NCBI GenBank assembly: GCA_020072965.1 | Contig: JAIQFY010000006.1 | Span: 1 to 64,000 of the forward strand | Origin: Terriglobia bacterium | GTDB lineage: Bacteria; Acidobacteriota; Terriglobia; JAIQFV01 | Length of the DNA: 64,000 nt | Reading direction: 5' to 3' | Shown: one piece after another, positions 1-64,000 of the stretch | How positions within the stretch are numbered: position 1 is the first letter of the stretch | Layout: every line of letters starts with the position of its first letter | Position numbers and translations under genes: made by a program | The notes under the pieces: generated by a model | The model's input: only the letters and a program-made list of their open reading frames with translations | Told to the model about the DNA's origin: nothing | The model's database searches: none

Positions 1-463
1 CGTTGGGGTATTCGCGGATCTCCGCGGGCAGGACGAGTGCGGGGTTCGGTGAGCTTTCCATGATGCCGGTGATCCCGGCTGCCTGGTAGCCGTTGAAGAT
101 GATCATGTCTTCGGCGTAGGCGATCTGCCTGGCGGCGTCCTTCACCGGCTGCCAGTCGGAGTCCCGCGCGCCGCGCTCAACGTCGTCCACGTCCTGCCGG
201 CCAAGGGTGAAGGGCACGCGGAGCTCGACGACCTGCTGCGAGGTCCTCAGCCGGGCCATAAACCCTTCAACCCCTTCCGCGGGCGGGTCGACCTGCCCGA
301 CGTGGCCAGTTCCCACGCTGGAAAGCCCGAGGCCCGCGGGTTCCCCGACATCGACCACCCGGCGGCCCGCCACGTGCCGCCGGAACGTGCGGCGCGCCTC
401 CTCCTCGATGCTCGCCCAGGCGGCATCGGAGATCGGGGCGAGCTCGCGGTGCAGGTTGTTCAT
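1..463 (-). other. Encapsulin (Linocin_M18 family 1) shell-protein-like N-terminal half; its own ATG is at 463-461, in the same phase as the upstream Ig-repeat ORF with no intervening stop
   Basis: MNNLHRELAPISDAAW...RVPFTL...DVERGARDSDWQPVKDAA...FNGY matches the conserved N-terminal region of actinobacterial encapsulins (e.g. M. tuberculosis Cfp29 or Streptomyces Enc). This is recognised from family knowledge, not from a search. Confidence 0.65.
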
Positions 464-3400
464 GGCTGAGCATCCCGGGGAGCCGACGGTGAAGGTCGTC
501 GTGTTGGCGCTGGTGATCGCCGGCGCGGTCGCCGACGGGTTGACGGTCAGGGTGAAGTTCTGAGTGGCGTCAGGCCGCGGCGCCCCGTTCGATGCCGTGA
601 TGGTGAACGGGTAGCTGCCCGCGGCGCCCGGTGTGCCGGCCAAGGTGGCGGTGCTATTGCCGTTGTCCGTGAAGGTCACCCCGCCAGGCAGCGCACCAAC
701 CTCGGACAATGCCGGCGTGGGCGTCCCCGTGGCGGTCACTGTGAACGACCCCAGGGAGCCGACGGTGAAAGTGGTCGTGCTGGCGCTGGTGATCGCAGGC
801 GCGATGCCCGCGACGGTCAGGCTGAAGTTCTGGATGGCGTCAGGCCGCGGGGCCCCGTTCGATGCCGTGATGGTGAACGGGTAGCTGCCTATAGCACCCG
901 GTGTGCCGGCCAAGGTGGCGGTGCCGTTGCCGTTGTCGGTGAAGGTCACTCCGCTAGGGAGTGCACCCACCTCGGACAGGATCGGCGTGGGCGACCCCGT
1001 GGCAAGCACCGTAAACGACCCCGGGGAGAAGACGGTGAAGGTAGTCGTGCTGGGGCTGGTGATCGCAGGCGCCACCCCCGGCACGACGGTCAAGGTGAAG
1101 TTCTGGGTGGCGTCGGGCCGTGGTGGCCCGTTCGATGCCGTGATGGTGAACGGGTAGCTGCCCACGGCGCCCGGCGTGCCGGCCAAGGTGGCGGTGCCGT
1201 CGCCGTTGTCCGTGAAGGTCACCCCGGCAGGCAGTGCACCCGACTCGGACAGGGTCGGCATGGGCGACCCCGTGGCAAGCACCGTAAACGACCCCGCGGC
1301 GCCGATGAAAAACGAGGTCGTGCTGTTGCTCCAGATCACAGGAGCCGTCGCCGGCGGGGTACCGGGCCCGAAGAGGATTACGCTCAGCAATGATTCGCCG
1401 GCCACGTAGGCGAAGCCGGTGGCGGGGTTAACCGACACGCCGCCGAGGGAGGTCGCGTTGGGGACGGTCAGCAGCTGGGCATACTTCGCGAGGGCGGTGT
1501 CGACGACCTCCACGTTGCCCGTGTTCGTACCGGTCACCCACAGGACCCCGTGGTCAACCTGTCCTGGTTCACTTCCCGGGATAGCCGGGGCGAGGTCGGA
1601 GTCGAGGCCCAGGGAGTAAGCCTGTACTCCAGGGAGGTCGATGGTGCTGGTCGCCGACAACGTGATGACGGCGGGATCCTCGGCGTCACGGTTGCCGCTG
1701 ACCTTGATCAATGCACCGATCGGGATCGGCGAGCCAAGCGGGCCACCAATGGGGATGACCGTCGGGTCGGCGCCCGTTGGATCGAGGATCTCACGGGCGG
1801 TCATGAAGACATTGGCATTGGGATTGGCCTCAACCACCAGATCCCCGAACTTGACCTTCAGGTCCGGGTTTGCGTCTAAGACGGCCGCGATGTCCGGCCG
1901 CGATGTCTTCAGTGCTGTGAGCACTTCCGCAGAGGTGGCATAGGTGCTGACCTCGTCGAGCTCGCCCTCCAACGCGGGAGGCGGAACTATGGTGCCCTCC
2001 GCCTCAAGCCCGGCGTACGCCGGAAGGATGCGGTACATCTGGCCGGTGTAGGGCTCGACTCCGAAGAACTCACGGTTCAGCAGATCGGCCTCTGTCGACG
2101 CATCGTGGATCTTGTCGATCTGATGCCAGGCCAAGCCCGACAGGCCTACGCCCGTGGGCAGCGGATCGAACGTGTACGGTCCGGCCACCTGCCCGCTGAT
2201 TACGATCGGCAGGTTTTGGCTGGGCCAGGTGAAGTTGAGGTTCGGCATGTGGAACTCGTAGCTCTCACCCGAGATCGGCGGCGTTCCCATGATCACGCAG
2301 CCGATGGTGTTCTCCACCGGACCGCCCAGGGCGGTGTTGTCGATGGTCCGTCCGGAAACCTGCTTGATGTCGACCCACGACGGCACCATCGAGCCGGGTG
2401 ACGAGGTGGGTGCGAGTGCGCATGGATCACCTGACGCTTTCTGTGTTCCCTCGATCGCCACTGCTGCCGGAGCCCCGACCTCCCACTCGAGCTCGCCGTA
2501 CTCGTACTCGGTGGCCGGGTCCGAGGTTACGGTCAGGGTGATCGTGGCGTCCCCCGTCCCTGGGGGCGTAGTGGCGTTGTCATCGACGTGGGCTTGGAAT
2601 GTCCAGGTGCCCTCGATTGGCGTTCCGTAGAGGATGCCGTCCCCCTGGCCTGTGATGGGGTCGACGTGCGCGGTCAGCCAGCTAGGCAGATTCGTGAAGG
2701 TCCACTGGAACGGGCCCTCGCCGCCCTCAGCGATGCATGCCCACGCCTGGGGCACGCCCGCGAGGATCGCGACTTCGGGGTGCTCGGGTCCGCACAGAAC
2801 CGTAACAGTGACAGGTGCGGGGACCTCACCCGGTGCGGGCAGCTCGCCCGGGGCCAGAGTGGCCACGGACACGAACGACGTGAGGTCATTGGGCACCTGG
2901 GGCGTCGTCGGCAGGGACGTGGACGGCATGTTGCCGACATAGACAGATCCCGTCGCGGGGTCGAACGCCGGCTGGCCCGCGTTGTGGCCGAGGAGTCCGC
3001 CCCCGATGGGCGGACCCGTCGGGAACAGATCCACCGGATAATCCGGTTGGCTCACGTCGACCAGGACCAACAGCGACGACTCCGTGTCGACGCTCGTGGC
3101 GGGCACGATCTTGTCGCGCAGATTCGGATCGCGGCCGTAAGGGGGATTCGATTCGCTCTCCCACTGGTATCCCGAGCGCTTCATCACCACGTAAACGTAG
3201 GTGGCCGGGGTCTCCGAGTTGCTGGCGAGCGCCTCCTCCGTCGGATACGACACCGCAATCCCAACCGGCTCCCAACCGCCAACCGTGGCACGCCATGCGA
3301 ACTTGTTATGGTCCGCTGTGACCGTGGGGTCCGTCGGCACTTCACCGTCGGGCTGCGTGATCGGAATGGCGTCGGGCCACGGAACGTAGCCGACGACTTG

Positions 3401-3697
3401 GTTCTCCACGACGTCGATCGGTGGCCCGCCTACCATCAGCGCGCCGGTCGTTTCGGTACGGAGCCCCACGATCGTGAGCCCGTTCTTGTCGACCGAGTAC
3501 CAGAACGGTCGGGCGGGCTTGAGCGGGTTGCTGGGGGTCAACCCGTTCGCGAAGGGGTCGACCGCCGTCAGATGCGGGCTGGATGGCGCGAGATTCACGC
3601 TTTCGTGCACCGCGTACTGCGGCGGTTGGGCCGCATGAACAAACGAGAAGCTGGCTGTAAGCAGTCCAAGAATGACAAGCAGAATCAGGCGCTTCAT
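1..3697 (-). CDS. Large secreted multidomain protein (5' complete, 3' end runs off window): Sec signal peptide, beta-rich N-terminal region, >=3.5 tandem Ig-like (He_PIG / 'putative Ig' type) repeats, then an in-frame family-1 encapsulin (Linocin_M18)-like sequence
   Basis: ATG at 3697-3695 is preceded by AAGGAGA (3702-3708). The N-terminus MKRLILLVILGLLTASFSFVHAAQ is a typical signal peptide. The ORF track reports no stop-terminated minus-strand ORF in this phase, so the frame is open from 3697 to position 1. The repeat units read ...ALPxGVTFTDNGxGTATLAGTPGAxGSYPFTITASNGxPRPDAxQNFxLTV. The final ~155 codons read MNNLHRELAPISDAAWASIEEEARRTFRRHVAGRRVVDV...VELRVPFTL...DVERGARDSDWQPVKDAARQIAYAEDMIIFNGY. 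This translation was done by eye and is not verified codon by codon. Confidence 0.6.
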   Translation of the reverse strand, partial: MKRLILLVILGLLTASFSFVHAAQPPQYAVHESVNLAPSSPHLTAVDPFANGLTPSNPLKPARPFWYSVDKNGLTIVGLRTETTGALMVGGPPIDVVENQVVGYVPWPDAIPITQPDGEVPTDPTVTADHNKFAWRATVGGWEPVGIAVSYPTEEALASNSETPATYVYVVMKRSGYQWESESNPPYGRDPNLRDKIVPATSVDTESSLLVLVDVSQPDYPVDLFPTGPPIGGGLLGHNAGQPAFDPATGSVYVGNMPSTSLPTTPQVPNDLTSFVSVATLAPGELPAPGEVPAPVTVTVLCGPEHPEVAILAGVPQAWACIAEGGEGPFQWTFTNLPSWLTAHVDPITGQGDGILYGTPIEGTWTFQAHVDDNATTPPGTGDATITLTVTSDPATEYEYGELEWEVGAPAAVAIEGTQKASGDPCALAPTSSPGSMVPSWVDIKQVSGRTIDNTALGGPVENTIGCVIMGTPPISGESYEFHMPNLNFTWPSQNLPIVISGQVAGPYTFDPLPTGVGLSGLAWHQIDKIHDASTEADLLNREFFGVEPYTGQMYRILPAYAGLEAEGTIVPPPALEGELDEVSTYATSAEVLTALKTSRPDIAAVLDANPDLKVKFGDLVVEANPNANVFMTAREILDPTGADPTVIPIGGPLGSPIPIGALIKVSGNRDAEDPAVITLSATSTIDLPGVQAYSLGLDSDLAPAIPGSEPGQVDHGVLWVTGTNTGNVEVVDTALAKYAQLLTVPNATSLGGVSVNPATGFAYVAGESLLSVILFGPGTPPATAPVIWSNSTTSFFIGAAGSFTVLATGSPMPTLSESGALPAGVTFTDNGDGTATLAGTPGAVGSYPFTITASNGPPRPDATQNFTLTVVPGVAPAITSPSTTTFTVFSPGSFTVLATGSPTPILSEVGALPSGVTFTDNGNGTATLAGTPGAIGSYPFTITASNGAPRPDAIQNFSLTVAGIAPAITSASTTTFTVGSLGSFTVTATGTPTPALSEVGALPGGVTFTDNGNSTATLAGTPGAAGSYPFTITASNGAPRPDATQNFTLTVNPSATAPAITSANTTTFTVGSPGCSAMNNLHRELAPISDAAWASIEEEARRTFRRHVAGRRVVDVGEPAGLGLSSVGTGHVGQVDPPAEGVEGFMARLRTSQQVVELRVPFTLGRQDVDDVERGARDSDWQPVKDAARQIAYAEDMIIFNGYQAAGITGIMESSPNPALVLPAEIREYPN
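475..1410 (-). repeat. Tandem in-frame coding repeats (~270-273 nt, ~90 aa) encoding Ig-like He_PIG-type domains; 3 full copies plus a truncated fourth that stops abruptly at ...TTTFTVGSPG before the encapsulin-like ATG
   Basis: The period is visible as three near-identical antisense ORFs on the plus strand (633..884, 903..1157, 1176..1409). The GxYxFTITASN motif is characteristic of bacterial 'putative Ig' domains. Confidence 0.7.
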
Positions 3698-3995
3698 GGC
3701 GTGTCTCCTTAGCTTGCGCGACTCAGTTAGGGGAGACGTGGTATCGCGCAGAACCAGAACTAATTCTCCCCACCAATGCGGACGTGCCTATTCCGTTTAA
3801 TTTGTCCACTCAGTCCAGGGTAAGTTGTCCACCCGCGGACCGTAGCGAGGAATCGTTTCAGGATTCTCGTATCGCTTGATTTAATGATTAAATAGCCGGG
3901 TAGGGGCAGCATCATTTTCTCTCCAGAATAGGCAGACAACCCGACCTGTTACGCAGTGTAGGCGGGATCTGGTCGCAGAACAATCGGGCGGATTC

Positions 3996-4042
3996 TGGGC
4001 TGGAGCGGGGGAAAATCATGGGCTGGGGCGGGGGGAAATCGC
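3996..4042. promoter_or_regulatory. Tandem direct repeat (2 x ~23 nt, TGGGCTGGRGCGGGGGGAAAATC) in the 430-nt leader upstream of the secreted-protein gene and downstream of the LuxR-type regulator gene; candidate regulator-binding site
   Basis: tgggctggagcgggggaaaatca is immediately followed by tgggctggggcggggggaaatcg. Confidence 0.3.
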
Positions 4043-4128
4043 CACGACCGCGCAGCATACTGGGATTAACCAGGTTATCTGCCCGGCTCGGCGGGGCGCA
4101 TTGAAAAAGACTTATCGGAAAACGCGGG

Positions 4129-4794
4129 CTACGGTTGAATCAGCCCGTGGCGGATGGCATAGCGGACTAAACCGGCAGTGTCGTGGATGTCGAGTCTCTC
4201 CATTATCTTCGATCGGTGCGACTCGGCGGTTTTGATACTGATCCCCAGGATCGTCGCAATCTCCTTCGAGGTTTTCCCTTCGGCTACGAGTTGCAAGACC
4301 TGGCGTTCGCGATCCCGTAGCGGCATCACCTGTTCAGGGCAGTTGGTCAGGTACGCCTCCACTACGACATTAGAAACATCCGGACTTAGATACGTGTCCC
4401 CTTTGCACACTGCTTGAATGGCTCGCAGCAGCTCATCAAAGGCTTTGGACTTGACGACCACGCCACGGACGCCAGTGCGAAGACCTTCGAGCACATTGCG
4501 GCCCTGAATGTACATCGTCAAAAGAATAGTCTTGGTCCGCGGACTCACTTTCGTGATCCCCCGGGCAGCGTCGATGCCGTTGAGAAGCGGCATGGCCACA
4601 TCAAGAACCGCTACGTCGGGATGAAACTTTTCCGCCAGGCGGATCGCATCCTGTCCGTCGCCAGCTTCGCCGACCACTTGGAAGCCGGCGCGCTCCAGCA
4701 GGGCCCTAAGCCCCTGCCGGACCACTTCATGATCGTCGGCCAGTAAGATTTCGAGCGGCATAGACATACTCCCAAAGTCGGGCCGGGCACTCAT
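4129..4794 (-). CDS. LuxR/NarL/FixJ-family two-component response regulator (REC + LuxR-type HTH)
   Basis: It has an N-terminal receiver (ILLADDHEVVRQGLRALLE, D in VAVLDVAMP) and a C-terminal LTxRExEVLxLVAxGxTSKEIAxxLxISxKTVExHR HTH. The likely true start is the internal MSMPLEIL (~4767/4761). Confidence 0.9.
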   Translation of the reverse strand: MSARPDFGSMSMPLEILLADDHEVVRQGLRALLERAGFQVVGEAGDGQDAIRLAEKFHPDVAVLDVAMPLLNGIDAARGITKVSPRTKTILLTMYIQGRNVLEGLRTGVRGVVVKSKAFDELLRAIQAVCKGDTYLSPDVSNVVVEAYLTNCPEQVMPLRDRERQVLQLVAEGKTSKEIATILGISIKTAESHRSKIMERLDIHDTAGLVRYAIRHGLIQP

Positions 4795-5216
4795 TCGCCA
4801 TTGCCAAAAAGTTTCAGGACAACGATGGGTAACTCGTCCTTCAGAGCTGCCTTTGCAATGAAGCCGCTGGCCCCGCGCCTATAGCACAGCTTGCGCAACT
4901 CCGGGGTGTTGTGGACTGTGACGATGACCACTCGGGCTTCGGGACAATCCCGGCCCAAACAGGATGTAGCCTCAATGCCATCCATGACCGGCATTTCCAG
5001 ATCGAGGAGCACCAGGTCCGGGCGCAAACTTCGCGCCAGTGCCAGGGCTTCACGTCCATTGCTTGCGGCACCAACGAAGCTCAGATTTTGCTGCCTCGCC
5101 ACTACAGAAGATATGGCACGCAAAGCCGCTGGCGAGTCGTCGACCACGATGGTCCGAATCCCCTTCTTTTGTCCTGCCATGCACGCCCCCTCATCCCGCA
5201 GGTGCACTTCATTCAC
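4791..5216 (-). CDS. Single-domain CheY-like response-regulator receiver protein
   Basis: IRTIVVDDSPAALRAISSVV...DLVLLDLEMPVMDGIEA...VVIVTVH is a REC domain only. The likely start is MAGQKKGIRTIVV (~5180). Its stop overlaps the downstream regulator start (ATGA), so the two sit in one operon. Confidence 0.8.
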   Translation of the reverse strand: MNEVHLRDEGACMAGQKKGIRTIVVDDSPAALRAISSVVARQQNLSFVGAASNGREALALARSLRPDLVLLDLEMPVMDGIEATSCLGRDCPEARVVIVTVHNTPELRKLCYRRGASGFIAKAALKDELPIVVLKLFGNGE

Positions 5217-5306
5217 AAGCTGCGAGGTGAGCCTACGCCTTCAGCCCGGGAGATGCAAGTAGGGAAGTCCTCGGTTTTTGCAAGGAAAAGTCCCGATTCA
5301 CTAAGC

Positions 5307-7229
5307 TCATGCGGCGCTCACGGACGAGCCAGCATCGGCCGCGGCGGCGTCGGATGAAACAGTTTTTCTCACAAATAGATCAGACGTGGTCAATGGCAAA
5401 ACAGCCTGGATGCGGGTCCCACTACTGCTGGACTGAATCTCCAGCCGGCCTCCCAGCAGCCTGATCCGTTCCCGCATTCCGGCAATGCCGACGCCGGCGA
5501 GACGAGAGTTGGGGGCCAATATCTCCGGAGGAATCCCGCGGCCGGTATCGGCGATTTGCAATAGGACAAACTCCGCCTGGCGTGTAAGTGTAATGGTGGC
5601 AGTGCGGCATTGGGCATGGCGATGGACGTTTGAAAGCGCCTCCTGAACGACACGATAAATCGCCAGTTCCACTTCATGTCCCAGCCGTCCCAGCTTCGGG
5701 TCGATATCGAGAGTGACCTGCATCCCGCTGCGACTGGCGAATCCCTCCACATAGTCCCGCAAAGTCGCCGAAAGGCCGAGTTCGTCGAAATAGGGCGGAT
5801 GCAGAAGGTAAGAGATGGTGCGCAATTCGCTCGTGGATTCCTCGATCAAGCGACCACACTCATTCACAAGCGCTTTCGTGCTGATATCCTCAGCGGGAAC
5901 GGTATCCCGGATCATGCCCACGTTCATAGCCAAGGCGACCAGGTTTTGTACGGCGCCGTCATGCAACTCGCGGGCCAGGCGGCGGCGTTCCTCGTCTTGT
6001 AGCTGAAATAGGCGGCCGGTAAGCTCCCCCAACGACGCCACGGCGCGTTGGTGCTCGGTGACTTCTTTCTGCAGGAGTGCGTTGGATGCAGCAAGCTCGG
6101 CCGTGCGTCTCTCTATGCGCATCTCCAACTCGGCATGCGCCCGCCGCAACTCCTCCTGCGCACCTTCCCGCGTACTGATCTCACGCTGCAAAGCCTCATT
6201 CACCAGTCGCATGCGCGCCGATGCAAGCGCAGCTCCGGTACCGAAATACAAGGTCAGAGCAAGCAGCAGACTCAAAACGCTTCCGACCGCCAGCGTTACT
6301 TCCGGGAGCCTGGACCTGATTTCATTCACAACATCAGCATTCGGCCAAACGCGAAGCTGCCAGGTTGTTCCCGGGAGCCGAACATCGACGACCGTACCCC
6401 ATTCATGTTCGTGTTTTCGATTTGTCCCTGGCAGCAGATACTCCTGCTGGTTTGACTGCAACACTGCGAACGAAAAATCAAGGGGCCTAACGTCATTTAG
6501 GATGTAGTCGAGGGATTGTTCGACATCGAAGAAGGTGACAATAAAGCCCCGAGACTGCCCTCGGGCGTATACAGGGTATGCAATGGCCCACTGTCGGCTT
6601 CCGTCTGAGACCGCTTCGGGCGTGCTGATCATCGCGGCCTTGGATTTGGTCACAGCCTCGATCAATGCCTTTGGCATTCCATCAAACGCAAGCGGTCTTG
6701 TACTCATCTCCCCGTCTGCCATTACAACTACGCGCCGCTCCCCACCTGGCGTAAGCCACTCAACGGCAACACAGCCGGTCCTGTGCTGAATGTAAAGTTC
6801 CGCGTTTCTTGTCCACAACTCCTGGGCCGGGTCGGCCGCTTCCCACAACATCGCCAACCGGTCAAGGCCCAGAACTTGCCATTCCATGTCGGTGATAAGA
6901 TCTGTTCGTATCGCCTCCGCGGCCAGCTTCGTCGCCCAATGCATTTCGGAATGCTCATGGGTTCTGATTGCTCGCCAGACCGCGATCGTCGCGGCAATGC
7001 CCACGGCAAAAACAAGAACGGCGATCCATCGCCGATCAGAACCGCCGTCCTGGTATCGCCCAGCCAACTCTTCCCGGTTTGAATCGTCTCTGAGCATGAA
7101 AACCTTTCGCGGAAACACCACAACAAGCAGCGCGCCGGGACCGAGCGCAATTTGTATTAAATGCCTCCGCCAAGGACGGGCGACGAATGCCAGATAATTC
7201 TGTACCCCCGCCATGCGAAACAGGAACAA
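5307..7229 (-). CDS. Sensor histidine kinase, HisKA_3/NarX-type dimerisation domain plus HATPase_c, with two TM segments bracketing a ~270-aa periplasmic sensor region and a coiled-coil linker
   Basis: TM helices RRWIAVLVFAVGIAATIAVW and LAVGSVLSLLLALTLYFG. H-box ERRRLARELHDGAVQNL. ATPase motifs VQEALSNVHRHA...DTGRGIP...GIAGMRERIRLLGGRLEI. The start is uncertain (MLRDDSN... is likely). Confidence 0.85.
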   Translation of the reverse strand: MFLFRMAGVQNYLAFVARPWRRHLIQIALGPGALLVVVFPRKVFMLRDDSNREELAGRYQDGGSDRRWIAVLVFAVGIAATIAVWRAIRTHEHSEMHWATKLAAEAIRTDLITDMEWQVLGLDRLAMLWEAADPAQELWTRNAELYIQHRTGCVAVEWLTPGGERRVVVMADGEMSTRPLAFDGMPKALIEAVTKSKAAMISTPEAVSDGSRQWAIAYPVYARGQSRGFIVTFFDVEQSLDYILNDVRPLDFSFAVLQSNQQEYLLPGTNRKHEHEWGTVVDVRLPGTTWQLRVWPNADVVNEIRSRLPEVTLAVGSVLSLLLALTLYFGTGAALASARMRLVNEALQREISTREGAQEELRRAHAELEMRIERRTAELAASNALLQKEVTEHQRAVASLGELTGRLFQLQDEERRRLARELHDGAVQNLVALAMNVGMIRDTVPAEDISTKALVNECGRLIEESTSELRTISYLLHPPYFDELGLSATLRDYVEGFASRSGMQVTLDIDPKLGRLGHEVELAIYRVVQEALSNVHRHAQCRTATITLTRQAEFVLLQIADTGRGIPPEILAPNSRLAGVGIAGMRERIRLLGGRLEIQSSSSGTRIQAVLPLTTSDLFVRKTVSSDAAAADAGSSVSAA

Positions 7230-8159
7230 AACACCGATGTGTACATGAGCTTTCGCTCATCCAGATGGCGTTCTACAAGGCAACGGTGTCCCTTCAAATC
7301 GTTGAATCAAACGACAAGCTTCGAAAGCTGGAACTGCTCCGATGCGCCTCCATCGAACATCCGCTTTTTAGGAACTTCAATGACGCGCCCTTGTGCCTTT
7401 TCTTGGTCGATTCTTAGGGGTCTTTAGGTGGGGTAAATTTTGGAGTAAGAAATTCACGCTTAAGGTTAGTGCCACGACTCCGCTACCCTCTGGCTCCAAC
7501 CCCAGAATAAAAGTCTGCCAACATGTGATAATTATCACAACGTCCCTGCCAAAGTCAAGACTCGAGAAATCTTGGCGCCGTCAACGATCCGTGCAGTGGA
7601 AGTCGACCGGAATTCGTCATCTTCCCTTGAAACTATTCCAATGTGAACTAATATTCCAGGATTGTGACAAAATCTTCACGGTCGACACAACTCTCCTTCG
7701 AATTTGTTTACTGGTTGGATTCGGCTCTTCTTACATGAAAGATCAATCGCCCTCAGAACGAATACTGTAAAAATGTGTAGTCCGCGGCATAAGCCGTGGA
7801 GCCGCCAAGCGATTCGTGTTCTCCCCCTTTATGCACCCCGATGAACAAGGCAGTCGAAAAATCAGCATGAGCACGTTCCGATCCGGGAACTTTGTACTCA
7901 TCGCGATTCCATTACTCAGAGTCGTTTCTGCCACCCTTTGAACCAGCTTTGCATCTGCATCCTCAATTGGAATCTAAGCTCAGATCTGCTGAGGTACCAA
8001 TTTTAGGAATTTAGCTTGTTCTCACGGATAGCCGCTTTGGATTCTCTCGATTGAAAGGCCCTGCAAATATCCCGACGCAGCCCACCTCTTGGCCAGAAAT
8101 CACTCCAAACTAATACGAACGCAATTGAAAATGGTACAAATTCGCGCATGATTCAACGT

Positions 8160-8185
8160 GGGGGCGCATAGCTATGCGCCCCTAC
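8160..8185. repeat. REP-like palindrome, family 2 (GGGGCGCATAGC|TATGCGCCCC + TAC)
   Basis: It is a perfect 2 x 12-nt inverted repeat ending in CCCCTAC, which reads GTAGGGG on the other strand. It lies in the AT-rich gap upstream of the hydrolase gene. Confidence 0.6.
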
Positions 8186-8305
8186 AACGAACAATCCACC
8201 ATTACCCCATATAACACTATTTCCAACGTCTGTATTAGATACGAACCAAGATGCGAGTCTATACGTATAAGCGGGAGGGAAAGTCTGTTCAGGGGGAGAT
8301 GACCT

Positions 8306-9421
8306 GTGATCAGGAAGATTTTCAAATACGTCGGAATAGCAGTCGCTTGCCTGGTGGTTGTGGTGCTCTCGTCTGCTCTGTTGTATGGAAAGTGCCTCCA
8401 GTACAAGGTTGCTGAAGAACGCGCCATTAGTTCACCCACTGGCATCAACAGCCTTGAGGCGGTGCGAATTGGCGGTATTGATCAGTGGATCGAAGTGCGG
8501 GGCCAGAATGTGAACAACCCGATTCTCCTGTTCATTCATGGTGGTCCCGGCATAGCTTTCATCCCCTTGGGGGGTGCGTTTCAGGGCCCATGGGAGAAAT
8601 ATTTCACCGTAGTGCAATGGGACCAACGGGGAGCGAGGAAGACTTACGCTTCGAATGACAAAGAACTTCTGCGCAAGTCAATGAATGTATCCCGAATGGA
8701 ACAGGACACGCTTGACGTGGTGAACTATCCTCGGAATCCCTTCAAAAGGGGAAAGATCTTTGTTCTGGGCCATTCCTGGGGAAGTATATTGGGGCTTTGG
8801 TTGGCGCACGAACATCCGGATCTCATTTTCGCTTATGTGGGAGTCGGGCAAGTCATCAACACGCACCAGAACGACGACGTCGCCTACCAGGACGCTTTGC
8901 AACAAGCACGCAAGAGCCACAATGAACAGGCGATCAAAGACTTGGAGAATATTGTGCCTTACCCTCCTCCAAACGTGGATGGGAGAAAAGAGTCGATCGC
9001 AAGAAATTGGGAAGGGCAGTTACTGGGACCACCGCCGAGCGGAGTAGCGTTCACGGATGGCAAGAGAATTGTGTCAGACCTTGTGTCGGCTCCTGAATAT
9101 TCTCTTGCGGACGTCTACGGTTTTCTCCGTGGGACTTCTTTTTCCCTAAACATTTTGCTTCCCGAAATGTGGAAAATTGATCTTAACAAACTCGGGTCCG
9201 ACTTCCGCGCGCCGATCTTCTTTTTTGAAGGAAGATACGACCAGTACTGTCGTTCTTCCTTGATTTGGGAGTACAGTCAAACCATCAAGGCTCCCCAAAA
9301 GGGATTCATCTGGTTTGAAAATTCCGGCCATTTCCCATTCTTTGAAGAGCAACAGAAATTTAGAGATGAATTGGTCCAGGAGGTTTTGCCTCTCGCCAAT
9401 TATCGCCCAGGCGGCGATTAG
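8306..9421 (+). CDS. Alpha/beta-hydrolase fold enzyme (proline iminopeptidase / epoxide-hydrolase-like) with an N-terminal TM/signal anchor
   Basis: GTG start with AGGGGGAGA 7 nt upstream. HGGPG oxyanion motif. GHSWGS nucleophile elbow (GxSxG). N-terminal hydrophobic stretch YVGIAVACLVVVVLSSALL. Confidence 0.8.
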   Translation: MIRKIFKYVGIAVACLVVVVLSSALLYGKCLQYKVAEERAISSPTGINSLEAVRIGGIDQWIEVRGQNVNNPILLFIHGGPGIAFIPLGGAFQGPWEKYFTVVQWDQRGARKTYASNDKELLRKSMNVSRMEQDTLDVVNYPRNPFKRGKIFVLGHSWGSILGLWLAHEHPDLIFAYVGVGQVINTHQNDDVAYQDALQQARKSHNEQAIKDLENIVPYPPPNVDGRKESIARNWEGQLLGPPPSGVAFTDGKRIVSDLVSAPEYSLADVYGFLRGTSFSLNILLPEMWKIDLNKLGSDFRAPIFFFEGRYDQYCRSSLIWEYSQTIKAPQKGFIWFENSGHFPFFEEQQKFRDELVQEVLPLANYRPGGD

Positions 9422-9775
9422 TCTCTTGCAGGCATGAGTTTCTTCGAGAAAGCTTCATATCGCAGACCCGCAGAGGTTGCGCACTGTTGTCGCCCGTACG
9501 GCTTCCCCATAGGAGGGGGGGATTGAAGGGGCTGGACGTGTGCGCCCGCGGTGAAGGGTGGCGGCTTCCAGATTGGCAATTTTTAACGCGGTTGACCAGT
9601 AGCGCCAGGCGAGCGAAAGGGCTGTAATCTCCAAAATCAACATTTCGGGATTACAAAGGGCAAGACTTCGATAATCCTCGCCTATTCCCCGCCAATTGCA
9701 TCTAATGGTATCTTAGGGCCATTTCGCTCATGTTAGTTCGTTTCTGAAGAGAACATCCAGCCGGATACTTGAGGT

Positions 9776-10555
9776 TTGCCAAAAACTTGGGAGCGGTGGC
9801 CAAGAGGACCTGTGGCCGGAATGTCACTTAGACTGTTGGGACAAAGTATGCACCGATCCAACGGCGATCAGGACAGACTCATGCAAGCAGGTCGGTTTCG
9901 AAACTGGTTGAGCCTTACCGCGTGGACATACTTTTATGTCGTCTTCTTGTACGGGACCTGGATCGTGGCGTGGCTGCTGGAACGGGCTCTGGGTCACCGT
10001 GTCGGTTGGATGACCACCAGCGGGGGGCAGGCCGCTTACTGGCTTGTGATGAAATTGCTGTTGTGGATAGCGCCCGCGCTCATCCTGATTCGACTCTCGG
10101 GCCGCCGCCTGAGTGAAGTCCTGGGGCTTCGGCGCCTTCGTTTGGCTCTGATGTGGGGCACGGGGGTCGGACTTTGCCTCGGGGCAGTTGTATGGATACA
10201 AAGATCGGCCGCCCATCAGCCGTTGTTTCACCCCGTCTTGAATTGGCCGTTTCTGAGCGGCGTGTGTGTTGCGCCGATAATTGAGGAGATCACCTTTCGC
10301 GGGGCGATCCTTGGGAATTTGATGCGGCGACACCGTTTTGCGGTGGCGAACACCGTGACAGCCTTTCTTTTTCTAGGCTCACATCTTCCCGGCTGGTATT
10401 TTCAGGGCCGCCTGTTCTCCTTGCTCACTCGCCCCCTCGGTGGGGGTCTCTCGATCTTTCTTCTGGGGTGGGTATTCGGTCTCGTCGCCCACAAAAGCAA
10501 GTCGGTCGCCGGCAGCACCTGGACGCATTTTCTGAACAACTTTTTCAATGCTTAA
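9776..10555 (+). CDS. CPBP-family (CAAX protease / Abi, PF02517-like) intramembrane glutamic metalloprotease
   Basis: It is a multi-TM protein with EExxFRG (IIEEITFRGAILGNL), FxxxH (FLFLGSH) and HxxxN (HFLNNF) motifs. The true start is probably the internal MQAGRFRNW (~9881). Confidence 0.75.
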   Translation: MPKTWERWPRGPVAGMSLRLLGQSMHRSNGDQDRLMQAGRFRNWLSLTAWTYFYVVFLYGTWIVAWLLERALGHRVGWMTTSGGQAAYWLVMKLLLWIAPALILIRLSGRRLSEVLGLRRLRLALMWGTGVGLCLGAVVWIQRSAAHQPLFHPVLNWPFLSGVCVAPIIEEITFRGAILGNLMRRHRFAVANTVTAFLFLGSHLPGWYFQGRLFSLLTRPLGGGLSIFLLGWVFGLVAHKSKSVAGSTWTHFLNNFFNA

Positions 10556-10673
10556 GGCGGGCGACTCCTGCCGTCAGACAATCGGAGACATCCATTGAGG
10601 AGGTTATGCAAGCTCAGCGGAATCGTCTCGCGTTTCTTTCAATCACCCGCACCACATTGATCGCGGTCCCTCT

Positions 10674-11426
10674 TCACACCTTGGGAGTGAATTGAGCCAG
10701 CTCGTAAATACCCAGGGTCCTTTCAAGCCCGGCCACGCGTTCGACGACCCCCTCGAATCCAGCCTTCCCAAAGAGCGCATGTTCCTTGTCCTCGAACTGG
10801 TCTCCCATGACGTCGAACTCATGTGCGGAGACGACGGATCGAATCGCCGGGAACAGGATGGTGTCTTCCCGTGCTTCGTGAGGCCGGTACATGCGGACGA
10901 AAAGGTCCAGATCCGTCGCCAACGCCTTTCGTTCCGCAGCGGTGCTCAGCGTTGATGCACTGGCACGAGCTTGAATCGAAGCGGTCAGGCGCCGCCCCGC
11001 CTGATGCTGCTGGCGCAGCACACGCACCAGGTCCACCAGCTTTCCGGCCTGTTCAAACCGGGGAAAGAGATGATCCTCCTCCAGCTTCTCGTGATAATCT
11101 TCGATAAAATTCCGGATGATCCCCGCGGCCCCCGCGAGAACTTCGACCGGGAAATCTTTTCCGGTGTTCAAGCGCTGGAGGATCTCCCCATAGATTAAGA
11201 GAATCCGATTTAAGACGCCGTGCTCGCGCATCAGGTCTTCGGGCGGGGATACGTCCTCGGTCGGGTTTTCGTGAATTTCTTTCGCATCCTTTCCGGCCGG
11301 CACCTTTTGGGCAGTTGAGGCTTCGGTCGGCAAGCTTGCTGTTGCGGCGACGAGCAGTCCTGCTTCCAGCAGGAATTCTCGCCGTTCACGGGGTCGTTTC
11401 ATTGCTCTTCCTCCCTTCAAGGACAA
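10674..11426 (-). CDS. Hemerythrin HHE cation-binding-domain protein with a twin-arginine (Tat)-like signal peptide
   Basis: MKRPRERREFLLEAGLLVAATASL carries an RR-x-F-L Tat motif; the likely start is at 11402. It has paired H/E-rich helices (EHGVLNRIL, HEKLEEDHLFP, HEAREDTILFP, EDKEHALFG) typical of hemerythrin-like di-iron domains. Confidence 0.65.
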   Translation of the reverse strand: MSLKGGRAMKRPRERREFLLEAGLLVAATASLPTEASTAQKVPAGKDAKEIHENPTEDVSPPEDLMREHGVLNRILLIYGEILQRLNTGKDFPVEVLAGAAGIIRNFIEDYHEKLEEDHLFPRFEQAGKLVDLVRVLRQQHQAGRRLTASIQARASASTLSTAAERKALATDLDLFVRMYRPHEAREDTILFPAIRSVVSAHEFDVMGDQFEDKEHALFGKAGFEGVVERVAGLERTLGIYELAQFTPKV

Positions 11427-11533
11427 GAGGGACAGACACCTGTTCTGGCGCCACCGCTGCGAAATTTCTTAGGAGAGAGGGCCTGTCCTTAGCTTCCTTG
11501 AGATGGAACTTCACTGTCATCAACTACAGAAAC

Positions 11534-11556
11534 AGGGCAGACGAGGACGTCTGCCC
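11534..11556. repeat. REP-like palindrome, family 3 (GGGCAGACG-AGGA-CGTCTGCCCC)
   Basis: It is a 9-bp inverted repeat with a 4-nt loop, directly 3' of the debranching-enzyme gene. The same unit occurs 3 times at 51554-51656. Confidence 0.6.
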
Positions 11557-11560
11557 CACG

Positions 11561-13633
11561 CTACACTTCTTCCATCAAGACGCGATGGATCTCGGCGACG
11601 CTCCAGGCTTGGGCCAAGCAGCCTTTTCCCGGGGGTCGCGGGGAGCCCTCTTCGGGTGGAGGGACATCACCATCAAAGAGTTCAGGAATCTGGCCCACCC
11701 CTTCGCTCAACATATACTGAATCAGAGGTTCAAGCAGGCTTCGCACGTGCTTCTTATTCCGGGTGGTGCGGGAATGGGCGTTCAAATAAGCTGTGGCGTA
11801 AGGTCCCAGCAGCCACGGCCAGACAGTACCCTGGTGATAGGAGAAATCGCGATCGTAAGCGCTCCCCTGGTACAGGCCCCGATAGTGCGAGTCGTTCTTT
11901 GCCAGTGTTCGAAGGCCGAAAGGCGTCAACAGGTGCTCCGTGACAACCGCCACGACGGGTTTGCGATGCTGTTTTTCAAGGGGGGAGAAGGGTAGCGTCA
12001 TGGCGAATAATTGATTGGGCCGGAGGGACGCATCGATGCCGCTTTCACTGACGACGTCAGACAAATATCCCGCGGCCGGGTTCCAGAAAACCTTGTTGAA
12101 ACTCTCCTGGGCTTGGCGGGCGAGGGAGGTCAATTCCTTGGCCTTTCCCCGGTCACCGAATTTTTTCGCAAAAAATTCCAGCACTTTCAGGGCATTACAC
12201 CAGAGAGCGCAAACCTCAACGGCTTTTCCGTGCCGCGGGGTAACGGCTTGCTCTCCAATCCGGGCGTCCATCCAGGTAAGTTGAACGGATTCCTCTCCGG
12301 CCGAAAGCAGGGCGTCGTCCGACATCCGAATGCCGAAACGCGTTCCCCGGCGGTGGCACTCGAAGCTTTCGATCAGGGCCTCATAGAATCTTTGTTTGAC
12401 GACTTTCAGATCGTCGGTCCGCCGAGCCAGTTCGTACACCAGATGGAAGAGCCAGAGCGTCGCGTCCGCCGTGTTGTATTCGGCTTCTTCTCCCGCCTCC
12501 GGGTGATCCACAAACCGGTTGGGGATCAATCCGTCTCGCATGGAACGAACAAAGGTGCCCAGAATCTCCCGGGCCGCCGGATAATCATCCGTAACAAAGA
12601 GGAGGCCGGGAACTGAAATCATGGTGTCCCGGCCCCAGTCCGTAAACCAGGGATACCCGGCAATGACGGTGGGGGAGTCTTTTTGCCGCCTCACCAGAAA
12701 TTGATCCGCAGCCAACCGGAAGTAGAAAGACGTCTTCTCCGTCGATTTGATTCCCTTCACCAGTCCCTGACGCCGTTCCAGCTCCCGCTGTTTTATCACT
12801 GCGAAGCGTTGAAGCTCGGCCTCTCGAGTCAGGTCAGACCATTCCTCCGCACTGGCAAAGAACCAGAGATGTGTCCCGTTCTTCACGACCGCCCGGAAGT
12901 TTCCCGGGCTGAAGAGATCCTCGGAGAAGTCGAGGCCGCGCTCCTGCTCGCGGAGGTACTCGAAGTTCTTGTACCAGTACCCGTCACGAAAAAAGAAATC
13001 CGCGGTATGGCGAATCACCAAAGGGGGAAGTCCCGGGTAGGGCGAGAATTTCGCGTGATGCTCCCCAATATCGGTGTCCCGCTGGAGGTCACTGTTTTCG
13101 TGGGTCAGAGAATGATAATTCCGATAAGCGAGGAGCGGGCGCATATCAAAGTGGGCCTCCGATTCCTGCGGCCCCGTGAAAGCGTATTCGAGACAGGTGG
13201 CATTGTGTCCGTGAACCATGAAAACAGTCTTCTGGATCTTCCAGTCGCCCACGCGAAAGGTGGCAACGGGGAAGAATAGCTTTTCAAAACGGACCAGGAA
13301 TTGATAGCCCTGGGGATGGATGGCTCCGGGAAACTGGTTGGAACTTAGATCGATCCGGGCGCCTTCGAGCACCAGCGTCTCTTCGAATTTGGAGAGCAGC
13401 ACAAACCGGTTGACTGGGGGGGCGAGCGCCGCCACCAGCAATCCATGATAGCGCCGGGTGTTCATGCCGCACAGGGTAGAGGAGGCAAACCCGCCTAGCC
13501 CATTGGTTTCAAGCCATTCCCGATGTTGGGATCGGGCCAGATTAGAGCACATGTTTTGGTCGAATTTGATCATGATTTTCCATCCATGAAAAAGAGCATG
13601 GTTGAGTCCATGAGAACTCAAGTGTTGGAACAC
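11561..13633 (-). CDS. Glycogen debranching enzyme-like / amylo-alpha-1,6-glucosidase family protein (GDE_N + GDE_C six-hairpin glycosidase)
   Basis: N-terminal NGLGGFASSTLCGMNTRRYHGLL and C-terminal (alpha/alpha)6 region with WMDA, GKAVEVCALW and YHQGTVWPWLLGPY motifs. The likely start is the internal MIKFDQ (~13573). Confidence 0.8.
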   Translation of the reverse strand: MFQHLSSHGLNHALFHGWKIMIKFDQNMCSNLARSQHREWLETNGLGGFASSTLCGMNTRRYHGLLVAALAPPVNRFVLLSKFEETLVLEGARIDLSSNQFPGAIHPQGYQFLVRFEKLFFPVATFRVGDWKIQKTVFMVHGHNATCLEYAFTGPQESEAHFDMRPLLAYRNYHSLTHENSDLQRDTDIGEHHAKFSPYPGLPPLVIRHTADFFFRDGYWYKNFEYLREQERGLDFSEDLFSPGNFRAVVKNGTHLWFFASAEEWSDLTREAELQRFAVIKQRELERRQGLVKGIKSTEKTSFYFRLAADQFLVRRQKDSPTVIAGYPWFTDWGRDTMISVPGLLFVTDDYPAAREILGTFVRSMRDGLIPNRFVDHPEAGEEAEYNTADATLWLFHLVYELARRTDDLKVVKQRFYEALIESFECHRRGTRFGIRMSDDALLSAGEESVQLTWMDARIGEQAVTPRHGKAVEVCALWCNALKVLEFFAKKFGDRGKAKELTSLARQAQESFNKVFWNPAAGYLSDVVSESGIDASLRPNQLFAMTLPFSPLEKQHRKPVVAVVTEHLLTPFGLRTLAKNDSHYRGLYQGSAYDRDFSYHQGTVWPWLLGPYATAYLNAHSRTTRNKKHVRSLLEPLIQYMLSEGVGQIPELFDGDVPPPEEGSPRPPGKGCLAQAWSVAEIHRVLMEEV

Positions 13634-13715
13634 GCGGCAGGCCCAGTTCCTCCTCCCGGTTTCGGGAGATTTCAGGATGAATTTTTCGTCCCTTATGGTA
13701 AACTGGGGAAGCCTT

Positions 13716-13802
13716 ATCCGTCCCGGTCATGGAGGCAAGAGAACGCTGTCTTGGAAACAGCTCATTCTACTTTAAACCCGCAAACCCGTCCATGAATTCA
13801 GG
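13716..13802 (+). promoter_or_regulatory. Conserved non-coding block upstream of pilin cassette 1 (ATCCG..GTCATGGAGGC ... CCGTCCATGAATTCAGG), ~375 nt before the first pilin gene; paralogous to 19204-19285
   Basis: Two conserved sub-blocks are present despite ~40% divergence of the flanking coding genes. The distance to the downstream start codon is almost identical (374 vs 377 nt). Confidence 0.4.
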
Positions 13803-14175
13803 TTTTGCCCAGCCCGGTAGCGATTGAGTTCTGCGGTGATTCCCTTTTTCCCCGAGCGTCGGAGGTGTCGCAACTGCAACCTTCGAAGGGGGGGGCGGAG
13901 TATACGCTTCACAGCTTAACTACGAGGGGGTTCAACTAGGGTAGACGTCAATTTACACCGCGCTGATGTGAGAAAAGTCACAAATTTTGTCACTGTTCGC
14001 TTCACTGTAAAAGGTGTCCGCGGTGGTTGTTGATGGCCCTAAATCCTCGGTATCAAGTTTGGGACGAAATCAAGAGTCACTCCGTCTCGCTGGTTTGTTC
14101 CGGGAGGACGCGGCCTTGGGACAATTTCTTATGTCAGTATGCGGGGCCGAGTGAGTCAGGTACTGTTTCCGAAAA

Positions 14176-14796
14176 TTGAACAAAAAGCGAGCCGACTCTC
14201 TCATGAAGTATTGGGTGAAAGAGCTCATCATAGCGTTCATTGGATCTTGTGGAGCACCGCCTGACCGGAGCGCGGGGCGAAGGCGCTCAAGCGGCGGGTT
14301 TTCATCGCTGGAACTACTCTTCGTCGTCATGATAGTACTCATCATGAGTACCCTGGCTCTCCCGAATATGCTTGAGATGCGCAACAACTACAACTTGCAG
14401 GGCGACTTGCGACTCGTGCAGGTCATGATCCAGACCGGACGTTACAACGCCATTTCACATGGGCGGCAGTATCAGGTTGTTATGCAGACCGATCCCCATC
14501 AGGTTCGGTTGCAGGTGGACGACACGGCTGATCCGCAGGATCCATTGCACGTTCCCAATTTTGTGAATTGTCCGAACGATCAGTATTGTCGGGGCGTGAG
14601 TCCCGTTTCACTCTCGCGAGGCGTACAGTTTGTCAGGGGAGGAACCCTAACGTGCGTTTTCAATGGCAGCGTGACCGGAACGGGGTTTGACACTACCCCA
14701 ACAGGCGAGCCTTATGTGGAAGTAAGAAACAAGAAACATGAGTATCAAGTGGCGGTTTCCCCCCTGGGACGAGTACGCCTCGTGAGGGTTAAGTAA
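14176..14796 (+). CDS. fimT: Type IV pilus minor pilin / pseudopilin, FimT/GspH-like (class III signal peptide)
   Basis: Prepilin motif ...RRRSSGG|FSSLELLFVVMIVLIMSTLAL (G-1, F+1, E+5). The size and C-terminal beta region resemble GspH/FimT. The leader is unusually long, and an internal start at ~14203 is possible. Confidence 0.7.
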   Translation: MNKKRADSLMKYWVKELIIAFIGSCGAPPDRSAGRRRSSGGFSSLELLFVVMIVLIMSTLALPNMLEMRNNYNLQGDLRLVQVMIQTGRYNAISHGRQYQVVMQTDPHQVRLQVDDTADPQDPLHVPNFVNCPNDQYCRGVSPVSLSRGVQFVRGGTLTCVFNGSVTGTGFDTTPTGEPYVEVRNKKHEYQVAVSPLGRVRLVRVK

Positions 14797-14810
14797 CAGA
14801 GGGCATCTCG

Positions 14811-15467
14811 ATGAACTCAGATGTCTTGAAGGGTACCTCAGGCGGAGCAGGATCCGAAGCGAGGCGGCCCATTCGAGCCAACCCTGACCTTGGGTTCTCC
14901 ATTCTCGAGCTGATGATTGCGATTGTAGTCCTGCTTTTCGGCTTCATTGCGATGATCAATTTGATTGCCACGAGCATCGTTGTCAATCGGACTTCCAATC
15001 AGTTGACCTTGCTCACTCTATTGGCCTCCGATAAGCTTGAACAATTGAGGACCCTGGACATCAGCGATCCACAAATACAAGTCCCATCGGGTTCTTTGAA
15101 TGCAGGATCGCTTAATGACGATTCGACCCAGGATGTCGGGGGCACCCGGGTTTCATACTTTGACAACGTTTTTGTCAACCCGCGTGATGGCTCCATCACG
15201 CGCACGGGAGGTCTCGACGGCGAGGGTGAGCACGAGTCCGTCACTCGAACCATGGGAGGGACGACCACCACAACGTCCTCGGATGCTGTGCAGGCGCAGT
15301 TGAGTTATCGCCGAAGGTGGTTGATTCAGAAGGATCCGGCGGTCCTTGCGGGGGCGATCCGGATTACCGTGGAAGTGGCAGTCGGAACAAACACGGGGTC
15401 GGACGCGAACCCCGCCCAGGCCCCCACCGGTGATCGCCAAGTGATCCGTATGACAGCAGTGCGCTGA
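14811..15467 (+). CDS. pilV: Type IV pilus minor pilin PilV-like
   Basis: Prepilin motif ...NPDLG|FSILELMIAIVVLLFGFIAMINL (E+5). It is a paralog of 20285..20971. Confidence 0.7.
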   Translation: MNSDVLKGTSGGAGSEARRPIRANPDLGFSILELMIAIVVLLFGFIAMINLIATSIVVNRTSNQLTLLTLLASDKLEQLRTLDISDPQIQVPSGSLNAGSLNDDSTQDVGGTRVSYFDNVFVNPRDGSITRTGGLDGEGEHESVTRTMGGTTTTTSSDAVQAQLSYRRRWLIQKDPAVLAGAIRITVEVAVGTNTGSDANPAQAPTGDRQVIRMTAVR

Positions 15468-15496
15468 AGAAGCAGGGTAGGGTCAAGACGCCGAGA

Positions 15497-16579
15497 GTGT
15501 TGTCGGCAAAGGTTTCGCAGAGAGTGGGCGATCAGCCATGTCAAATCTTCCTATGTCCCCCAGGCCAGCAATGCCCCATCGCAGTCCCCGGGTATTCCCC
15601 GGGAAAGGACGCCGCACGTCGGGTTAGGTCCGGCTTGGATATGGTCTCGGCCGATCTCGCCAACGCAGGCTCGAACCTGGGCGCGGCAGGGCATGTTGGC
15701 TTTCCATTTCCTGTTATTGTTGAGAAGAACTACAGCCAAACCACTTTTTATCCCACTCCTTACAGCTTTGACAGAATCACTATCTTTCAAGGTATGAATC
15801 CGAACAGCTGCGATTACCTCCCGCCATCGTACCTTAGCGATATGCACGGAACGGGGACAGGGGTGAACAGCTCAGGGCAGACGAGCAACGGCCCGACCTT
15901 GTTCGTTGGGGACGATCAGAATCCAATCCCTTTTCCAAGCTACCCGGACTGTAACGCTGCTTGTAACGCAAGTATGGAGGCCCAATTTCGATGCGCCGCC
16001 AACCGGCTCCCCAGCGGATCTTTTGTTGTGGTCATCAATATTGACCCTAACGATCCAAACTACCGCCAGATTGCACCCATGACTCTGACACAAAACGCGA
16101 GTGTTGATGCTGGCGGTCTTCGAGTCAATCTCAACCACGACCCTCAAGGAGATAGCAGTGGCGGGCTTTATCCCCTGCAACAGGTTCCACGGAACAGGTT
16201 GGGTACGGAATTTCCACGCGGATCCCTGATTGTAAAGTTGGCTCCGCCGATCACTTACTCGGTTGACGTCACTGATCAAGAGCATCCTGTGCTGATCCGC
16301 TCGACGCAGGCCGGCTCAGCCGCAAACCCAACGTCGATCCCCGTGGCAACGAACATCCTCGGTTTCTCGCAGCGGGCCCAACTGCCGACTGGGATCTTCG
16401 ATAATCCGGCGGATTACCTCCCCCAACCGAATGATTTTTCGCTGATTCAGGCCTTGGAGGTGATGGTCGCCGGGAGGACCGAGAGCGGACGCATCGATGA
16501 ATATAAGAGCGCTATCGATCCGACCAGGACGTTTCGGTTGAACACCTTGTCCACAACGACTGCCCTGCGAAACAAATAA
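15497..16579 (+). pseudogene. pilW: PilW-like minor pilin paralog lacking the N-terminal class III signal peptide and hydrophobic helix; probably decayed or non-functional
   Basis: From RVRSGLDMVSADLANAGSNL onward it aligns with paralog 21039..22175. The ~45 aa that carry GFTLLEMLVGIALMVVLGG in the paralog are replaced here by a non-hydrophobic sequence (QIFLCPPGQQCPIAVPGYSPGKD). No frame of 15468-15620 encodes a prepilin helix. Confidence 0.5.
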
Positions 16580-16586
16580 TAGTGAT

Positions 16587-18665
16587 TTGAGGTGTCCCAT
16601 GAAGCCCCCTATATTTTCCCCAGGACCCTATAAGATCGCCCGCCGTGTTCCCTCCAGGCCGGAAGGGGAAAGAGGGATGGCTTTGATCACAGCCCTCATC
16701 TTCCTGGGCGTGGCCATGCTGCTTGGGCTCTCCATCTTGCTCACCACCTCCAGCGACGTGTTCCTCAGTAGTTCGATGCGGAATACCAAGACCGCCTTTT
16801 ACGCCGCCGACGCGGGAGTCAGTGTCATGCGCAAGACCTTAGTGGACGCCTTGAAAGCGCAAACTCCAGCCAGCGGTACGAGCGCAAATACTGTTTTTGA
16901 TTGCTCCGATGATCCTACTTCTGCATTTAACAAATTGATTCTGAACGCGGCGCTGGCGAACGCCGGCAACGGATCGCAACAGACGGTAAGCTCCTACTCC
17001 AGTTATGGGGATTCGGCAGCCGCATTTACGATCGATACACGCAGCGATGGAGCTCAACCCCGCACCTTTTTCAAATGCATCAACCGCGGCAAGGTGACCC
17101 CTGTCCCCATACCACCCGATGCTTCGCACAACGAGACTTACAATTTTGCTTATCAAATTACCTCGAATGGGACGTCGGGGGGCCTTGCCTCCAGCACGGT
17201 CATTGAGCAGGGGACCATTTCGTACAACTTCAATGTCAATGTCAGTCAGCCGCTCTACTTTTTATCAGGGTTTGGAATGTTGCTAAACAATTTTGATCCC
17301 CACAATCCGCCCGGACCGCTTCCTTCCGGCAGGTACACTGGACCTGCTCACACCAATGGAGAATGGGGATTCACGAATGACCCCCCCGGCTACTATGAAT
17401 TCACTGACCAGATCAGCAGTGTCAGCCCGAATGCATATTACGTTTTCGCCGGACCGCCTCCCTTTTCGGAGGACGTCCCGAAGAGTACCGATACCCATAC
17501 GACCGGAAGAATTGCGCCCATATACGATGCCGGGTCAGGGGTCAATTTCGGAGCGGCGAGCGTGCAATTTCCGACGGATTCAAGTAACCAGCTCCACGCC
17601 GTGATTGATGGCTCCGGCTACAATGCCAGCAGTCCTTTCGCACCACAGGCAGGCCTCTCGGACCCTGATTTCCAAACCGCGATGCACAACACACTGGTGG
17701 CCGCCAACAGTTCGCCCTATAACGGCGCCAACGGGGTATACATCCCCGTATCCGTGTCGCGGGATCGGAATGGGAACCCCCTGTCCTGGCAGACCAGGGG
17801 CGGCGGGATTTTCGTCAATGGAAACGTCGATAACCTGACACTGGATGCGCGAACACCGGGATTACAGATCTATATCATCGTCCAGGGCGGACTCACCACG
17901 ACCCTCACTTATAACCTGAACGCGCGGACAACAACGATTCAAAGTGGGGCCTCTTCATTCACGGCTCCGGGATTGCCGACAAATAATCTTCCTTTCCGCA
18001 GTCCGGGTCAGCGTACCTCCCCTGCGACCTCGATTTCGTTCTATGTCAATGGGTCGATCAGCAGCATGCACGGACCGGTTGATGCTTCGGGACAGCAACT
18101 GAATGATGCGGTTACGAAACTACCGATGCCTGGCGTGCAAGATGGCGCCGCCGTGACCATCACCGCGACAGGGGATGTGGAGGTCACGGGGAGTGTGCTT
18201 TACCGTAGTGCTCCTGTGACGACGGCACCAGCAAACACCGCCGGAACCCTCATCCCGGCCAACGACTACGGCCAGGCGCTTGGAATTTACTCCCAAACCG
18301 GGAACATCTATCTTAATGTCGACCATATCCCCTCCCATAATATTGAAGTCGATGCGGCGCTGGCAGCTGTGCACGGAACAGTGACCTGGTCTGGTACGAC
18401 TCGACCCCCAAACGTGACGATCATCGGAGGACGCGTCCAGAACCAACCCGGGTCTATGGGGATCCAGAATACCGTGTTGTTCGATCGGCGCTTTGGGGCC
18501 GGTTTGTATGCTCCGCCGTTCTTTCCGTATATCAATGCATCGAATTTTGCTTTGGCGGGCGCCACCTATGCATTTGCGGTGGTGTGTACCCCCGCGCCCT
18601 GTTTGCCCAAGGCCGTCCCCACGAGCTATTCCGTCCCCTCGCGAATGGTGGCCCCGGCACAATAG
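16587..18665 (+). CDS. pilX: Large PilX-like minor pilin (PilX_N-type N-terminus plus ~600-aa C-terminal region), putative pilus-tip/adhesin component
   Basis: N-terminus ...ERGMALITALIFLGVAMLLGLSILLTTSSDVFLSSSMRNTKTAFYAADAGV matches the PilX N-terminal domain pattern (G-aLi.aLi.L.v..LLg...........s.....AF.AAeAG). It is 692 aa, against ~200 aa for canonical PilX. It is a paralog of 22193..24307. Confidence 0.65.
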   Translation: MRCPMKPPIFSPGPYKIARRVPSRPEGERGMALITALIFLGVAMLLGLSILLTTSSDVFLSSSMRNTKTAFYAADAGVSVMRKTLVDALKAQTPASGTSANTVFDCSDDPTSAFNKLILNAALANAGNGSQQTVSSYSSYGDSAAAFTIDTRSDGAQPRTFFKCINRGKVTPVPIPPDASHNETYNFAYQITSNGTSGGLASSTVIEQGTISYNFNVNVSQPLYFLSGFGMLLNNFDPHNPPGPLPSGRYTGPAHTNGEWGFTNDPPGYYEFTDQISSVSPNAYYVFAGPPPFSEDVPKSTDTHTTGRIAPIYDAGSGVNFGAASVQFPTDSSNQLHAVIDGSGYNASSPFAPQAGLSDPDFQTAMHNTLVAANSSPYNGANGVYIPVSVSRDRNGNPLSWQTRGGGIFVNGNVDNLTLDARTPGLQIYIIVQGGLTTTLTYNLNARTTTIQSGASSFTAPGLPTNNLPFRSPGQRTSPATSISFYVNGSISSMHGPVDASGQQLNDAVTKLPMPGVQDGAAVTITATGDVEVTGSVLYRSAPVTTAPANTAGTLIPANDYGQALGIYSQTGNIYLNVDHIPSHNIEVDAALAAVHGTVTWSGTTRPPNVTIIGGRVQNQPGSMGIQNTVLFDRRFGAGLYAPPFFPYINASNFALAGATYAFAVVCTPAPCLPKAVPTSYSVPSRMVAPAQ

Positions 18666-18690
18666 GTCAAGTCCCCCAAGGGTGGAGTGT

Positions 18691-18789
18691 GGGGCACCGG
18701 GGTGCTTTATTAAGATATAATCCGAGAGCCTGGGGCCGAAGCAGACTGGTGCCCCGTTAATGCCCTGCCGAGTTGGTTAGAAACCTCCT
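18691..18789 (+). other. Conserved structured non-coding element 3' of pilX-like gene 1: 9-10-bp GC helix (GGGGCACCGG ... CTGGTGCCCC) enclosing a ~45-nt loop, followed by a GGTTAGAAACCTCCT mini-hairpin; paralogous to 24332-24432
   Basis: Both copies are alignable over ~100 nt. The closing helix carries a G.U versus G-C difference between copies (G/T in copy 1, G/C in copy 2), consistent with RNA-level conservation. Confidence 0.4.
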
Positions 18790-19203
18790 CCGTGCCTCGA
18801 CGGCGGTGTCCGCATGCTCCCGGCACCATTCCTCACCTTCTGCGACACCCCATACGCCGATCGCGAACGCCACCACTTCGAACACCTCCCCGAACCTCTT
18901 ACCGCTGAAAACGTATTTCCTCACATCCCCCGGCGCTACAGATTCCAGGCCGACTTCCGATTCCTGTACCTCCCCATGTCAAATCAACAACCCTAAAAAA
19001 AATCTCTGCCGCGGCGGATCACCGGGACCACTAAAACTATTGGATTCGATCACGATATTTCATCAGTGAATGAGGGGTCTGTGAATCCACCAGCGGCGCA
19101 TACGTTGGAGCCTGGCTGGAGGCAGCAGTCAACTTCCCGCGCTGCCCGGAGAATTCGGGATGAGTCCCTCTTCATATAATGATAGACAAACGAGGTTTTT
19201 TTC

Positions 19204-19285
19204 ATCCCGATCATGGAGGCGAAATGACACTGCACTGGATAAAACTAATTCTACTTCAATTCCGTTCCCCGTCCATGAATTCAGG
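19204..19285 (+). promoter_or_regulatory. Conserved non-coding block upstream of pilin cassette 2 (paralog of 13716-13802)
   Basis: ATCCCGATCATGGAGGC ... CCGTCCATGAATTCAGG, 377 nt upstream of the first pilin gene. Confidence 0.4.
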
Positions 19286-19661
19286 ATTCACTTGGCCCAG
19301 TAACGACTGAATCCCGCGGTTGACCAGCTTTCTTTCCCGCAGTTCGAGGTTTCAATCATGGGACCTTCGAGAGTGGGAGCGGCATCTTCCCCTCGCAGCA
19401 ACAACCGCATGGGGATTCAAAATTCCTGGGGGTTCGTTTTCAAACAGATTTGTGATCGACGTCACAATCTTCGCCATGGATTTCACTACTCTAAGAAGTG
19501 CCTCGGTGAACGATAATGACCCCATTGTCTTCTTCGCAGATCGGGAATGAACAAAACTCGCACACGGAAACACGTGTTTAATCCGGTGCGACATGTTTTT
19601 GTAACAATAGTATTCGAAGCTATATCTTGCCAGTTGAGTCGGATGGTGTCTGCAAAGAGAG

Positions 19662-20270
19662 GTGGGCAAAGAAATGAATAACGGAGACGGTTTTCCCATG
19701 AAACAGTTAGTCGGGGGGATCAATGCCAGGGTCAGTGGGCCTTCCGGGGCGCGGCGGGGTCTCCGCCAGAGGCGTTTAAATCACGGCTTCTCGGTGATAG
19801 AGATGGTCATCGTCGCCTCGCTGGCGCTCACAGTCGGATCGATTGTTCTGCCGCATTTAGGTCAGATGCGAGAGAATTTCAACATACAGGGCGACATTCG
19901 GGTCGTCCAGACCACCATTCAGAGCACACGGTACAATGCCATCGCACAAGGCCGGCAATATCAAATCGTATTTCAGACGGTTCCGAGTCCCCAGTTGCAG
20001 GTCATGATGGATAATTCACCCAATCCCCAGGAGCCCCCTCCTCACGCGCCGGTTTGGGTAAACCGGGGAGCCCCCGTTCCCCTGTCTCGAAGTGTGCAGC
20101 TTGCCAAGGGAGGGAGCCTGGTGTGTGACTTCAGTGGCACTGTGACCTCTACTGGCTTTGACGTTGACCAGGGCGAGCCATACCTGGAGATGTCGAATAG
20201 CAAGACGGGGAGAGACTATTCTGCGTTCGTTTCAGTGCTGGGGCGTGTGCGCATTGTTCAGAACCACTAG
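19662..20270 (+). CDS. fimT: Type IV pilus minor pilin / pseudopilin FimT/GspH-like, copy 2
   Basis: ...RRLNHG|FSVIEMVIVASLALTVGSIVLP prepilin motif. It is a paralog of 14176..14796 (QGDxRxVQxxIQxxRYNAIxxGRQYQxV conserved). An internal start at ~19698 (MKQLVGG) is possible. Confidence 0.7.
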   Translation: MGKEMNNGDGFPMKQLVGGINARVSGPSGARRGLRQRRLNHGFSVIEMVIVASLALTVGSIVLPHLGQMRENFNIQGDIRVVQTTIQSTRYNAIAQGRQYQIVFQTVPSPQLQVMMDNSPNPQEPPPHAPVWVNRGAPVPLSRSVQLAKGGSLVCDFSGTVTSTGFDVDQGEPYLEMSNSKTGRDYSAFVSVLGRVRIVQNH

Positions 20271-20284
20271 AGTGGGGCATTCTT

Positions 20285-20971
20285 ATGAGCACAAATCATT
20301 CAAACAGTACTGCTGCTTTTCATCCTGTGACACCCCGGTGGCCAGTGCGCATCCGAATGGAGCGAGGCTTTTCCATCCTCGAACTCATGATCGCTCTGTT
20401 TGTGCTGTTGTTCGGGTTCATTACGATGGCCAATCTGATTGCCACTAGTGTCGTTGTGAACCGGTCCTCCAATCATCTGACATCCATCGCCCAACTGGCA
20501 TCAGAAAAGCTGGAAGAAATACGTGCCTTGGACGCCACGGATCCGCGTGTTTACCCTGCGATCCTGTCCGGCAGCCCCGGCGCCCCGGTGACGGGAGGAT
20601 CACTCACTGGAGATGTGACCACCCCGGTCAACGTGGGGGGTGTTAACTATACCATTTCATATTTCGACGTGGTTTACGTCAACCAACGGGACGGTTCCAT
20701 CACGCGGACGGCTGGGCCAGACGATACCGGTAACTTTAGTTCCGAGACCACTTCGCTTGACGGTGCAACGACTCCCCCCGCTGCCTCCGGTAATGAGCCA
20801 ACTCAGTTGAGTTATCGGCGGCGGTGGACCATTGAGAGCAATACCCCCATTAATGGGGCGACTCAGATCACGGTGGAGGTCGCCGTCAAGACGAACAAGT
20901 TGTCGGACCCCGATCCCCCGGCGACACTGAATAATTTTAGGCAAGTGATCCGAATGCGAACTATCCACTAG
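20285..20971 (+). CDS. pilV: Type IV pilus minor pilin PilV-like, copy 2
   Basis: ...RMERG|FSILELMIALFVLLFGFITMANLIATSVVVNRSSN. It is a paralog of 14811..15467. Confidence 0.7.
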   Translation: MSTNHSNSTAAFHPVTPRWPVRIRMERGFSILELMIALFVLLFGFITMANLIATSVVVNRSSNHLTSIAQLASEKLEEIRALDATDPRVYPAILSGSPGAPVTGGSLTGDVTTPVNVGGVNYTISYFDVVYVNQRDGSITRTAGPDDTGNFSSETTSLDGATTPPAASGNEPTQLSYRRRWTIESNTPINGATQITVEVAVKTNKLSDPDPPATLNNFRQVIRMRTIH

Positions 20972-21038
20972 AGAGACGGCGTGGGTTGGCAAGAAGATGG
21001 GCGCCGGGCTCTCTATCTTCGCGAAAAGTGAGTGAGTC

Positions 21039-22175
21039 ATGATGCTGAATGATTTGATCTCTTCAAAAGTTGACTGGCACCAGCGGAATTCCATGCCATG
21101 CCTCAGGCGAGGGCGCCGCTCATCCGGCTTCACCCTTCTGGAAATGTTAGTCGGGATTGCCCTCATGGTGGTTCTGGGCGGGATGGTGTTTGGGCTGTTT
21201 AACAAGCATGCCACGGTCTACAAGCTTCAACAAGAGGTCACTGAACTGAATCTAGGCCTGCGCTCCGGACTGGAACTGATCTCGGCCGATTTGTTGAATG
21301 CAGGCGCCAACCTCTCCGCCGGAGGTTCCCAAAGATTTCCGTTTCCCGTCATGGTCGGTAAGAATGCGAATGGGAACTTTGATTCGATAACTGTTTACCA
21401 AGGGTACAAACAGGACAATGCACTTAACTACGTTTCTCCTACCACCCTGACCAAATTGACCGGGATTGATCCGGGGGTGCCTATTCCGATCAACAACACA
21501 GCGACCTTGTATCTCAATCCTGCACCCGGATTAACCGCAGCTCAGACCGCTGCGTTGCTCCCCGCCGGTGCCTACATCGTCATCGTGAACACGGACACCA
21601 GCGATCCAAACTATGGCCAGATCGCTCCGCTCACCCTGGCAGGTGGGTCGATCGCCTCCAATTGTGGGGCCAGCCCCTGCGTCCAGATCAGCACCACTGG
21701 AGGTCTGGATAACGGATCTGGATTGGTTGGTACCGGGCAGGGCGATGGGGTCGCCCCGGCCAAGCTCGGGACTTCCTTTCCTTTCGGGGCGATGGTCGTG
21801 AAACTGGCTCCCAGGGTGACTTACTTGGTGGATACTGCGATCGATCCGGTCCGACCCGCGTTGGTCCGGACGACAACGACTGCGGCCGGGGAGTCACGCC
21901 TCCAGTTGGTCTCAAACCTCCTCAGTTTCTCGCAACGCGCTCGGATGGCGACGGGGACATTTAATAATCCGGACGACTACACAGGAATTGATCCCCTGGG
22001 AAACCTGGTTGCCATGCGTAGGGATTTTTCACTGATACAATCCGTGGAAGTGACCATTGCGGGAAGAACCGCGACTGATCGTATCGATCGGTACCAAAGT
22101 GCCATTGATCCAACCAAGACCTTTCGACTGAATACTTTAACCACCGTGGTTGCGCTCCGTAATAAGGTTAACTGA
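21039..22175 (+). CDS. pilW: Type IV pilus minor pilin PilW-like, copy 2 (intact class III signal peptide)
   Basis: ...RRGRRSSG|FTLLEMLVGIALMVVLGGMVFGLF; the C-terminal region is homologous to 15497..16579. Confidence 0.7.
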   Translation: MMLNDLISSKVDWHQRNSMPCLRRGRRSSGFTLLEMLVGIALMVVLGGMVFGLFNKHATVYKLQQEVTELNLGLRSGLELISADLLNAGANLSAGGSQRFPFPVMVGKNANGNFDSITVYQGYKQDNALNYVSPTTLTKLTGIDPGVPIPINNTATLYLNPAPGLTAAQTAALLPAGAYIVIVNTDTSDPNYGQIAPLTLAGGSIASNCGASPCVQISTTGGLDNGSGLVGTGQGDGVAPAKLGTSFPFGAMVVKLAPRVTYLVDTAIDPVRPALVRTTTTAAGESRLQLVSNLLSFSQRARMATGTFNNPDDYTGIDPLGNLVAMRRDFSLIQSVEVTIAGRTATDRIDRYQSAIDPTKTFRLNTLTTVVALRNKVN

Positions 22176-22192
22176 CGAATTGAGGTGCCATT

Positions 22193-24307
22193 ATGAAGCA
22201 GGACAAGATCTCCCGTGGATTTCGAAATCTCAAGCATCGCCTGCATTCCAAGGGCAGGGACAAAAACGGAGTGGCCCTGATTACGGCCCTCATCTTCCTG
22301 GGTGTGACCATGCTTCTGGGACTCTCCATCATGCTCACCACGTCCAGTGACGTTTTCATCAGTGGTACCATGCGGAATTCGAAAACCGCCTTTTACGCTG
22401 CGGACGCCGGAATCAGTGTGATGCGGACTGCCCTGGTGAACGAGATCAAGACCCGGACGCCGAGAAATCTGGTCAACGGCACGGACCCTGTTTTTCCATG
22501 CCCCGATGCGACCTTTGACACAGCCGTCCTAACCGCGGCGCTCGGAAACGCGGGAAACGGCAACGCACAAACAGTGAGCTCGTATTCCACCTACGGCGAT
22601 TCACCCGCCAGGTACACGATTGACACGACCAGCCCCGGAGGGCAGCCCCGTACCTCGTTCAGTTGCACTCTGAGGGAAGCTACGGCTGGACCTTTCCCGC
22701 GGTTTGAACGTTATACTTTTGCCTATCAAATTACCGCGAATGGGGGCGTCCCAGGCGCGGCCGCTGATCTGGCCCAAAGCACCGTCATCGAAAAGGGAAC
22801 TATTACCTACAACGCAGAAGTCATCCAAACTGACCATCCCACCGATTACTGGAACCTGCTTTTCTCCTTCGCGGGATATGGGATGTTTATAGACCATTAC
22901 GATCCCCACAACGGGTCAACCCTCCTGCATGGAACCATTACGGGCCGTGTTCATACCAACGGGGAATGGGGATTCTCAACAGGCAATCCGAATTATGTCT
23001 TTACAGATCAAGTGAGCAGCGTCAACCAGAACGCGTGTTACTACTTCAACAGCTGTGTGGACCGCAACGCGAATTCCGTAACCCAAAATGGGCAGACGGT
23101 TGCACCGGTGTTTATGTCGGGCTTTTCACGCGGTGTGCAGAGTGTTTCATTGCCAGAGAATTCCAACAGCCAGTCACGCGCCGTGATCGACGGTTCGGGC
23201 ATTGACATGGCCGCGCTCACAGATCCCAGCCGGGATCCGAATTCTTCCGTGCCTGCTCCGCCAGCGCCCACTGCGGCGGAGTTGAGCGCAAATCTGAGGA
23301 ATGCAAACGGAACCGCATTTGGTGGCGGTAATGGCGTGTACGCCCCCATCCAGATCCAAAGTGACGACGGACGCGGGCATATCACATACAGGACTACAGG
23401 CGCTGGGGTCTATGTGAACGGAAACGTCACGGACATGACCCTGGATGCGAGAACTCCGGGACTGCAGATCTACACGATTAATCAGGGCGGGACTGTCTCA
23501 ACGGTCACCTATAATCTAACCCCTGGCACCGCCATCAACGGTTACCCTCCACTATCGACTACGCTCCAAAGCGGAGGGAGATCCATCACCTCGTCGGGGT
23601 TGCCTACGAATGTCAATCCTGTCAATCCCAATCGGCCTGCCTCACAGCAGCCCGCAGCCTCTATCTCTTTGTATGTGAATGGGGCGATCAATAGCTTGCA
23701 TGGCCCGGGTCCAGGACTACCGGGAGTGCAGGATAGCGCCGCAATGACCATTACAGCGACGGGAAATATTACTATCACTGGGGACTTGGATTATCACACC
23801 AGGCCAGTGACGACGACGCAGGGTCAAGTGGCGCCCGGCGTCCCTCCCAATAGCCCCCCGGGAACCCTCATTCCAAGCAACGACAATGGCCAGGCTCTCG
23901 GAATCTACACTTCCACAGGAAACATCTACATCGACGTCAGTGGTATTCAGTCCCGGAACATCGAGATTGATGCTTCCATGGCCACACTGAGCAATGGAGG
24001 GAATGGAGGTATTACGGTGGGAGGCGGAGTCAATGCGAGCAACATAACGATCGTGGGAGGCCGCATCCAGAATAACATCATGGTGTTGGGCAATTCCAGT
24101 ACGGTTCGCAACGTCTTGTTTGATCGCCGGTACGCAAATAGTGCCTACGCCCCGCCGTTCTTCCCGAGTACCAATGCGGCGGCGATACGCGGCACCGACC
24201 ATACCTTTACCTATCCTGTGGCCGCGGATCCCAACTCTCTGAGGGCCGTGGCTACCAGTTACGTCGTGCCCTCGCGGTTGCTCACGGCGGCGAATGCCGG
24301 CCAATAA
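22193..24307 (+). CDS. pilX: Large PilX-like minor pilin, copy 2 (704 aa)
   Basis: ...KNGVALITALIFLGVTMLLGLSIMLTTSSDVFISGTMRNSKTAFYAADAGISVMR. It shares C-terminal motifs with copy 1 (HTNGEWGF, GNIY.NVD, YAPPFFP). Confidence 0.65.
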   Translation: MKQDKISRGFRNLKHRLHSKGRDKNGVALITALIFLGVTMLLGLSIMLTTSSDVFISGTMRNSKTAFYAADAGISVMRTALVNEIKTRTPRNLVNGTDPVFPCPDATFDTAVLTAALGNAGNGNAQTVSSYSTYGDSPARYTIDTTSPGGQPRTSFSCTLREATAGPFPRFERYTFAYQITANGGVPGAAADLAQSTVIEKGTITYNAEVIQTDHPTDYWNLLFSFAGYGMFIDHYDPHNGSTLLHGTITGRVHTNGEWGFSTGNPNYVFTDQVSSVNQNACYYFNSCVDRNANSVTQNGQTVAPVFMSGFSRGVQSVSLPENSNSQSRAVIDGSGIDMAALTDPSRDPNSSVPAPPAPTAAELSANLRNANGTAFGGGNGVYAPIQIQSDDGRGHITYRTTGAGVYVNGNVTDMTLDARTPGLQIYTINQGGTVSTVTYNLTPGTAINGYPPLSTTLQSGGRSITSSGLPTNVNPVNPNRPASQQPAASISLYVNGAINSLHGPGPGLPGVQDSAAMTITATGNITITGDLDYHTRPVTTTQGQVAPGVPPNSPPGTLIPSNDNGQALGIYTSTGNIYIDVSGIQSRNIEIDASMATLSNGGNGGITVGGGVNASNITIVGGRIQNNIMVLGNSSTVRNVLFDRRYANSAYAPPFFPSTNAAAIRGTDHTFTYPVAADPNSLRAVATSYVVPSRLLTAANAGQ

Positions 24308-24331
24308 AGAGAATCACCCCGCGTCGAAATT

Positions 24332-24432
24332 GGGGCACCGAGTATGCTTTGTTTGAACATGATCTCAGAGCATGTGGCTGAAGCAGACCGGTGCCCCGAC
24401 AATTTCCCTCCCCATTTGGTTTGAAACCTCCT
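24332..24432 (+). other. Conserved structured non-coding element 3' of pilX-like gene 2 (GGGGCACCG ... CGGTGCCCC helix + GGTTTGAAACCTCCT); paralog of 18691-18789
   Basis: See the entry for 18691-18789. Confidence 0.4.
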
Positions 24433-24463
24433 TGCTAGAATCCTCGGAACGCTTGAAATCCTT

Positions 24464-24488
24464 GTAGGGGTGCACAGACGTGCACCCC
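24464..24488. repeat. REP-like palindrome, family 2 variant (GTAGGGG-TGCACAGACGTGCA-CCCC)
   Basis: 5' GTAG hallmark plus GC-rich imperfect palindrome. It forms an inverted pair with 24509-24537. Confidence 0.55.
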
Positions 24489-24508
24489 CGGAAATCATTT
24501 AGACCCCA

Positions 24509-24546
24509 GGGGGCGCACGTCTGTGCGCTCCTACCCCCCTTTTTTT
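24509..24546 (+). terminator. REP-like palindrome (GGGGGCGCACGTCTGTGCGCTCCTACCCCCC) followed by T7: probable intrinsic terminator for pilin cassette 2
   Basis: GC-rich stem-loop immediately followed by TTTTTTT (24540-24546) on the coding strand of the upstream operon. Confidence 0.5.
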
Positions 24547-24846
24547 GCTTGAATTTTTTTTCAGACCAGCCTTTAATCCTGGCGATACGGTAATGCTGCT
24601 CAAAAGCGCAGGTTTGGTCGCCCCGCCACGGTTTCCGCGGCGGGAGCATTTCGTAACAGGGCGGGGAAGATGGCGATGGTGGATCGCACCTTGGAGAAGC
24701 CCCCGCCGGCGAAGGACCCCGGCGTGGCTACCAAAGCAAATCCCTTGCTGCAGCCAAAATTCCATACTCCCACGCCGTTTTCAGGATGCCATTGTCACCC
24801 ACTACCATAAGAATGACCATACCTGCACCCTCAGCCTGGAGGCCTA

Positions 24847-27342
24847 ATGTTTTCCTGCTTGTGCACTGAAATCCGATCAAGCGCCCTCTTGTTCTTCTGC
24901 CTGTTCTTGACACTCGTCAATGTCGGCACTCGAGCCCAGGAGAAACAGCCGCCATCGAACCCGGGAGGTCCGGCCCAACCCGCTCGCGTCGTTCCATCCC
25001 CGCTCCCAGCCAAGCTTGGCGAGCCCGAGGGTTACTTGCTCCCGAATGGGTGGAAACTGACTCCCGCGGGGACCCAAGTGCCGCTGGGTGATCTCCCTTT
25101 GCGAATTGCAGTCAGCCCTGACGGAAAACTCGTAGTGGCCACGAACAATGGCTACGGTGAGCAAGGTTTGACTGTGGTGGATGTGGAGAAACAGGAGAAA
25201 GTGTTCACCATTCCAATGGCGCGCGCTTGGCTGGGACTTCAATTTTCCAGCGACGGAAAAAAGCTCTATGCCTCTGGGGGTGGAGACAACAAAGTTCTTA
25301 TTTATGGTGCTGACCGGGGGATCCAGCCTCAGGCTGAAGAGATCGTCATCGGTGACCGCAAGCAATCCCTGTTCGTCTCCGGCCTTTGCATGGACGCCAC
25401 GGGGAAACGACTCTATGCGGCGCTCAATCTCTCGAATGAACTTGCCGTCGTCGATTTGAAGACCAAGAGTGTCGCCAAAATCATCACGGTGGGCGATCAC
25501 CCGTATACCTGCGTGGTCTCACCCGATGGTAGTCGGGTGTATGTCAGCAACTGGGGCTCGCGGTCCGTGTCTGAAGTGGATACGGCCGCCCTGGATGAAG
25601 TTCGAACGATTACCGTGGGTGACCATCCCAACGACCTTGCCCTCCCTCCCACTGGGAAGCGCCTTTACGTAGCGAATGCCAATTCAAATTCAGTATCAGT
25701 GGTCGACTTGGTGGCTCACCGGGCCGCCGAGACCATTTCGGTGGCGCTCTATCCGAAATCTCCCATCGGATCCACCACCAATGCGCTCGCCCTGACACGT
25801 AACGGCCAAAGGTTATTCGTCGCCAATGCCGATAACAATTCGGTCGCGGTAATCGCCTTGGGCGGAGGAGGTCGTCCCCGGAGTGTTGTCGAAGGCTTTA
25901 TTCCCGTGGGGTGGTATCCCACGGGCCTGGCACTGAGTCCGGATGAAAAGACTCTCTATGTGACGGGCGGGAAGGGCCTGGGATCAAAAGCGAATCCGCA
26001 TGGCCCGAATCCGAATTTAAAGCGAACCAAGGAGACGGAGTACATTGGCCGCATGTTCTCGGGCGTATTGAGCATCATCCCCGTCCCATCGGCTGGGGTC
26101 TTGAAGAATTTCACCGCACAGGTGTATGCCAACTCACCATACAAACCGACCCCCAAGATCTCGCCGGGCGTGACCGCCATTCCTCGAAGACCGGGAGAGC
26201 GTTCCCCTATCCAGCATGTCATTTATATCATCAAAGAGAACCGCACCTATGATCAGGTTTTTGGTGACATCAAGGAAGGCAATGGGGATCCGGATCTGGT
26301 GCTGTTTGGAGAGGCTGTGACGCCGAACCTTCATGCGCTGGTGCGACAGTTCGTCCTGCTCGATAATTTCTATGCCGATTCTGAAGTCAGTGCCGATGGC
26401 CACAATTGGTCGACGGCGGCGTACGCAACAGATTATGTCGAGAAAACGTGGCCCACCAATTACTCATCGCGGGGCCGCGAGTACGATTATGAAGGGGGCG
26501 TGGAGGTCTCCCGGCCTACGCGGGGATTTCTGTGGGATTATGCGGCCCGGGCCGGCCTGAGTTATCGCAGCTACGGAGAGTTTATCGAGGCTTCCGAGTC
26601 GCCAGACCTTCCCTCCCGCGCGCGGGAGAGAAGTCTGGAAGGTCATTTTGACCCCATGTATCGCCCCTGGGATATTAATTATCCGGACCAGAAACGCGTT
26701 GATGAATGGCTCCGCGAATTTCGGGAATTCGAGGAGAAAGGCAATCTTCCCCGCCTTCAAATCCTGCGTCTTCCGAATGATCACACTGAGGGAACGGCGG
26801 CCGGAAAACCGACCCCGCGGGCCTTTGTGGCCGAGAACGACCTTGCTTTGGGCCGTCTCGTGGAAGCCGTCTCCCACAGCATGTACTGGAATAGCACTGC
26901 CATCTTCGTTCTCGAAGATGACGCGCAGAACGGCCCGGACCACGTGGACGCTCATCGCACGGAGGCCCTGGTGATCAGCCCCTACACCAAGCGTCACTTC
27001 ACTGACTCCACCCTGTATTCCACCTCCTCCATGCTCCGCACGATTGAACTGATCCTTGGCCTCCCTCCCATGAGCCAGTACGACGCCGCAGCCACACCCA
27101 TGTGGAACTCTTTCACGAATAGTGCTGCCCTCGAGCCCTTTGCCTCGCTTGCCGCCCAGGTGCCGCTCGACGAGAAGAACCCGGAATCCGCACCCGGCGC
27201 CAAGCGTAGTGCTGCTTTCAATTTTTCTAAAGAGGATTCTGCCCCGGACATTGAACTGAATGAGATCATCTGGAAATCCATCAAAGGGGCGGGTTCAGAA
27301 ATGCCCGCCCCCGTCCGCGCGGCCTGGGTGAGGGGGAAATAG
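24847..27342 (+). CDS. Secreted bifunctional-architecture protein: N-terminal YVTN-family beta-propeller repeats fused to a C-terminal phosphoesterase-family domain (non-haemolytic phospholipase C / acid phosphatase AcpA type)
   Basis: Signal peptide, repeated YVxNxxSNSVSVVD / YVANANSNSVSV beta-propeller blades, then VIYIIKENRTYDQVFGD...GHNWSTAAYATDYVE...LRLPNDHTEG, which is characteristic of the PF04185 phosphoesterase family. Confidence 0.8.
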   Translation: MFSCLCTEIRSSALLFFCLFLTLVNVGTRAQEKQPPSNPGGPAQPARVVPSPLPAKLGEPEGYLLPNGWKLTPAGTQVPLGDLPLRIAVSPDGKLVVATNNGYGEQGLTVVDVEKQEKVFTIPMARAWLGLQFSSDGKKLYASGGGDNKVLIYGADRGIQPQAEEIVIGDRKQSLFVSGLCMDATGKRLYAALNLSNELAVVDLKTKSVAKIITVGDHPYTCVVSPDGSRVYVSNWGSRSVSEVDTAALDEVRTITVGDHPNDLALPPTGKRLYVANANSNSVSVVDLVAHRAAETISVALYPKSPIGSTTNALALTRNGQRLFVANADNNSVAVIALGGGGRPRSVVEGFIPVGWYPTGLALSPDEKTLYVTGGKGLGSKANPHGPNPNLKRTKETEYIGRMFSGVLSIIPVPSAGVLKNFTAQVYANSPYKPTPKISPGVTAIPRRPGERSPIQHVIYIIKENRTYDQVFGDIKEGNGDPDLVLFGEAVTPNLHALVRQFVLLDNFYADSEVSADGHNWSTAAYATDYVEKTWPTNYSSRGREYDYEGGVEVSRPTRGFLWDYAARAGLSYRSYGEFIEASESPDLPSRARERSLEGHFDPMYRPWDINYPDQKRVDEWLREFREFEEKGNLPRLQILRLPNDHTEGTAAGKPTPRAFVAENDLALGRLVEAVSHSMYWNSTAIFVLEDDAQNGPDHVDAHRTEALVISPYTKRHFTDSTLYSTSSMLRTIELILGLPPMSQYDAAATPMWNSFTNSAALEPFASLAAQVPLDEKNPESAPGAKRSAAFNFSKEDSAPDIELNEIIWKSIKGAGSEMPAPVRAAWVRGK

Positions 27343-27384
27343 AATCCTGCCAAGAGTTTTTGTGGAACGATCCGTTGATGGCCT

Positions 27385-27416
27385 GTAGGGGCGTCCGCCG
27401 CGGCGGACGCCCCTAC
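27385..27416. repeat. REP-like palindrome, family 1 (GTAGGGGCGTCCGCCGC|GGCGGACGCCCCTAC), perfect 32-nt palindrome
   Basis: Exact inverted repeat with a terminal GTAG...CTAC; it lies 3' of the phosphoesterase gene. Confidence 0.65.
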
Positions 27417-27442
27417 GGTGGAAGGTACGACAGCTGGGGATT

Positions 27443-27466
27443 GGGCGCACGGCTGTGCGCCCCTAC
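27443..27466. repeat. REP-like palindrome, family 2 (GGGCGCACGGCTGTGCGCCCCTAC)
   Basis: It is 26 nt downstream of the family-1 copy, giving a BIME-like clustered arrangement. Confidence 0.6.
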
Positions 27467-27558
27467 GTCCCCCACGGCCCTCTTGAGACCACGCTGGAAA
27501 ACCGTTATCCTTAGCCTGTCATTCAAAACTCATCAACGAACTGAAGAGGGAGTGTGGC

Positions 27559-28401
27559 ATGACCCTTCAGACCCAACGAGAAAAGGCGGACCATTTTCGC
27601 CGGCTTCATCAGGGCGGGCAGATCCTGGTTCTACCGAACGTGTGGGACGTGGCGAGCGCGCGCATCGTCGAGCAGGCCGGGGCCAGGGCAATCGCCACAA
27701 GCAGCGCCGGAATTGCATTCGCCCTTGGATATCCGGATGGACAGCACATCCGTTGCGCTGAGATGGTGGAGGCGGTAGGCCGCATTGCCCGGGCTGTTGA
27801 CTTGCCGGTGACAGGGGACTTTGAGGCGGGATACGGGGAGACAATCGAAGGGATCGTCGAGAATGTCAGGGCTGTAATCGCCGCTGGGGCGGTGGGGATC
27901 AACTTTGAAGATGGAAAGGGAGAGACCATCCCCGAACTCGAGGATGTTAACGTCCAGTCGAACAAGATCAGGGCGATACGCGAAATGGCCGCGTCGGTGG
28001 GCATCCCCGTTGTCATCAATGCGCGCACGGATGTCTTCCTGGCGGGAATTGGAGAGCCGTCTGCCCGGTTCGATCACGCGGTCCACCGGGCGAACACGTA
28101 CCGAAAGGCGGGGGCCGACTGCCTCTTTGTTCCGGGAGTGATCGATGCAGAGACCATCGCCCGTCTCGTCAAATCGATTGGTGGGCCGCTGAACATTCTG
28201 GCGGGTCCGGGCTGCCCGACGATTCCCGAATTGCAGGAGATGGGTGTCGCCCGCGTAAGTCTCGGTTCGAAGCCGATGTGCGCGACCATGGGACTAGTCC
28301 AGCAAATCGCCCACGAACTTTTGGAGAAGGGAACCTATGCTTCCCTGGAAGGTCCTGTCAAATACGCTTTCATGAATCAGCTCTTTATGAAGCACCGGTA
28401 G
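27559..28401 (+). CDS. Isocitrate lyase / PEP mutase superfamily enzyme (2-methylisocitrate lyase / carboxyvinyl-carboxyphosphonate phosphorylmutase-like)
   Basis: FRRLHQGGQILVLPNVWDVASARIVEQAGARAIATSSAG...VTGDFEAGYGE...GINFEDG are ICL/PEPM family hallmarks. Confidence 0.8.
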   Translation: MTLQTQREKADHFRRLHQGGQILVLPNVWDVASARIVEQAGARAIATSSAGIAFALGYPDGQHIRCAEMVEAVGRIARAVDLPVTGDFEAGYGETIEGIVENVRAVIAAGAVGINFEDGKGETIPELEDVNVQSNKIRAIREMAASVGIPVVINARTDVFLAGIGEPSARFDHAVHRANTYRKAGADCLFVPGVIDAETIARLVKSIGGPLNILAGPGCPTIPELQEMGVARVSLGSKPMCATMGLVQQIAHELLEKGTYASLEGPVKYAFMNQLFMKHR

Positions 28402-28429
28402 GGGCGTCCGCCGCGGCGGACGCCCCTAC
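28398..28429. repeat. REP-like palindrome, family 1, beginning within the stop codon (TAG) of the preceding gene
   Basis: GTAGGGGCGTCCGCCGCGGCGGACGCCCCTAC is identical to the copy at 27385. Confidence 0.65.
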
Positions 28430-28449
28430 GATCGCACATCTATTCATTT

Positions 28450-28797
28450 GTGCAGGTACCGGTTCCCATGGAGTCGAACTCAAAGATCAATGATTTTCTT
28501 GAACTGGCGGAACTGACGCCCGAAGATGAACTGGTGCATTATGGCCTGGCGCAGGAGTATATGAGGTTTGGACAATTCGAAAACGCGGCCGCTTCCCTCA
28601 GGCGCGTGATTGCACTTAAACCCGACTATGCTGCCGCCTACCGGGAGCTGGGAAAGGCTCTGGAAAAGGCCGGAAATTTCGAGGAGGCGAAGGCCGCTTT
28701 CCTCGAGGGCCGCCGGTTGGCTGAACACCACGGCGATGGACAGACGGTTAAAGAGATCAATGTGTTTTTGAAAAGGCTGGAAAAGAAAAAGAACTAG
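28450..28797 (+). CDS. Small tetratricopeptide-repeat (TPR) protein
   Basis: HYGLAQEYMRFGQFENAAASLRRVIALKPDYAAAYRELGKALEKAGNFEEA are TPR helices. The likely start is MESNSK (~28468). Confidence 0.55.
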   Translation: MQVPVPMESNSKINDFLELAELTPEDELVHYGLAQEYMRFGQFENAAASLRRVIALKPDYAAAYRELGKALEKAGNFEEAKAAFLEGRRLAEHHGDGQTVKEINVFLKRLEKKKN

Positions 28798-28841
28798 GCA
28801 CTACTCCCGGAATCTGATCCTCCCGGGAACAAGATTCGGCT

Positions 28842-29429
28842 GTGATGATCTTCTGTCATGGAAGACCGGATCTCGGACAGCACAAGCAAATGGAGGTGTT
28901 TGTGACCGAACAATCAGAGGGTACCTACAATTTTTTGCTCGAGACCTACGAAACGGAGCTGCTGAAGATTCTCGGAATCTGGTCGTCTTTTCCCGAATCG
29001 GCGATGGATTTTCGCCCACACCCTAAGTCTCGTACGGTCCTGGAGCAAATGGAGCATCAGGTTCAATCGGAGGGGCGCTGGATGAAAAACATGCTCGGTC
29101 TCGACACCGGTGACCCGAATCCAGCCAGGAGGAGTAAGCAAGATTTCATCGAGAAGTACCATGCCGACGCCGGGCGACGGCTGGAAATGATGAGGGAGAA
29201 GTCAGACCCGTGGTGGCAGGGAACGACTACCTTCTTTGATGTGCCCCGGTCGCGGGCGTGGGTGCTCACGCGAAGAATCACCCATTCCACCCACCATCGG
29301 GGGCAGTTGGTGGTGTACCTTCGCCTGCTCAATCTACTCGTGCCATCGGTGTACGGCCCGACGGCGGATACGGCGGATACGGTGATTTACACGTTTGCCG
29401 GGCCGGGGGAAGGGTCCGATAGACAATGA
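28842..29429 (+). CDS. DinB-family (DinB_2/YfiT-like) metal-dependent protein
   Basis: HxxHHRGQ motif (THSTHHRGQLVVY) and a four-helix-bundle-sized protein. The likely start is MEVFVTEQ (~28890). Confidence 0.65.
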   Translation: MMIFCHGRPDLGQHKQMEVFVTEQSEGTYNFLLETYETELLKILGIWSSFPESAMDFRPHPKSRTVLEQMEHQVQSEGRWMKNMLGLDTGDPNPARRSKQDFIEKYHADAGRRLEMMREKSDPWWQGTTTFFDVPRSRAWVLTRRITHSTHHRGQLVVYLRLLNLLVPSVYGPTADTADTVIYTFAGPGEGSDRQ

Positions 29430-29430
29430 A

Positions 29431-29452
29431 GATCCGCGTACGAAAGCGGATC
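29431..29452. terminator. Perfect 7-bp hairpin (GATCCGC-gtacgaaa-GCGGATC) between convergent genes (DinB-like and thiC); candidate bidirectional terminator
   Basis: Stem-loop followed by an A/T-rich sequence; there is no strong U-run. Confidence 0.3.
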
Positions 29453-29503
29453 TCATACAGATGTTAGAATTAGATTACTGGGGGTAATCGTGGAATCTTC
29501 GTG

Positions 29504-29535
29504 GTAGGGGTGCCCGCCGCGGCGGGCGCCCCTAC
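29504..29535. repeat. REP-like palindrome, family 1 variant (GTAGGGGTGCCCGCCGCGGCGGGCGCCCCTAC)
   Basis: It has the same architecture as the 27385 and 28398 copies, with substitutions. It is followed by a conserved ~40-nt motif also seen at 59449-59500. Confidence 0.6.
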
Positions 29536-29579
29536 GCTGAGCTGTGCATCAATCCGTACCATTTTCAAAGACGATTGTA

Positions 29580-31460
<1,881 letters not shown>

Positions 31461-31539
31461 CTAAATGTATCGGGAGATCTGGGCTGTCGAGGACGCGACG
31501 GACCTCGTCCCGTTTTCACAATTCGCTCGGCGAACCCCA

Positions 31540-31559
31540 AAATCTCCGTACGGAGATTT
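31540..31559. promoter_or_regulatory. Perfect 20-nt palindrome AAATCTCCGTACGGAGATTT in the thiC leader / 3' of the heptosyltransferase gene; candidate operator or weak terminator
   Basis: 8-bp arms plus a GTAC centre. On the minus strand it is followed by TTTTGGGG. Confidence 0.35.
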
Positions 31560-31612
31560 CAAGTATATCACAAGTCACGGCGCCCTGGTCGGGCTGAGGA
31601 CGGCACCATGCT

Positions 31613-32713
31613 TCATTCCAGCATGCGAATCAATTCGGTGAAGACCTCATCAACCGAAAGCTGTGAAAGGGGGTTTTTCTTGAGGAATCGACACTGTGCG
31701 CCCAGCGGCCGGTAGTGTTCCGTGACTCCGATACTGAACAGGCCCAGCGTCGGCGTTCCGACGGCAGCACTCATATGCATGGGGCCGGTGTCGTTACTCA
31801 CGATCGCGGTGCAACGGTTCAACAACGCCGCGAGTTGCGGGATGGCTTCGGCCCGGTCAGGTCCGCCGATAGCAGCGGCCGCCGTGTTTCCGTCCGCCTG
31901 CATGTCCCGGGTGATCCTTTGGCACAAAGCGGCTTCGTGGACCGCAGAGAAGTTCACGAAGCCGGCACGACGCCCGTTTTCCCGCGCATGGCTTGAGACT
32001 CGACCGGCCAGTTCGATGAAACGTTCCACCGGCCATGTGCGGACCTCCCCTGAGGCCGACATCTGAAACCCGTACACCTCATCCAGTCCTAGCAACCCCT
32101 GTTGCTCCCAGAATTGAAGGGCCATGGCCTCAGCGGCTGGCGGCACCTTGAGGCGGGGAGTAACGGGGTCGCCGAGCGGCAGAGGTGGACGATCCTCCGG
32201 TGCGGTCTCGGAGGACCGGCCACCTGTCGTGTGTGGATGAGGGTTTTCCGGGGCGAGACTTTGTACTACCCTGCAGAACATTTGAGCGACGAGAAGAGAT
32301 TTATCTTCGGTTACCGGCGGGAGATTAAAGCAAAACCCCCAATAGGGCTTTCTAAATCTCTTCAGGCCAACCCGCCACCGGGCTCCCGTCCAAAGGACGA
32401 GCAGTTCAGATTCGCGGAATCCGACCAGGTCAATCGCCAGATCAAACTTCCGCCTCCGCATCTCATTGGCAAACTGGAAGATCCTGCGAATCGACGAAAT
32501 CTTGTTTCCATCGCGCAGGGCCACCCGATCCAAGGCGATGATCTCATCCACGGCCGGGACCATCTTCAGGACTGGCGCACAGCGGTGTCCGGTGAGGTAG
32601 CTGATGTGCGCTTCGGGGAAAAGCTTGCGGCACAACCGCACGGCGGGCTCGGACAGAACGACGTCACCCAGACGCGCCCAGCGAATAATTAAGATGGTTT
32701 TCGGTGAAATCAT
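31613..32713 (-). CDS. Glycosyltransferase family 9 (ADP-heptose:LPS heptosyltransferase, RfaF/WaaC/WaaQ-like)
   Basis: N-terminal ILIIRWARLGDVVLSEPAVRL and C-terminal AIVSNDTGPMHMSAAVGTPTLGLF are GT9 signatures. Confidence 0.8.
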   Translation of the reverse strand: MISPKTILIIRWARLGDVVLSEPAVRLCRKLFPEAHISYLTGHRCAPVLKMVPAVDEIIALDRVALRDGNKISSIRRIFQFANEMRRRKFDLAIDLVGFRESELLVLWTGARWRVGLKRFRKPYWGFCFNLPPVTEDKSLLVAQMFCRVVQSLAPENPHPHTTGGRSSETAPEDRPPLPLGDPVTPRLKVPPAAEAMALQFWEQQGLLGLDEVYGFQMSASGEVRTWPVERFIELAGRVSSHARENGRRAGFVNFSAVHEAALCQRITRDMQADGNTAAAAIGGPDRAEAIPQLAALLNRCTAIVSNDTGPMHMSAAVGTPTLGLFSIGVTEHYRPLGAQCRFLKKNPLSQLSVDEVFTELIRMLE

Positions 32714-33049
32714 TCAATTCAAGAGAAATCTTGCAGGGCCGCAAAACCGTGTGCCCCCCGATGGCTGAGTGAAAGGGCGGTTCATAATTTTTTTTGAACC
32801 TGATCGGCATCGGGATGGAACTCATGCACCTGTCTGGCCCGTTTTTAAGGAGGCCCCGATGAGGGCCCAAGCTCCGCCCCGGCGCGCGCCCCTTCAGCCG
32901 AAGGTTTGATGTTAGGGAGAGGGAAAACTTTTGTCAAACGATGGGGCGCTAAAGCCGGACAAGAAATTAAGCCGATGCGAGAACATGCAGACAGCCCTCG
33001 CAGGGAGGCAAGTGATGATTCTCCAGATAGGGACGGAGGTTGGTATGGT

Positions 33050-34705
33050 TCACCGTGATAGGTTTGAACTGACCTTGGAAGGGGTGCTCAAATCGACTGC
33101 CGGGGATCCTGGTCTGGATCCCGGGCGTGATTCTCCGGACATTGGAGAGGCCACCTGTGACCGGCCGCCCACGCCGACTTTGCGGGCTGTGGATTCATTC
33201 AAGATATCCAATTCGCACTCGCTCCGGGCGAGAACCTCTTTCCACATGTGCTCATTGTAGACGCAGCCGGGGTCACCCGCCTGGACATCCCCCGTATAGC
33301 TTTCGGCCCGGGCGCGACAGCCTCCGCAGAAGAATCGATAGTCACAGACGCCGCAATGGTCGCCGCGATCATCCCGGTCGCTCAGGATCGCTTCCAGGGG
33401 TTGGTTCCAGATCTCCGCGAAAGAAGATTTGCGAAGGTCGCCGATGGTCCGGGTCGGCATGTAGACGCACGGGTTGACCTGACCGTTGGGCTGGATGGAA
33501 CAATAGCAGCGATGTGCCCCGCAGCCGCCGATGTACTTGGAGACCACGCGCGCTTCCTGCCCCCGGCCGGAGCCGCCATGTCCCATCGCCATCATGCCCT
33601 CAGGATCGCCAAACATCAGACAGGCCCTCCCGAATTGAGGCGCCGTCGACATGACGCTTATCTTTCCTTCGTTCAAGGTCTGCTGAAGGAGTCTCAATAA
33701 CGCTTCGCGTTGCGAGGGCGACATGTCTTCGTGAGCCATTTCCACACCCCGTCCAACAGGGATGAAGTTGAAATGGACAAAAGTGTTTGCGCCGAGTGAA
33801 ACCGCGAGGTTGATCATTTCCCGTGCCTGCGCGACGGTGTCCCGGGTGAAACAACAGGCAATTCCGCATCGCATCCCCGCCGCACTCACATTCTTGATTC
33901 CCTCAATGGACCGGGCCCAGGCGCCCTTCGACTGGCGAAAGTCATCGTGGATGGAAGGATCCACAGAATCCAACGAGACCTCCACGTACTTAACCCCCAG
34001 GGAAGCGAGACGCTCGCAGGTGCGGGGTGTGAGCAGGGTTCCGTTGGTTGCGAGCGTCGCATATACCAGCTTTTGCCGGGCTCGTTCCAACACCGCCCAC
34101 ACGTCGGGGTCGACCAGTGGCTCACCGCCCGCCAGGGCGATCAAGGGAACGAGGTTTTCTGAAAGCTGGTCCACCACGGCCAACTTCTCGGCCCGGTTCA
34201 GCTCGTCGGAGCCCCGCTTGTGAATCGCGTCCTGATAACAGTGCTTGCAGGACAGGTTGCAGGCGTTGGTAATGTTCCAAACCACGAGCAAGGGAGAGAT
34301 GAATCGCTGGGGGGTCAGCAGACCGTGGATCGCCACCGAACGAGCGGTGTTCAGCAGCGTCCGCGTTGTGGGCCAGTGATGAAAGACCTTTTCCACGGCA
34401 CGCTCGGGCGAAATCCGTGTCTTGGCAACAAAGTAATCGATGGCTTTGTGGACCGGGGCATACTTGATCTTCTCATAGAGAGAGGCGTCGGGATTGCGGT
34501 AGGAATAAAAGATATTTTCCATGGGCGTGTGCCCATTGGGGCCCTTCGTCAAGTGCTTCAGGATCCTCCGGGTAACGGGATGGTTGAGGTACCTCTCAAA
34601 GTCGTGGGGAGTGGGGGGAGCCGCCTGGGTCAGTTTGGGAACGTTTGGCCGCTTGGCGGTCTTGATGCGAGTGCCGTCAGGGGTATACATAGCGGGAAAA
34701 TCCAT
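33050..34705 (-). CDS. Radical SAM enzyme with C-terminal SPASM-type auxiliary cluster motifs and a ~130-aa N-terminal extension
   Basis: CNLSCKHCY (CX3CX2C) core and G-rich SAM motif (LAGGEPL). Downstream motifs GGCGAHRCYCSIQPNGQVNPC and CGVCDYRFFCGGC resemble SPASM-type auxiliary-cluster motifs. It has a low-complexity ~60-aa C-terminal tail. Confidence 0.8.
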   Translation of the reverse strand: MDFPAMYTPDGTRIKTAKRPNVPKLTQAAPPTPHDFERYLNHPVTRRILKHLTKGPNGHTPMENIFYSYRNPDASLYEKIKYAPVHKAIDYFVAKTRISPERAVEKVFHHWPTTRTLLNTARSVAIHGLLTPQRFISPLLVVWNITNACNLSCKHCYQDAIHKRGSDELNRAEKLAVVDQLSENLVPLIALAGGEPLVDPDVWAVLERARQKLVYATLATNGTLLTPRTCERLASLGVKYVEVSLDSVDPSIHDDFRQSKGAWARSIEGIKNVSAAGMRCGIACCFTRDTVAQAREMINLAVSLGANTFVHFNFIPVGRGVEMAHEDMSPSQREALLRLLQQTLNEGKISVMSTAPQFGRACLMFGDPEGMMAMGHGGSGRGQEARVVSKYIGGCGAHRCYCSIQPNGQVNPCVYMPTRTIGDLRKSSFAEIWNQPLEAILSDRDDRGDHCGVCDYRFFCGGCRARAESYTGDVQAGDPGCVYNEHMWKEVLARSECELDILNESTARKVGVGGRSQVASPMSGESRPGSRPGSPAVDLSTPSKVSSNLSR

Positions 34706-34802
34706 CCTCCACGTTGGTGCCTAGCCGGGGATTTTCCCTGGGGAGGCCCGGGGACTTACTTGATCAAGGCCGGCGAGCCACCGGCCTTGACAAATTCTGC
34801 GT

Positions 34803-36458
34803 CTAATGTGAGCCATTCTTTTTGAACGGCACCGAGTACTTCTTCTCAATCATTTCCCTGAACGTCGGCCCGGAATTGTAGGCACAGAAGGGGTAAATGA
34901 GGCCGTTGGGCGCGGCATAATGGATGATGCAGCGCTTCACGCGCTCGACGTCGTAATTGTAGGAATCCATGAAGTGCATCCCGGCCACCATCAGCGTCCT
35001 GTAAGTGAATGTGCCGTCCTTGCCGCCTCGGCCGTATTTCTTGTCGGTCATCCCTTGCAGGGTCTGCAGGAACTTGGGGAAAGTCAACCCTTTGGGGGCG
35101 TACTCTGGTTTGAAGTACTTTTGCAGGGATTGCCATACCTTGATCTTGGTAAAGAACTTGAAAGTGGCTCGGTTCGTCTCCCGTGAAATGGTGTCGACCG
35201 TCTGCAGCATAGCGCCGATGTCAACAAAACGGGTGATCGGCACGGCTTCCTTGCGGTCTTCGCTCACGAACAGATAGGTGCCGATGGAGCAGTGAGGATG
35301 GCTGGTCAACTGGGTGGTTTCCTCGCCTTTGATGGCACTCAGCAGCTTAGAAAACGGCGTGACGCATGACAGCGGGAACCAATCCTCATAGCGATTCGCC
35401 AGCCCGGTCTGCTCCTCGACGCATCGCGCCACATCCGTCATCGTAAATCGCTTGGCTTCCCGTTCCCGCTTAGCAATTCGTCCGGTAAAGGTGACCGGCT
35501 GGAAGCTGATCGCGCTCGTGCAATCCACGTTTTCAATGGCCAACTTGATGATGTCGCCGATCTGGTGATCGTTCAGCCCCTTTACGATGGTGGGGACAAA
35601 ACAAATCTTCAGGCTGGCTTTTCGGCAATTTTCGATGACCTTGAGTTTCTGCTCATACAGGGATTCACCGCGCGTGCGCTTGTAAATGTCGTCGCAAACG
35701 CCGTCGAATTGCAGATACAAGGTATGCAAACCGGCCTCTTTGGCCGCCATCGCGAAATCCAGGTCGAGGAACTTGATGCCATTGGTGGCCGCCTGGAGGT
35801 GGGAGAACCCCATTTCCGCGGCCATGCGGAGGATCTCCAGGAACCGGGGGTGAAGCGTCGGTTCGCCGCCCGAGAACTGAACTACCCGGCAGGCGACGGG
35901 CCGCTCGTTGCGCAGCGCCTGCAACATCGTCCGGACGTGCTCCAGGGAGGGTTCATAAAGGTAGCCCGACGCATTGGCATTGGCAAAACAGACCGGACAG
36001 GTCAGATTGCACCGGTTTGTGAGATCGACGTTCGCCAGACCGGTATGGGAGGTGTGCATGGAGCACAAACCACACTGTTCGGGGCATCGTGTGGCACTGG
36101 GAATTGCAGGGTTAGAAACTCCCCGGTTGTCACCGAAGTGCCAGCGCTCCATTTTCAGGTACATCTTGGCGTCGGAGTAACAGACATCCTTGACGTATCC
36201 GTGCTCGGGGCAGGTCTTCTCCATCATGACCTTGCCGTCCTCTTCGAACACCAGGGCGTCAATCAGCTTTGTGCACTCCGGGCAAAGGGACTGGGTCACC
36301 TTCGGCAATCCCACATGGGGCGGGTCAATGCGCGCGCCCGTGTAAGTCGTCTTAGGCTGAATGATCTGGTGGGCTGTAAATTGAAACCGATCCTCTTTTT
36401 CCTCTGCCGACGGCAGGTCGATGGTCTGGGGTTGGTCCTGAATTGTCTGTGTACTCAC
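34803..36458 (-). CDS. Multi-cluster radical SAM enzyme with an N-terminal Cys3His zinc-ribbon/rubredoxin-like element; tetraether-lipid-synthase (Tes / GDGT-MAS)-like candidate
   Basis: GTG start preceded by GAGGAGGAG. CPEC...CPEH ribbon, an extra CX3CX2C (RCPEQCGLC) and the canonical radical-SAM CX3CX2C (NRCNLTCPVCF), GGEPT, and a ~250-aa C-terminal domain. The Tes assignment is by remembered architecture, not by search. Confidence 0.7.
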   Translation of the reverse strand: MSTQTIQDQPQTIDLPSAEEKEDRFQFTAHQIIQPKTTYTGARIDPPHVGLPKVTQSLCPECTKLIDALVFEEDGKVMMEKTCPEHGYVKDVCYSDAKMYLKMERWHFGDNRGVSNPAIPSATRCPEQCGLCSMHTSHTGLANVDLTNRCNLTCPVCFANANASGYLYEPSLEHVRTMLQALRNERPVACRVVQFSGGEPTLHPRFLEILRMAAEMGFSHLQAATNGIKFLDLDFAMAAKEAGLHTLYLQFDGVCDDIYKRTRGESLYEQKLKVIENCRKASLKICFVPTIVKGLNDHQIGDIIKLAIENVDCTSAISFQPVTFTGRIAKREREAKRFTMTDVARCVEEQTGLANRYEDWFPLSCVTPFSKLLSAIKGEETTQLTSHPHCSIGTYLFVSEDRKEAVPITRFVDIGAMLQTVDTISRETNRATFKFFTKIKVWQSLQKYFKPEYAPKGLTFPKFLQTLQGMTDKKYGRGGKDGTFTYRTLMVAGMHFMDSYNYDVERVKRCIIHYAAPNGLIYPFCAYNSGPTFREMIEKKYSVPFKKNGSH

Positions 36459-37198
36459 TCACTCCTCCTCGAATTGGAATTCTGCTTGATCTGGATCGCG
36501 TCCCTGAGGGACCGCCTGAATCTAACCTGAGTTGAGAAAGAATCCTCCCCTTGAGAATCTAGACGACTGGGTTTCGTTCAGACTGGCAGCCGCCCGGTCG
36601 GCAACTGCGTGGCGATTTAAGCCTATAGTCAGCCGAAAGTTGGCTTGCGGTTTGGTCTCGAGACTTCGTCTCATAGGCCCGGATGGGGCAGGGCCCGACC
36701 GAGGATTGAATTCTACAACGCCAGCGTGTGGTGTCAAGTGGCTAATTATCTTTGAGTTACAGCTAACGTCAACGTGAGATTGTGACTCGGATCGTTGGGT
36801 CCATGATACAATTCTCAACTTGAAGTGGTGAGCGAGGTTGATTCTGGCTGCACTGAAGAGCGTCTCTATGGAATTCAGGATGTGCCCGGACACTCCAAAA
36901 GGATGACTGTTAGGTTCCCAGACTCTGTCCGGATTCGCGACTGAACTAGCGGTTGCCCCGCTTCCATCGCGCAACTGGAAAGACCCTCTGCCAGCGCCAA
37001 GGCAAGTGGAGTCATTGCATAGACCCCCGGTGGTGTCTTTCTTTTGGGTTGGCGAGACGGGGGTGCCCATGAAGTCGATGTGGCGAATTGTCGTTTGAGG
37101 GCGAAAATGCTTAAGAAGATGGGGTCTGTGTTCGTAAATTCGAGCAGCGTTTGTTGGCGTGAATCCGTGTCCCGGAAGAATTTGAGGAGCCTGGAGTA

Positions 37199-37936
37199 TT
37201 GAGAATGATCTTCGAAACCTTTCCAGTCGGTCTACTGCAATGCAATTGCGCCATCCTGGGCGATGAGGTGACGCGTGAAGCGATCGTGATTGACCCCGGC
37301 GATGAGGTGGAGCGCATTCTTGCGGCGCTCAAGAAGCATGACCTCAAGCTCCGCAGGATCATGAACACACACACGCACATCGATCATGTGGGCGCCAATG
37401 CGGAACTCCGGGACCGGACGGGCGCGGAGGTCTGCCTCCACAAGGCGGACCTGCCTCTTCTCGAGAATCTGAAGAGGCAGGCGGCCATGATCGGCATCCC
37501 CGAACCGCCCGCATCGAGGGTTGATGCCTTTCTTGAAACAGGGGACGTGATTCGGTGCGGATCGATACACTTTGGGGTACTTCATACACCCGGACACACG
37601 CCCGGAAGCCTGACCTTTGAGACGGAAATGTTGAGCACGGGTGGAAAGACTGGGAAGAGTTCCGGCCTGATTTCAGCGGATACGGATATTCAACCTGTCA
37701 CTCTACTCGAAGGGAACAAAGCGCCGAGGCAAGTTCTCTTCACCGGCGACACGCTCTTCATGTCCTCGATTGGGCGGACCGACTTGTGGGGGGGCTCCTA
37801 TGAAACGATTCTGAAATCGTTGGCCGGGATTTTACGGAAATACGACGACTCTACTCTCGTTTATCCCGGCCATGGACCCGCGACCACGATCGGCTACGAG
37901 CGGCAGTTCAATCCATTTTTGCAGGAATTAATGTAG
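37199..37936 (+). CDS. MBL-fold metallo-hydrolase (glyoxalase II / hydroxyacylglutathione hydrolase-like)
   Basis: THTHIDH (HxHxDH) motif and a later GHTPGS. Confidence 0.85.
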   Translation: MRMIFETFPVGLLQCNCAILGDEVTREAIVIDPGDEVERILAALKKHDLKLRRIMNTHTHIDHVGANAELRDRTGAEVCLHKADLPLLENLKRQAAMIGIPEPPASRVDAFLETGDVIRCGSIHFGVLHTPGHTPGSLTFETEMLSTGGKTGKSSGLISADTDIQPVTLLEGNKAPRQVLFTGDTLFMSSIGRTDLWGGSYETILKSLAGILRKYDDSTLVYPGHGPATTIGYERQFNPFLQELM

Positions 37937-37955
37937 GGCGACCAGACTGGTCGCC

Positions 37956-39830
37956 CTACTGATTCTCCTGGATGTATTCCAGGGTAGTCCTGTCCCCGCT
38001 TCGGATTTGTGCTGCCAGGGATCGCGCAACGGGCTCTCTCCGTCGCAGGTAACGATCCGCCACGGTTGCCCTTCCTTCGTCGTCTGAATGATCCGCCAGG
38101 CCCTTCAGTAAACGGGCGCCATGAAACAGGGAAAACATCGTGGCGAGCCGTTCGGCGTTCAGCAAGGCATAGCTGAAGTGTTTTAGGTCCTCCCGTGAAA
38201 AGGCCGACTTTCCTTGCCGGATCAGTTGGATCCAACTTAAATCCTTCCCGGCCATCCGGGAGCCTTTCTTTTTTTCGCGAAGAATATCCAGGACCAGGTA
38301 TTGGATTGAGCTCGATATTTCATCTCGAATCGCCAGCAGGTTCTTGGTACCCGCAGCGGCACGCGACTTGGCCGCTTTCAGGGCCAGGCGGCTGCTTAAA
38401 AAGTCTTTCGGGCGGGACATGGCCCAGTTGATCTGGTCCTTGAGCGCCATGAGAGCCTGGATCTGCGAAGTCCCTTCATAGATGGCCGTGATGACCGAAT
38501 TGCGCAAGTGCCGCTCGACTTCATACGATTCGAAAATGCCATAGCCGCCGTGAATCTGGAGGGCCTTCCGGGTGATCTCGACCGCCTTTTCCGCCCCCCA
38601 GTACTTGATCAAGGGAGTCAGCTCGCGGGAGGCATGCTCCAGTTTCTTGACAAGCTGTTTCACTGTCCTGCCTTCGGCTTCAGTCAACTTTCCTTCGGCC
38701 AGGAGTTTCTTCAGGCCGACCCGTCGGTCCTCCATCTGGGTGGCCTCGTAAATCATGGCGCGCAGCGCCCGGATTTCCAGGTCCATATCCAGCAGCATAT
38801 CCGCCACGAGTTCGTGCTGAGCAATGGCCTTCCCCATTTGCCGGCGCTGCCGGCCATAGTCGTAGGCCTTTCGGTAAGCCGCCTGACAAATTCCCAGGGC
38901 CTGAATGCCGACCGCCACACGCGCTTCGTTCATGAACGACAGGATGTACTCCCAGCCCTTGCCCGGTTCTCCAATCAGGTACCCGATCGAGTTATCGAAA
39001 TACTGTTCCAGGGTGGGCGAGCCGCGGAGCGACAACTTGTGTTCCGGTTTCCCGATCTCAAAATTTTTCACGCGTTTGCCGTCACGCTCAATAAAGCGCG
39101 GGACCAAATGCATAGAGAGCCCTTCCAGGCCCTTTGAGTGGGCGTCTGTGCGGGTCAGGACCAGGGCGATGTCGCCGCAACCATTGGTGATAAATTGTTT
39201 TCGCCCGGTGACATGCCAGGCTCCATCGCCGGCATCGACGGCCGAAGTGGTGAGGGCGCCGACGTCGCTCCCGGCTTCCGGTTCCGTCATGGCAACCGAA
39301 CCTGAAATTTCGCCGCTCGCCAATTTAGGGATATATCGTTTTTTGATCTCATCGCTCGCGAATCGAAGCAGCATCATGGCGGGGCTTTGATAAAAAGCGA
39401 GGAAACTGAGGGTGTTGGGACAGGCGGTCGAGATCATTTCAACCATCATGGCATTGACGGTGAATGGAAAGTTCCAGCCCCCCAACTCTTTGGGCAGACT
39501 GACCGCGAGGATTCCGAGTTGCTTCGCCCCTTCGAGATTGCTCACGAGACCCTCGGGAAGGGTGACTTCTCCGTCCTTCCATTGAATCCCTGCTTGGTCG
39601 ATTCCGGCGGCCCGGGGCTCCACTTCCCGGGCACAGAATTCACCCACCAGGCTTAATACTTCCTCGTATTGCTGCCTCGTTTCGTCGACATTAAGCGGAC
39701 CATCGCTCTCTTCGTGCCAAGCCGCAGTGACCTGATTCCAATCGACGGCATGATGAAAATGAAATTGGAGATCCTCGTTTTCAGCAAAGAGATTTTTGGA
39801 GGGCATGAGGGGATCCTTGTTATCCGCCAT
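37956..39830 (-). CDS. Acyl-CoA dehydrogenase with C-terminal extension (long FadE-like)
   Basis: ACAD N/M/C domains with a C-terminal ~200-aa extension. The true start MADNKDPL is at 39830, and the ORF-track N-terminal extension merely reads through the REP pair. Confidence 0.9.
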   Translation of the reverse strand: MADNKDPLMPSKNLFAENEDLQFHFHHAVDWNQVTAAWHEESDGPLNVDETRQQYEEVLSLVGEFCAREVEPRAAGIDQAGIQWKDGEVTLPEGLVSNLEGAKQLGILAVSLPKELGGWNFPFTVNAMMVEMISTACPNTLSFLAFYQSPAMMLLRFASDEIKKRYIPKLASGEISGSVAMTEPEAGSDVGALTTSAVDAGDGAWHVTGRKQFITNGCGDIALVLTRTDAHSKGLEGLSMHLVPRFIERDGKRVKNFEIGKPEHKLSLRGSPTLEQYFDNSIGYLIGEPGKGWEYILSFMNEARVAVGIQALGICQAAYRKAYDYGRQRRQMGKAIAQHELVADMLLDMDLEIRALRAMIYEATQMEDRRVGLKKLLAEGKLTEAEGRTVKQLVKKLEHASRELTPLIKYWGAEKAVEITRKALQIHGGYGIFESYEVERHLRNSVITAIYEGTSQIQALMALKDQINWAMSRPKDFLSSRLALKAAKSRAAAGTKNLLAIRDEISSSIQYLVLDILREKKKGSRMAGKDLSWIQLIRQGKSAFSREDLKHFSYALLNAERLATMFSLFHGARLLKGLADHSDDEGRATVADRYLRRREPVARSLAAQIRSGDRTTLEYIQENQ

Positions 39831-39856
39831 GTAGGGGCGCACAGCTGTGCTCCCCC
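39831..39856. repeat. REP-like palindrome, family 2 (GTAGGGGCGCACAGCTGTGCTCCCC), abutting the acyl-CoA dehydrogenase start codon
   Basis: GTAG hallmark plus an imperfect palindrome. Confidence 0.55.
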
Positions 39857-39882
39857 CGAATTCGGATGTTACCAGGCTGGTT

Positions 39883-39907
39883 GGGGCGCACGGCTGTGCG
39901 CCCCTAC
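39883..39907. repeat. REP-like palindrome, family 2 (GGGGCGCACGGCTGTGCGCCCCTAC), inverted partner of 39831-39856
   Basis: It ends CCCCTAC. The pair lies between fadJ/B-like and the acyl-CoA dehydrogenase gene. Confidence 0.6.
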
Positions 39908-39957
39908 AATCGATCAACTAGCCATAATGCGGCTCTAGAAACGCATTTGCTCCTGAT

Positions 39958-42114
39958 TTACGAATAGAACGATTCCTTAGATTCCGCCATGCGAACGATC
40001 ATTTCCGAGGGTTTAAAGCGGTCTCCCCATTTCTTCTGGAGTGATTCGAGGTTGCGCAATACGTTTTCCAGACCCATTGCATCCATATAGCGAAAAGGCC
40101 CCCCCTGAAAGGGCGGGAATCCCAGGCCCATCACGGCGCCGATATCTCCATCCCGTGGTGAGCGGAGGATGCCCTCCTCCAGGCAACGAGCGCATTCATT
40201 CAGCATCGCCATGGAGAGCCGCGATTGAATGTCGCCCGCGACCACAGGTTTTCGATTTCTTCCACCGGGTAACAGATCGTAGATCGTGGGGTCGACTCCA
40301 ACCTTCCGGACTTCCTCCTTGCGGTTAAGCACGTACTGGTAAAACCCTTTTCGGAGTTTGCGGCCGAGGCGTCCATTCTGAATCAACTGTTCCATGCTGG
40401 AGGGCGGTTTCAGTCGTTCGCCAAACGCCTCCAGCATGATCTTCCCCACTTTTGCCGCGACATCGATGCCGACTTCATCCAGCAGGGTCATGGGCCCCAC
40501 GGGAAACCCGAAATCGATCATGGCCTGGTCCAAGGCTTCCACAGGTGCGCCTTCTTCCAGGATGAAGGAAGCCTCGTTCATGTAGGGGGACAGAATCCTG
40601 GAGGTATAAAACCCCACACCATCGTTGACCACGATGGGGAACTTCCCGATCAACTTCCCATATTCCACGGAGGTGGCAATCGTCTGCTTGGAGGTTTGCC
40701 GGGTGACGATGATCTCGAGCAAAGGCATTTTGTGGACGGGTGAGAAGAAGTGGAGCCCGATGAATTGCTCCGGACGCCTGGAGGCTTCCGCCAGTTTGGC
40801 GATCGAAATCGAAGAGGTGTTTGAGCCCCACACGCAGTCGTCACGAAGATGTGGCTCGACTTCCCGAACCACCTGATGTTTGAGGTCAACATCCTCGATG
40901 ACAGCCTCGATGATCAGACCGCAGGTCGAAAAACTGTTCAACTCGGTTGTGGCGGAGACACGATCCTTCAACTGCTGGAGTTCCAGTCGTGAGATCGACT
41001 TTCTGCGGAAGCGATCATCGAAGACCCTGTAACACGCCGTGAGGCCCTTCAAACAGGCTTCTTCGGAAACATCGCGGAGGCGGGCGTTGACCCCGGCACT
41101 CGAACAAACCGCGGCGATACCCGCTCCCATGAATCCAGCCCCCAGAATGCCCACCGGGGCGACAGCTTGCGGCCGGATGGAAGGGCCATCCATTCCCGGA
41201 TCCTTTTTCAAATCAGTGGTCGCAAAGAAAAGGTGAATCAATTGCCGGCAGGTACTGGTCATGGCGAGATCCCCAAACGCCTTGGATTCCTCCATGTACC
41301 CTTTCACGGGCCCTTGCGATACGCCCGCCCGGATTGCTCCCAGGGCGCGCAAGGGAGCAGGATAATGGCCATGTGTTTTCTCCCGGATCATTTTCTCGGC
41401 CTGGCGGAAGAGCAGCCATCGGCCCACGGGATTGCATTCAAGCGCCCAGGCAAGCAGCCCCTGGGGCCGGTGCCTTCGCGGCCGGATCTTCCCCTCACCG
41501 AGTTCTCCAGCCCGGGTAAGCGCGACGTGGAGGAGCAGGGGACGGGGAACGACCTCGTCGACGATTCCTGTCCGGAGCGCCTGCTGAGGTCTGTAATTAC
41601 GGCCACTGGTCGCAATCTCGATGGCGTTTTGAAGTCCTACAAGGGGGGGCAGGCGTTGGGTTCCACCGGCTCCCGGGAGCAAACCGAGTTTCACTTCAGG
41701 CTGTCCCAGCTGTGTTTTCCTGTCATCGGCACATATCCGGTAATGGCAGGCCAGCGCGACCTCCATGCCACCGCCCAGGCAGGCACCCTGGATGGCAGCC
41801 ACGACCGGGATCTTCATATCCGCAATCTTTTGCAGGAGCCTCTGTCCGGAGCGGGAGGCTTCAGCCGCCTGGCTCGCGGATTCGAACTTCAGGAATTCTT
41901 GGATGTCAGCGCCAGCGATAAAGGTATTCTCCTTGTCGCTGATCAGAACGATCGCCCGAAGGTCGGAGCGATGTCTGAGGTCATCAAAAATCTCTTCGGC
42001 CTCTTGAACCACTGCGGCGGTCAGCTTGTTGACCTTCTCCCCTTCGAGGTCTAAGTGAAGAAGGGCAATCTGGTTTTCATCAACGGATAGTTTGAATGCG
42101 GGCATAAGATTCAT
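39958..42114 (-). CDS. Fatty-acid oxidation complex alpha subunit (enoyl-CoA hydratase + 3-hydroxyacyl-CoA dehydrogenase, FadJ/FadB-like)
   Basis: N-terminal crotonase fold ([22 protein letters not shown]) and 3HCDH NAD-binding motif [14 protein letters not shown]. Confidence 0.9.
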
Positions 42115-42139
42115 GCAGGGCGGGATTGAGCTGTAATTG

Positions 42140-43324
42140 TTAGATGGCTCCCTGGCTTCTGAGGAATGAGATTTCAGGTCTTGAATACCCCAACCGGGTC
42201 AGAATCTCATCGGTATGTTCCCCCAGCTTCGGGGCGGACTGATACACCGGCGCCTCTAAGCCTGAAAACTTCAACGGTGATCCCAGTTGTTTCGAGACTC
42301 CCCCGGACGGAAGAGCGACTTCCTGAAGCATGCCTCGCTGCTGGATTTGTGGGTTTGTAACAACCTCGTCCAGTGAATCCACAGGTTCGCAGCAAACATC
42401 AAGTCCTTCAAACGCAGCCACCCACTCGCCCTGGGTGCGGGAGGCCAAAGTCCCGGCGACTACCTGAAACACCTGCTCGCGCTCATCTCCCGTGGCAAAC
42501 TGCTTTGATGTCAATTCGCGCCGTCCGATCGCTCCACAAAAATTCTCCCAGAATTTAGGTTCGATCGCGCCGAGGGCCAGGAACCTCTCATCCGCCGTCC
42601 GATACACATTGTAAAAGGGGACTGAGCCTGTGAGCTCCATCTTCTCGCCCACCTTCAGCGAATCGCCTGCCATGGTTTGAGAGAAGGCGACCGGGAGCAG
42701 CGCCAGGAGCCCGTCCAGCATCGACACATCGACATGTTTTCCCTCGCCGGATTTTTGTCTCGCGAGGAGGGCGATCAAGATGCCCGCTAGACAGAGCATG
42801 GCCCCGGAAGCCAGGTCGGCTATTTGAATAGGGGGGATGACGGGTGTTCCGCTGGCGTCCGTGTTCAATCCCAGCAGTCCCGCACGGGCAATATAGTTGA
42901 TGTCGTGTCCGGCCCTGTTGCGATAGGGGCCGTTCTGTCCATACCCGGAGATGGAACAGTAGATGAGTCGGGGGTTGTGTTGTTTCAGGCTGTCATAATC
43001 GATCCCCAACCGTGCCGTGACGCTGGGGCGGAAGCTCTCCACCAGGACGTCGGCCTCCCTTGACAACTTCAGAAAGACTTCCTTCGCCCCGGACGATTTC
43101 AGGTTAAGCGTCAACCCTTTCTTGTTGCGGTTCAATTGGAGAAACAGGGCCGATGTCCCGTCCACAAAGGGGGGGCTCAGTCGAACCGGATCCCCCAGCG
43201 CCGGCTCTTCAATTTTGATAACCTGTGCTCCCCAATCTCCCAGCACCATGGTGGCATAAGGCCCCGGCAGGTGGCGTGAAAGGTCAAGGACAGTGAGGTC
43301 ATTTAACATGATGAATTCTGTCAA
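42140..43324 (-). CDS. Family III CoA-transferase (CaiB/BaiF; alpha-methylacyl-CoA racemase / formyl-CoA transferase-like)
   Basis: LxGxxVLDLS...GPxAxxxLxDxGAxVIKIE N-terminal motif and an interlocked-dimer family-III architecture. Confidence 0.85.
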   Translation of the reverse strand: MTEFIMLNDLTVLDLSRHLPGPYATMVLGDWGAQVIKIEEPALGDPVRLSPPFVDGTSALFLQLNRNKKGLTLNLKSSGAKEVFLKLSREADVLVESFRPSVTARLGIDYDSLKQHNPRLIYCSISGYGQNGPYRNRAGHDINYIARAGLLGLNTDASGTPVIPPIQIADLASGAMLCLAGILIALLARQKSGEGKHVDVSMLDGLLALLPVAFSQTMAGDSLKVGEKMELTGSVPFYNVYRTADERFLALGAIEPKFWENFCGAIGRRELTSKQFATGDEREQVFQVVAGTLASRTQGEWVAAFEGLDVCCEPVDSLDEVVTNPQIQQRGMLQEVALPSGGVSKQLGSPLKFSGLEAPVYQSAPKLGEHTDEILTRLGYSRPEISFLRSQGAI

Positions 43325-43344
43325 GGCGTTCCGGCGGGACGTTT

Positions 43345-44649
43345 CTATCTGTCATAGTGCTCGAGCACCATGGCGGCGCCGTGCCCTCCCGCCGCACAGG
43401 CAGTCACCAGGCCAAACTCTGATTGCGTTCGGACCAGCTCGTTTGCCAGGGTCGTGACCATGCGTGCCCCCGTCGCCGCAAAAGGGTGTCCAATGGCGAT
43501 CGAGCCACCATAGCGATTGAGCTTTTCGTAATCGATTTCTCCTATCGGTTCGCTGCGATTCAACTTTTCTTCCGCCCACTTCCTCGATTCAAACATTTTG
43601 ATTGTCGACAGGACAGAGGCGGCGAATGCTTCATGCATCTCGATCGCGGAAAGATCGTCCCACTTGATGGCGGCGCGATCCAGGGCGACGGGGGTGGCAT
43701 AGGCGGGGCCCATCAGCATTTGATCTTTAGGCGAGTGTGCAGAGAACGCGTAGGATCGGACAAAGGCAAGCGGTTTCACGCCGAGGGCCAGGGCCTTCTC
43801 TTCACTCACGAGCATGACTGCGGCAGCGCCGTCGGTCAATGGGCTCGCATTGGCGGCCGTAATCGTTCCATAACGTCGATCGAAGACCGGTTTCAATCCC
43901 GCCATCGATTCCAAGGTGGTGTCGTGTCGAATCACATTGTCTTCCTGCACCACTTTCTTTTCTTCGACAAGGAAAGCGGGCGAGATCTCGCTTCTGAGAA
44001 TACCCTTGCGTTGCGCGGCTGAAGCGCGGATGTGACTGAGGAGAGCAAACTCGTCCTGTTCCTGACGTGAGATCCCGTTGATCTGGGCCATCTGTTCCGC
44101 CGACTGTCCCATCGTGAGTCCGGTCGAGGGTTCCTCCAGCGCCGGGGTATCGGGAATGAAATCCCGAAGTCTGAACTTCAATCCCGTCGTGAGCTTTTCT
44201 CTGAAGCTACGCCCACGATTGAGTTCGAGGAACAGATCCCTGGCATGCTTGCCGAAAGTCAAGGGGACATCCGACAGCGATTCCGCTCCACCCGCCACGA
44301 TGACGTCCGCCCGTCCCGCCGCGATCTGATCGACTCCATTGGCGATGGCCACCAGGGACGAGATGCAGGCCAGGGAAACTGTGTATGCCGGGACTCCGGA
44401 AGGAATTCCGCACCCCAGCGCAATTTCCCGTGCAATATTGGGCATCTTCAGGGCCGGTACGACCACGCCAAAGATCATCTGGTCAATGTGACGCAGGTCG
44501 ATCCCGCTGCGCGCCAGCAGTTCAGTGACTGCAATTTTCCCGAGGTCGACAGCACCGAGGTGTTGGAAATGAGTCCAGGCTTTTATGAACGGGGTCCGAC
44601 ATCCCGCCACGATCGCGGTGCGTCGACCGGGCGAAAGTGAAGGCAGCAT
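43345..44649 (-). CDS. Acetyl-CoA C-acyltransferase (3-ketoacyl-CoA thiolase, FadA/FadI-like)
   Basis: Thiolase active-site regions, including the C-terminal CAAGGHGAAMVLE. Confidence 0.9.
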   Translation of the reverse strand: MLPSLSPGRRTAIVAGCRTPFIKAWTHFQHLGAVDLGKIAVTELLARSGIDLRHIDQMIFGVVVPALKMPNIAREIALGCGIPSGVPAYTVSLACISSLVAIANGVDQIAAGRADVIVAGGAESLSDVPLTFGKHARDLFLELNRGRSFREKLTTGLKFRLRDFIPDTPALEEPSTGLTMGQSAEQMAQINGISRQEQDEFALLSHIRASAAQRKGILRSEISPAFLVEEKKVVQEDNVIRHDTTLESMAGLKPVFDRRYGTITAANASPLTDGAAAVMLVSEEKALALGVKPLAFVRSYAFSAHSPKDQMLMGPAYATPVALDRAAIKWDDLSAIEMHEAFAASVLSTIKMFESRKWAEEKLNRSEPIGEIDYEKLNRYGGSIAIGHPFAATGARMVTTLANELVRTQSEFGLVTACAAGGHGAAMVLEHYDR

Positions 44650-44764
44650 GAATTATTCTCCTGTGGATGATCGCAAGAAGCATAGGGGAAAGAGTTCGGG
44701 CTTTCAAGGGAGGAGTTTTTCTCCATCTGCGATGACTTCCTGTGCCGTACGCTAAGGATGCACG

Positions 44765-44791
44765 CCCCGAGATCCCGGGGACGGTTTTTTT
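44765..44791 (+). terminator. Plus-strand intrinsic-terminator-like hairpin (CCCCG-agatc-CGGGG) + T8 in the gap between the minus-strand fadD-like and thiolase genes
   Basis: Hairpin immediately followed by TTTTTTTT on the plus strand. No plus-strand gene lies upstream, so it may terminate a short plus-strand (antisense or sRNA) transcript. Confidence 0.3.
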
Positions 44792-44825
44792 GAGGCCTCC
44801 TGGTCTTCCGGAGTGTTCCGGGAGA

Positions 44826-46658
44826 TCATGATCGTCCCGTTGGGGCGGCCCGGCTCTCCTCGTAAAGACGGCTGATCTCACGGGAGTATTTCTCAGCGAT
44901 AAATTTCCGCCGCAGCTTGAGCGTCGGAGTCAGCTCACCGGTCGCCTCGGAAAAATCAACCGGAAGGATTCGAAACTTCTTGATTTGCTCAAATCGCGCC
45001 AATTGCTGGTTGACCCGGTTCACGATGTCGGCGATGCGTTCAATGACTTGCGGGTGTTCCGTGAGTTCGCGGTATGTCCCTTCACCCACGCCCAGCCGGC
45101 GAGCCAGCGGGGGGAGTGTTTCAGCGCTCAGCGTCAGAAGGGCCGTCAGGTAGTTGCGCCGATCGCCCACTACCATGGCCTGACTGATGAGGGGGTCGTG
45201 TTTCAGAAGATTTTCGATGTTCTGAGGAGAAATATTCTTTCCGGCGGAAGTAATAATCAGCTCCTTTTTCCGGTCCAGGATGGTGAGAAAACCCTCATCA
45301 TCAATCCGCCCAATATCGCCGGTATGATACCAACCGTCGACCAGGGCTTCTTGTGTGGCCCGAGGGTCTTTGAAATACCCGAGGAAAACATTGCGGCCCC
45401 GAACTAGAATCTCCCCGTCGTCCGCGATTCTCACGTCCACTCCCGGCAACGGCTTCCCCACGGTTCCAAACTTGAAATGGTCAAAATCGCTGACGGTGGT
45501 GGGGGAGGTCGTCTCGGTGGCCCCATACGCTTCAAAGATCGGCAATCCCACAGCATGAAAGAACTCCAGGACTTCCCTCGACAGGGGAGCTCCCCCAGAG
45601 GCGAAGAAACGGAGGCGGCCTCCCAACCGCTTCCGCAGTCTTTGAAAAGCCAACCGGTCTGCCAGCCAGTGCTTGAAACGAAGGCGTGGAGGGAGGGCAA
45701 GTTTCGAGATTTGATAGGGGGTGGCTTCTCGTCCGACCTTGATCGCCCATTGGAACAGCGCCCGTTTAAACCCCGGGCTGGATGCAACCGTTGCCAGGAT
45801 TCGCTCAAGAGCTTTCTCAAAGAAACGCGGGACTCCGGTGACCACTGTCGGGGCCAATTCTGCCAGGTTTTCCGGGACCGTCTCCATCCGTTCCGCATAG
45901 CCGACCTGTGCCCCGAGGTAGACTGGGAGATACAGACTGCCGAGCCGTTCCAAGGCATGAGCCAGGGGGAGGAATGAGAAGAATACATCCCGGTCAGAAA
46001 TCATGTTGAGGTTGGACAGGGTCTCACATACAAACATCAGGTTATCGTGGGCAAGCATGACGCCTTTGGGAGGCCCCGTGGTGCCCGACGTGTAAATGAT
46101 GATCGCGAGCTGCTCCCGGTGCAGCCTGCTGAAGGAGGGGTCCAGATTCACCGGGTGTGCAACCTCGAGCCGCTCTCCTTCCCGGAGGAAATCATCCCAC
46201 AGGATAAGGAAATCGTCTCCGCCGCTCACCCCGGTCGCATCAATGATGACAGCTTTTTCGAGAGATGGAGCCTGGGTACGTATCTCTTTGATTTTTTCAA
46301 GCTGTCTCCGATTTTCTACGACCACCAGCTTGGCCCCGGAATGGCTGAGGATGTGCGCCGTGTCTTTCGGGACGTTGGTGGCATAAATTGAAACTGAGAT
46401 GGCTCCCAAGGTCAGGATAGCCAGATCAACCATCGCCCACTCGGGTCGATTGTTGGAAAGAATAGCGATGACCTCGCCTTCCCGCACCCCCTGATTCGTG
46501 AGGGCTGCCGCGAGATGACGGACCGATCGGCCAAACTCACCCCAGGTGATGTCGATGTAGCGACCGCCGCGCTTCACCCGCAGCGCAGTCTGCTCCGGCC
46601 GGGTGCGCACGTGTTTCCAGAAGGAATGGACAATGGTCGCTTCCGAGGGCATTGGCAA
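44826..46658 (-). CDS. Long-chain-fatty-acid--CoA ligase (AMP-dependent synthetase, FadD-like)
   Basis: AMP-binding motif IIYTSGTTGPPKGVMLAH, plus the downstream adenylation motifs. Confidence 0.9.
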   Translation of the reverse strand: MPMPSEATIVHSFWKHVRTRPEQTALRVKRGGRYIDITWGEFGRSVRHLAAALTNQGVREGEVIAILSNNRPEWAMVDLAILTLGAISVSIYATNVPKDTAHILSHSGAKLVVVENRRQLEKIKEIRTQAPSLEKAVIIDATGVSGGDDFLILWDDFLREGERLEVAHPVNLDPSFSRLHREQLAIIIYTSGTTGPPKGVMLAHDNLMFVCETLSNLNMISDRDVFFSFLPLAHALERLGSLYLPVYLGAQVGYAERMETVPENLAELAPTVVTGVPRFFEKALERILATVASSPGFKRALFQWAIKVGREATPYQISKLALPPRLRFKHWLADRLAFQRLRKRLGGRLRFFASGGAPLSREVLEFFHAVGLPIFEAYGATETTSPTTVSDFDHFKFGTVGKPLPGVDVRIADDGEILVRGRNVFLGYFKDPRATQEALVDGWYHTGDIGRIDDEGFLTILDRKKELIITSAGKNISPQNIENLLKHDPLISQAMVVGDRRNYLTALLTLSAETLPPLARRLGVGEGTYRELTEHPQVIERIADIVNRVNQQLARFEQIKKFRILPVDFSEATGELTPTLKLRRKFIAEKYSREISRLYEESRAAPTGRS

Positions 46659-46704
46659 TACTCAGTTTCGTTGGGTGATAGGAGCTGGATCGAGCAGGAA
46701 GTAT

Positions 46705-46930
46705 ATCAGAAAATCAGCGTTCAAAGTTCATAGTCCAAAGTTCAAAATCAACAGTCCAAAGTCTGAAACCCAGTTCCCAGTTCCCAGTTCAAAGTTGAAA
46801 GTCTAGAATTACACGCTGTGTTCATTTCCGGCCTCCGACTTCTGACCTCCGACTTCCGACTTCTGTCTTCCGGTTCTTTCCTCTGAGAACTGGCAACTGA
46901 GAACTGTCTTCTGGCAACTGCTCTCCTCAA
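46705..46930. repeat. Low-complexity, short-tandem-repeat-rich element A (blocks of TCAAAGTTCA, CAGTTCCC x3, CCGACTTC x4, GAGAACTGGCAACTG x2) in a divergent intergenic region
   Basis: It is an inverted, diverged copy of element B at 56008-56414, with the same block order on the opposite strand. Confidence 0.6.
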
Positions 46931-47036
46931 AAACCCTTTGTGATTTAACACATCCACCGAGTACAATCCCTGCAGCGTCTTCCAGGTTTCGTCCAGAACA
47001 GATCTAAATGATGAAGTGAGAATCCGAGAGGAGCCC

Positions 47037-47423
47037 ATGCCGATCAGCAAACAACTTACGGTGGTACTAGAAAACAAGCCGGGCGCGCTGGCAGAGCTGT
47101 GCACGGAACTCTCTAAGCTTGCGGTCAATATCACAGCGATCATGGCCCCTGAATCAAAATCACAGACCCCCCTCCGCATGGTGACCAGCAGCCACGAGGC
47201 CGCAAAGCGTGTGCTCACGGCCATGAATCTGAAATTCACCGAAGAGTCGGTACTTACTCTGCGGGTCGCGGATCGGCCCGGATCATTGGGACGTCTGACG
47301 CGCAAGCTGGCCGAAAATGATATCAACATCGAGTACATTTATGGGTCCATCGTTAAAGGGATGGGCAAGGCCCTCATCGTGGTGGCGGTATCCGACAACG
47401 AGCGCGCGGCGAAGTTGGTATGA
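47037..47423 (+). CDS. ACT-domain (amino-acid-binding regulatory) protein
   Basis: It has two ferredoxin-like ACT-type halves (VVLENKPGALAELCTEL...; LRVADRPGSLGRLTRKL...). GAGAGGAG SD 4 nt before the ATG at 47037. Confidence 0.65.
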   Translation: MPISKQLTVVLENKPGALAELCTELSKLAVNITAIMAPESKSQTPLRMVTSSHEAAKRVLTAMNLKFTEESVLTLRVADRPGSLGRLTRKLAENDINIEYIYGSIVKGMGKALIVVAVSDNERAAKLV

Positions 47424-47530
47424 TTTCAAACCGGCAACCCAACCACACGGTCGAGTCGCATTGGAGAGGCAATCGGTCGGGGACACCTTGAACCCAAGTC
47501 CGCTGTGCTACCCCCTGAATCCAACTTAGT

Positions 47531-48715
47531 GTGAGGAACGATTGCATGAGTTCCCTTCTTCATTGGCGCAAGGAGTTTCCCGTTCTGGAATCAACCTGCT
47601 ACATGATTTCCAATTCGCTCGGCGCCATGCCACGCAAGACCTACGATGACCTGCGCCAATATGCCGACTCATGGGCTCGGCGTGGTGTCCGCGCCTGGGA
47701 AGAAGCGTGGTGGATGCTTCCCGCTGAGGTCGGAGACCTGATGGCTCCCCTCATTGGGGCCGAGCCCGGGGAAGTGATCATGCAAACCAACGTGACGTTG
47801 ACCCAGGCCCAGATCCTTTCGTGCTTTGAGTTCAAGCCTCCCCGAAACAAGATCGTCTGTGAGGCCATGAATTTTCCCTCCGTCATGTACCTCTACCAGC
47901 AGGCCAGCAGACGGGGGGCTCGCTTCGAAACAGTTCCCAGCCAGGATGGCATCCATACCCCGACCGAGTCGATGCTTCAGGCAATCGACGAGGAAACGCT
48001 GCTGGTACCGATGTCTCATGTGATTTTCAAAAGTGCTTATGTCCAGGACGCCCGCGAGATTATCAACCACGCTCACCGGATGGGCGCGCTGGTCATCCTG
48101 GATGTGTACCAATCTGCCGGAATCATGCCGATCGACGTGAAGGCGCTCAATGTGGATGTGGTCATCGGGGGCTGCTTGAAATGGCTGTGTGGCGGACCCG
48201 GCAATGCGTTCCTTTACGTTCGGCCCGATTTGTACGAAAAGCTGGAACCCGCCCTGACCGGCTGGCTGTCGCACGAGTCTCCATTTAATTTTGAGCCGCC
48301 CCCTATCCGGCGTCGTCACGACGTCTGGCGGTTTTTGTCGGGGACTCCTCCCATTCCGGCACACTATGCGGCCAAGGCTGGCCTCGAGATTATCAATCAG
48401 ATTGGAGTGGCCGCCATCCGCGAGAATTCGATTCGGCAGACCGCCCGGCTGATTGCGCTCGCCGACGAAGCAGGTTTGAAAGTGAATTCTCCTGGGGATC
48501 CTGAACAACGCGGGGGCACGGTCTCGGTTGATCTGCCTGATGCCATGGAGGTGGCTCACGAGCTTGTGCGCCGCGACTTCCTCGTGGATTATCGTCCCGG
48601 AGCCGGCATCCGTTTGTCACCCCACTTTTACAACACGGATGACGAGATCGACGCCGTCGTGGCCGAGATCAAAAAGATTTCCAATACCCGGGTGGTTTCC
48701 TCAACGCAGGGATAA
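47531..48715 (+). CDS. kynU: Kynureninase-like class V PLP-dependent enzyme
   Basis: The N-terminal RNDC..L...FP motif, YMISNSLGAMP (cf. YLDGNSLG), GGCLKWLCGGPGNAFLYV (cf. GCTYKYLNGGPGSQAFVWV) and the size all match kynureninases. The start may instead be ATG 47546. Confidence 0.7.
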   Translation: MRNDCMSSLLHWRKEFPVLESTCYMISNSLGAMPRKTYDDLRQYADSWARRGVRAWEEAWWMLPAEVGDLMAPLIGAEPGEVIMQTNVTLTQAQILSCFEFKPPRNKIVCEAMNFPSVMYLYQQASRRGARFETVPSQDGIHTPTESMLQAIDEETLLVPMSHVIFKSAYVQDAREIINHAHRMGALVILDVYQSAGIMPIDVKALNVDVVIGGCLKWLCGGPGNAFLYVRPDLYEKLEPALTGWLSHESPFNFEPPPIRRRHDVWRFLSGTPPIPAHYAAKAGLEIINQIGVAAIRENSIRQTARLIALADEAGLKVNSPGDPEQRGGTVSVDLPDAMEVAHELVRRDFLVDYRPGAGIRLSPHFYNTDDEIDAVVAEIKKISNTRVVSSTQG

Positions 48716-48920
48716 TCAGGGTCGACGGCCCGACTTACAGCTGGATGCGATTTCACCTGGACGCTGCAGCTCAGCGAATCCGGCATCGAGGGAGAAAATG
48801 TTCTGCTCAGGTTGAATCACCGCTCCGCAGGGGTGGGCAAAGACCAGGATCACCAGTGCATCGCAGGGTTCACAAAGCCTCCACCGATTTTCCGACTTCT
48901 TCTCCAACAAGGACAACAAC

Positions 48921-50927
48921 ATGCTAAAGAGGATCATTGCAGCTGCGTTACTTCTGGTCGCCTCACCGCACTACACACAGACGTTTCGCCCGGAAATTCG
49001 TGGGTCCCATGGAATCGTCGGGTCCGGTCGATACTATTCCGTGGCGGCAGGAATCCGGATGCTCGAACTCGGAGGCAATGCCATTGATGCGGGAGTGGCG
49101 ACGGTGTTTGCCTCTTCGGTGGTCGAGGTGTCCCACTTCGGCTTTGGGGGGGAAGTTCCCCTCATGATTTATGACGCGCGGTCGAAGAAAGTCATCGTGA
49201 TTAACGGGCAGGGAACAGCGCCTCGGGACCTGAAACCGGAGTTCTTCAGGAAGATGACGGATGATGAAAAGAAGGCCGCCCATTTCAAGAACAGCGCCGG
49301 TGTGGAGCTTCCACTGGCCGACATCGGGCAGGGAAAGATCCCTGGCAACGGGCCACTCGCCGCCACCCTGCCCGCCGTAATGGATTCCCTCGCACTCGCC
49401 CTGGAAAACTACGGCACCATGTCGCTCGAACAGGTGATGCAGCCGGCCATCGAACTGGCCGACGGATTTCCTTTTGTCGAGGGGTTGGAACACTACTGGG
49501 AACAAAACCGAAAATTCTGCGAAAAGTACCCGGATACGATGGCCGCCTATTTTCCGGGCGGGAAAACGCCGGAGGTGGGGGAAACGTTCCGTCAGCCTAA
49601 CCTGGCAAAGACCTTCCGGGCGCTGGTGGCCGCTGAACGCGCGGAGTTTCGCCGCTCGCACGACCGCCGCAAAGCCATTGAAGCGGGGCGCGATACGTTT
49701 TACAAGGGGGACATTGCGCGCCGCATTGCGGACGCTGATTTGAGGGCCGGCGGGGTCATCACGTTCGAAGATCTTGCGCAGTACCATGGGAAGATCGGGG
49801 AGCCCACGACGACCACTTATCGCGGATACCAAATCTACAAGGCGGGTTTTTGGGATCAGGGGCCGGTCCTGTTGATGGCCTTGAACATTTTAGAAGGGTT
49901 CGACCTAGCGGATATGGGGCTTGACTCCACCGAGTTTATCCATACCGTGACCGAGGCCATCAAACTGGCCTACGACGACCGCAACGCCTATTTCGGTGAT
50001 CCCGACTTTGTGAAGGTTCCTGCGAAAGGCCTACTATCGAAAGAGTATGCCACCACTCGCCGCGCGCTCATCAATTCGCACAAGGCCGCACTCGACCACC
50101 GCCCCGGCGACCCCTGGAAGTATGAGGGAGTTTTGGAGGGTGGAGCCGCCGCGGCGGAGTCAGCCCGCGTTGCCGATGCCAAATCGGGCCGACCGGTTCA
50201 TTTCCCCCACGTCCAGGGTGATCCCGCGGTCGGTTTTGTTTCCGGTGACACGACCTGTGTGAATGCCGTTGACAAGGACGGGAACCTGTTTTCAGCCTCT
50301 CCCTCTTCAGGCTGGATTCTGGGGGGTGCATTCATCGCCGGCGACACCGGGGTGCCGCTTTCCAATCGTGCCCAGGTTTTTTCGTTGGACGAGAAATCCC
50401 CGAATTATCTGGTTGGAGGAAAGCATCCACGGACCACCCTGACGCCGACCATCGTGTTGGTCCCTGAATCAAGTCCGCCCCCGAATTCTGAGCAGCAGGC
50501 GGCACGGGATGGCAATACAAATTCCACGGGCCCCTCGGGAGAGACCCCGTCTGCAAGGAAGTTGAAGCCATACCTTGCGCTCTCGACCCCCGGCGGGGAT
50601 AGCCAGGATCAACAGGTGCTGAATGTCCTGCTTAATCTGATCGATTTCAAAATGCCCATTCAGCAAGCCATCGAAGCACCCAGGCTGAACACAGATCATC
50701 CCTTCAGTTCGTTTGATAATCATCAGGACAAGCCGGGCGATCTGAGCCTGGAAAGCCGGATCGCCCCGGGCGTCATCGACGCCCTCCGGGCCAAGGGCCA
50801 CCAGGTGACCGTCCTGGGACCGTATGGCATGTACACGGGCATGACGGCCGTGGGGGTGGATCCAAAATTCGGGACTTTGTTCGGAGGAGCCGATGTGCGG
50901 CGCGAGCGTTACCTCATGGGGTGGTAG
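48921..50927 (+). CDS. ggt: Gamma-glutamyltransferase family protein (secreted), with a ~40-aa low-complexity insertion
   Basis: Signal peptide, GGT small/large-subunit conservation, autoprocessing-site region GDTTCVNAVD, and the inserted SSPPPNSEQQAARDGNTNSTGPSGETPS. Confidence 0.85.
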   Translation: MLKRIIAAALLLVASPHYTQTFRPEIRGSHGIVGSGRYYSVAAGIRMLELGGNAIDAGVATVFASSVVEVSHFGFGGEVPLMIYDARSKKVIVINGQGTAPRDLKPEFFRKMTDDEKKAAHFKNSAGVELPLADIGQGKIPGNGPLAATLPAVMDSLALALENYGTMSLEQVMQPAIELADGFPFVEGLEHYWEQNRKFCEKYPDTMAAYFPGGKTPEVGETFRQPNLAKTFRALVAAERAEFRRSHDRRKAIEAGRDTFYKGDIARRIADADLRAGGVITFEDLAQYHGKIGEPTTTTYRGYQIYKAGFWDQGPVLLMALNILEGFDLADMGLDSTEFIHTVTEAIKLAYDDRNAYFGDPDFVKVPAKGLLSKEYATTRRALINSHKAALDHRPGDPWKYEGVLEGGAAAAESARVADAKSGRPVHFPHVQGDPAVGFVSGDTTCVNAVDKDGNLFSASPSSGWILGGAFIAGDTGVPLSNRAQVFSLDEKSPNYLVGGKHPRTTLTPTIVLVPESSPPPNSEQQAARDGNTNSTGPSGETPSARKLKPYLALSTPGGDSQDQQVLNVLLNLIDFKMPIQQAIEAPRLNTDHPFSSFDNHQDKPGDLSLESRIAPGVIDALRAKGHQVTVLGPYGMYTGMTAVGVDPKFGTLFGGADVRRERYLMGW

Positions 50928-51070
50928 AGGACCGATCCTCCCAGGTCGTGGGTTCCGGTCGATCTCATTAATTCATGTGGGGATTGTGAGGGCGACTTCG
51001 GGATAAGCGCTTCACCGTAATTGGATCAATACCCAGGCAGGAAAATAGGCATCTAAAGGAGCAGAGTGGG

Positions 51071-51532
51071 ATGGTTCAAACGTTGTTGTGGGTTCACGTT
51101 CTCGGCGCGGCCCTTGTCTTGGGCGGTGTTGTGGCGGGATGGGTTTGCATGAACCAGGCGGCGATTGTGGGAGATGCGAAGGTAACCCTGTTTGCGTTGA
51201 AGGCGATGCGCCGTTTGAACACATGGACGCTGCACTTGGGGTCCGCCCTGGTTTTGATGAGTGGATTCTGGATGGCACTCGCAGGGCCAGTCCCTCTGAA
51301 GCTCAGTGCCAATCCATGGTTGTTGTATTCGGTCATTCTATATTTTGTGATTCTGTTCCTGGTGACAGGGGCGCAATCACCCATTAGCAAAAAAGTAATG
51401 GCATTGGCAGAAAAGGATGGGCCTGATTTTGGGGTGATTTTCTCAAGAATTGTTGGTCACTGGAAAATGCTTTCAGGAATCAACGTCTTCCTGCTGGCAG
51501 TGATTCTATTTCTCATGGTGTTTAAGCCTTAG
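51071..51532 (+). CDS. DUF2269-like small integral membrane protein (4 TM)
   Basis: Four hydrophobic helices; AGGAG upstream of the ATG. Confidence 0.55.
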   Translation: MVQTLLWVHVLGAALVLGGVVAGWVCMNQAAIVGDAKVTLFALKAMRRLNTWTLHLGSALVLMSGFWMALAGPVPLKLSANPWLLYSVILYFVILFLVTGAQSPISKKVMALAEKDGPDFGVIFSRIVGHWKMLSGINVFLLAVILFLMVFKP

Positions 51533-51553
51533 GAGCGAGCGTCATTTTTGAGT

Positions 51554-51574
51554 GGGGCAGACGTCCCGTCTGCC
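51554..51574. repeat. REP-like palindrome family 3, copy 1 of 3 (GGGGCAGACG-TCC-CGTCTGCC)
   Basis: 9-bp inverted repeat. It is followed by TGCTTATT and could double as the terminator of the DUF2269 gene. Confidence 0.55.
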
Positions 51575-51595
51575 TGCTTATTCCAAGCTACACAA

Positions 51596-51617
51596 GGACA
51601 GACGAGATGTCTGCCTC
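51596..51617. repeat. REP-like palindrome family 3, copy 2 (GGACAGACG-AGAT-GTCTGCC)
   Basis: Degenerate unit, 21 nt after copy 1. Confidence 0.5.
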
Positions 51618-51634
51618 CCCTTCTGGTTTGAACA

Positions 51635-51656
51635 GGGCAGACGAGACGTCTGCCCC
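51635..51656. repeat. REP-like palindrome family 3, copy 3 (GGGCAGACG-AGA-CGTCTGCCCC)
   Basis: Near-identical to the 11534-11556 copy. It lies 18-30 nt upstream of the AsmA-like gene start. Confidence 0.55.
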
Positions 51657-51673
51657 ACCACGGCGCTCAGCGA

Positions 51674-54600
51674 TTGAGATGGAAGATGGCCGAAACAGAA
51701 CAGAAAAAGACGGTATCCAGTGCTAAAGCGAAAGCCGTGGATTTCTGGCATCATCGCTCGAGGGCGACACGCCTGGAGCTTTTGCTGCTGGTGGTGGTGT
51801 TTCTGTTCTTTGAATTCATCGTCCCGACGATTCTCGGTAGCCAGTATTCCAAGCGTTTCTTCGAAAAACATCTCAGCGACGCGCTTCGGTATCCCGTGAC
51901 CTTCGATCGCATTAATACGAACCTCTTCGGCCGCCCGGCGTTGTGGGTGGGAGGTATGAACATTCAGGATCACGAGGGACATCCTTTCTTCAGGGGCGAC
52001 GAGGTGAAAATGGAGTTGAGCCCCTGGGCGCTCCTTCGCGGTCATATTGTGCTGAATCTCATCCGGCTGGTGGACGGCGACTTTCTGGCCGCCCGCCTCC
52101 CCGATGGGCGATGGAATATCGCCGACCTCGTGTCAGCGGGAAACGATCCCGATCGAGCCATCGATCTCGAAAAGACCGCCGTTGAGATGAGGAACATGGT
52201 CGCTACCATCCAGGACCAAGCCTTGCCCCTCCCCCTGGTACAACATATCCGCCTGCGAGATTTTTCCATCTCCACCCTGGACATTCGACGCAAGACGCGC
52301 TTGCAGATAGACGCCATCGATGACGACCATCCCGAATCCAGTCTCGAGGTCAAGGGCAATTTTGCTGTGTTCGTCCCGGACGACCTCAGCACACTCAGTG
52401 GAAATCTCGATCTGACCCTGAAACATTTCAACCTCCAGATTTTGAATTCCTATTTGGGGTCAACCAAGTCTCAGGTGAAGGGGTTCGAGGGCTTCTATGA
52501 TATTCAATTAAAGATGGAAGGGCAGGGATCTTCTCCCATCTCCATCATTCTGCGCTCAAAAGCCGACCAGTTGAGAGTGGCCATCGACGCAACCTCATCC
52601 GGAGCCTCCGGTTCCGCAGGGTCCACTCATCCCAGTCCAGAGGCCTTGAACCGCGGCAGAAAATGGATCGACTTCAAAACCGCTTCACTGGAGGGCCTGG
52701 TGGGCCTGTCCACCGATGAAATTCGGTTCACTAAACTCAATGGAGAGCTGGCGTCCACTCATTTCGAGATGGACGGCCGAGTTTACAACCTGCACACCAG
52801 GATGCCTCGTTTGGAGACCTCCGTTTCAACGAGTGAGTTCGAAATCGCTGATCCCCTTCGATCGCTGATTGATGCGGAACTGGATGAGTTCGGAAGACGG
52901 ATTTTCGCGGGACTGACCGGGACCGCTCGGGCACAACTGATTTGGACCGGAAGGCTCGATGACCCGACATTCGACTGGCGGGCTGAACTGAAGAAAAGTC
53001 AATATCGAAATGATCAGTATGAATTCCAACTGAAGGACATTGTTTCCGTGATGCGGTCCAACGGCAAGAAGACTCAGATCGACTCCCTGGGAGCCCAATT
53101 CTTCAACTCCCCTTTGCAAGTCTCCGGCTGGGTCGATGAGAAGGACCGGGTGAATATGAAGCTTTCTCTCCCGGCGGTCCCACTCGGTCAGATTTATCCA
53201 TTCATGAAACGGCTTCGGAGCCAGGGTTACTTGGCTTCCATGCCATGGTTGGATCGGGTCCCCAGCGTAAGTGGTCGAGGCCACGCGGAGTTACTCGTAA
53301 CCGGAGACCTGGATCACCCGGAGGCGGCTGGAACCCTGTCCATAGCCGGGACACGGATCCAGCTCGCAGGACTCTCTTTCCCGATCGAGAACGTGGAGGG
53401 TCGGGTAGTGCTGAAGGACAGGGTCGTTTGCGCGCATCAGTTTTATCACAGGGCCGTTTGCGCGGACCCGATTTCCGGATCTTTGGGGGATTCTCCCTTC
53501 GAGCTGGAGGCGGTACTGGATCCGAAGGAGTTCTCGCTGTTGGCCTTGCACTTCAGGTCTCCGTCTATGAATTTGCACCGATATGATGAACTAACGTCCT
53601 CGCGCTGGATCGATCGGGTGGATTTGCCAATAGTCGGGCAGATCAAGGGAGCCGACGGGGTCGCCGACATTCAGCTGGACTATCCTTCAGGCGGTGTGCG
53701 CCGTGCCGCTCCGATCTCCAGACCGGTCGCCCAAGTTTCGGGCCTGGATGGCGAAGCAGACGGCGAGGACGATCCGGTCCTTCTGAATGAATCCGGGAGA
53801 CTTCCGGAGTTTTCCCTGCAAATGCGTAATCTGCGAAATGGCGGCGCCGTGCTGTCCAACGTGGCGCTGCCACTCAAGGGCTTTTCCGGCGGGCTCATCT
53901 ACAGCGGCGATAGGCTGAGGTTTCGTCATTTGGAAGGGTCCTTGGGGGACTCTTCGTTGTCGCTGGATGGAGGGATCGAACAGCTGAATGAATTGGGGGA
54001 ACGATGGGATCTCAAAGCACAAATGAGCGCCGCGTTTCCGCAGATGTCCTTATTGCTCCCGGCGGCATGGAAAAACCAGATTACCGCGGAAGGGCAGTTC
54101 CCCGTCACCATTTCATTCCTAGGCGAAAGGAACGATCAGCTCGAGGTTCGCGCCGAGGTCAATTTTCCAGAATCAGCCCAACTGAGACTTGCCCGTTCGT
54201 TCGAAAAGCCCGTGGGCACCTCAAGCCACCTTTCTCTTGACGGCGTATGGAAAAACCAAGCCTTTGACATCAATGAAGGAAATCTCACGCTGGGCGAACT
54301 TCCCTTGGCGGTCCATGGCACGCTGGATTTTTCGGAGACTCTTGGGGTGGAGATGGCCCTGACCGCCGCGATGGACCAGTTCGCTCCCGTGACGACGCTC
54401 CTGAAGTTCGTCAAGCTCCCGGCAACCTCCCTGAGTGTTCGTGGCGGATCGGCTTCCGGCTCCGTAACGCTCTCGGGGAACCCGAGTGATCCCGAGGTGA
54501 GTTCGACCTTGAGACTTGCAGACGTATCGGTAGACGGGATGCCCTGGGGACCAACGAGTCTGACGGGAGATCTGACCGTCGGAACCGGGGGCGTTTCCGC

Positions 54601-55621
54601 CAGGGATTTTCTGGCCATTGTGAATAAACTCCCCATGCGCGTGACAGGCACTCTGAATCTAAATGGACCACAGCCCGCTCTGAGCGCTGAGGTGGACAAC
54701 CTGAATCTCGATGCCCTGGTGACAACTCTGGCCCGCATGTCACCGGGGGCAGAGGCGCCTCCCTCCGGGGCCGCCGGCAAAATGATGACCATCGATGTAA
54801 GAGCTTCGAGCGGAGTGTTTTTTCATCAGCCCATCAAGAAATTCGTGGCGCATGGAACCTGGGACGCCGCAGTGATTCAGCTGGACCCGATGGAGGTGAC
54901 CGCGGGCGGCAGCACGAGCAACGCCGCTATCACTTGGAAATCGCGAACGAATGAGGAGCATTTGAAGTTTGAATCCCGCGATGTGCCCATGGGAGCGTTC
55001 CTCGACGAGATACTTGATATCCAGATCCCCGTGGAAGGAAAACTCACGGTCCAGGGAGACTTGACGTCTCGTAACACCGATCCCCAGAATCTATTGGCGT
55101 CCCTGGTGGGCAATGCGCATTTTGATGCCTCTCAAGGGACCCTGCACTATGCCGGTTTGCCCCAGCGCCTTTTGTCGATGGCAACCCTCGTGCATGAGGG
55201 GTTGTTCGGTTTTAACCTGGGGCGCATTTTTCAAACCATCGATCCTCCCCAGTTCAAGCAGTTCAAATCCTGGTCCGCTGATGTGACCTTTTCTCCGGAC
55301 GGTTCTGCACGACTGGAGCGAAGTGATTTCAAATCGGAGTTGTTCGACCTGACCGCCACCGGGACCGTTAATACCAAAACAGAGGATATGGTCATCAACG
55401 TCAAAGGATCTTTGCCTGAAATCCCTCATAGCTCGAATTTCCTCGCCCAAATCTTCGGGCAGATCTCCATACGCGGTATATACCGGAATGTCGCTGATTT
55501 TACACTCTTGATTACGGGCCAGCGCAAGAAGATCAAGCCGCGCCGCTATAACTTTGAATTTAAGTTGACGGGGAATCTCGAGGGGATTAAGTCGATTGAA
55601 GATTTTCGTTTTGTCAAATGA
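51674..55621 (+). CDS. AsmA/TamB-like giant envelope protein (N-terminal TM anchor + extended beta-rich region; outer-membrane biogenesis / lipid transport family)
   Basis: 1315 aa with an N-terminal anchor LELLLLVVVFLFFEFIVPTILG and AsmA-N-like RYPVTFDRINTNLFGRPALWVGGMNIQ. Long repetitive beta-rich body and a conserved C-terminal segment. The start is probably ATG 51686. Confidence 0.7.
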   Translation: MRWKMAETEQKKTVSSAKAKAVDFWHHRSRATRLELLLLVVVFLFFEFIVPTILGSQYSKRFFEKHLSDALRYPVTFDRINTNLFGRPALWVGGMNIQDHEGHPFFRGDEVKMELSPWALLRGHIVLNLIRLVDGDFLAARLPDGRWNIADLVSAGNDPDRAIDLEKTAVEMRNMVATIQDQALPLPLVQHIRLRDFSISTLDIRRKTRLQIDAIDDDHPESSLEVKGNFAVFVPDDLSTLSGNLDLTLKHFNLQILNSYLGSTKSQVKGFEGFYDIQLKMEGQGSSPISIILRSKADQLRVAIDATSSGASGSAGSTHPSPEALNRGRKWIDFKTASLEGLVGLSTDEIRFTKLNGELASTHFEMDGRVYNLHTRMPRLETSVSTSEFEIADPLRSLIDAELDEFGRRIFAGLTGTARAQLIWTGRLDDPTFDWRAELKKSQYRNDQYEFQLKDIVSVMRSNGKKTQIDSLGAQFFNSPLQVSGWVDEKDRVNMKLSLPAVPLGQIYPFMKRLRSQGYLASMPWLDRVPSVSGRGHAELLVTGDLDHPEAAGTLSIAGTRIQLAGLSFPIENVEGRVVLKDRVVCAHQFYHRAVCADPISGSLGDSPFELEAVLDPKEFSLLALHFRSPSMNLHRYDELTSSRWIDRVDLPIVGQIKGADGVADIQLDYPSGGVRRAAPISRPVAQVSGLDGEADGEDDPVLLNESGRLPEFSLQMRNLRNGGAVLSNVALPLKGFSGGLIYSGDRLRFRHLEGSLGDSSLSLDGGIEQLNELGERWDLKAQMSAAFPQMSLLLPAAWKNQITAEGQFPVTISFLGERNDQLEVRAEVNFPESAQLRLARSFEKPVGTSSHLSLDGVWKNQAFDINEGNLTLGELPLAVHGTLDFSETLGVEMALTAAMDQFAPVTTLLKFVKLPATSLSVRGGSASGSVTLSGNPSDPEVSSTLRLADVSVDGMPWGPTSLTGDLTVGTGGVSARDFLAIVNKLPMRVTGTLNLNGPQPALSAEVDNLNLDALVTTLARMSPGAEAPPSGAAGKMMTIDVRASSGVFFHQPIKKFVAHGTWDAAVIQLDPMEVTAGGSTSNAAITWKSRTNEEHLKFESRDVPMGAFLDEILDIQIPVEGKLTVQGDLTSRNTDPQNLLASLVGNAHFDASQGTLHYAGLPQRLLSMATLVHEGLFGFNLGRIFQTIDPPQFKQFKSWSADVTFSPDGSARLERSDFKSELFDLTATGTVNTKTEDMVINVKGSLPEIPHSSNFLAQIFGQISIRGIYRNVADFTLLITGQRKKIKPRRYNFEFKLTGNLEGIKSIEDFRFVK

Positions 55622-55705
55622 GCGATCTGAAACGAAGCAGGGAGATTTGGGATGTCACAAAGCCAAGGCGTGATTTGACATCCAAGTTAGAAGCAGGAGG
55701 AGAGC

Positions 55706-56005
55706 ATGAAACGATTCAGGCAAGGAAGTTGGCAGAAGGGTTGTACGCTGGTCATATTTGCAGCGGTTCTGTTGAGCACCGTGTACTACTTCGCGGCCAG
55801 CGAGGATGATTTGGCGAGGCTGAAGCCCGGAATGACCAAAGATGCTGTCATCGAGACCATGGGGAAGCCGGATTCCAGGGGCGAGAAGAAAGGAGAGGAT
55901 CCTTGTGGCTGGTTCATCTACAAGAATGTCGGGCACTACAAGTATGTTCAGATCTGGTTTGATTGCCAGGACAAACTGGTGGGCATCGACAAGGCGTCGA
56001 AATAA
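55706..56005 (+). CDS. BamE/SmpA-OmlA-like small outer-membrane lipoprotein
   Basis: AGGAGG SD 5 nt upstream. Signal or lipobox-like N-terminus. LKPGMTKDAVIETMGKPD is the SmpA/OmlA fold signature. Confidence 0.6.
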   Translation: MKRFRQGSWQKGCTLVIFAAVLLSTVYYFAASEDDLARLKPGMTKDAVIETMGKPDSRGEKKGEDPCGWFIYKNVGHYKYVQIWFDCQDKLVGIDKASK

Positions 56006-56007
56006 GG

Positions 56008-56414
56008 CCAGTTCTCAGTTGTCAGTTCTCAGTTGCCAGTGAAGACAACCGGAAGCCAGAGGCCGGATGCAGGAGGCCGGAGGTCAGAAGTCAGAAAAGC
56101 AGTTGCCAGTTGCCGGTTCTCAGTTCTCCGAGAAGAGCAGGGAAGACTGGAAGCAATATACCGGGGGTCACCTTTTGCAATTCATAATGAAGGGCGCTAT
56201 GAATTGTGGATCCTCAGACTTTGAACTTTGAACCTTAAACTTTGAACTGGGTCTTAGGCTTTGGACTTGCCTTTTTGAACTTGGAACTTTGAACTGGTTC
56301 TTTTGGACCTTGGACTTGGGACGTTGGACTTGCCTTTTTGAACTTGGAACTTCGAACTGGTTCTTTTGGACCTTGGACTTGGGACGTTGGACTTGCCTTT
56401 TTGAACTTGGAACT
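56008..56414. repeat. Low-complexity, short-tandem-repeat-rich element B (CAGTTCTCAGTTGCCAG blocks, GGCCGGAGGTCAGAAGTC blocks, ACTTTGAAC blocks, and 2.4 tandem copies of a 63-nt unit at 56261-56414); inverted relative of element A
   Basis: Unit TTGGACTTGCCTTTTTGAACTTGGAACTTYGAACTGGTTCTTTTGGACCTTGGACTTGGGACG repeated. The block order mirrors the reverse complement of 46705-46930. Confidence 0.6.
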
Positions 56415-56431
56415 AAATCGGGTTGCTTTCC

Positions 56432-57955
56432 ATGCGAAGAATGATCGTGGCAGGAGGCGGGCTCGCGGGATGCGAGGCTGCCTGGCAAATTGCCACACAG
56501 CTGGACGTGCGTGGCGCCGCATTGGCTGCGGAGGTGGAGTTGTGGGAAATGCGCCCCCGCGTTAGAACTCCCGCGCATCGAACTGATCGGCTGGGGGAGT
56601 TGGTGTGCAGCAATTCCCTCAAGAGCGATGCCGAGTTCTCTGCACCGTGGCTGCTGAAGGAAGAATTGCGGCAGCTGAATTCGCTGTTGATTGCGGTGGC
56701 CGAGGAGACTCGTGTCCCGAGCGGCCATGCGCTGTCGGTGGACCGCGATAAATTTTCGGCCCTTCTGACGGAGCGAATCTCAAATCATCCGCGGATCCGC
56801 ATTCGGCGCGATGAGTTCGTCGAGCTGCCTGAGGATGAGGATTCGATTGTGATTGTGGCCACCGGGCCTCTCACATCGGAGGCCCTCTCCGAAAATATTC
56901 GACAGGTGACGGGTCAGGACCATCTCTATTTCTTCGACGCCATCAGCCCGATTGTCGAGGCCGAAACCATTGACCTCTCGATCGCGTTTAAGGCCTCCCG
57001 TTACGGCAAGGGGGGAGATGATTATGTGAATTGTCCCATGTCCAAGGGAGAATACGACGCCTTCTATGATGCGCTCGTCGGGGCGCAGTGTGTTCCGACC
57101 CATGAGTTCGAAAGAGAAATCCTGACCGGCGTTTCCAGCCGGGAACTGGGCGGAGAAAAATTTCCTTTGAATCTGGCTGCCACAGAGGTTGAAGTGAAGG
57201 CGATGGCCACGACCTCGGCACTGTTGAGCGAGGCGGTAATAGAAGCGGAGGCATTGGCTGCTGAAAAAATGCTGTCCAGAGGGACTCCTTACTTTGAAGG
57301 GTGCCTGCCGATTGAAGAGTTGGCCCGGCGCGGGCGCGACACGCTGCGGTTTGGCCCCATGAAGCCGGTGGGGCTGGTGGACCCTCGAACCGGCCGCATG
57401 CCGTGGGCCTGCGTCCAGCTGCGCCAGGAGACCCTGATGGCCGACAGCTACAACCTCGTGGGCTTTCAAAACCACCTGCGCTTCCCCGAACAGGAACGTA
57501 TCTTCCGCATGATCCCCGGACTTGCCCAAGCGGAGTTCATCCGCTTCGGGCAGATGCACCGGAACACCTACCTGAACTCGCCCCGCCTCCTCGTCGAGAC
57601 GCTTCAAATGCGAACCCGGCCCAATGTTTTCTTTGCCGGCCAGCTGGTGGGGGTTGAAGGATACGTCGAGTCCATCATGACGGGTTTGGTCGCCGGACGG
57701 AACGCCGTGCGGTTGGCCCTTGGTCAAAATCCCAGCGCGCCTCCCTCCGGATCCGCATGCGGCGCATTGTTGCATTACATCACCCACGCCCCTCCTCACA
57801 ATTTCCAGCCCATGAACATCGTCTTCAGCCTCCTTCCCCCGGTTGAAATCCGGACGCCAAAGGGAGCAAAGATCCCGAAGGCCGAGCGCCACCAACACCA
57901 GTGCGAGATCGCGCTCCAAGAGTTCGAACAATGGAAGCAGAATCTGGAAAATTAA
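56432..57955 (+). CDS. trmFO: Methylenetetrahydrofolate--tRNA-(uracil54-C5)-methyltransferase TrmFO (Gid), with a ~60-aa insertion
   Basis: MRRMIVAGGGLAGCEAAWQ...EMRP...TPAHRTD..LGELVCSNSL...FFAGQLVGVEGYVES...NFQPMN, with near-collinear similarity to B. subtilis TrmFO. An extra segment (LTGVSSRELGGEKF...AAEKMLSRGTPY) sits between the EFEREI and FEGCLPIEE regions. Confidence 0.85.
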   Translation: MRRMIVAGGGLAGCEAAWQIATQLDVRGAALAAEVELWEMRPRVRTPAHRTDRLGELVCSNSLKSDAEFSAPWLLKEELRQLNSLLIAVAEETRVPSGHALSVDRDKFSALLTERISNHPRIRIRRDEFVELPEDEDSIVIVATGPLTSEALSENIRQVTGQDHLYFFDAISPIVEAETIDLSIAFKASRYGKGGDDYVNCPMSKGEYDAFYDALVGAQCVPTHEFEREILTGVSSRELGGEKFPLNLAATEVEVKAMATTSALLSEAVIEAEALAAEKMLSRGTPYFEGCLPIEELARRGRDTLRFGPMKPVGLVDPRTGRMPWACVQLRQETLMADSYNLVGFQNHLRFPEQERIFRMIPGLAQAEFIRFGQMHRNTYLNSPRLLVETLQMRTRPNVFFAGQLVGVEGYVESIMTGLVAGRNAVRLALGQNPSAPPSGSACGALLHYITHAPPHNFQPMNIVFSLLPPVEIRTPKGAKIPKAERHQHQCEIALQEFEQWKQNLEN

Positions 57956-58275
57956 TCGGAGGTCTTACAGAGGCCCGGAGGGCTCTCCGATCTTAGCCCC
58001 GTCCGAGACCCGCGCTTTTTCTTTATGCGGGGCGAGGGCGGAGTAAGGTTCGAAAATGATTTGAGCCCCAGAGGGGTGAAAGAACATGTTGGGGTCGTAT
58101 CTCCACTATCGAACCTGCAGCGAAACCAAAAAAAGAATCGGTGCTATCCGCCAAGCATTAATGAGTGGCTTGCACTTTTGGGGACAACGAAGACGTCTTT
58201 AAGCTGGGGGTAGTGATGGCCAAACTCCAGAAGGCAAATCCGAATGTGCGCATTCAAAATATCAGGAAGTGAATC

Positions 58276-58872
58276 ATGTGGCAGACAATTGTTCTGGCAT
58301 TGGCTCTGTTAGGGGTAGGGGACGCAGGCAAGCAGGTCTATACCGGACCAAATGCTCTGGGGCCTTTTCGCATCGACAGAGACATTTCGATGAACAGCCT
58401 TTTCGAGAAATTGGGCCGCCCGCCAAAGGTCGCGAGGGATACTTTTTGTTATCAATCGAAAGACAGCCACGCCTTTCTCGTGCTCACACGGATGGTTGAG
58501 GTCTACGACGATAAAATAGCAGGCGATGTCATACTGAGTGATTTTCGCAATTGCATTGACAGGCCAGTGCAAGTTACGGAGGAAGCTCTGCTGACGTGGA
58601 AGACCGAGGACGGCATTGGACTCGGGAGCACAGCGCAGGACGTCCTGACCGCCTATGGGAGACCGTCGAGGGAGGATAAGATTGAAGGTGCGGGGTACCG
58701 ATGGGTTGTTCAAGGCGATTATGATATCGAACGCAATCGTTACTCCACCAGGAAAAGGGCTGAAATAGGAGATAAGGTACTAGTGTACACAAGTCCCCAC
58801 GATTTACTTACGGCCGAGTTCGGAATTCGGAATGGGAAAGTGGTCTGGATTCTCCTTTCAAAAAACGAATAA
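58276..58872 (+). CDS. Hypothetical secreted protein (signal peptide; no recognised domain)
   Basis: N-terminal MWQTIVLALALLGVGDAG and coding-like composition; function unknown. Confidence 0.4.
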   Translation: MWQTIVLALALLGVGDAGKQVYTGPNALGPFRIDRDISMNSLFEKLGRPPKVARDTFCYQSKDSHAFLVLTRMVEVYDDKIAGDVILSDFRNCIDRPVQVTEEALLTWKTEDGIGLGSTAQDVLTAYGRPSREDKIEGAGYRWVVQGDYDIERNRYSTRKRAEIGDKVLVYTSPHDLLTAEFGIRNGKVVWILLSKNE

Positions 58873-59030
58873 GTTGACCGGAAGAAAGACGAAATGATTT
58901 TGGGAGTCACATCTCCCCAATCTGCAATTGACCAAGGGTTCGGACCCGTAGAGCGGCCAAGGACGGCTCGTTCGTACAGCGAAGTCCGAATCACTGGATG
59001 TCGGATCCCACCTAGCTCGTTGCACAAATC

Positions 59031-59051
59031 CCCCCGACGGAAGTCGGGGGA
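59031..59051. promoter_or_regulatory. GC-rich palindrome CCCCCCGAC-GGAA-GTCGGGGG
   Basis: 8-bp arms with a 4-nt loop, in the intergenic region upstream of the recombinase gene. Confidence 0.3.
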
Positions 59052-59101
59052 ATATTCAGGTCCAACCTACATAAACGCCTCCCACCCCTGCACTCTGATC
59101 C

Positions 59102-59127
59102 CCCCGATCCCCCGCGGGGGATCGGGG
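59102..59127. promoter_or_regulatory. Perfect loop-less 26-nt palindrome CCCCGATCCCCCG|CGGGGGATCGGGG (contains two GATC sites)
   Basis: 13-nt arms, exact, preceded by a direct GATCCCCC repeat. Candidate dimeric-protein binding site or cruciform. Confidence 0.35.
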
Positions 59128-59411
59128 AGACCGGATGGAGGAAGAAGAACGCGAGGTGTGGTAGGCTGAATCTGAAGAATCCACCGGCTGCCGCCGGTGG
59201 TATTATGAATTACAGTATCGCATCTCCCATGCAAGCGAGGACAGGCATCGACATTAGTCGCTGGTGTGTAAAGATGGGCTAATATCGACCATGTAATCTG
59301 AGCTCATTTTTGAATTGCCGAATGTCTGTTCATGACTTCTCTTCCGCCAATTTCGTTCCTTCTACAAAACCTGGAAATAGAGTTACGAGGAGTAATTGTG
59401 GGATTTTCTCG

Positions 59412-59447
59412 GTAGGGGCGTCCGCCGCGGCGGACTATGCGCCCCTA
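59412..59447. repeat. Degenerate REP-like palindrome, family 1 (GTAGGGGCGTCCGCCGCGGCGGAC-TAT-GCGCCCCTAG)
   Basis: It carries a 3-nt insertion and a terminal C>G change relative to the 27385 copy. It is followed by the same ~40-nt conserved motif as the 29504 copy. Confidence 0.5.
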
Positions 59448-59536
59448 GGATGAATCATGCTCAATTTGTACCATTTTCAAGGACGTTTGTACTAGAGGCC
59501 AGGAAATTGTGGAAGGATTATTTGTGAGATCGGGAT

Positions 59537-60613
59537 GTGGCGTCGAGTGTCAAGTCCCGTGAAGTCAATCTCCCAGACCCGCCACAGATCATATCGCCGC
59601 TAATCCCCGCGTATCCCTGTTATAATCTGCTCAGCATGGATGAGTGGATCCAAAAGTTTCTGGACTCCCTGCGGTTTGAACGCAACGCTTCGCCGCATAC
59701 GGTGCGCAATTATGCCAGCGACTTGGCGCAGTTTCGAGATTTCCTGCTGCAGCAGGAAATATCCACAAAATCGACGGCGGGACCCAGCCCGAACCCGGAC
59801 GTGGAAAAATCCGGCGGACCCGATGTGAAGTCCATCGATAATCTTCGCATCAGAGAATTCCTCGGCACCCTCTACCAGCGTGAAAACCAGAAAAGTTCAA
59901 TCGCCCGTAAGACTGCGGCGATCCGTTCCTTCTTCCGTTTTGTGGAGCGGGAGGGTGGCATTGAGAAGAATCCGGCCCTGTTGGTGGCCGGCCCCAAGAT
60001 CCCCCGCAAACTGCCGCAAGTGATGACGGCGGAAACGGTGGGGAATTTTTTGAATGCCCTCGATGCACAGAGCGCGGAGGTTGGTCCGGACCCCCACTTT
60101 CTTCTCAAGCGCGACGTCGCCATGTTCGAGCTGTTGTATGCCGCCGGGCTGCGCGTCAGTGAATTGGTGGGACTCAATTTTGAGGACATCAATTTTGACG
60201 AGCGGATGTTGCGAGTCCGGGGGAAAGGCAAAAAGGAACGGATGGTTCCGTTTGGAACGAAGGCAGAACAAGCCATTGCCGCTTACCTGGAACGGCGGGA
60301 TCAGAAGTTTGGCTCCCACCAGGTGGTGGGGAATCGCGCCTCGGTGTTCGTGAATTTTCGCGGGGGGCGTCTCACGGCCCGCTCTGTGGCCCGGCTTCTC
60401 GATCGCTACATCCGCCAATTCGATCGAAACCTGAAACTCTCGCCGCATGGTCTCCGCCATGCCTTTGCCTCGCACCTGCTGTACGAGGGCGCGGATCTGC
60501 GGGCCATCCAGGAAATGCTCGGGCATGAGTCCCTGTCGACAACACAGAAGTACACGCATACGTCGATTAAGCAGCTTCTCGAGGTCTACGACAAGGCCCA
60601 CCCCAAGGCCTAA
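59537..60613 (+). CDS. Tyrosine site-specific recombinase, XerC/XerD family
   Basis: Core-binding domain (HTVRNYASDLAQF), catalytic R...HxxR...Y (GLRVSEL; HGLRHAFASHLL; LGHESLSTTQKYTH). The likely start is MDEWIQKFL (~59637). It has an N-terminal extension and an insertion (STAGPSPNPDVEKSGGPDV). Confidence 0.85.
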   Translation: MASSVKSREVNLPDPPQIISPLIPAYPCYNLLSMDEWIQKFLDSLRFERNASPHTVRNYASDLAQFRDFLLQQEISTKSTAGPSPNPDVEKSGGPDVKSIDNLRIREFLGTLYQRENQKSSIARKTAAIRSFFRFVEREGGIEKNPALLVAGPKIPRKLPQVMTAETVGNFLNALDAQSAEVGPDPHFLLKRDVAMFELLYAAGLRVSELVGLNFEDINFDERMLRVRGKGKKERMVPFGTKAEQAIAAYLERRDQKFGSHQVVGNRASVFVNFRGGRLTARSVARLLDRYIRQFDRNLKLSPHGLRHAFASHLLYEGADLRAIQEMLGHESLSTTQKYTHTSIKQLLEVYDKAHPKA

Positions 60614-60712
60614 CGCCATGACTTCCACGATTTTACAATCCGTCGACTCCCTTGAAAGATTCATTCTCTCCTCAAAGGGAATTCGCCCAATTCTCGCCCC
60701 GAGCGAATCCCG

Positions 60713-62038
60713 ATGACGATCAAAACCCACATCCCGCCTTCTTGCCCTCAGTGCGGTCGACCGATGGAGGCAGGGATGGACGTTTGTGCGTGCGGCTTCG
60801 ATTGGAGCGCCATCCAGCCCATGAGGGAAACCACGGCAGGCGGCCTTACTGCAGGCCAGCCGATTGACGTTGCGTCCATGGCCCAACGAACCCTGAGAAA
60901 GCCGGCAGTGACCTACCTTTTGATCGGCCTCAGCATCCTGATTTTTCTCTTGATGACTGTGATGGGCGGGTCGACCAATACCAACACCCTTCTTAAATTT
61001 GGGGCGATGTACCGCCCCTTGTTCGAGGCGGGAGAGTACTGGCGTCTGGTGACTCCTCTGTTCCTCCATATTGGTTTGCTGCACCTCATGTTCAACATGT
61101 ACGCCCTGCTGGTTCTTGGCAATGTGGTGGAACAGATCTATGGCTCGACACGCTTTCTCTATCTGTATTTATTTTCCGGGATGGGAGGAGCGGTGGCCAG
61201 TGCCTTATTCTCCACGGCCGTGTCCGCCGGGGCCTCGGGAGCGATCTTTGGTGTTGCAGGGGTGGCGTTGATTGTCGGCTATCGCCATCGGGACCGAGTC
61301 GCTTCCAATTTCAAGAGCATTGTGGGACGGGGAATCGTGCCCTTTGTCCTTTTCAATCTTGCATACGGGCTGCTCAACCGGGGAATTGACAATTACGCGC
61401 ATCTTGGAGGCCTGATCACTGGTGCGGTACTGGCTTTTGTGGTTCCCCCGATACATGCTGATTCATCAGTCGACAAGCGCAGGATGTTCTCGTACGGGAT
61501 GCTTTTGCCGCTCGCGGTCATCCTCGGGGCTTTTTTCTTCCCTATAAAAGCCCAATATGAAATGAAGCGGGTGGAGGGTGACTTTAAGATGGCGCTCTCA
61601 CTTGAGAAGGAGAAGCGCTATGACGAGGCGGCTGCCGTTTATCGACGCGCCCTCAAACTGCGTCCGAATCTTCCTTCCATTCACAACAATCTCGCCGTCA
61701 TCTATACCCGCCAGGGTAAATTCGAAGAGGCGGAACGGGAAGCCCGGGCTGCGGTGCAACTGGGCGATGGGGAGGCCATGTATCATCAAACGCTGGGTGC
61801 CGTGTTGTGGCATCAGCAAAGACTTCAGGATGCGGCGGATCACTACCATCGCGCCGCCATGCTTGATCCGAAGAATGCGGAGTTGCACGCCGCTTTAGCG
61901 GCGATCTATCAAGATCAGGGGAGACTGGGCGATGCCCTTCGGGAATGGCTGAAGGTGAAAGAACTCCGCCCGGCCGATGTGATTGTTGACAGGCAGATTG
62001 AGGCGCTGCGCAATCGTATTATTTCCCCGAAATCATAG
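60713..62038 (+). CDS. Rhomboid-family intramembrane serine protease with an N-terminal zinc-ribbon and C-terminal TPR repeats
   Basis: CPQCGRPMEAGMDVCAC ribbon. Rhomboid core motifs (GASGAIFGV; AHLGGLITG). The C-terminal ~150 aa are TPR-like helices. Confidence 0.8.
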   Translation: MTIKTHIPPSCPQCGRPMEAGMDVCACGFDWSAIQPMRETTAGGLTAGQPIDVASMAQRTLRKPAVTYLLIGLSILIFLLMTVMGGSTNTNTLLKFGAMYRPLFEAGEYWRLVTPLFLHIGLLHLMFNMYALLVLGNVVEQIYGSTRFLYLYLFSGMGGAVASALFSTAVSAGASGAIFGVAGVALIVGYRHRDRVASNFKSIVGRGIVPFVLFNLAYGLLNRGIDNYAHLGGLITGAVLAFVVPPIHADSSVDKRRMFSYGMLLPLAVILGAFFFPIKAQYEMKRVEGDFKMALSLEKEKRYDEAAAVYRRALKLRPNLPSIHNNLAVIYTRQGKFEEAEREARAAVQLGDGEAMYHQTLGAVLWHQQRLQDAADHYHRAAMLDPKNAELHAALAAIYQDQGRLGDALREWLKVKELRPADVIVDRQIEALRNRIISPKS

Positions 62039-62275
62039 TGGTGGGGATGAAAGAACAGGTCTGACGGTTGAGGAGAAACCGGGGATAGTCCGAGGTCATT
62101 GCGCCACTCAGTATGCCTCCCCAGGGTCACCTTGATTTTTCATTTTCTCCCCGTTAGAATCGACCTCGATTGAGTACAGTCTGACACTGGGTTCAGGCTG
62201 GCAATGAGTCCTGTTCGTTTCCGACCAACCATCCTCAGCATAAGAAATTACATTCCTGTCGTCGGGGTGTTGCGA

Positions 62276-64000
62276 TGGACGAAGATCCTCGAGTGCCTTC
62301 TCCTCTCGAACTGAAAGTCGATGAGTTGCTTCGGCGTCTCACCGACCTCGAAGAAATCGTGGCACGCCAGACACAGCGCATTTTTGCCTTGGAATCTCAG
62401 CGCGGCATTCCGACCTCGTCAAGCATCAGGGCCGAGCAGAAACCCAAACCGGAAGTAACGGCGGGACCGATTGCGGGTGTGCCACCCCCTTCGGCTGCGA
62501 GCTTGGCGCCGCCCCCCCCCGCTAGTGCGGGGCAGAGAGCCACTTCCCCGGTTCTTCCTCCGACTGCAGTACCGTTGTTTAGAGAATCTGCTCGAACGCC
62601 GAACGAAGCAGCGACCAGCCTGGAGGCGCGTATTGGGGGGAACTGGCTACTGTGGGTGGGCATTGTGGCGATCGTGCTGGGCACCGTCTATTTCCTGAAG
62701 CTGGCCTTCGAGAACAACTGGGTGGGACCGAGTATGCGAGTCGCCATCGGCGCCTTTTTCGGCATTGGGTTCGTTTATTGGGGTGAGGAGCTTCAGAAAC
62801 GGGAATATCCCGTCTATGGCCAGGCGGTCACGGGTGGTGGAAACGCCATCCTCTATCTTTCGATCTATGCGGCGTTTAATTTTTATCACCTGATCCCGGC
62901 GTCTGCCGCGTTTTTCTTGATGATTCTGGTCACGGCGACCCTCTCCGTGCTGGCGGCGCGTTACGGTTCCCTGGCCCTGGCATTCATCGGTCTGGTGGGT
63001 GGATTCATGACTCCCATCTGGCTGAGTACGGGCGAGGACCACCAAGTAATTCTCCTCAGTTACATTGCGCTCCTGGTCGCCGGGGTGGCTTATCTGGCGC
63101 GGGCGCGGAATTGGGCGGTCCTGAACTATTCGAGTTTTATCCTGACGCTGGTTATATTTCTGGGGTGGGCCGTCCGGTTTTACTCCGGAGAGAAACGCGG
63201 AGCCACCGAGTTTTTTCTCTGTCTCTTTGCGGGCTTGTTTCTATTTGTGGGGGCTGTATCCCAACGTCAAGCCGATGGCCCTGGGCAATTGTTGGCCCGG
63301 GTCCTGATGGGCTCTTCGTCGATTCTATTCTACCTGTTTAGTATCATTAATCTCTTCGACCACGGCACAGAGATGTTTTCCTTCATCGTGCTCTTCGATG
63401 TGATCGTCTTGATTGCCGCGATGGGGTTCCTCCTGAAAGGACTTGGCTGGGCTGCCTTTCTGCTGAATGCCCTGAGTATCTTCCCGTGGCTGATGATCGG
63501 ATATCGGGAAGAACACCTGGCCAGCACACTGTTGTCGCTCACGGTTATCTTTGTGTTTTTCTTGTTCTGGCCGCTGGGTTTCATCTTCGGGAAGAAAATG
63601 GGAACTTCCAGCCTGGATCTGGGTGTGACGGTCTCAAATGGGCTGGGATATTTTGGTGCCCTGTATTTTCTTCTGGAACAGCACCATCACGGCCTCCTCG
63701 GCCTCCTTGCCGTCTCCATGGGCGCGGTGTATTTTGCGGCGGCAAATGCTATTTGGAAAAAAGCCGAAAAAGAGAAGCGGTTTGCCCTGATAACGCTCGG
63801 GGTGGCGATCACCTTTGTCACCCTGGCCATCCCGATTCAACTTAAACAAAACTGGATCACCCTTTCATGGGCCGTGGAAGCCGTGGTGCTCACGTGGGTG
63901 GCCGTTCGAACGTCCAGTGTCAGGATGCATCTCGCATCCTGTGCCGTCATGGTTCTCACGGTGTTCCGCCTGTTTGCCTTCGACAAGACCATTTCCAGTG
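62276..64000 (+). CDS. DUF2339-like polytopic membrane protein with an N-terminal coiled-coil/Pro-Ala-rich region (3' end beyond window)
   Basis: ATG at 62276 and an open frame to the window end; >=12 predicted TM helices after a ~120-aa soluble N-terminus. Confidence 0.6.

Follow-up and report, generated by a model that had tools for sequence, protein, structure and literature searches.

A tes-gms gene pair in a soil Acidobacterium: a probable module for making and cross-linking membrane-spanning lipids

On a 64,000-nt stretch of DNA (the window) from an uncultured soil Acidobacterium of the Terriglobia, two radical SAM genes lie next to each other and beside a GT9 glycosyltransferase gene, which raises the question of what the two enzymes act on. 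The initial annotation had read one of them as an enzyme of the tetraether lipid synthase (Tes/GDGT-MAS) type and had left three options for its partner: a lipid, the glycan handled by GT9, or a peptide in a RiPP-like module. Both ORFs, of 551 aa each, and the Glyco_transf_9 domain were found where it had placed them (Table 1). The radical SAM genes run head to tail on the minus strand, with the tes homolog as the 5' gene and a gms homolog as the 3' gene, followed by GT9. The tes-gms pair probably constitutes a module that makes and cross-links bacterial membrane-spanning lipids. Family membership, conservation of cofactor ligands, domain architecture and recurrent gene order are observed, while we infer the substrates, the products and the co-transcription of the two genes.

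Table 1. Features of the tes-gms locus, in window coordinates
Feature	Position	Strand	Basis
sigma-70-like promoter candidate for tes-gms	36710..36737	-	consensus scan, 11/12 matches
tes homolog, Tes/GDGT-MAS-family radical SAM enzyme, 551 aa	34803..36458	-	NCBIfam, PDB 7TOL match
Tes, rubredoxin-type Cys3His iron site (C59, C62, C83, H86)	36201..36284	-	alignment, Zn_ribbon_HMPTM
Tes, N-terminal auxiliary [4Fe-4S] motif (C125, C129, C132 and H135)	36054..36086	-	alignment
Tes, radical SAM CX3CX2C (C150, C154, C157)	35988..36011	-	aligns to C98/C102/C105 of GDGT-MAS
perfect 8-bp GC-rich hairpin AAGGCCGG / CCGGCCTT, 7-nt loop	34766..34788	-	direct sequence reading
gms homolog, radical SAM/SPASM enzyme of the GMGT synthase family, listed at 551 aa	33050..34705	-	Archaeoglobus match
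Gms, all-helical N-terminal domain (aa ~35-127, seven short helices)	34325..34603	-	AF2, hhalign
Gms, radical SAM CX3CX2C (C149, C153, C156)	34238..34261	-	family alignment
Gms, SPASM domain	33263..33523	-	Pfam SPASM E 2e-9
Gms, disordered Ser/Pro/Gly-rich C-terminal tail (aa 502-551)	33053..33202	-	pLDDT 27-39
GT9 (heptosyltransferase-family) gene	31613..32713	-	Pfam Glyco_transf_9 E 2e-21

The 5' gene and archaeal tetraether lipid synthase

The tes homolog starts with GTG, and a conserved GAGGAGGAG Shine-Dalgarno sequence lies just 5' of it. Its product scores 588.1 bits on the NCBIfam Tes equivalog NF045702 (cutoff 450) and matches the M. jannaschii GDGT-MAS structure (PDB 7TOL) with E 4e-135 over query residues 50-546, at 43.4% identity across 488 columns; in Pfam it matches Zn_ribbon_HMPTM (E 1e-18) as well as Radical_SAM (E 9e-26). 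The three motifs on which the initial annotation had based its Tes reading are all present. The first, CPEC...CPEH (C59-x2-C62-x20-C83-x2-H86), has the spacing of C9-x2-C12-x20-C33-x2-H36 in GDGT-MAS, the second, RCPEQCGLC (C125-x3-C129-x2-C132), corresponds to the ligands C73/C77/C80 (Lloyd 2022), and the third is the radical SAM CX3CX2C. Beyond the latter, later in the gene, C390, C510 and C525 correspond to the C-terminal cluster ligands C338/C455/C470, and M494 to the labile Met439, so that in the alignment all metal ligands of the M. jannaschii structure are kept, the labile Met included. [quoted passage not shown] The annotation had also envisaged that the best characterised homolog might be an anSME or a cofactor enzyme bearing little resemblance to Tes, and this is not what we found for the 5' gene.

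[quoted passage not shown] It differs from the archaeal enzymes in its bacterial host, in some 50 additional N-terminal residues and in its substrate, which by analogy would be an iso-branched acyl/alkyl glycerolipid on G3P and not archaeol. Terriglobia MAGs encode proteins 95-96% identical to it, one of them named "tetraether lipid synthase Tes" by NCBI, and proteins from Bryobacteraceae and Solibacter that carry the name Tes are about 72% identical. The Tes proteins of Ca. Solibacter usitatus (Acid_5929) and Ca. Koribacter versatilis belong to the same phylum and length class (545-551 aa), and these acidobacterial enzymes are the published candidates for brGDGT or iso-diabolic tetraester synthesis.

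The 3' gene and the Gms family

The gms homolog probably starts at its second ATG, at 34690, giving a 546-aa product, because the family consensus opens "MY..." and close relatives are 546 aa long. As the initial annotation had it, the product combines SPASM motifs with an N-terminal domain that lacks an assignment: Pfam returns Radical_SAM (E 5e-26) and SPASM, and nothing over the first ~135 aa even at E <= 10. This N-terminal domain proves to be the helical domain that defines the Gms family. AF2 confidently models a helical N-terminal domain (pLDDT mostly 85-96), a radical SAM barrel and a SPASM domain, and hhalign pairs the bacterial with the archaeal N-terminal domains at 97.2% probability (E 4e-11, 98 columns), in agreement with the helical domain of ~100 aa in the published description of Gms. 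The product also matches a protein of the Archaeoglobus sp. P0536 MAG at 36% identity (E 3e-93, residues 36-508 against 7-474), which we call Gms by its genus and its gms-gmm gene pair context. Gms proteins verified or named in archaea are those of M. okinawensis (METOK_RS04425), T. guaymasensis, T. celer, P. furiosus and Archaeoglobus; like them, our protein has an AhbD-like radical SAM/SPASM core behind a helical domain, its radical SAM motif being similarly placed (C149 versus C123), and it differs in some 25 additional N-terminal residues and a disordered tail of ~50 aa, for which there is no Pfam match and, past about aa 500, no consensus in family alignment A1.

The cysteines C149/C153/C156 are invariant across 49 family members and align to CNLRCKHC of the Archaeoglobus protein. 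The seven canonical SPASM cysteines (C395, C413, C451, C454, C460, C463, C481) are likewise kept in the Archaeoglobus protein, and together with the family-specific C400/C402 and the upstream C362 they are all invariant in alignment A1; the SPASM domain is predicted to bind two auxiliary [4Fe-4S] clusters.

It is very unlikely that this core belongs to a tetrapyrrole enzyme of the AhbD/NirJ type (a heme b or heme d1 decarboxylase or a relative) that adjoins tes incidentally. AhbD and NirJ, of heme b synthesis and heme d1 biosynthesis, do provide the closest curated HMMs, and NirJ2 (237 bits), AhbD (233) and NirJ (198) cover the radical SAM and SPASM core end to end, with TIGR04053 falling within ~215-237 bits. 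All of these scores are below cutoff, however, and less than half of the 500-650 bits required by the curated AhbD/NirJ-type models. For this gene the annotation's concern about cofactor enzymes was therefore borne out as to the nearest models and not as to the scores. The archaeal long forms give the identical sub-threshold AhbD/NirJ2 pattern, which Garcia et al. describe for Gms likewise, whereas true short-form relatives, which fall into a clade of their own, reach 310-430 bits on AhbD/NirJ2. In a tree of the core domain, the phylogenetic placement that the annotation had called for, the gms product groups with the archaeal long forms and is separated from the short proteins of the AhbD/NirJ type; this tree was built quickly by neighbour joining, with 50 bootstraps, and it places one "short" sequence within the long-form clade. 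The extra N-terminal domain, absent from AhbD, the repeated linkage to tes and a genomic context without further ahb or nir genes in the window also speak against a tetrapyrrole enzyme.

Characterised SPASM enzymes mostly act on peptides, and the solved folds nearest to our protein are SuiB (best, E 1e-16), PqqE, SkfB and anSME, as would suit a RiPP-like module, formed by the pair or by the SPASM enzyme alone, whose precursor peptide goes unrecognised. Yet the protein carries the Gms helical domain and no RRE/PqqD domain, and the scan of the flanking gaps that the annotation had suggested yielded no short ORF that is Cys- or Gly-rich or conserved; the lone long ORF there (182 aa) is disrupted by an indel of ~190 nt in the 85%-identical relative L002. 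The adjoining Tes homolog, moreover, is a lipid enzyme by all tests, and we consider a peptide target scarcely probable. A third comparison is with GrsA/GrsB, which are also radical SAM enzymes forming C-C bonds in membrane-spanning lipids and have homologs in Acidobacteria. Grs proteins are of the B12-binding type, with an N-terminal Rossmann-like domain and without auxiliary clusters, while our protein combines a helical N-terminal domain with a SPASM domain and gives no B12-binding match in Pfam. By its sequence, then, the 3' gene product is a member of the Gms family and not a peptide maturase or a ring synthase of the Grs type.

Gene order, promoter and the GT9 neighbour

The gene order tes-gms recurs: tes lies directly 5' of gms on the same strand in 8 of the 35 homologous loci that are informative. 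Tes identity in these loci spans 41-96%, and in four of them it is just 41-46%. This recurrence indicates that the adjacency is not due to chance. In the other loci (27/35) tes is absent from the 2-10 kb around the gms-type gene, which makes the clustering a minority arrangement. In S. usitatus the brGDGT candidates are scattered (Tes Acid_5929, Grs homolog Acid_5783), in contrast to the direct succession seen here, and gms at this locus adjoins tes rather than gmm, the partner of the Archaeoglobus gene.

A promoter candidate (TTGACA-16 nt-TAGAAT) lies ~250 nt 5' of the tes start, and the block CTTGACAC...TTGTAGAATTCA is kept in L002 and also in L003, where the proteins are just ~75% identical; its candidate role rests on consensus match and conservation. 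In the 97-nt tes-gms spacer the hairpin lacks a U tract, and a scan found no terminator-like site on the minus strand. Transcription of tes and gms as one unit from this conserved promoter is probable. The GT9 gene is probably a neighbour outside the module. It lies 3' of gms only in L002 and is missing from the other tes-gms loci, its product is under every NCBIfam heptosyltransferase cutoff, and there is a promoter-like site in the gms-GT9 gap (32909-32937). Because the adjacency is limited to close relatives and this site precedes GT9, a functional link is unsupported. Among the three options for the partner gene, the lipid alone is supported, through its Gms-family homology, and the glycan and the RiPP-like module are not.

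Proposed lipid pathway

The chemistry of Tes and Gms has been shown in archaea, where Tes links two lipids through the ends of their tails and Gms introduces the H-shaped cross-link (PMC9433317, PMC8941075, PMC11186832, PMC11214058). By analogy with GDGT-MAS, the radical SAM cluster of the Tes homolog would cleave SAM to a 5'-deoxyadenosyl radical, which would take a hydrogen off the terminal carbon of one lipid tail, and the substrate radical would stay bound to a sulfur atom in the C-terminal auxiliary [4Fe-4S] cluster until another SAM activated a second lipid at its tail and both termini were joined. With iso-branched C15 acyl/alkyl tails, this would give a C30 chain of the iso-diabolic-acid type, and the product would be a tetraester, or a brGDGT tetraether if an ester reductase (Ger/PlsA) were encoded elsewhere in the genome. 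Neither a Ger/PlsA nor an ElbD gene occurs in the window, so ether formation is unsupported at this locus. A link of Tes to acidobacterial brGDGT-type lipids is a published hypothesis (PMC8941075), and Chen et al. 2025, as cited in PMC13023045, reportedly found iso-diabolic tetraesters to be the product in Ca. Koribacter, which has Tes only, and brGDGTs to coincide with the presence of both Tes and Ger in S. usitatus.

That the substrates of the pair are instead isoprenoid ether lipids of the archaeal type, synthesised by the bacterium itself (GDGT/GMGT after horizontal transfer), is hardly probable. Tes and Gms are 43% and 36% identical to their archaeal counterparts, and the Grs genes of Acidobacteriae have been proposed to be horizontally acquired from Archaea, but isoprenoid GDGTs are known from no bacterium (PMC8941075), GGGP/DGGGP synthase-like genes are absent from the window, cultured Acidobacteria with orthologous Tes are reported to make brGDGTs or iso-diabolic tetraesters, and GDGT-MAS itself binds ordinary ester phospholipids.

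In the Gms step, the helical N-terminal domain, a putative lipid-binding cap, and the radical SAM barrel would bind the folded membrane-spanning lipid, presumed to be branched where the archaeal Gms substrate is isoprenoid, and a further C(sp3)-C(sp3) bond linking one C30 chain to the other would yield an H-shaped lipid of the brGMGT type. We found no report of a cultured bacterium making brGMGTs in the literature searched. Terriglobia are often aerobes, and Li et al. (PMC11186832) report Gms only from obligately anaerobic archaea, which counts against the proposal.

Alternatively, the Gms-family partner might act on the Tes product and install a C-C bond other than the H-bridge, either forming the cyclopentane rings of brGDGTs (by methyl-branch-to-chain cyclisation) or cross-linking a tetraester rather than a tetraether. 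The Gms-type family is common in Terriglobia, Bryobacterales and Acidoferrales (hundreds of close matches), including a 54%-identical homolog in Bryobacterales MAGs, and the gene is mostly located away from tes; brGMGTs go unmentioned in the main text of the culture study on S. usitatus. For the rings of brGDGTs no enzyme is verified, the sole candidate being a weak Grs homolog of 25-29% identity; rings in archaea, however, are made by B12-type Grs enzymes and not by SPASM enzymes. The bacterial clade has the invariant C400 and C402 as extra cysteines, where the Archaeoglobus protein has Phe/Phe, but the architecture of both the N-terminal domain and the core is clearly orthologous to that of archaeal Gms. 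Peat is, furthermore, rich in brGMGTs, and acidobacterial gms homologs dominate the bacterial ones there. Taken together, a different bond appears unlikely.

An H-bridge thus remains our preferred product, and a function of the bacterial Gms homolog as brGMGT synthase is likely by analogy with the archaeal enzyme. Garcia et al. 2024 (PNAS; PMC11214058) describe clusters of bacterial gms homologs with tes or mss, from Acidobacteria and Planctomycetes, and suggest these homologs to be brGMGT makers; their set includes 31 Acidobacteria, and the acidobacterial clusters with tes (SI Fig. S15) are arranged as here. The locus is therefore a further case of a bioinformatically predicted arrangement, the tes-gms pairing that was proposed in 2024, from sequence, as the likely source of bacterial brGDGT/brGMGT lipids.

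The tes homolog and its predicted metal sites

The two adjacent radical SAM reading frames described by the initial annotation are both present as proposed, and they are listed below together with the genes that lie downstream of them. Likewise, the annotation's comparison of the upstream gene with tetraether lipid synthase (Tes, or GDGT-MAS, the archaeal enzyme that joins lipid tails tail to tail) held up. The protein passes the NCBIfam equivalog NF045702 (588.1 bits, cutoff 450; model positions 2-485 of 486 covered), its residues 50-546 match the M. jannaschii GDGT-MAS structure 7TOL at an E-value of 4e-135, and the metal ligands are retained. The TrsS model stays below its cutoff (330 bits vs 490).

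Radical SAM gene pair and downstream genes
Feature	Position	Strand	Remark
tes homolog	34803-36458	minus	551-aa reading frame
gms homolog	33050-34705	minus	551-aa reading frame
GT9-family gene	31613-32713	minus	downstream of the gms homolog
thiC	29580-31451	minus	downstream of the GT9 gene; NCBIfam ThiC, 1073 bits

To compare the metal sites, the cofactor ligands of GDGT-MAS (Lloyd et al., 2022; PMC9433317) were mapped onto the tes homolog via the pairwise alignment, in which the two proteins share 43.4% identity over 488 aligned positions. All motifs previously read from the sequence were found, and each has its equivalent in the archaeal enzyme: C59-x2-C62...C83-x2-H86 corresponds to the rubredoxin-type iron site (C-x2-C-x20-C-x2-H) at C9/C12/C33/H36 with identical spacing, C125-x3-C129-x2-C132 to the N-terminal auxiliary [4Fe-4S] motif CX3CX2C at C73/C77/C80, and C150-x3-C154-x2-C157 to the radical SAM cysteines C98/C102/C105. 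H135 aligns with the GDGT-MAS histidine three residues past C80, and would thus be the counterpart of the liganding histidine, which carries no residue number in the paper. In GDGT-MAS, a C-terminal cluster held by three cysteines and the labile Met439 serves as parking site of the substrate radical (PMC9433317); its cysteines C338/C455/C470 are C390/C510/C525 in the tes homolog, and Met439 is M494. We therefore assign the protein to the Tes family with high confidence, as far as sequence can tell.

The nearest relatives of this protein, which comes from an uncultured Terriglobia MAG lineage, are encoded in Terriglobia MAGs (95-96% identity), and NCBI already lists one of them as 'tetraether lipid synthase Tes'. 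Proteins from Bryobacteraceae and Solibacter are approximately 72% identical, and by length and similarity the tes homolog is the counterpart of S. usitatus Acid_5929, the published brGDGT candidate.

The SPASM partner and its archaeal relatives

The second gene had been described as a SPASM-type radical SAM enzyme with an unassigned N-terminus. Indeed, its product matches the Pfam Radical_SAM and SPASM domains (the latter at 38.4 bits vs a cutoff of 21.5), while the N-terminal ~135 residues have no Pfam match even at E <= 10. Such an architecture is known from Gms, the GMGT synthase that introduces the H-shaped cross-link. Garcia et al. (2024; PMC11214058) describe Gms as a homolog of AhbD in the SPASM/twitch subfamily whose N-terminus is extended by ~100 residues (COG4001), with the extension forming a hydrophobic pocket. 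According to Li et al. (2024; PMC11186832), the M. okinawensis enzyme starts with a six-helix domain, after which come the radical SAM domain, a bridging region and finally a SPASM domain that carries two auxiliary clusters. The AlphaFold2 model of the gms homolog (pLDDT 83.8, pTM 0.83) consists, in order, of seven short helices within residues 35-127 (35-41, 43-52, 61-68, 76-81, 83-96, 100-108 and 111-127, all with high pLDDT), a barrel, a SPASM domain and a disordered tail. By profile-profile alignment with hhalign, the bacterial and archaeal N-terminal domains are homologous (probability 97.2%, E 4e-11, 98 columns).

The radical SAM cysteines C149/C153/C156 are invariant across 49 family members, and so are the SPASM cysteines (C395-x12-G-x4-C413, C451-x2-C454-x5-C460-x2-C463 and C481), which are also kept in the Archaeoglobus Gms and presumably bind two auxiliary [4Fe-4S] clusters. 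A fold search of the PDB returned generic SPASM enzymes alone because, to our knowledge, no Gms structure has been solved.

In an approximate neighbour-joining tree of the core region, built from 47 sequences and 343 columns with 50 bootstraps, proteins from Archaeoglobus sp. and Methanopyrus sp. served as proxies for the heterologously verified Gms sequences. The gms homolog falls within a 25-member clade that also holds Archaeoglobus, Methanopyrus, Methermicoccus, Bathyarchaeota and others, apart from the short AhbD/NirJ-like forms that lack the helical domain. This placement also bears on whether the protein could be a tetrapyrrole enzyme of the AhbD/NirJ type, a role contradicted by several lines of evidence. 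The AhbD model does align with it almost from end to end (positions 1-338 of 339, E 8e-69), yet scores 232.6 bits where the cutoff is 500. The best curated models, NirJ2, AhbD and TIGR04053, give 215-237 bits, all far under cutoff, and the tetrapyrrole equivalogs TIGR04545, TIGR04055, TIGR04051, TIGR04054 and TIGR04546 give 172-237 bits against cutoffs of 500-650. On the AhbD model, archaeal long forms, which have the N-terminal helical domain, score 190-313 bits and short forms 323-426 bits. The extra N-terminal domain and the genomic context likewise speak against a tetrapyrrole role.

The Gms assignment draws further support from the nearest archaeal proteins. A family profile search gave 3306 representatives at E <= 1e-30, the best 150 of which include archaeal proteins of Bathyarchaeota, Methanofastidiosum, Methermicoccus shengliensis, Diapherotrites and Promethearchaeota; these lineages all lie in groups given as Gms-bearing by Garcia et al. 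(PMC11214058). In Archaeoglobus sp., the gene for protein P0536 directly precedes and overlaps a gene for a B12-binding radical SAM protein, as in the gms-gmm arrangement, and the genus has been shown to make GMGTs (PMC11214058). In BLASTP, residues 36-508 of the gms homolog align with P0536 from its residue 7 onwards (36% identity, E 3e-93). On these grounds we have good confidence that 33050-34705 encodes a member of the Gms family, its clade placement being derived from proxies and an approximate tree. In the Archaeoglobus sp. MAG locus L089 (263-4314), two HGD-D and two BcrAD_BadFG genes precede the gms-gmm pair; we take these to be the domain families that compose the bacterial plasmalogen/ether-lipid enzymes PlsA and Ger.

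Prompted by the Grs homolog of S. usitatus, we also considered a Grs ring synthase. Grs enzymes are radical SAM proteins of the B12-binding type, with an N-terminal Rossmann-like domain and without auxiliary clusters (PMC13459092). The gms homolog, in contrast, carries a SPASM domain and an all-helical N-terminus with no B12-binding Pfam match, so this reading was dropped; GrsA and GrsB are thus set apart from it by family description.

At the gms start region (34690-34705), the listed ATG is directly abutted by GGAGG. The true start is probably the second ATG, at 34690, since this is where both the family consensus and relatives of 546 aa start (MYT...). Among Gms-type proteins, the metagenomic P0263 (956 aa) has its N-terminal domain (5-153) and core (608-944) split by an insertion of ~450 residues, which may be an intein; an intein-containing Tes variant has its own NCBIfam model. 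No Tes-Gms fusion proteins were found among long representatives.

Linkage of tes and gms and the surrounding genes

Gene order around the pair is the same over 20 kb in the related locus L002 (85-96% protein identity). For a broader view, we sampled 52 loci with long-form genes, drawn from both genomes and metagenomes, counting negatives only where at least 2 kb of sequence was available on both sides. The tes gene lies directly upstream of gms on the same strand in 8 of these (the window locus and seven others) and is absent from another 27 with such flanks. The pairs include an Acidoferrales MAG and the loci L019, L026, L029 and L043, whose Tes proteins are only 41-46% identical to that of the window. 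The pairing is thus recurrent and ordered, and therefore not due to chance, yet it is a minority arrangement. That bacterial gms homologs cluster with tes or mss was reported by Garcia et al. (PMC11214058), in agreement with the window. In the Acidoferrales locus L007, a second Tes-like gene (3044-5083, minus strand; 679 aa, 35% identity to the window Tes) lies immediately upstream in divergent orientation; it is similar to Acid_2410 (714 aa), which is the second and long Tes homolog in S. usitatus.

Transcription signals are consistent with joint expression. A sigma-70-like site upstream of tes matches at 11 of 12 positions, with its sequence kept in L002 and in a second homologous locus, L003, and the GTG start of tes follows a conserved GAGGAGGAG. 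A scan of the minus strand found no terminator-like site in the 97-nt spacer between the genes, and tes and gms are likely co-transcribed. The spacer holds a GC-rich hairpin (34766-34788, minus strand) with a perfect 8-bp stem, AAGGCCGG and CCGGCCTT around a 7-nt loop, and no U tract; it may act in RNA processing or stability, or as a weak attenuator. The region upstream of tes folds no better than shuffled sequences (z = -0.76), so a structured leader was not detected there.

The initial annotation had left room for two other roles, one on a glycan handled by the GT9 glycosyltransferase and one in a RiPP-like peptide module. The first was not borne out: GT9 and thiC lie downstream of gms solely in close relatives and the gms-GT9 gap holds a promoter-like site of its own, and for these reasons GT9 was left out of the module. 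The second, for which the SPASM domain would be the attraction, is contradicted by the data. The gms homolog has no RRE/PqqD-like domain even at E <= 10, and neither 32714-33049 nor 36459-37198 holds a conserved or Cys/Gly-rich short reading frame. A 182-aa frame upstream of tes (36522-37070) is interrupted in L002 by an indel of ~190 nt: relative to this 85%-identical locus, the window carries an insertion at ~36890-37090, in the gap that separates the MBL-fold gene from the tes promoter, and this insertion gives rise to the frame, which is spurious.

Upstream of tes lie this MBL-fold gene, in divergent orientation, and a beta-oxidation cluster (37956-46658, minus strand) encoding an acyl-CoA dehydrogenase, a FadB-like protein, a family III CoA-transferase, a thiolase and an AMP-dependent ligase. 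The cluster is also syntenic in L002 and L003, and in the Acidoferrales locus L007 an acyl-CoA dehydrogenase gene comes next after gms; this proximity may be coincidence or may mark a lipid-related neighbourhood. Elsewhere in the window, 51674-55621 encodes an AsmA/YhdP-like protein of 1315 aa, whose family has been linked to lipid transport, and 59537-60613 a tyrosine recombinase of the phage integrase family; GC content is 0.63-0.68 in positions 1-4000 and 0.51-0.58 in the remainder. Rfam gave no match in the whole window at gathering thresholds or in 31300-37300 at E <= 1. Accordingly, neither threshold revealed a TPP riboswitch in the 160-nt gap that forms the thiC leader (31452-31612, minus strand), an absence that is unusual for a bacterial thiC.

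Predicted products of the pair

By analogy with the archaeal enzymes, Tes would join the omega-termini of two glycerolipid tails, expected to be iso-C15 in Acidobacteria, by cleaving SAM twice and by way of an intermediate bound to a cluster, and Gms would then bridge both resulting chains by a C-C bond. According to Chen et al. (2025), as summarized in a later article (FEMS Microbiol Ecol 2026; PMC13023045), Ca. Koribacter, with Tes only, makes iso-diabolic tetraesters, while the presence of Tes and Ger in S. usitatus coincides with brGDGTs. The 64-kb window holds no Ger/PlsA, ElbD or B12-type radical SAM genes, and therefore does not tell an ester from an ether product. That bacterial Gms makes brGMGTs is a hypothesis of Garcia et al. 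(PMC11214058), repeated for Planctomycetota and Desulfobacterota of the Black Sea (PMC11868695); in the literature searched, we found no experimental assay of any bacterial Gms. We consider it quite probable that the tes-gms pair is a module for membrane-spanning lipids, and hold with moderate confidence, again by analogy, that brGMGTs are its product.

An acidobacterial Gms-type enzyme might instead form some other C-C bond, for example in the cyclopentane rings of cyclic brGDGTs, which underlie the CBT pH proxy, or in cross-links of tetraesters. Several observations would fit: the gene occurs widely across Terriglobia and Bryobacterales, mostly unlinked to tes, the literature searched reports no cultured bacterial brGMGT producer, and the main text of the S. 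usitatus culture study does not mention brGMGTs. In addition, C400 and C402, two further cysteines next to the SPASM clusters, are invariant in the bacterial clade but Phe in the Archaeoglobus protein. We regard this alternative as rather unlikely, and favour the H-bridge synthase.

Tes homologs were described for Acidobacteria in 2022 (Zeng; PMC8941075), followed in 2024 by acidobacterial gms homologs clustered with tes (Garcia et al.; PMC11214058). As both the idea and the pairing are already in the literature, the window adds an instance and detail rather than a concept: it is a further, uncultured Terriglobia example of the predicted module, which will not surprise the specialist, and the detail concerns ligand conservation, promoter conservation and the frequency of tes-gms linkage. 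Nevertheless, brGDGTs and brGMGTs serve widely as proxies for palaeotemperature and pH, and it is known only in part which organisms and enzymes make them. A compact two-gene construct such as this tes-gms pair, whose source is an abundant soil lineage, would be handy for testing the synthesis of brGDGT-type and H-bridged lipids by bacterial homologs.

Follow-up and report, generated by a model that had tools for sequence, protein, structure and literature searches.

Two composite arrays of seven-nucleotide units, referred to here as elements A and B, bracket a six-gene, 9-kb segment in a soil Terriglobia bacterium (Acidobacteriota). They are probably paralogous heptanucleotide arrays of the STRR/TAACTGA kind, turned over by slippage and repair, and not a switch. 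The apparent inverted repeat around the gene block would then be a pair of heptamer arrays that follows gene direction. The analysis covers a 64,000-nucleotide stretch of DNA (the window), and the features discussed are collected in Table 1.

Table 1. Coordinates of the two elements, their blocks and the neighboring genes. Positions are those of the window.
Feature	Position	Strand	Basis
fadD-like AMP-binding gene	44826..46652	-	Pfam; start from gene called in L004
Element A, whole	46714..46920	-	TRF, inverted matches to B, autocorrelation
A arm nearest fadD-like gene: AGTTCAA/AGTCCAA heptamers, CCCAGTT x3.1, AAAGTTG/AAAGTC	46719..46803	+	TRF
A centre, short, non-repetitive	46804..46831		read from sequence
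CCTCCGA/CTTCTGA block (minus strand GGAGGTC/AGAAGTC), periods 7, 14, 21	46832..46875	+	TRF
CTGAGAA/CTGGCAA block (minus strand CAGTTCT/CAGTTGC)	46883..46920	+	TRF; inverted match to B
Promoter-like site TTGTGA-18-TACAAT, ACT-domain operon	46938..46967	+	between element A and ACT gene
Six genes: ACT-domain, aminotransferase-V/kynureninase-like, GGT, DUF2269, AsmA/TamB-like, BamE-like	47037..56005	+	Pfam
Element B, whole	56007..56414	+	TRF, inverted matches to A, autocorrelation
CAGTTCT/CAGTTGT/CAGTTGC x4.6; begins 2 nt past BamE stop codon	56007..56041	+	TRF
GGAAGCC/AGAGGCC/GGAGGTC/AGAAGTC block	56050..56097	+	sequence; sister-species alignment
Second CAGTTGC/CGGTTCT block	56100..56128	+	TRF; alignment
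B centre, non-repetitive	56129..56215	+	read from sequence
ACTTTGA/ACCTTAA heptamer block	56216..56260	+	TRF
63-nt (9 x 7) higher-order unit x2.4, TTGGACT/TTGAACT-type heptamers	56261..56414	+	TRF, 98% matches
trmFO, 507 aa	56432..57955	+	Pfam GIDA; source names

Period-7 autocorrelation of the whole window identifies elements A and B as its sole period-7 tracts. Tandem Repeats Finder (TRF) places arrays with periods of 7, 14 and 21 at 46719-46906 and 56007-56414, among them CCCAGTT x3.1 (100% matches), TTCCGACCTCCGAC x3.4, CAGTTCT x3.7 and ACTTTGA x4.4. With at most one mismatch, CAGTTSYCAGTT occurs 12 times against 0.95 expected, and 11 of these matches fall within A or B; ACTTTGRACTT occurs 19 times against 1.5 expected, 17 of them within A or B. 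Rfam gave zero matches at the gathering threshold in the window, and zero at E ≤ 1 in 46400-56700.

Both elements are intergenic. Element A occupies the gap from the fadD-like start (46652) to the ACT start (47037) and ends approximately 66 nt upstream of the fadD-like start codon; element B occupies the gap from the BamE stop (56005) to the trmFO start (56432), and its 63-nt array stops 17 nt short of the trmFO ATG. Each element consists of ordered blocks of differing 7-nt units with a common AGT/ACT core, and CAGTTSY, GARGTC and ACTTTGR blocks are present in both. Read on the minus strand toward the fadD-like gene, A has the order [CAGTTSY]-[GARGTC]-centre-[RACTTTG/AACTGGG]; read on the plus strand toward trmFO, B has the order [CAGTTSY]-[GARGCC/GARGTC]-[CAGTTSY]-centre-[ACTTTGR]. 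The initial annotation had described a composite low-complexity element present as two diverged copies in inverted orientation, and this description holds, since the same three heptamer classes stand in the same order on opposite strands. TRF likewise recovers the 63-nt unit that had been reported in B at 2.4 copies. The polarity toward the downstream gene is the same for A (fadD-like, minus strand) and B (trmFO, plus strand), and the two are mutually inverted because both point alike relative to the gene that each precedes.

Pfam assignments (AMP-binding, ACT, Aminotran_5/KYNU_C, GGT, DUF2269, AsmA/YhdP/TamB, BamE and GIDA (TrmFO)) agree with the gene calls originally made. The fadD-like gene heads a beta-oxidation operon and is followed by thiolase, CoA-transferase III, FadB-like and acyl-CoA dehydrogenase genes (Pfam). 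The window also contains a separate REP-like triplet, at 51547-51660.

Within the window, the similarity between A and B is modest. A repeat search yields an inverted match of 46825-46915 with 56007-56097 (91 nt, 71% complementary) and a second, collinear one of 46725-46804 with 56216-56295 (80 nt, 78% complementary). At high identity the best core spans 24 nt (23/24, 96%), exact inverted matches extend over at most 18 nt, from 46889, and an unrelated metagenome array, L236, outscores B as a match to A (77.9 vs 64.4 bits). Proof that A and B are true paralogues comes from the copies in the sister species only. In that species (TrmFO 83% identical) A and B are found at both corresponding sites in L132 and L134, element A in an identical site with matching blocks. 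There, A and B are identical at 85/89 positions (95.5%) in L132, with a longest exact match of 46 nt, and at 73/76 positions in L134, with a longest exact match of 35 nt. The 89-nt core takes in approximately 45 non-repetitive bases, and the cores of the sister species hold a non-repetitive centre sequence unlike the A centre of the window. The latter is not conserved between the species; a copy of the B centre stands in its place. These alignments show the A centre of the sister lineage to be a near-copy of its B centre, a case of gene conversion in which sequence moved between the inverted copies, and they show that A and B have been kept at both sites since before the two species split.

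The individual blocks differ in their conservation. Element A is 100% identical in two ENA contigs, and among its blocks the CCTCCGA/CTTCTGA block is the best conserved between species. Element B has orthologues in L132, L134 and L127. Compared with the window, the sister species has a longer, more regular GGAAGCC-type block in B, and the second CAGTTGC/CGGTTCT block of B is missing both in A and in the sister-species B. A hairpin with a 9-bp stem, CAATTCATA...TATGAATTG (56178-56206), lies in the B centre inside an insertion of approximately 70 nt that is specific to the species of the window and appears as a gap in the sister-species alignment.

Array length varies in steps of the unit. An ENA contig of the same species, L001, has exactly one 63-nt unit fewer than the window, a difference that comes from a short-read assembly and could reflect repeat collapse; a difference in copy number of this unit was what the initial annotation had suggested looking for. 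L132 and L134 differ by a 49-nt (7x7) indel in the fadD-proximal arm of A and by a further indel of 7 nt. These comparisons show arrays that grow and shrink by 7 nt or its multiples (7, 49 and 63). Short-read contigs are broken within the arrays. Among the three readings first offered, namely an invertible segment, slippage-prone intergenic repeats and a composite-element remnant, it is slippage that best fits the 63-nt unit difference, the 49- and 7-nt indels and the contig breaks. Because arrays of this kind interrupt short-read assemblies and differ in copy number, they matter for the reading of MAG contig ends.

At the B site, L129 carries related arrays, L131 carries degenerate ones, and L126 and L128 carry none; 21 kb of the sister species contains no other arrays. 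The closest relative, L126 (88% TrmFO identity), has a quite different, array-free trmFO leader. Because the B-site array is missing in this genome, the arrays are probably dispensable. The locus forms a clean comparative series, with arrays at two sites in two species, related arrays at one site in distant relatives and none in the closest relative; it dates the persistence of the arrays and shows gene conversion between copies 9 kb apart.

Under the preferred reading, replication slippage and ectopic templated repair would create the arrays and turn them over. Any action of the arrays, which we purely infer, would be in cis, on the two genes downstream (fadD-like and trmFO), which alone among ten local genes have no Shine-Dalgarno sequence (n=2). 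The arrays could serve as upstream or leader spacers, a role already suggested for the TAACTGA repeats and the Nostoc heptamers considered below. Several observations sit uneasily with this explanation. Two arrays in 64 kb do not amount to a cyanobacteria-like, genome-wide dispersed family for this organism. Slippage leaves unexplained both a heptamer core common to unrelated phyla and viral contigs and the frequent occurrence of two arms of opposite polarity. Selection, taken to be weak in this explanation, could be the reason that block order is maintained from one species to another.

It is possible, though doubtful, that the arrays are functional leaders. The ACT-core strand (GAACTTT/GGACTTG/AACTGGG) would be transcribed in the 5' leaders of trmFO and the fadD-like operon, where a single-strand-binding protein with, for example, a cold-shock-domain or S1-type OB fold would bind it in a 7-nt register, in place of Shine-Dalgarno-led initiation or as a means of tuning translation, and copy number would set its strength. 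This strand is the sense strand near the Shine-Dalgarno-less start codon in both A (~66 nt) and B (17 nt), transcription of the arrays being putative. The shared polarity toward the downstream gene is consistent with this proposal, as is the lack of a Shine-Dalgarno sequence in both downstream genes when all eight neighbors have one. The stretch of approximately 45 nt leading up to the trmFO ATG is conserved across four genomes. The B leader is less stable than shuffled sequence (z = +1.84) and therefore predicted to be unstructured. Precedents have been proposed (PMC4679880; bioRxiv 10.1101/2022.06.06.494920), and CspB binds one heptamer per protein (PMC4679880). Against these points, the nearest relative, L126, manages with its array-free leader, the distal AGT-core blocks are left without a role, and no polarity bias toward gene starts was found among 138 arrays from 120 genome loci (77 forward vs 61 reverse, p = 0.2, with crude ORF calls). 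We know of no heptamer-array binding protein identified in any organism.

A broader version of this proposal is distinctly unlikely. It holds that CAGT/ACTG-core arrays, which extend from this locus to at least four further phyla and to viral contigs, commonly with paired arms of opposite polarity, are one cross-phylum class of cis-elements read by a conserved protein in a 7-nt register on single-stranded RNA or DNA, that A and B co-ordinate the beta-oxidation operon with trmFO, and that array length is a heritable tuning knob. If true, it would give STRR-type repeats a function, which they have lacked since 1990.

A structural or insulator role of the REP/BIME type is very unlikely. In RNA or single-stranded DNA, the opposite-polarity arms would pair into long, imperfect hairpins that terminate or stabilise transcripts (B follows BamE) or bind nucleoid proteins. 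The start of B 2 nt past the BamE stop codon fits such a role, a clear inverted-pair layout with a spacing of 10-90 nt is seen in many other arrays (L213, L236, L129 and L258), and folding of the A minus strand at minimum free energy brings its CAGUUSY and AACUGGG blocks into pairing. Folding energies, however, are no better than those of shuffled sequences for A (z = -0.89 and -1.19) and worse for B, a terminator-like site is absent in A and B, and a terminator would be superfluous in A, which lies between divergent genes.

The inversion put forward by the initial annotation, in which homologous recombination between A and B flips the six-gene segment and changes the upstream region that reads into it, is highly improbable, even though the elements are inverted and truly homologous. 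Inverted repeats are present at both ends of the segment, with a weak match in the window and a strong one in the sister species, and the perfect identities of 35-46 nt and the gene conversion in the latter show that the A and B sites do interact by recombination. Efficient RecA exchange usually needs roughly 25-30 nt of identity. A perfect stretch of that length is found in the sister species (46 and 35 nt) but not in the window, where exact identity ends at 18 nt. All junction-spanning assemblies of the species place ACT beside the fadD-like gene and BamE beside trmFO, and the opposite orientation was found neither in these nor in six related genomes, an orientation read from consensus assemblies in which a rare inverted subpopulation could go unseen. 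The six genes have the same order and orientation relative to trmFO in L128, L129, L131, L132 and L134, and in relatives down to 70% TrmFO identity ACT to BamE are co-oriented with trmFO even where element A is missing. The promoter-like site of the ACT operon, with its near-palindrome TGTGATTTAACACA, is conserved (49/51 identical in the sister species over the surrounding 51 nt) and lies inside the segment; it would move along, so that inversion would not swap the promoter of this operon. An XerC/D-like tyrosine recombinase gene at 59537-60613, 3.1 kb downstream of element B, could favor inversion, but this gene adjoins trmFO in array-free relatives too (L126, L128 and L131) and thus looks like a housekeeping XerC/D. 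Pfam identified no dedicated site-specific recombinase in the six-gene segment or in the genes that flank it. We infer that A and B do not serve as arms for a programmed inversion of the segment. Their alternative standing, as ordinary members of a high-copy repeat family without orientation bias, is borne out in part: they belong to a widespread class that is unbiased in the crude orientation test, but they are not random high-copy members, being only two in 64 kb and mutual paralogues.

The last reading, that A and B are insertions of one MITE-like non-autonomous element or the ends or remnants of a six-gene composite transposon, is equally improbable: the sister-species copies have a non-repetitive centre in common, each element has ends that are approximately inverse complements of one another (CAGTTC...GAACT) and CAGTT-core arrays are frequent in viral contigs, but a transposase is absent from the segment and its neighbors, no target-site duplication is visible at A or B, synteny of the six genes with trmFO extends to relatives without A, a third copy is absent in the 64 kb and in approximately 370 fetched loci, bar generic array similarity, and the copies differ by gain and loss of blocks, unlike discrete insertions.

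CAGTTSY arrays are present at at least 120 genome loci. The loci listed include 52 from Acidobacteriota, 17 from Planctomycetota, 15 from Cyanobacteria and 13 from Bacteroidota, with Nostoc, Calothrix, Tolypothrix and Dolichospermum genomes among the matches. CAGTT-core arrays are also present in viral contigs, and unrelated metagenome contigs carry similar two-block, two-arm arrays. Most descriptions of heptamer arrays of the STRR/TAACTGA kind concern cyanobacteria, Beggiatoaceae and a small number of Bacteroidetes; the scans show that CAGTT-core arrays are common in Acidobacteriota and Planctomycetota and occur in viral contigs, and this widens an old unsolved problem.

Compared with known systems, A and B resemble invertons, including large inversions between inverted IS or rRNA copies, in that inverted homologous sequences bracket a gene block. 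They differ from these in the lack of a dedicated invertase, in their degenerate arms (18 nt exact), in the single orientation seen and in the content of the 9-kb segment, which is made up of housekeeping genes with their own internal promoter-like site. With REP/BIME sequences they share an intergenic, repetitive, partly palindromic and assembly-breaking nature, but REPs are discrete hairpins of 20-40 nt and not 7-nt tandem arrays.

A closer match is the long-known class of heptanucleotide arrays, the cyanobacterial STRR and the TAACTGA repeats, to which A and B belong. Mazel et al., in 1990, are said to have described short tandemly repeated repetitive sequences (STRR) in heterocystous cyanobacteria, reportedly with the units CCCCAGT (STRR1) and CAACAGT (STRR3) in mixed intergenic blocks that vary in length among strains. 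A and B have head-to-tail 7-nt units with a CAGT-type core, an intergenic site, mixed unit blocks with a common core and length polymorphism in multiples of the unit. They differ from STRR in their Terriglobia host, in their units (CAGTTSY, GARGTC and ACTTTGR) and in occupying two sites in 64 kb that are paralogous and conserved in block order.

TAACTGA and mixed heptamer direct repeats are known from Beggiatoaceae, Cyanobacteria and Bacteroidetes (MacGregor 2015, PMC4679880). Their phylogenetic distribution is very limited, and most are single-unit arrays of 2-6 copies (PMC4679880). Like A and B, they place an AACTG-containing heptamer on the sense strand close upstream of start codons, in repeat-bearing leaders without Shine-Dalgarno sequences; indels in 7-nt increments separate close strains, an array in one species can have no counterpart in the orthologous gap of its close relative, and contigs end in repeats. 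A and B differ in that they combine three unit classes in composite arrays of 200-400 nt, together with a 63-nt higher-order unit, and come from a phylum unmentioned in PMC4679880. A forward bias toward the next start codon is present in the BOGUAY genome (Cand. Maribeggiatoa) and not in Microcystis (PMC4679880); unlike the BOGUAY repeats, the class of A and B has no polarity bias in the cross-phylum sample (crude ORF calls).

In the account given by PMC4679880 of the long simple sequence repeats with 5-11 nt units of Mrazek, Guo and Shah (2007), heptanucleotides are the most abundant in most genomes, slippage is proposed as their origin, and a unit that is not a multiple of 3 is non-coding. 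A and B are alike in their heptanucleotide units, non-coding position and proposed slippage. That class, as relayed there, is a statistical one, and the account is silent on paired paralogous copies or a common core such as A and B have. In Nostoc PCC 7120, contiguous TTTTGAA/TTCAAAA heptamers stand upstream of recF and recO, near the promoters and start codons of genes whose Shine-Dalgarno sequences are non-canonical, and deletion of the repeats altered reporter output (bioRxiv 10.1101/2022.06.06.494920). The host is cyanobacterial and the arrays are short, unlike A and B, but the Nostoc unit nearly equals the ACTTTGA/AGTTCAA and TTCAAAA units of the two elements described here.

Elements A and B, which the initial annotation described as two inverted, diverged copies of a low-complexity element bracketing six genes, are both recovered by Tandem Repeats Finder as arrays with periods of 7, 14 and 21 nt. 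The 63-nt unit reported within B is likewise present in 2.4 copies. A repeat search of the window confirms the inverted relation with two collinear inverted matches, and Pfam bears out the gene content that had been named. Period-7 autocorrelation over all 64 kb gives a signal at A and B only. The dimer CAGTTSYCAGTT has 12 matches in the window (0.95 expected), 11 of them inside A or B, and ACTTTGRACTT has 19 (1.5 expected), of which 17 are inside A or B.

Features of the window and of related contigs. Positions are those of the window unless a contig is named.
Feature	Position	Strand	Details
Element A arrays	46719-46906	minus	
Element B arrays	56007-56414	plus	
63-nt unit in B	56261-56414	plus	98% matches
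Inverted match A/B	46825-46915 with 56007-56097		91 nt, 71% complementary
Inverted match A/B	46725-46804 with 56216-56295		80 nt, 78% complementary
Hairpin in centre of B	56178-56206		9-bp stem
54-aa ORF in B	about 56067-56231 (L001 3362-3526)		called by the public assembly's gene caller
Promoter-like site	46938-46967		TTGTGA-18-TACAAT
Region of promoter-like site and near-palindrome	46925-46970		near-palindrome TGTGATTTAACACA
Consensus-scan match in A	46781-46809		TTCCCA-17-TAGAAT
trmFO	56432-57955	plus	
XerC/D-like gene	59537-60613		
Palindromic units	51547-51660		three copies, GGCAGACG-N3-5-CGTCTGCC
Ig-like/encapsulin frame	2-2599	minus	866 aa, no stop codon
270-nt tandem repeat	474-1305		66-69% G+C
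Hairpin-like sequence	L132 9720-9750; L134 9727-9757		CCGGCTTGAAGAGATTTGAACTTGAAAAGATCTCTGGC
Perfect hairpin	L126 1420-1460		GTAGGGGCGCATAGCTATGCGCCCCTAC, 12-bp stem
TTCGGAT/TGCGGAT array	L129 14053-14094; L130 4159-4191		
Y1_Tnp (PF01797) gene	L128 20321-20776		

Both elements are series of blocks, each made up of one or two 7-nt units repeated in tandem. On the plus strand, towards trmFO, B consists of CAGTTCT/CAGTTGY units (x4.6), a block of GGAAGCC/AGAGGCC/GGAGGTC/AGAAGTC units, a second CAGTTGC/CGGTTCT block, a centre of 87 unique nt that includes the hairpin, and ACTTTGA-type units, in which a 63-nt (9 x 7) repeat of higher order takes up the final 154 nt. A, read on the minus strand in the direction of the fadD-like gene, consists of CAGTTGC/CAGTTCT units, AGAAGTC/GGAAGTC/GGAGGTC units, a centre of 28 nt, and a last block of GACTTTC/AACTTTG/AACTGGG/GACTTTG units. 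The block order of A on its strand is that of B on the other. A is inverted relative to B because the genes downstream of them sit on opposite strands, and the two elements have the same polarity relative to their respective downstream genes. The core on the sense strand is AGT in the distal blocks and its complement, ACT, in the proximal ones, which gives each element two oppositely oriented arms. The end of B is 17 nt upstream of the ATG of trmFO, and that of A about 66 nt upstream of the fadD-like ATG. The 54-aa ORF in B spans repeat blocks without conservation in the sister species and is probably spurious.

On the minus strand, the fadD-like gene is the first of a beta-oxidation operon with further genes for a thiolase, a CoA-transferase III, a FadB-like protein and an acyl-CoA dehydrogenase. 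It and trmFO are the only two of the 10 genes around the locus from which a Shine-Dalgarno-like sequence is missing. TrmFO homologues run from 88 to 70% identity and then drop directly to 56%, and the clade is therefore small and distinct. Its TrmFO proteins are 489-507 aa long, where most homologues have about 445 aa, and are matched by Pfam's GIDA in two stretches. The lineage is taken to be Terriglobia (Acidobacteriota), after one member of the 90% cluster of the nearest TrmFO relative, which is named "[Terriglobia bacterium]".

Contigs with identical proteins are present in soil-type metagenome assemblies (ENA ERZ27248002 and ERZ27247940; Logan SRR15677233 and SRR15677226). Two ENA contigs of the species carry an identical A. 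Copy number of the 63-nt unit, which had been singled out for comparison between strains, appears to differ, B in the ENA contig L001 being shorter by exactly one unit in a short-read assembly where collapse is possible. Short-read contigs of the species stop inside the arrays. The sister species, with TrmFO 83% identical (L132, GCA_041490505.1; L134, GCA_041494885.1; L127, GCA_044447805.1), has A and B at the same two sites with block order and orientation unchanged, and here too contigs begin within an array. Between L132 and L134, A varies by a 49-nt (7x7) indel and B by one of 7 nt. Both also have an extra hairpin-like sequence 5' of B, directly after the BamE stop, that is absent from the window.

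The gap between the BamE-like gene and trmFO varies among the other relatives. The closest, L126 (TrmFO 88%), has no array and the perfect hairpin in its place; L128 (71%) also has none. L129 (70%) has a pair of inverted AGTTCCA/AAATCCA arrays, of which L131 (73%) has a degenerate version. The B-site arrays are therefore old but have repeatedly been lost or rebuilt. Element A is missing from all three distant relatives (L128, L129, L131), where the ACT gene adjoins a thiolase or CoA-transferase gene, not the fadD-like gene. A is younger than the B-site arrays and tied to the clade with the fadD-like gene beside ACT. A further heptamer array (L129, L130) lies directly 3' of the xerC-like stop in a relative with TrmFO 70% identical, and a short-read contig ends in this array.

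A and B in the window share at best a high-identity inverted core of 24 nt (23/24) and an exact match of no more than 18 nt, and an unrelated metagenome array, L236, outscores B against A. The corresponding cores are 89 nt (85 identical, longest exact match 46 nt) in L132 and 76 nt (73 identical, longest exact match 35 nt) in L134. The sister-species core holds a non-repetitive centre of about 45 nt, AGGGCGAAGGTCA.GAAGTGACTGAGAAGCACCTTTCGATTTG (also given as AGGGCGAAGGTCA.GAAGTGACTGAGAAGCACCTTTCG), which weakly resembles the centre of B in the window and does not resemble that of A. These comparisons indicate that the two elements are true paralogues, with exchange of sequence between them. 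The simplest reading of the pattern of identities would be gene conversion from B to A in the sister lineage. The initial description is refined to paralogous elements with conservation between species and with the same polarity relative to the genes downstream.

Size changes in 7-nt multiples support the suggestion that A and B are slippage-prone intergenic repeats. Another proposal, that they mediate inversion of the segment as a switch, is not supported: nothing indicates inversion, though recombination is evident at least as conversion. In every same-species assembly that spans a junction, the neighbour of ACT is the fadD-like gene and that of BamE is trmFO; these are consensus assemblies, which a rare inverted subpopulation could escape. 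A search for alternative junctions with the ACT, BamE, TrmFO and fadD-like proteins found none, a weak negative, as places with mostly identical neighbours were collapsed. In all relatives ACT to BamE is co-oriented with trmFO. The segment's genes include no recombinase gene, and the XerC/D-like gene accompanies trmFO also in relatives without arrays. The promoter swap expected of such a switch is not supported either. The promoter-like site of the ACT-domain operon lies within the segment, between A and the ACT gene, and inversion would therefore move the site along rather than swap promoters. Of the 51 nt around it, 49 are identical in the sister species; elsewhere the spacer has diverged. 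The site is overlapped by the near-palindrome, and the two are probably an operator plus promoter.

A stable RNA structure or riboswitch is rejected: folding z-scores are unremarkable, at -0.89 and -1.19 for A and at +1.84 for B, whose shuffled versions are more structured than B itself, and there is no Rfam match. Terminator or promoter content of the arrays is rejected as well: a consensus scan gave no more than the shuffled expectation, with no terminator-like site in A or B and a single match within an array. A global rule of array polarity towards gene starts is not significant across phyla (77 versus 61, p = 0.2) in a test with crude ORF calls, by which 99-aa genes were missed and arrays were possibly placed inside spurious ORFs.

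Two other features of the window were recorded. A single open frame on the minus strand encodes about 710 aa in which a 90-aa Ig-like module, corresponding to the 270-nt repeat, occurs in 3.x copies; directly after this stretch, residues 713-865 are an encapsulin shell domain (Linocin_M18, E = 1.7e-51). The junction cuts the fourth module part-way through. Such a frame could reflect a genuine fusion, a deletion or a misjoin in the assembly. In the DUF2269/AsmA-like gap, the palindromic units form hairpins that resemble CGTC-tagged REPs (compare PMC3733652), and the Y1_Tnp gene of L128 could be a RAYT-type partner.

A scan for CAGTTSYCAGTTSYCAGTT in a 596-Gb collection, one genome per species, gave at least 120 loci. 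These are taken as real arrays because about 70 chance matches are estimated for the whole collection. Assigned by record title, the 120 matches listed (L006-L125) comprise 52 loci in Acidobacteriota, 17 in Planctomycetota, 15 in Cyanobacteria, 13 in Bacteroidota, 3 in Verrucomicrobiota, 2 in Nitrospirota and 18 in other groups; among them, CAGTTSY arrays are strongly concentrated in the first four phyla. Among the same matches, 112 have extended period-7 tracts, many have 2-8 separate tracts per 8-kb locus, and the commonest units are CAGTTGT and CAGTTCT, along with other CAGT-core heptamers. The three-block composite is rejected as a recurrent module, AGTYCAA and GARGTC rarely occurring alongside CAGTTSY in these 120. 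The metagenome pattern CAGTTSYCAG-N15-45-GTCRGARGTC was too permissive, with many chance matches estimated; only about 25 of 122 matches contain real period-7 arrays, and the downstream ACTTTGR block was found in none of the matches. The real arrays L213, L236, L156, L196 and L143 are arranged like A and B, with a GTCAGnn-type run, a gap of 10-90 nt, and a complementary nnCTGAC-type run. IMG/VR viral contigs contain at least 120 loci with CAGTT-core arrays (L256-L375, e.g. L258, L296, L300, L306), with several arrays in one contig. The arrays frequently form inverted pairs that have a spacing of about 30 nt and directly adjoin ATG or CAT, and G+C content is 61-69% in the contigs examined.

The comparisons show that the arrays grow and shrink by multiples of 7 nt, have long persisted at both sites and exchange sequence between copies, and L126 indicates that they are dispensable. 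Replication slippage and ectopic templated repair would generate and homogenise them. Any function would be cis-acting, on the two downstream genes without a Shine-Dalgarno sequence. Slippage does not account for the CAGT core common to phyla and viruses, for the arrangement in two arms, or for periods of higher order (14, 21 and 63 nt, where 63 = 3 x 21, about six helical turns).

By sequence, A and B can be assigned to the STRR/TAACTGA-mixed heptamer repeat class. The STRR of heterocystous cyanobacteria, reportedly described by Mazel et al. in 1990, are said to have the units CCCCAGT, TTGGTCA and CAACAGT. A literature search found no description of such arrays for Acidobacteria or Planctomycetes, and what is new is a known kind of repeat in this host phylum. 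The locus itself is of modest interest; more lies in the general heptamer-array phenomenon that it exemplifies. In Nostoc, TTTTGAA/TTCAAAA heptamers near the recF and recO starts alter reporter output (bioRxiv 10.1101/2022.06.06.494920). TAACTGA and mixed heptamer repeats of Beggiatoaceae, Cyanobacteria and Bacteroidetes lie directly 5' of start codons, apparently in place of Shine-Dalgarno sequences, differ by 7-nt indels between strains, are present or absent between close relatives, and terminate contigs (PMC4679880). All of these features recur at this locus.
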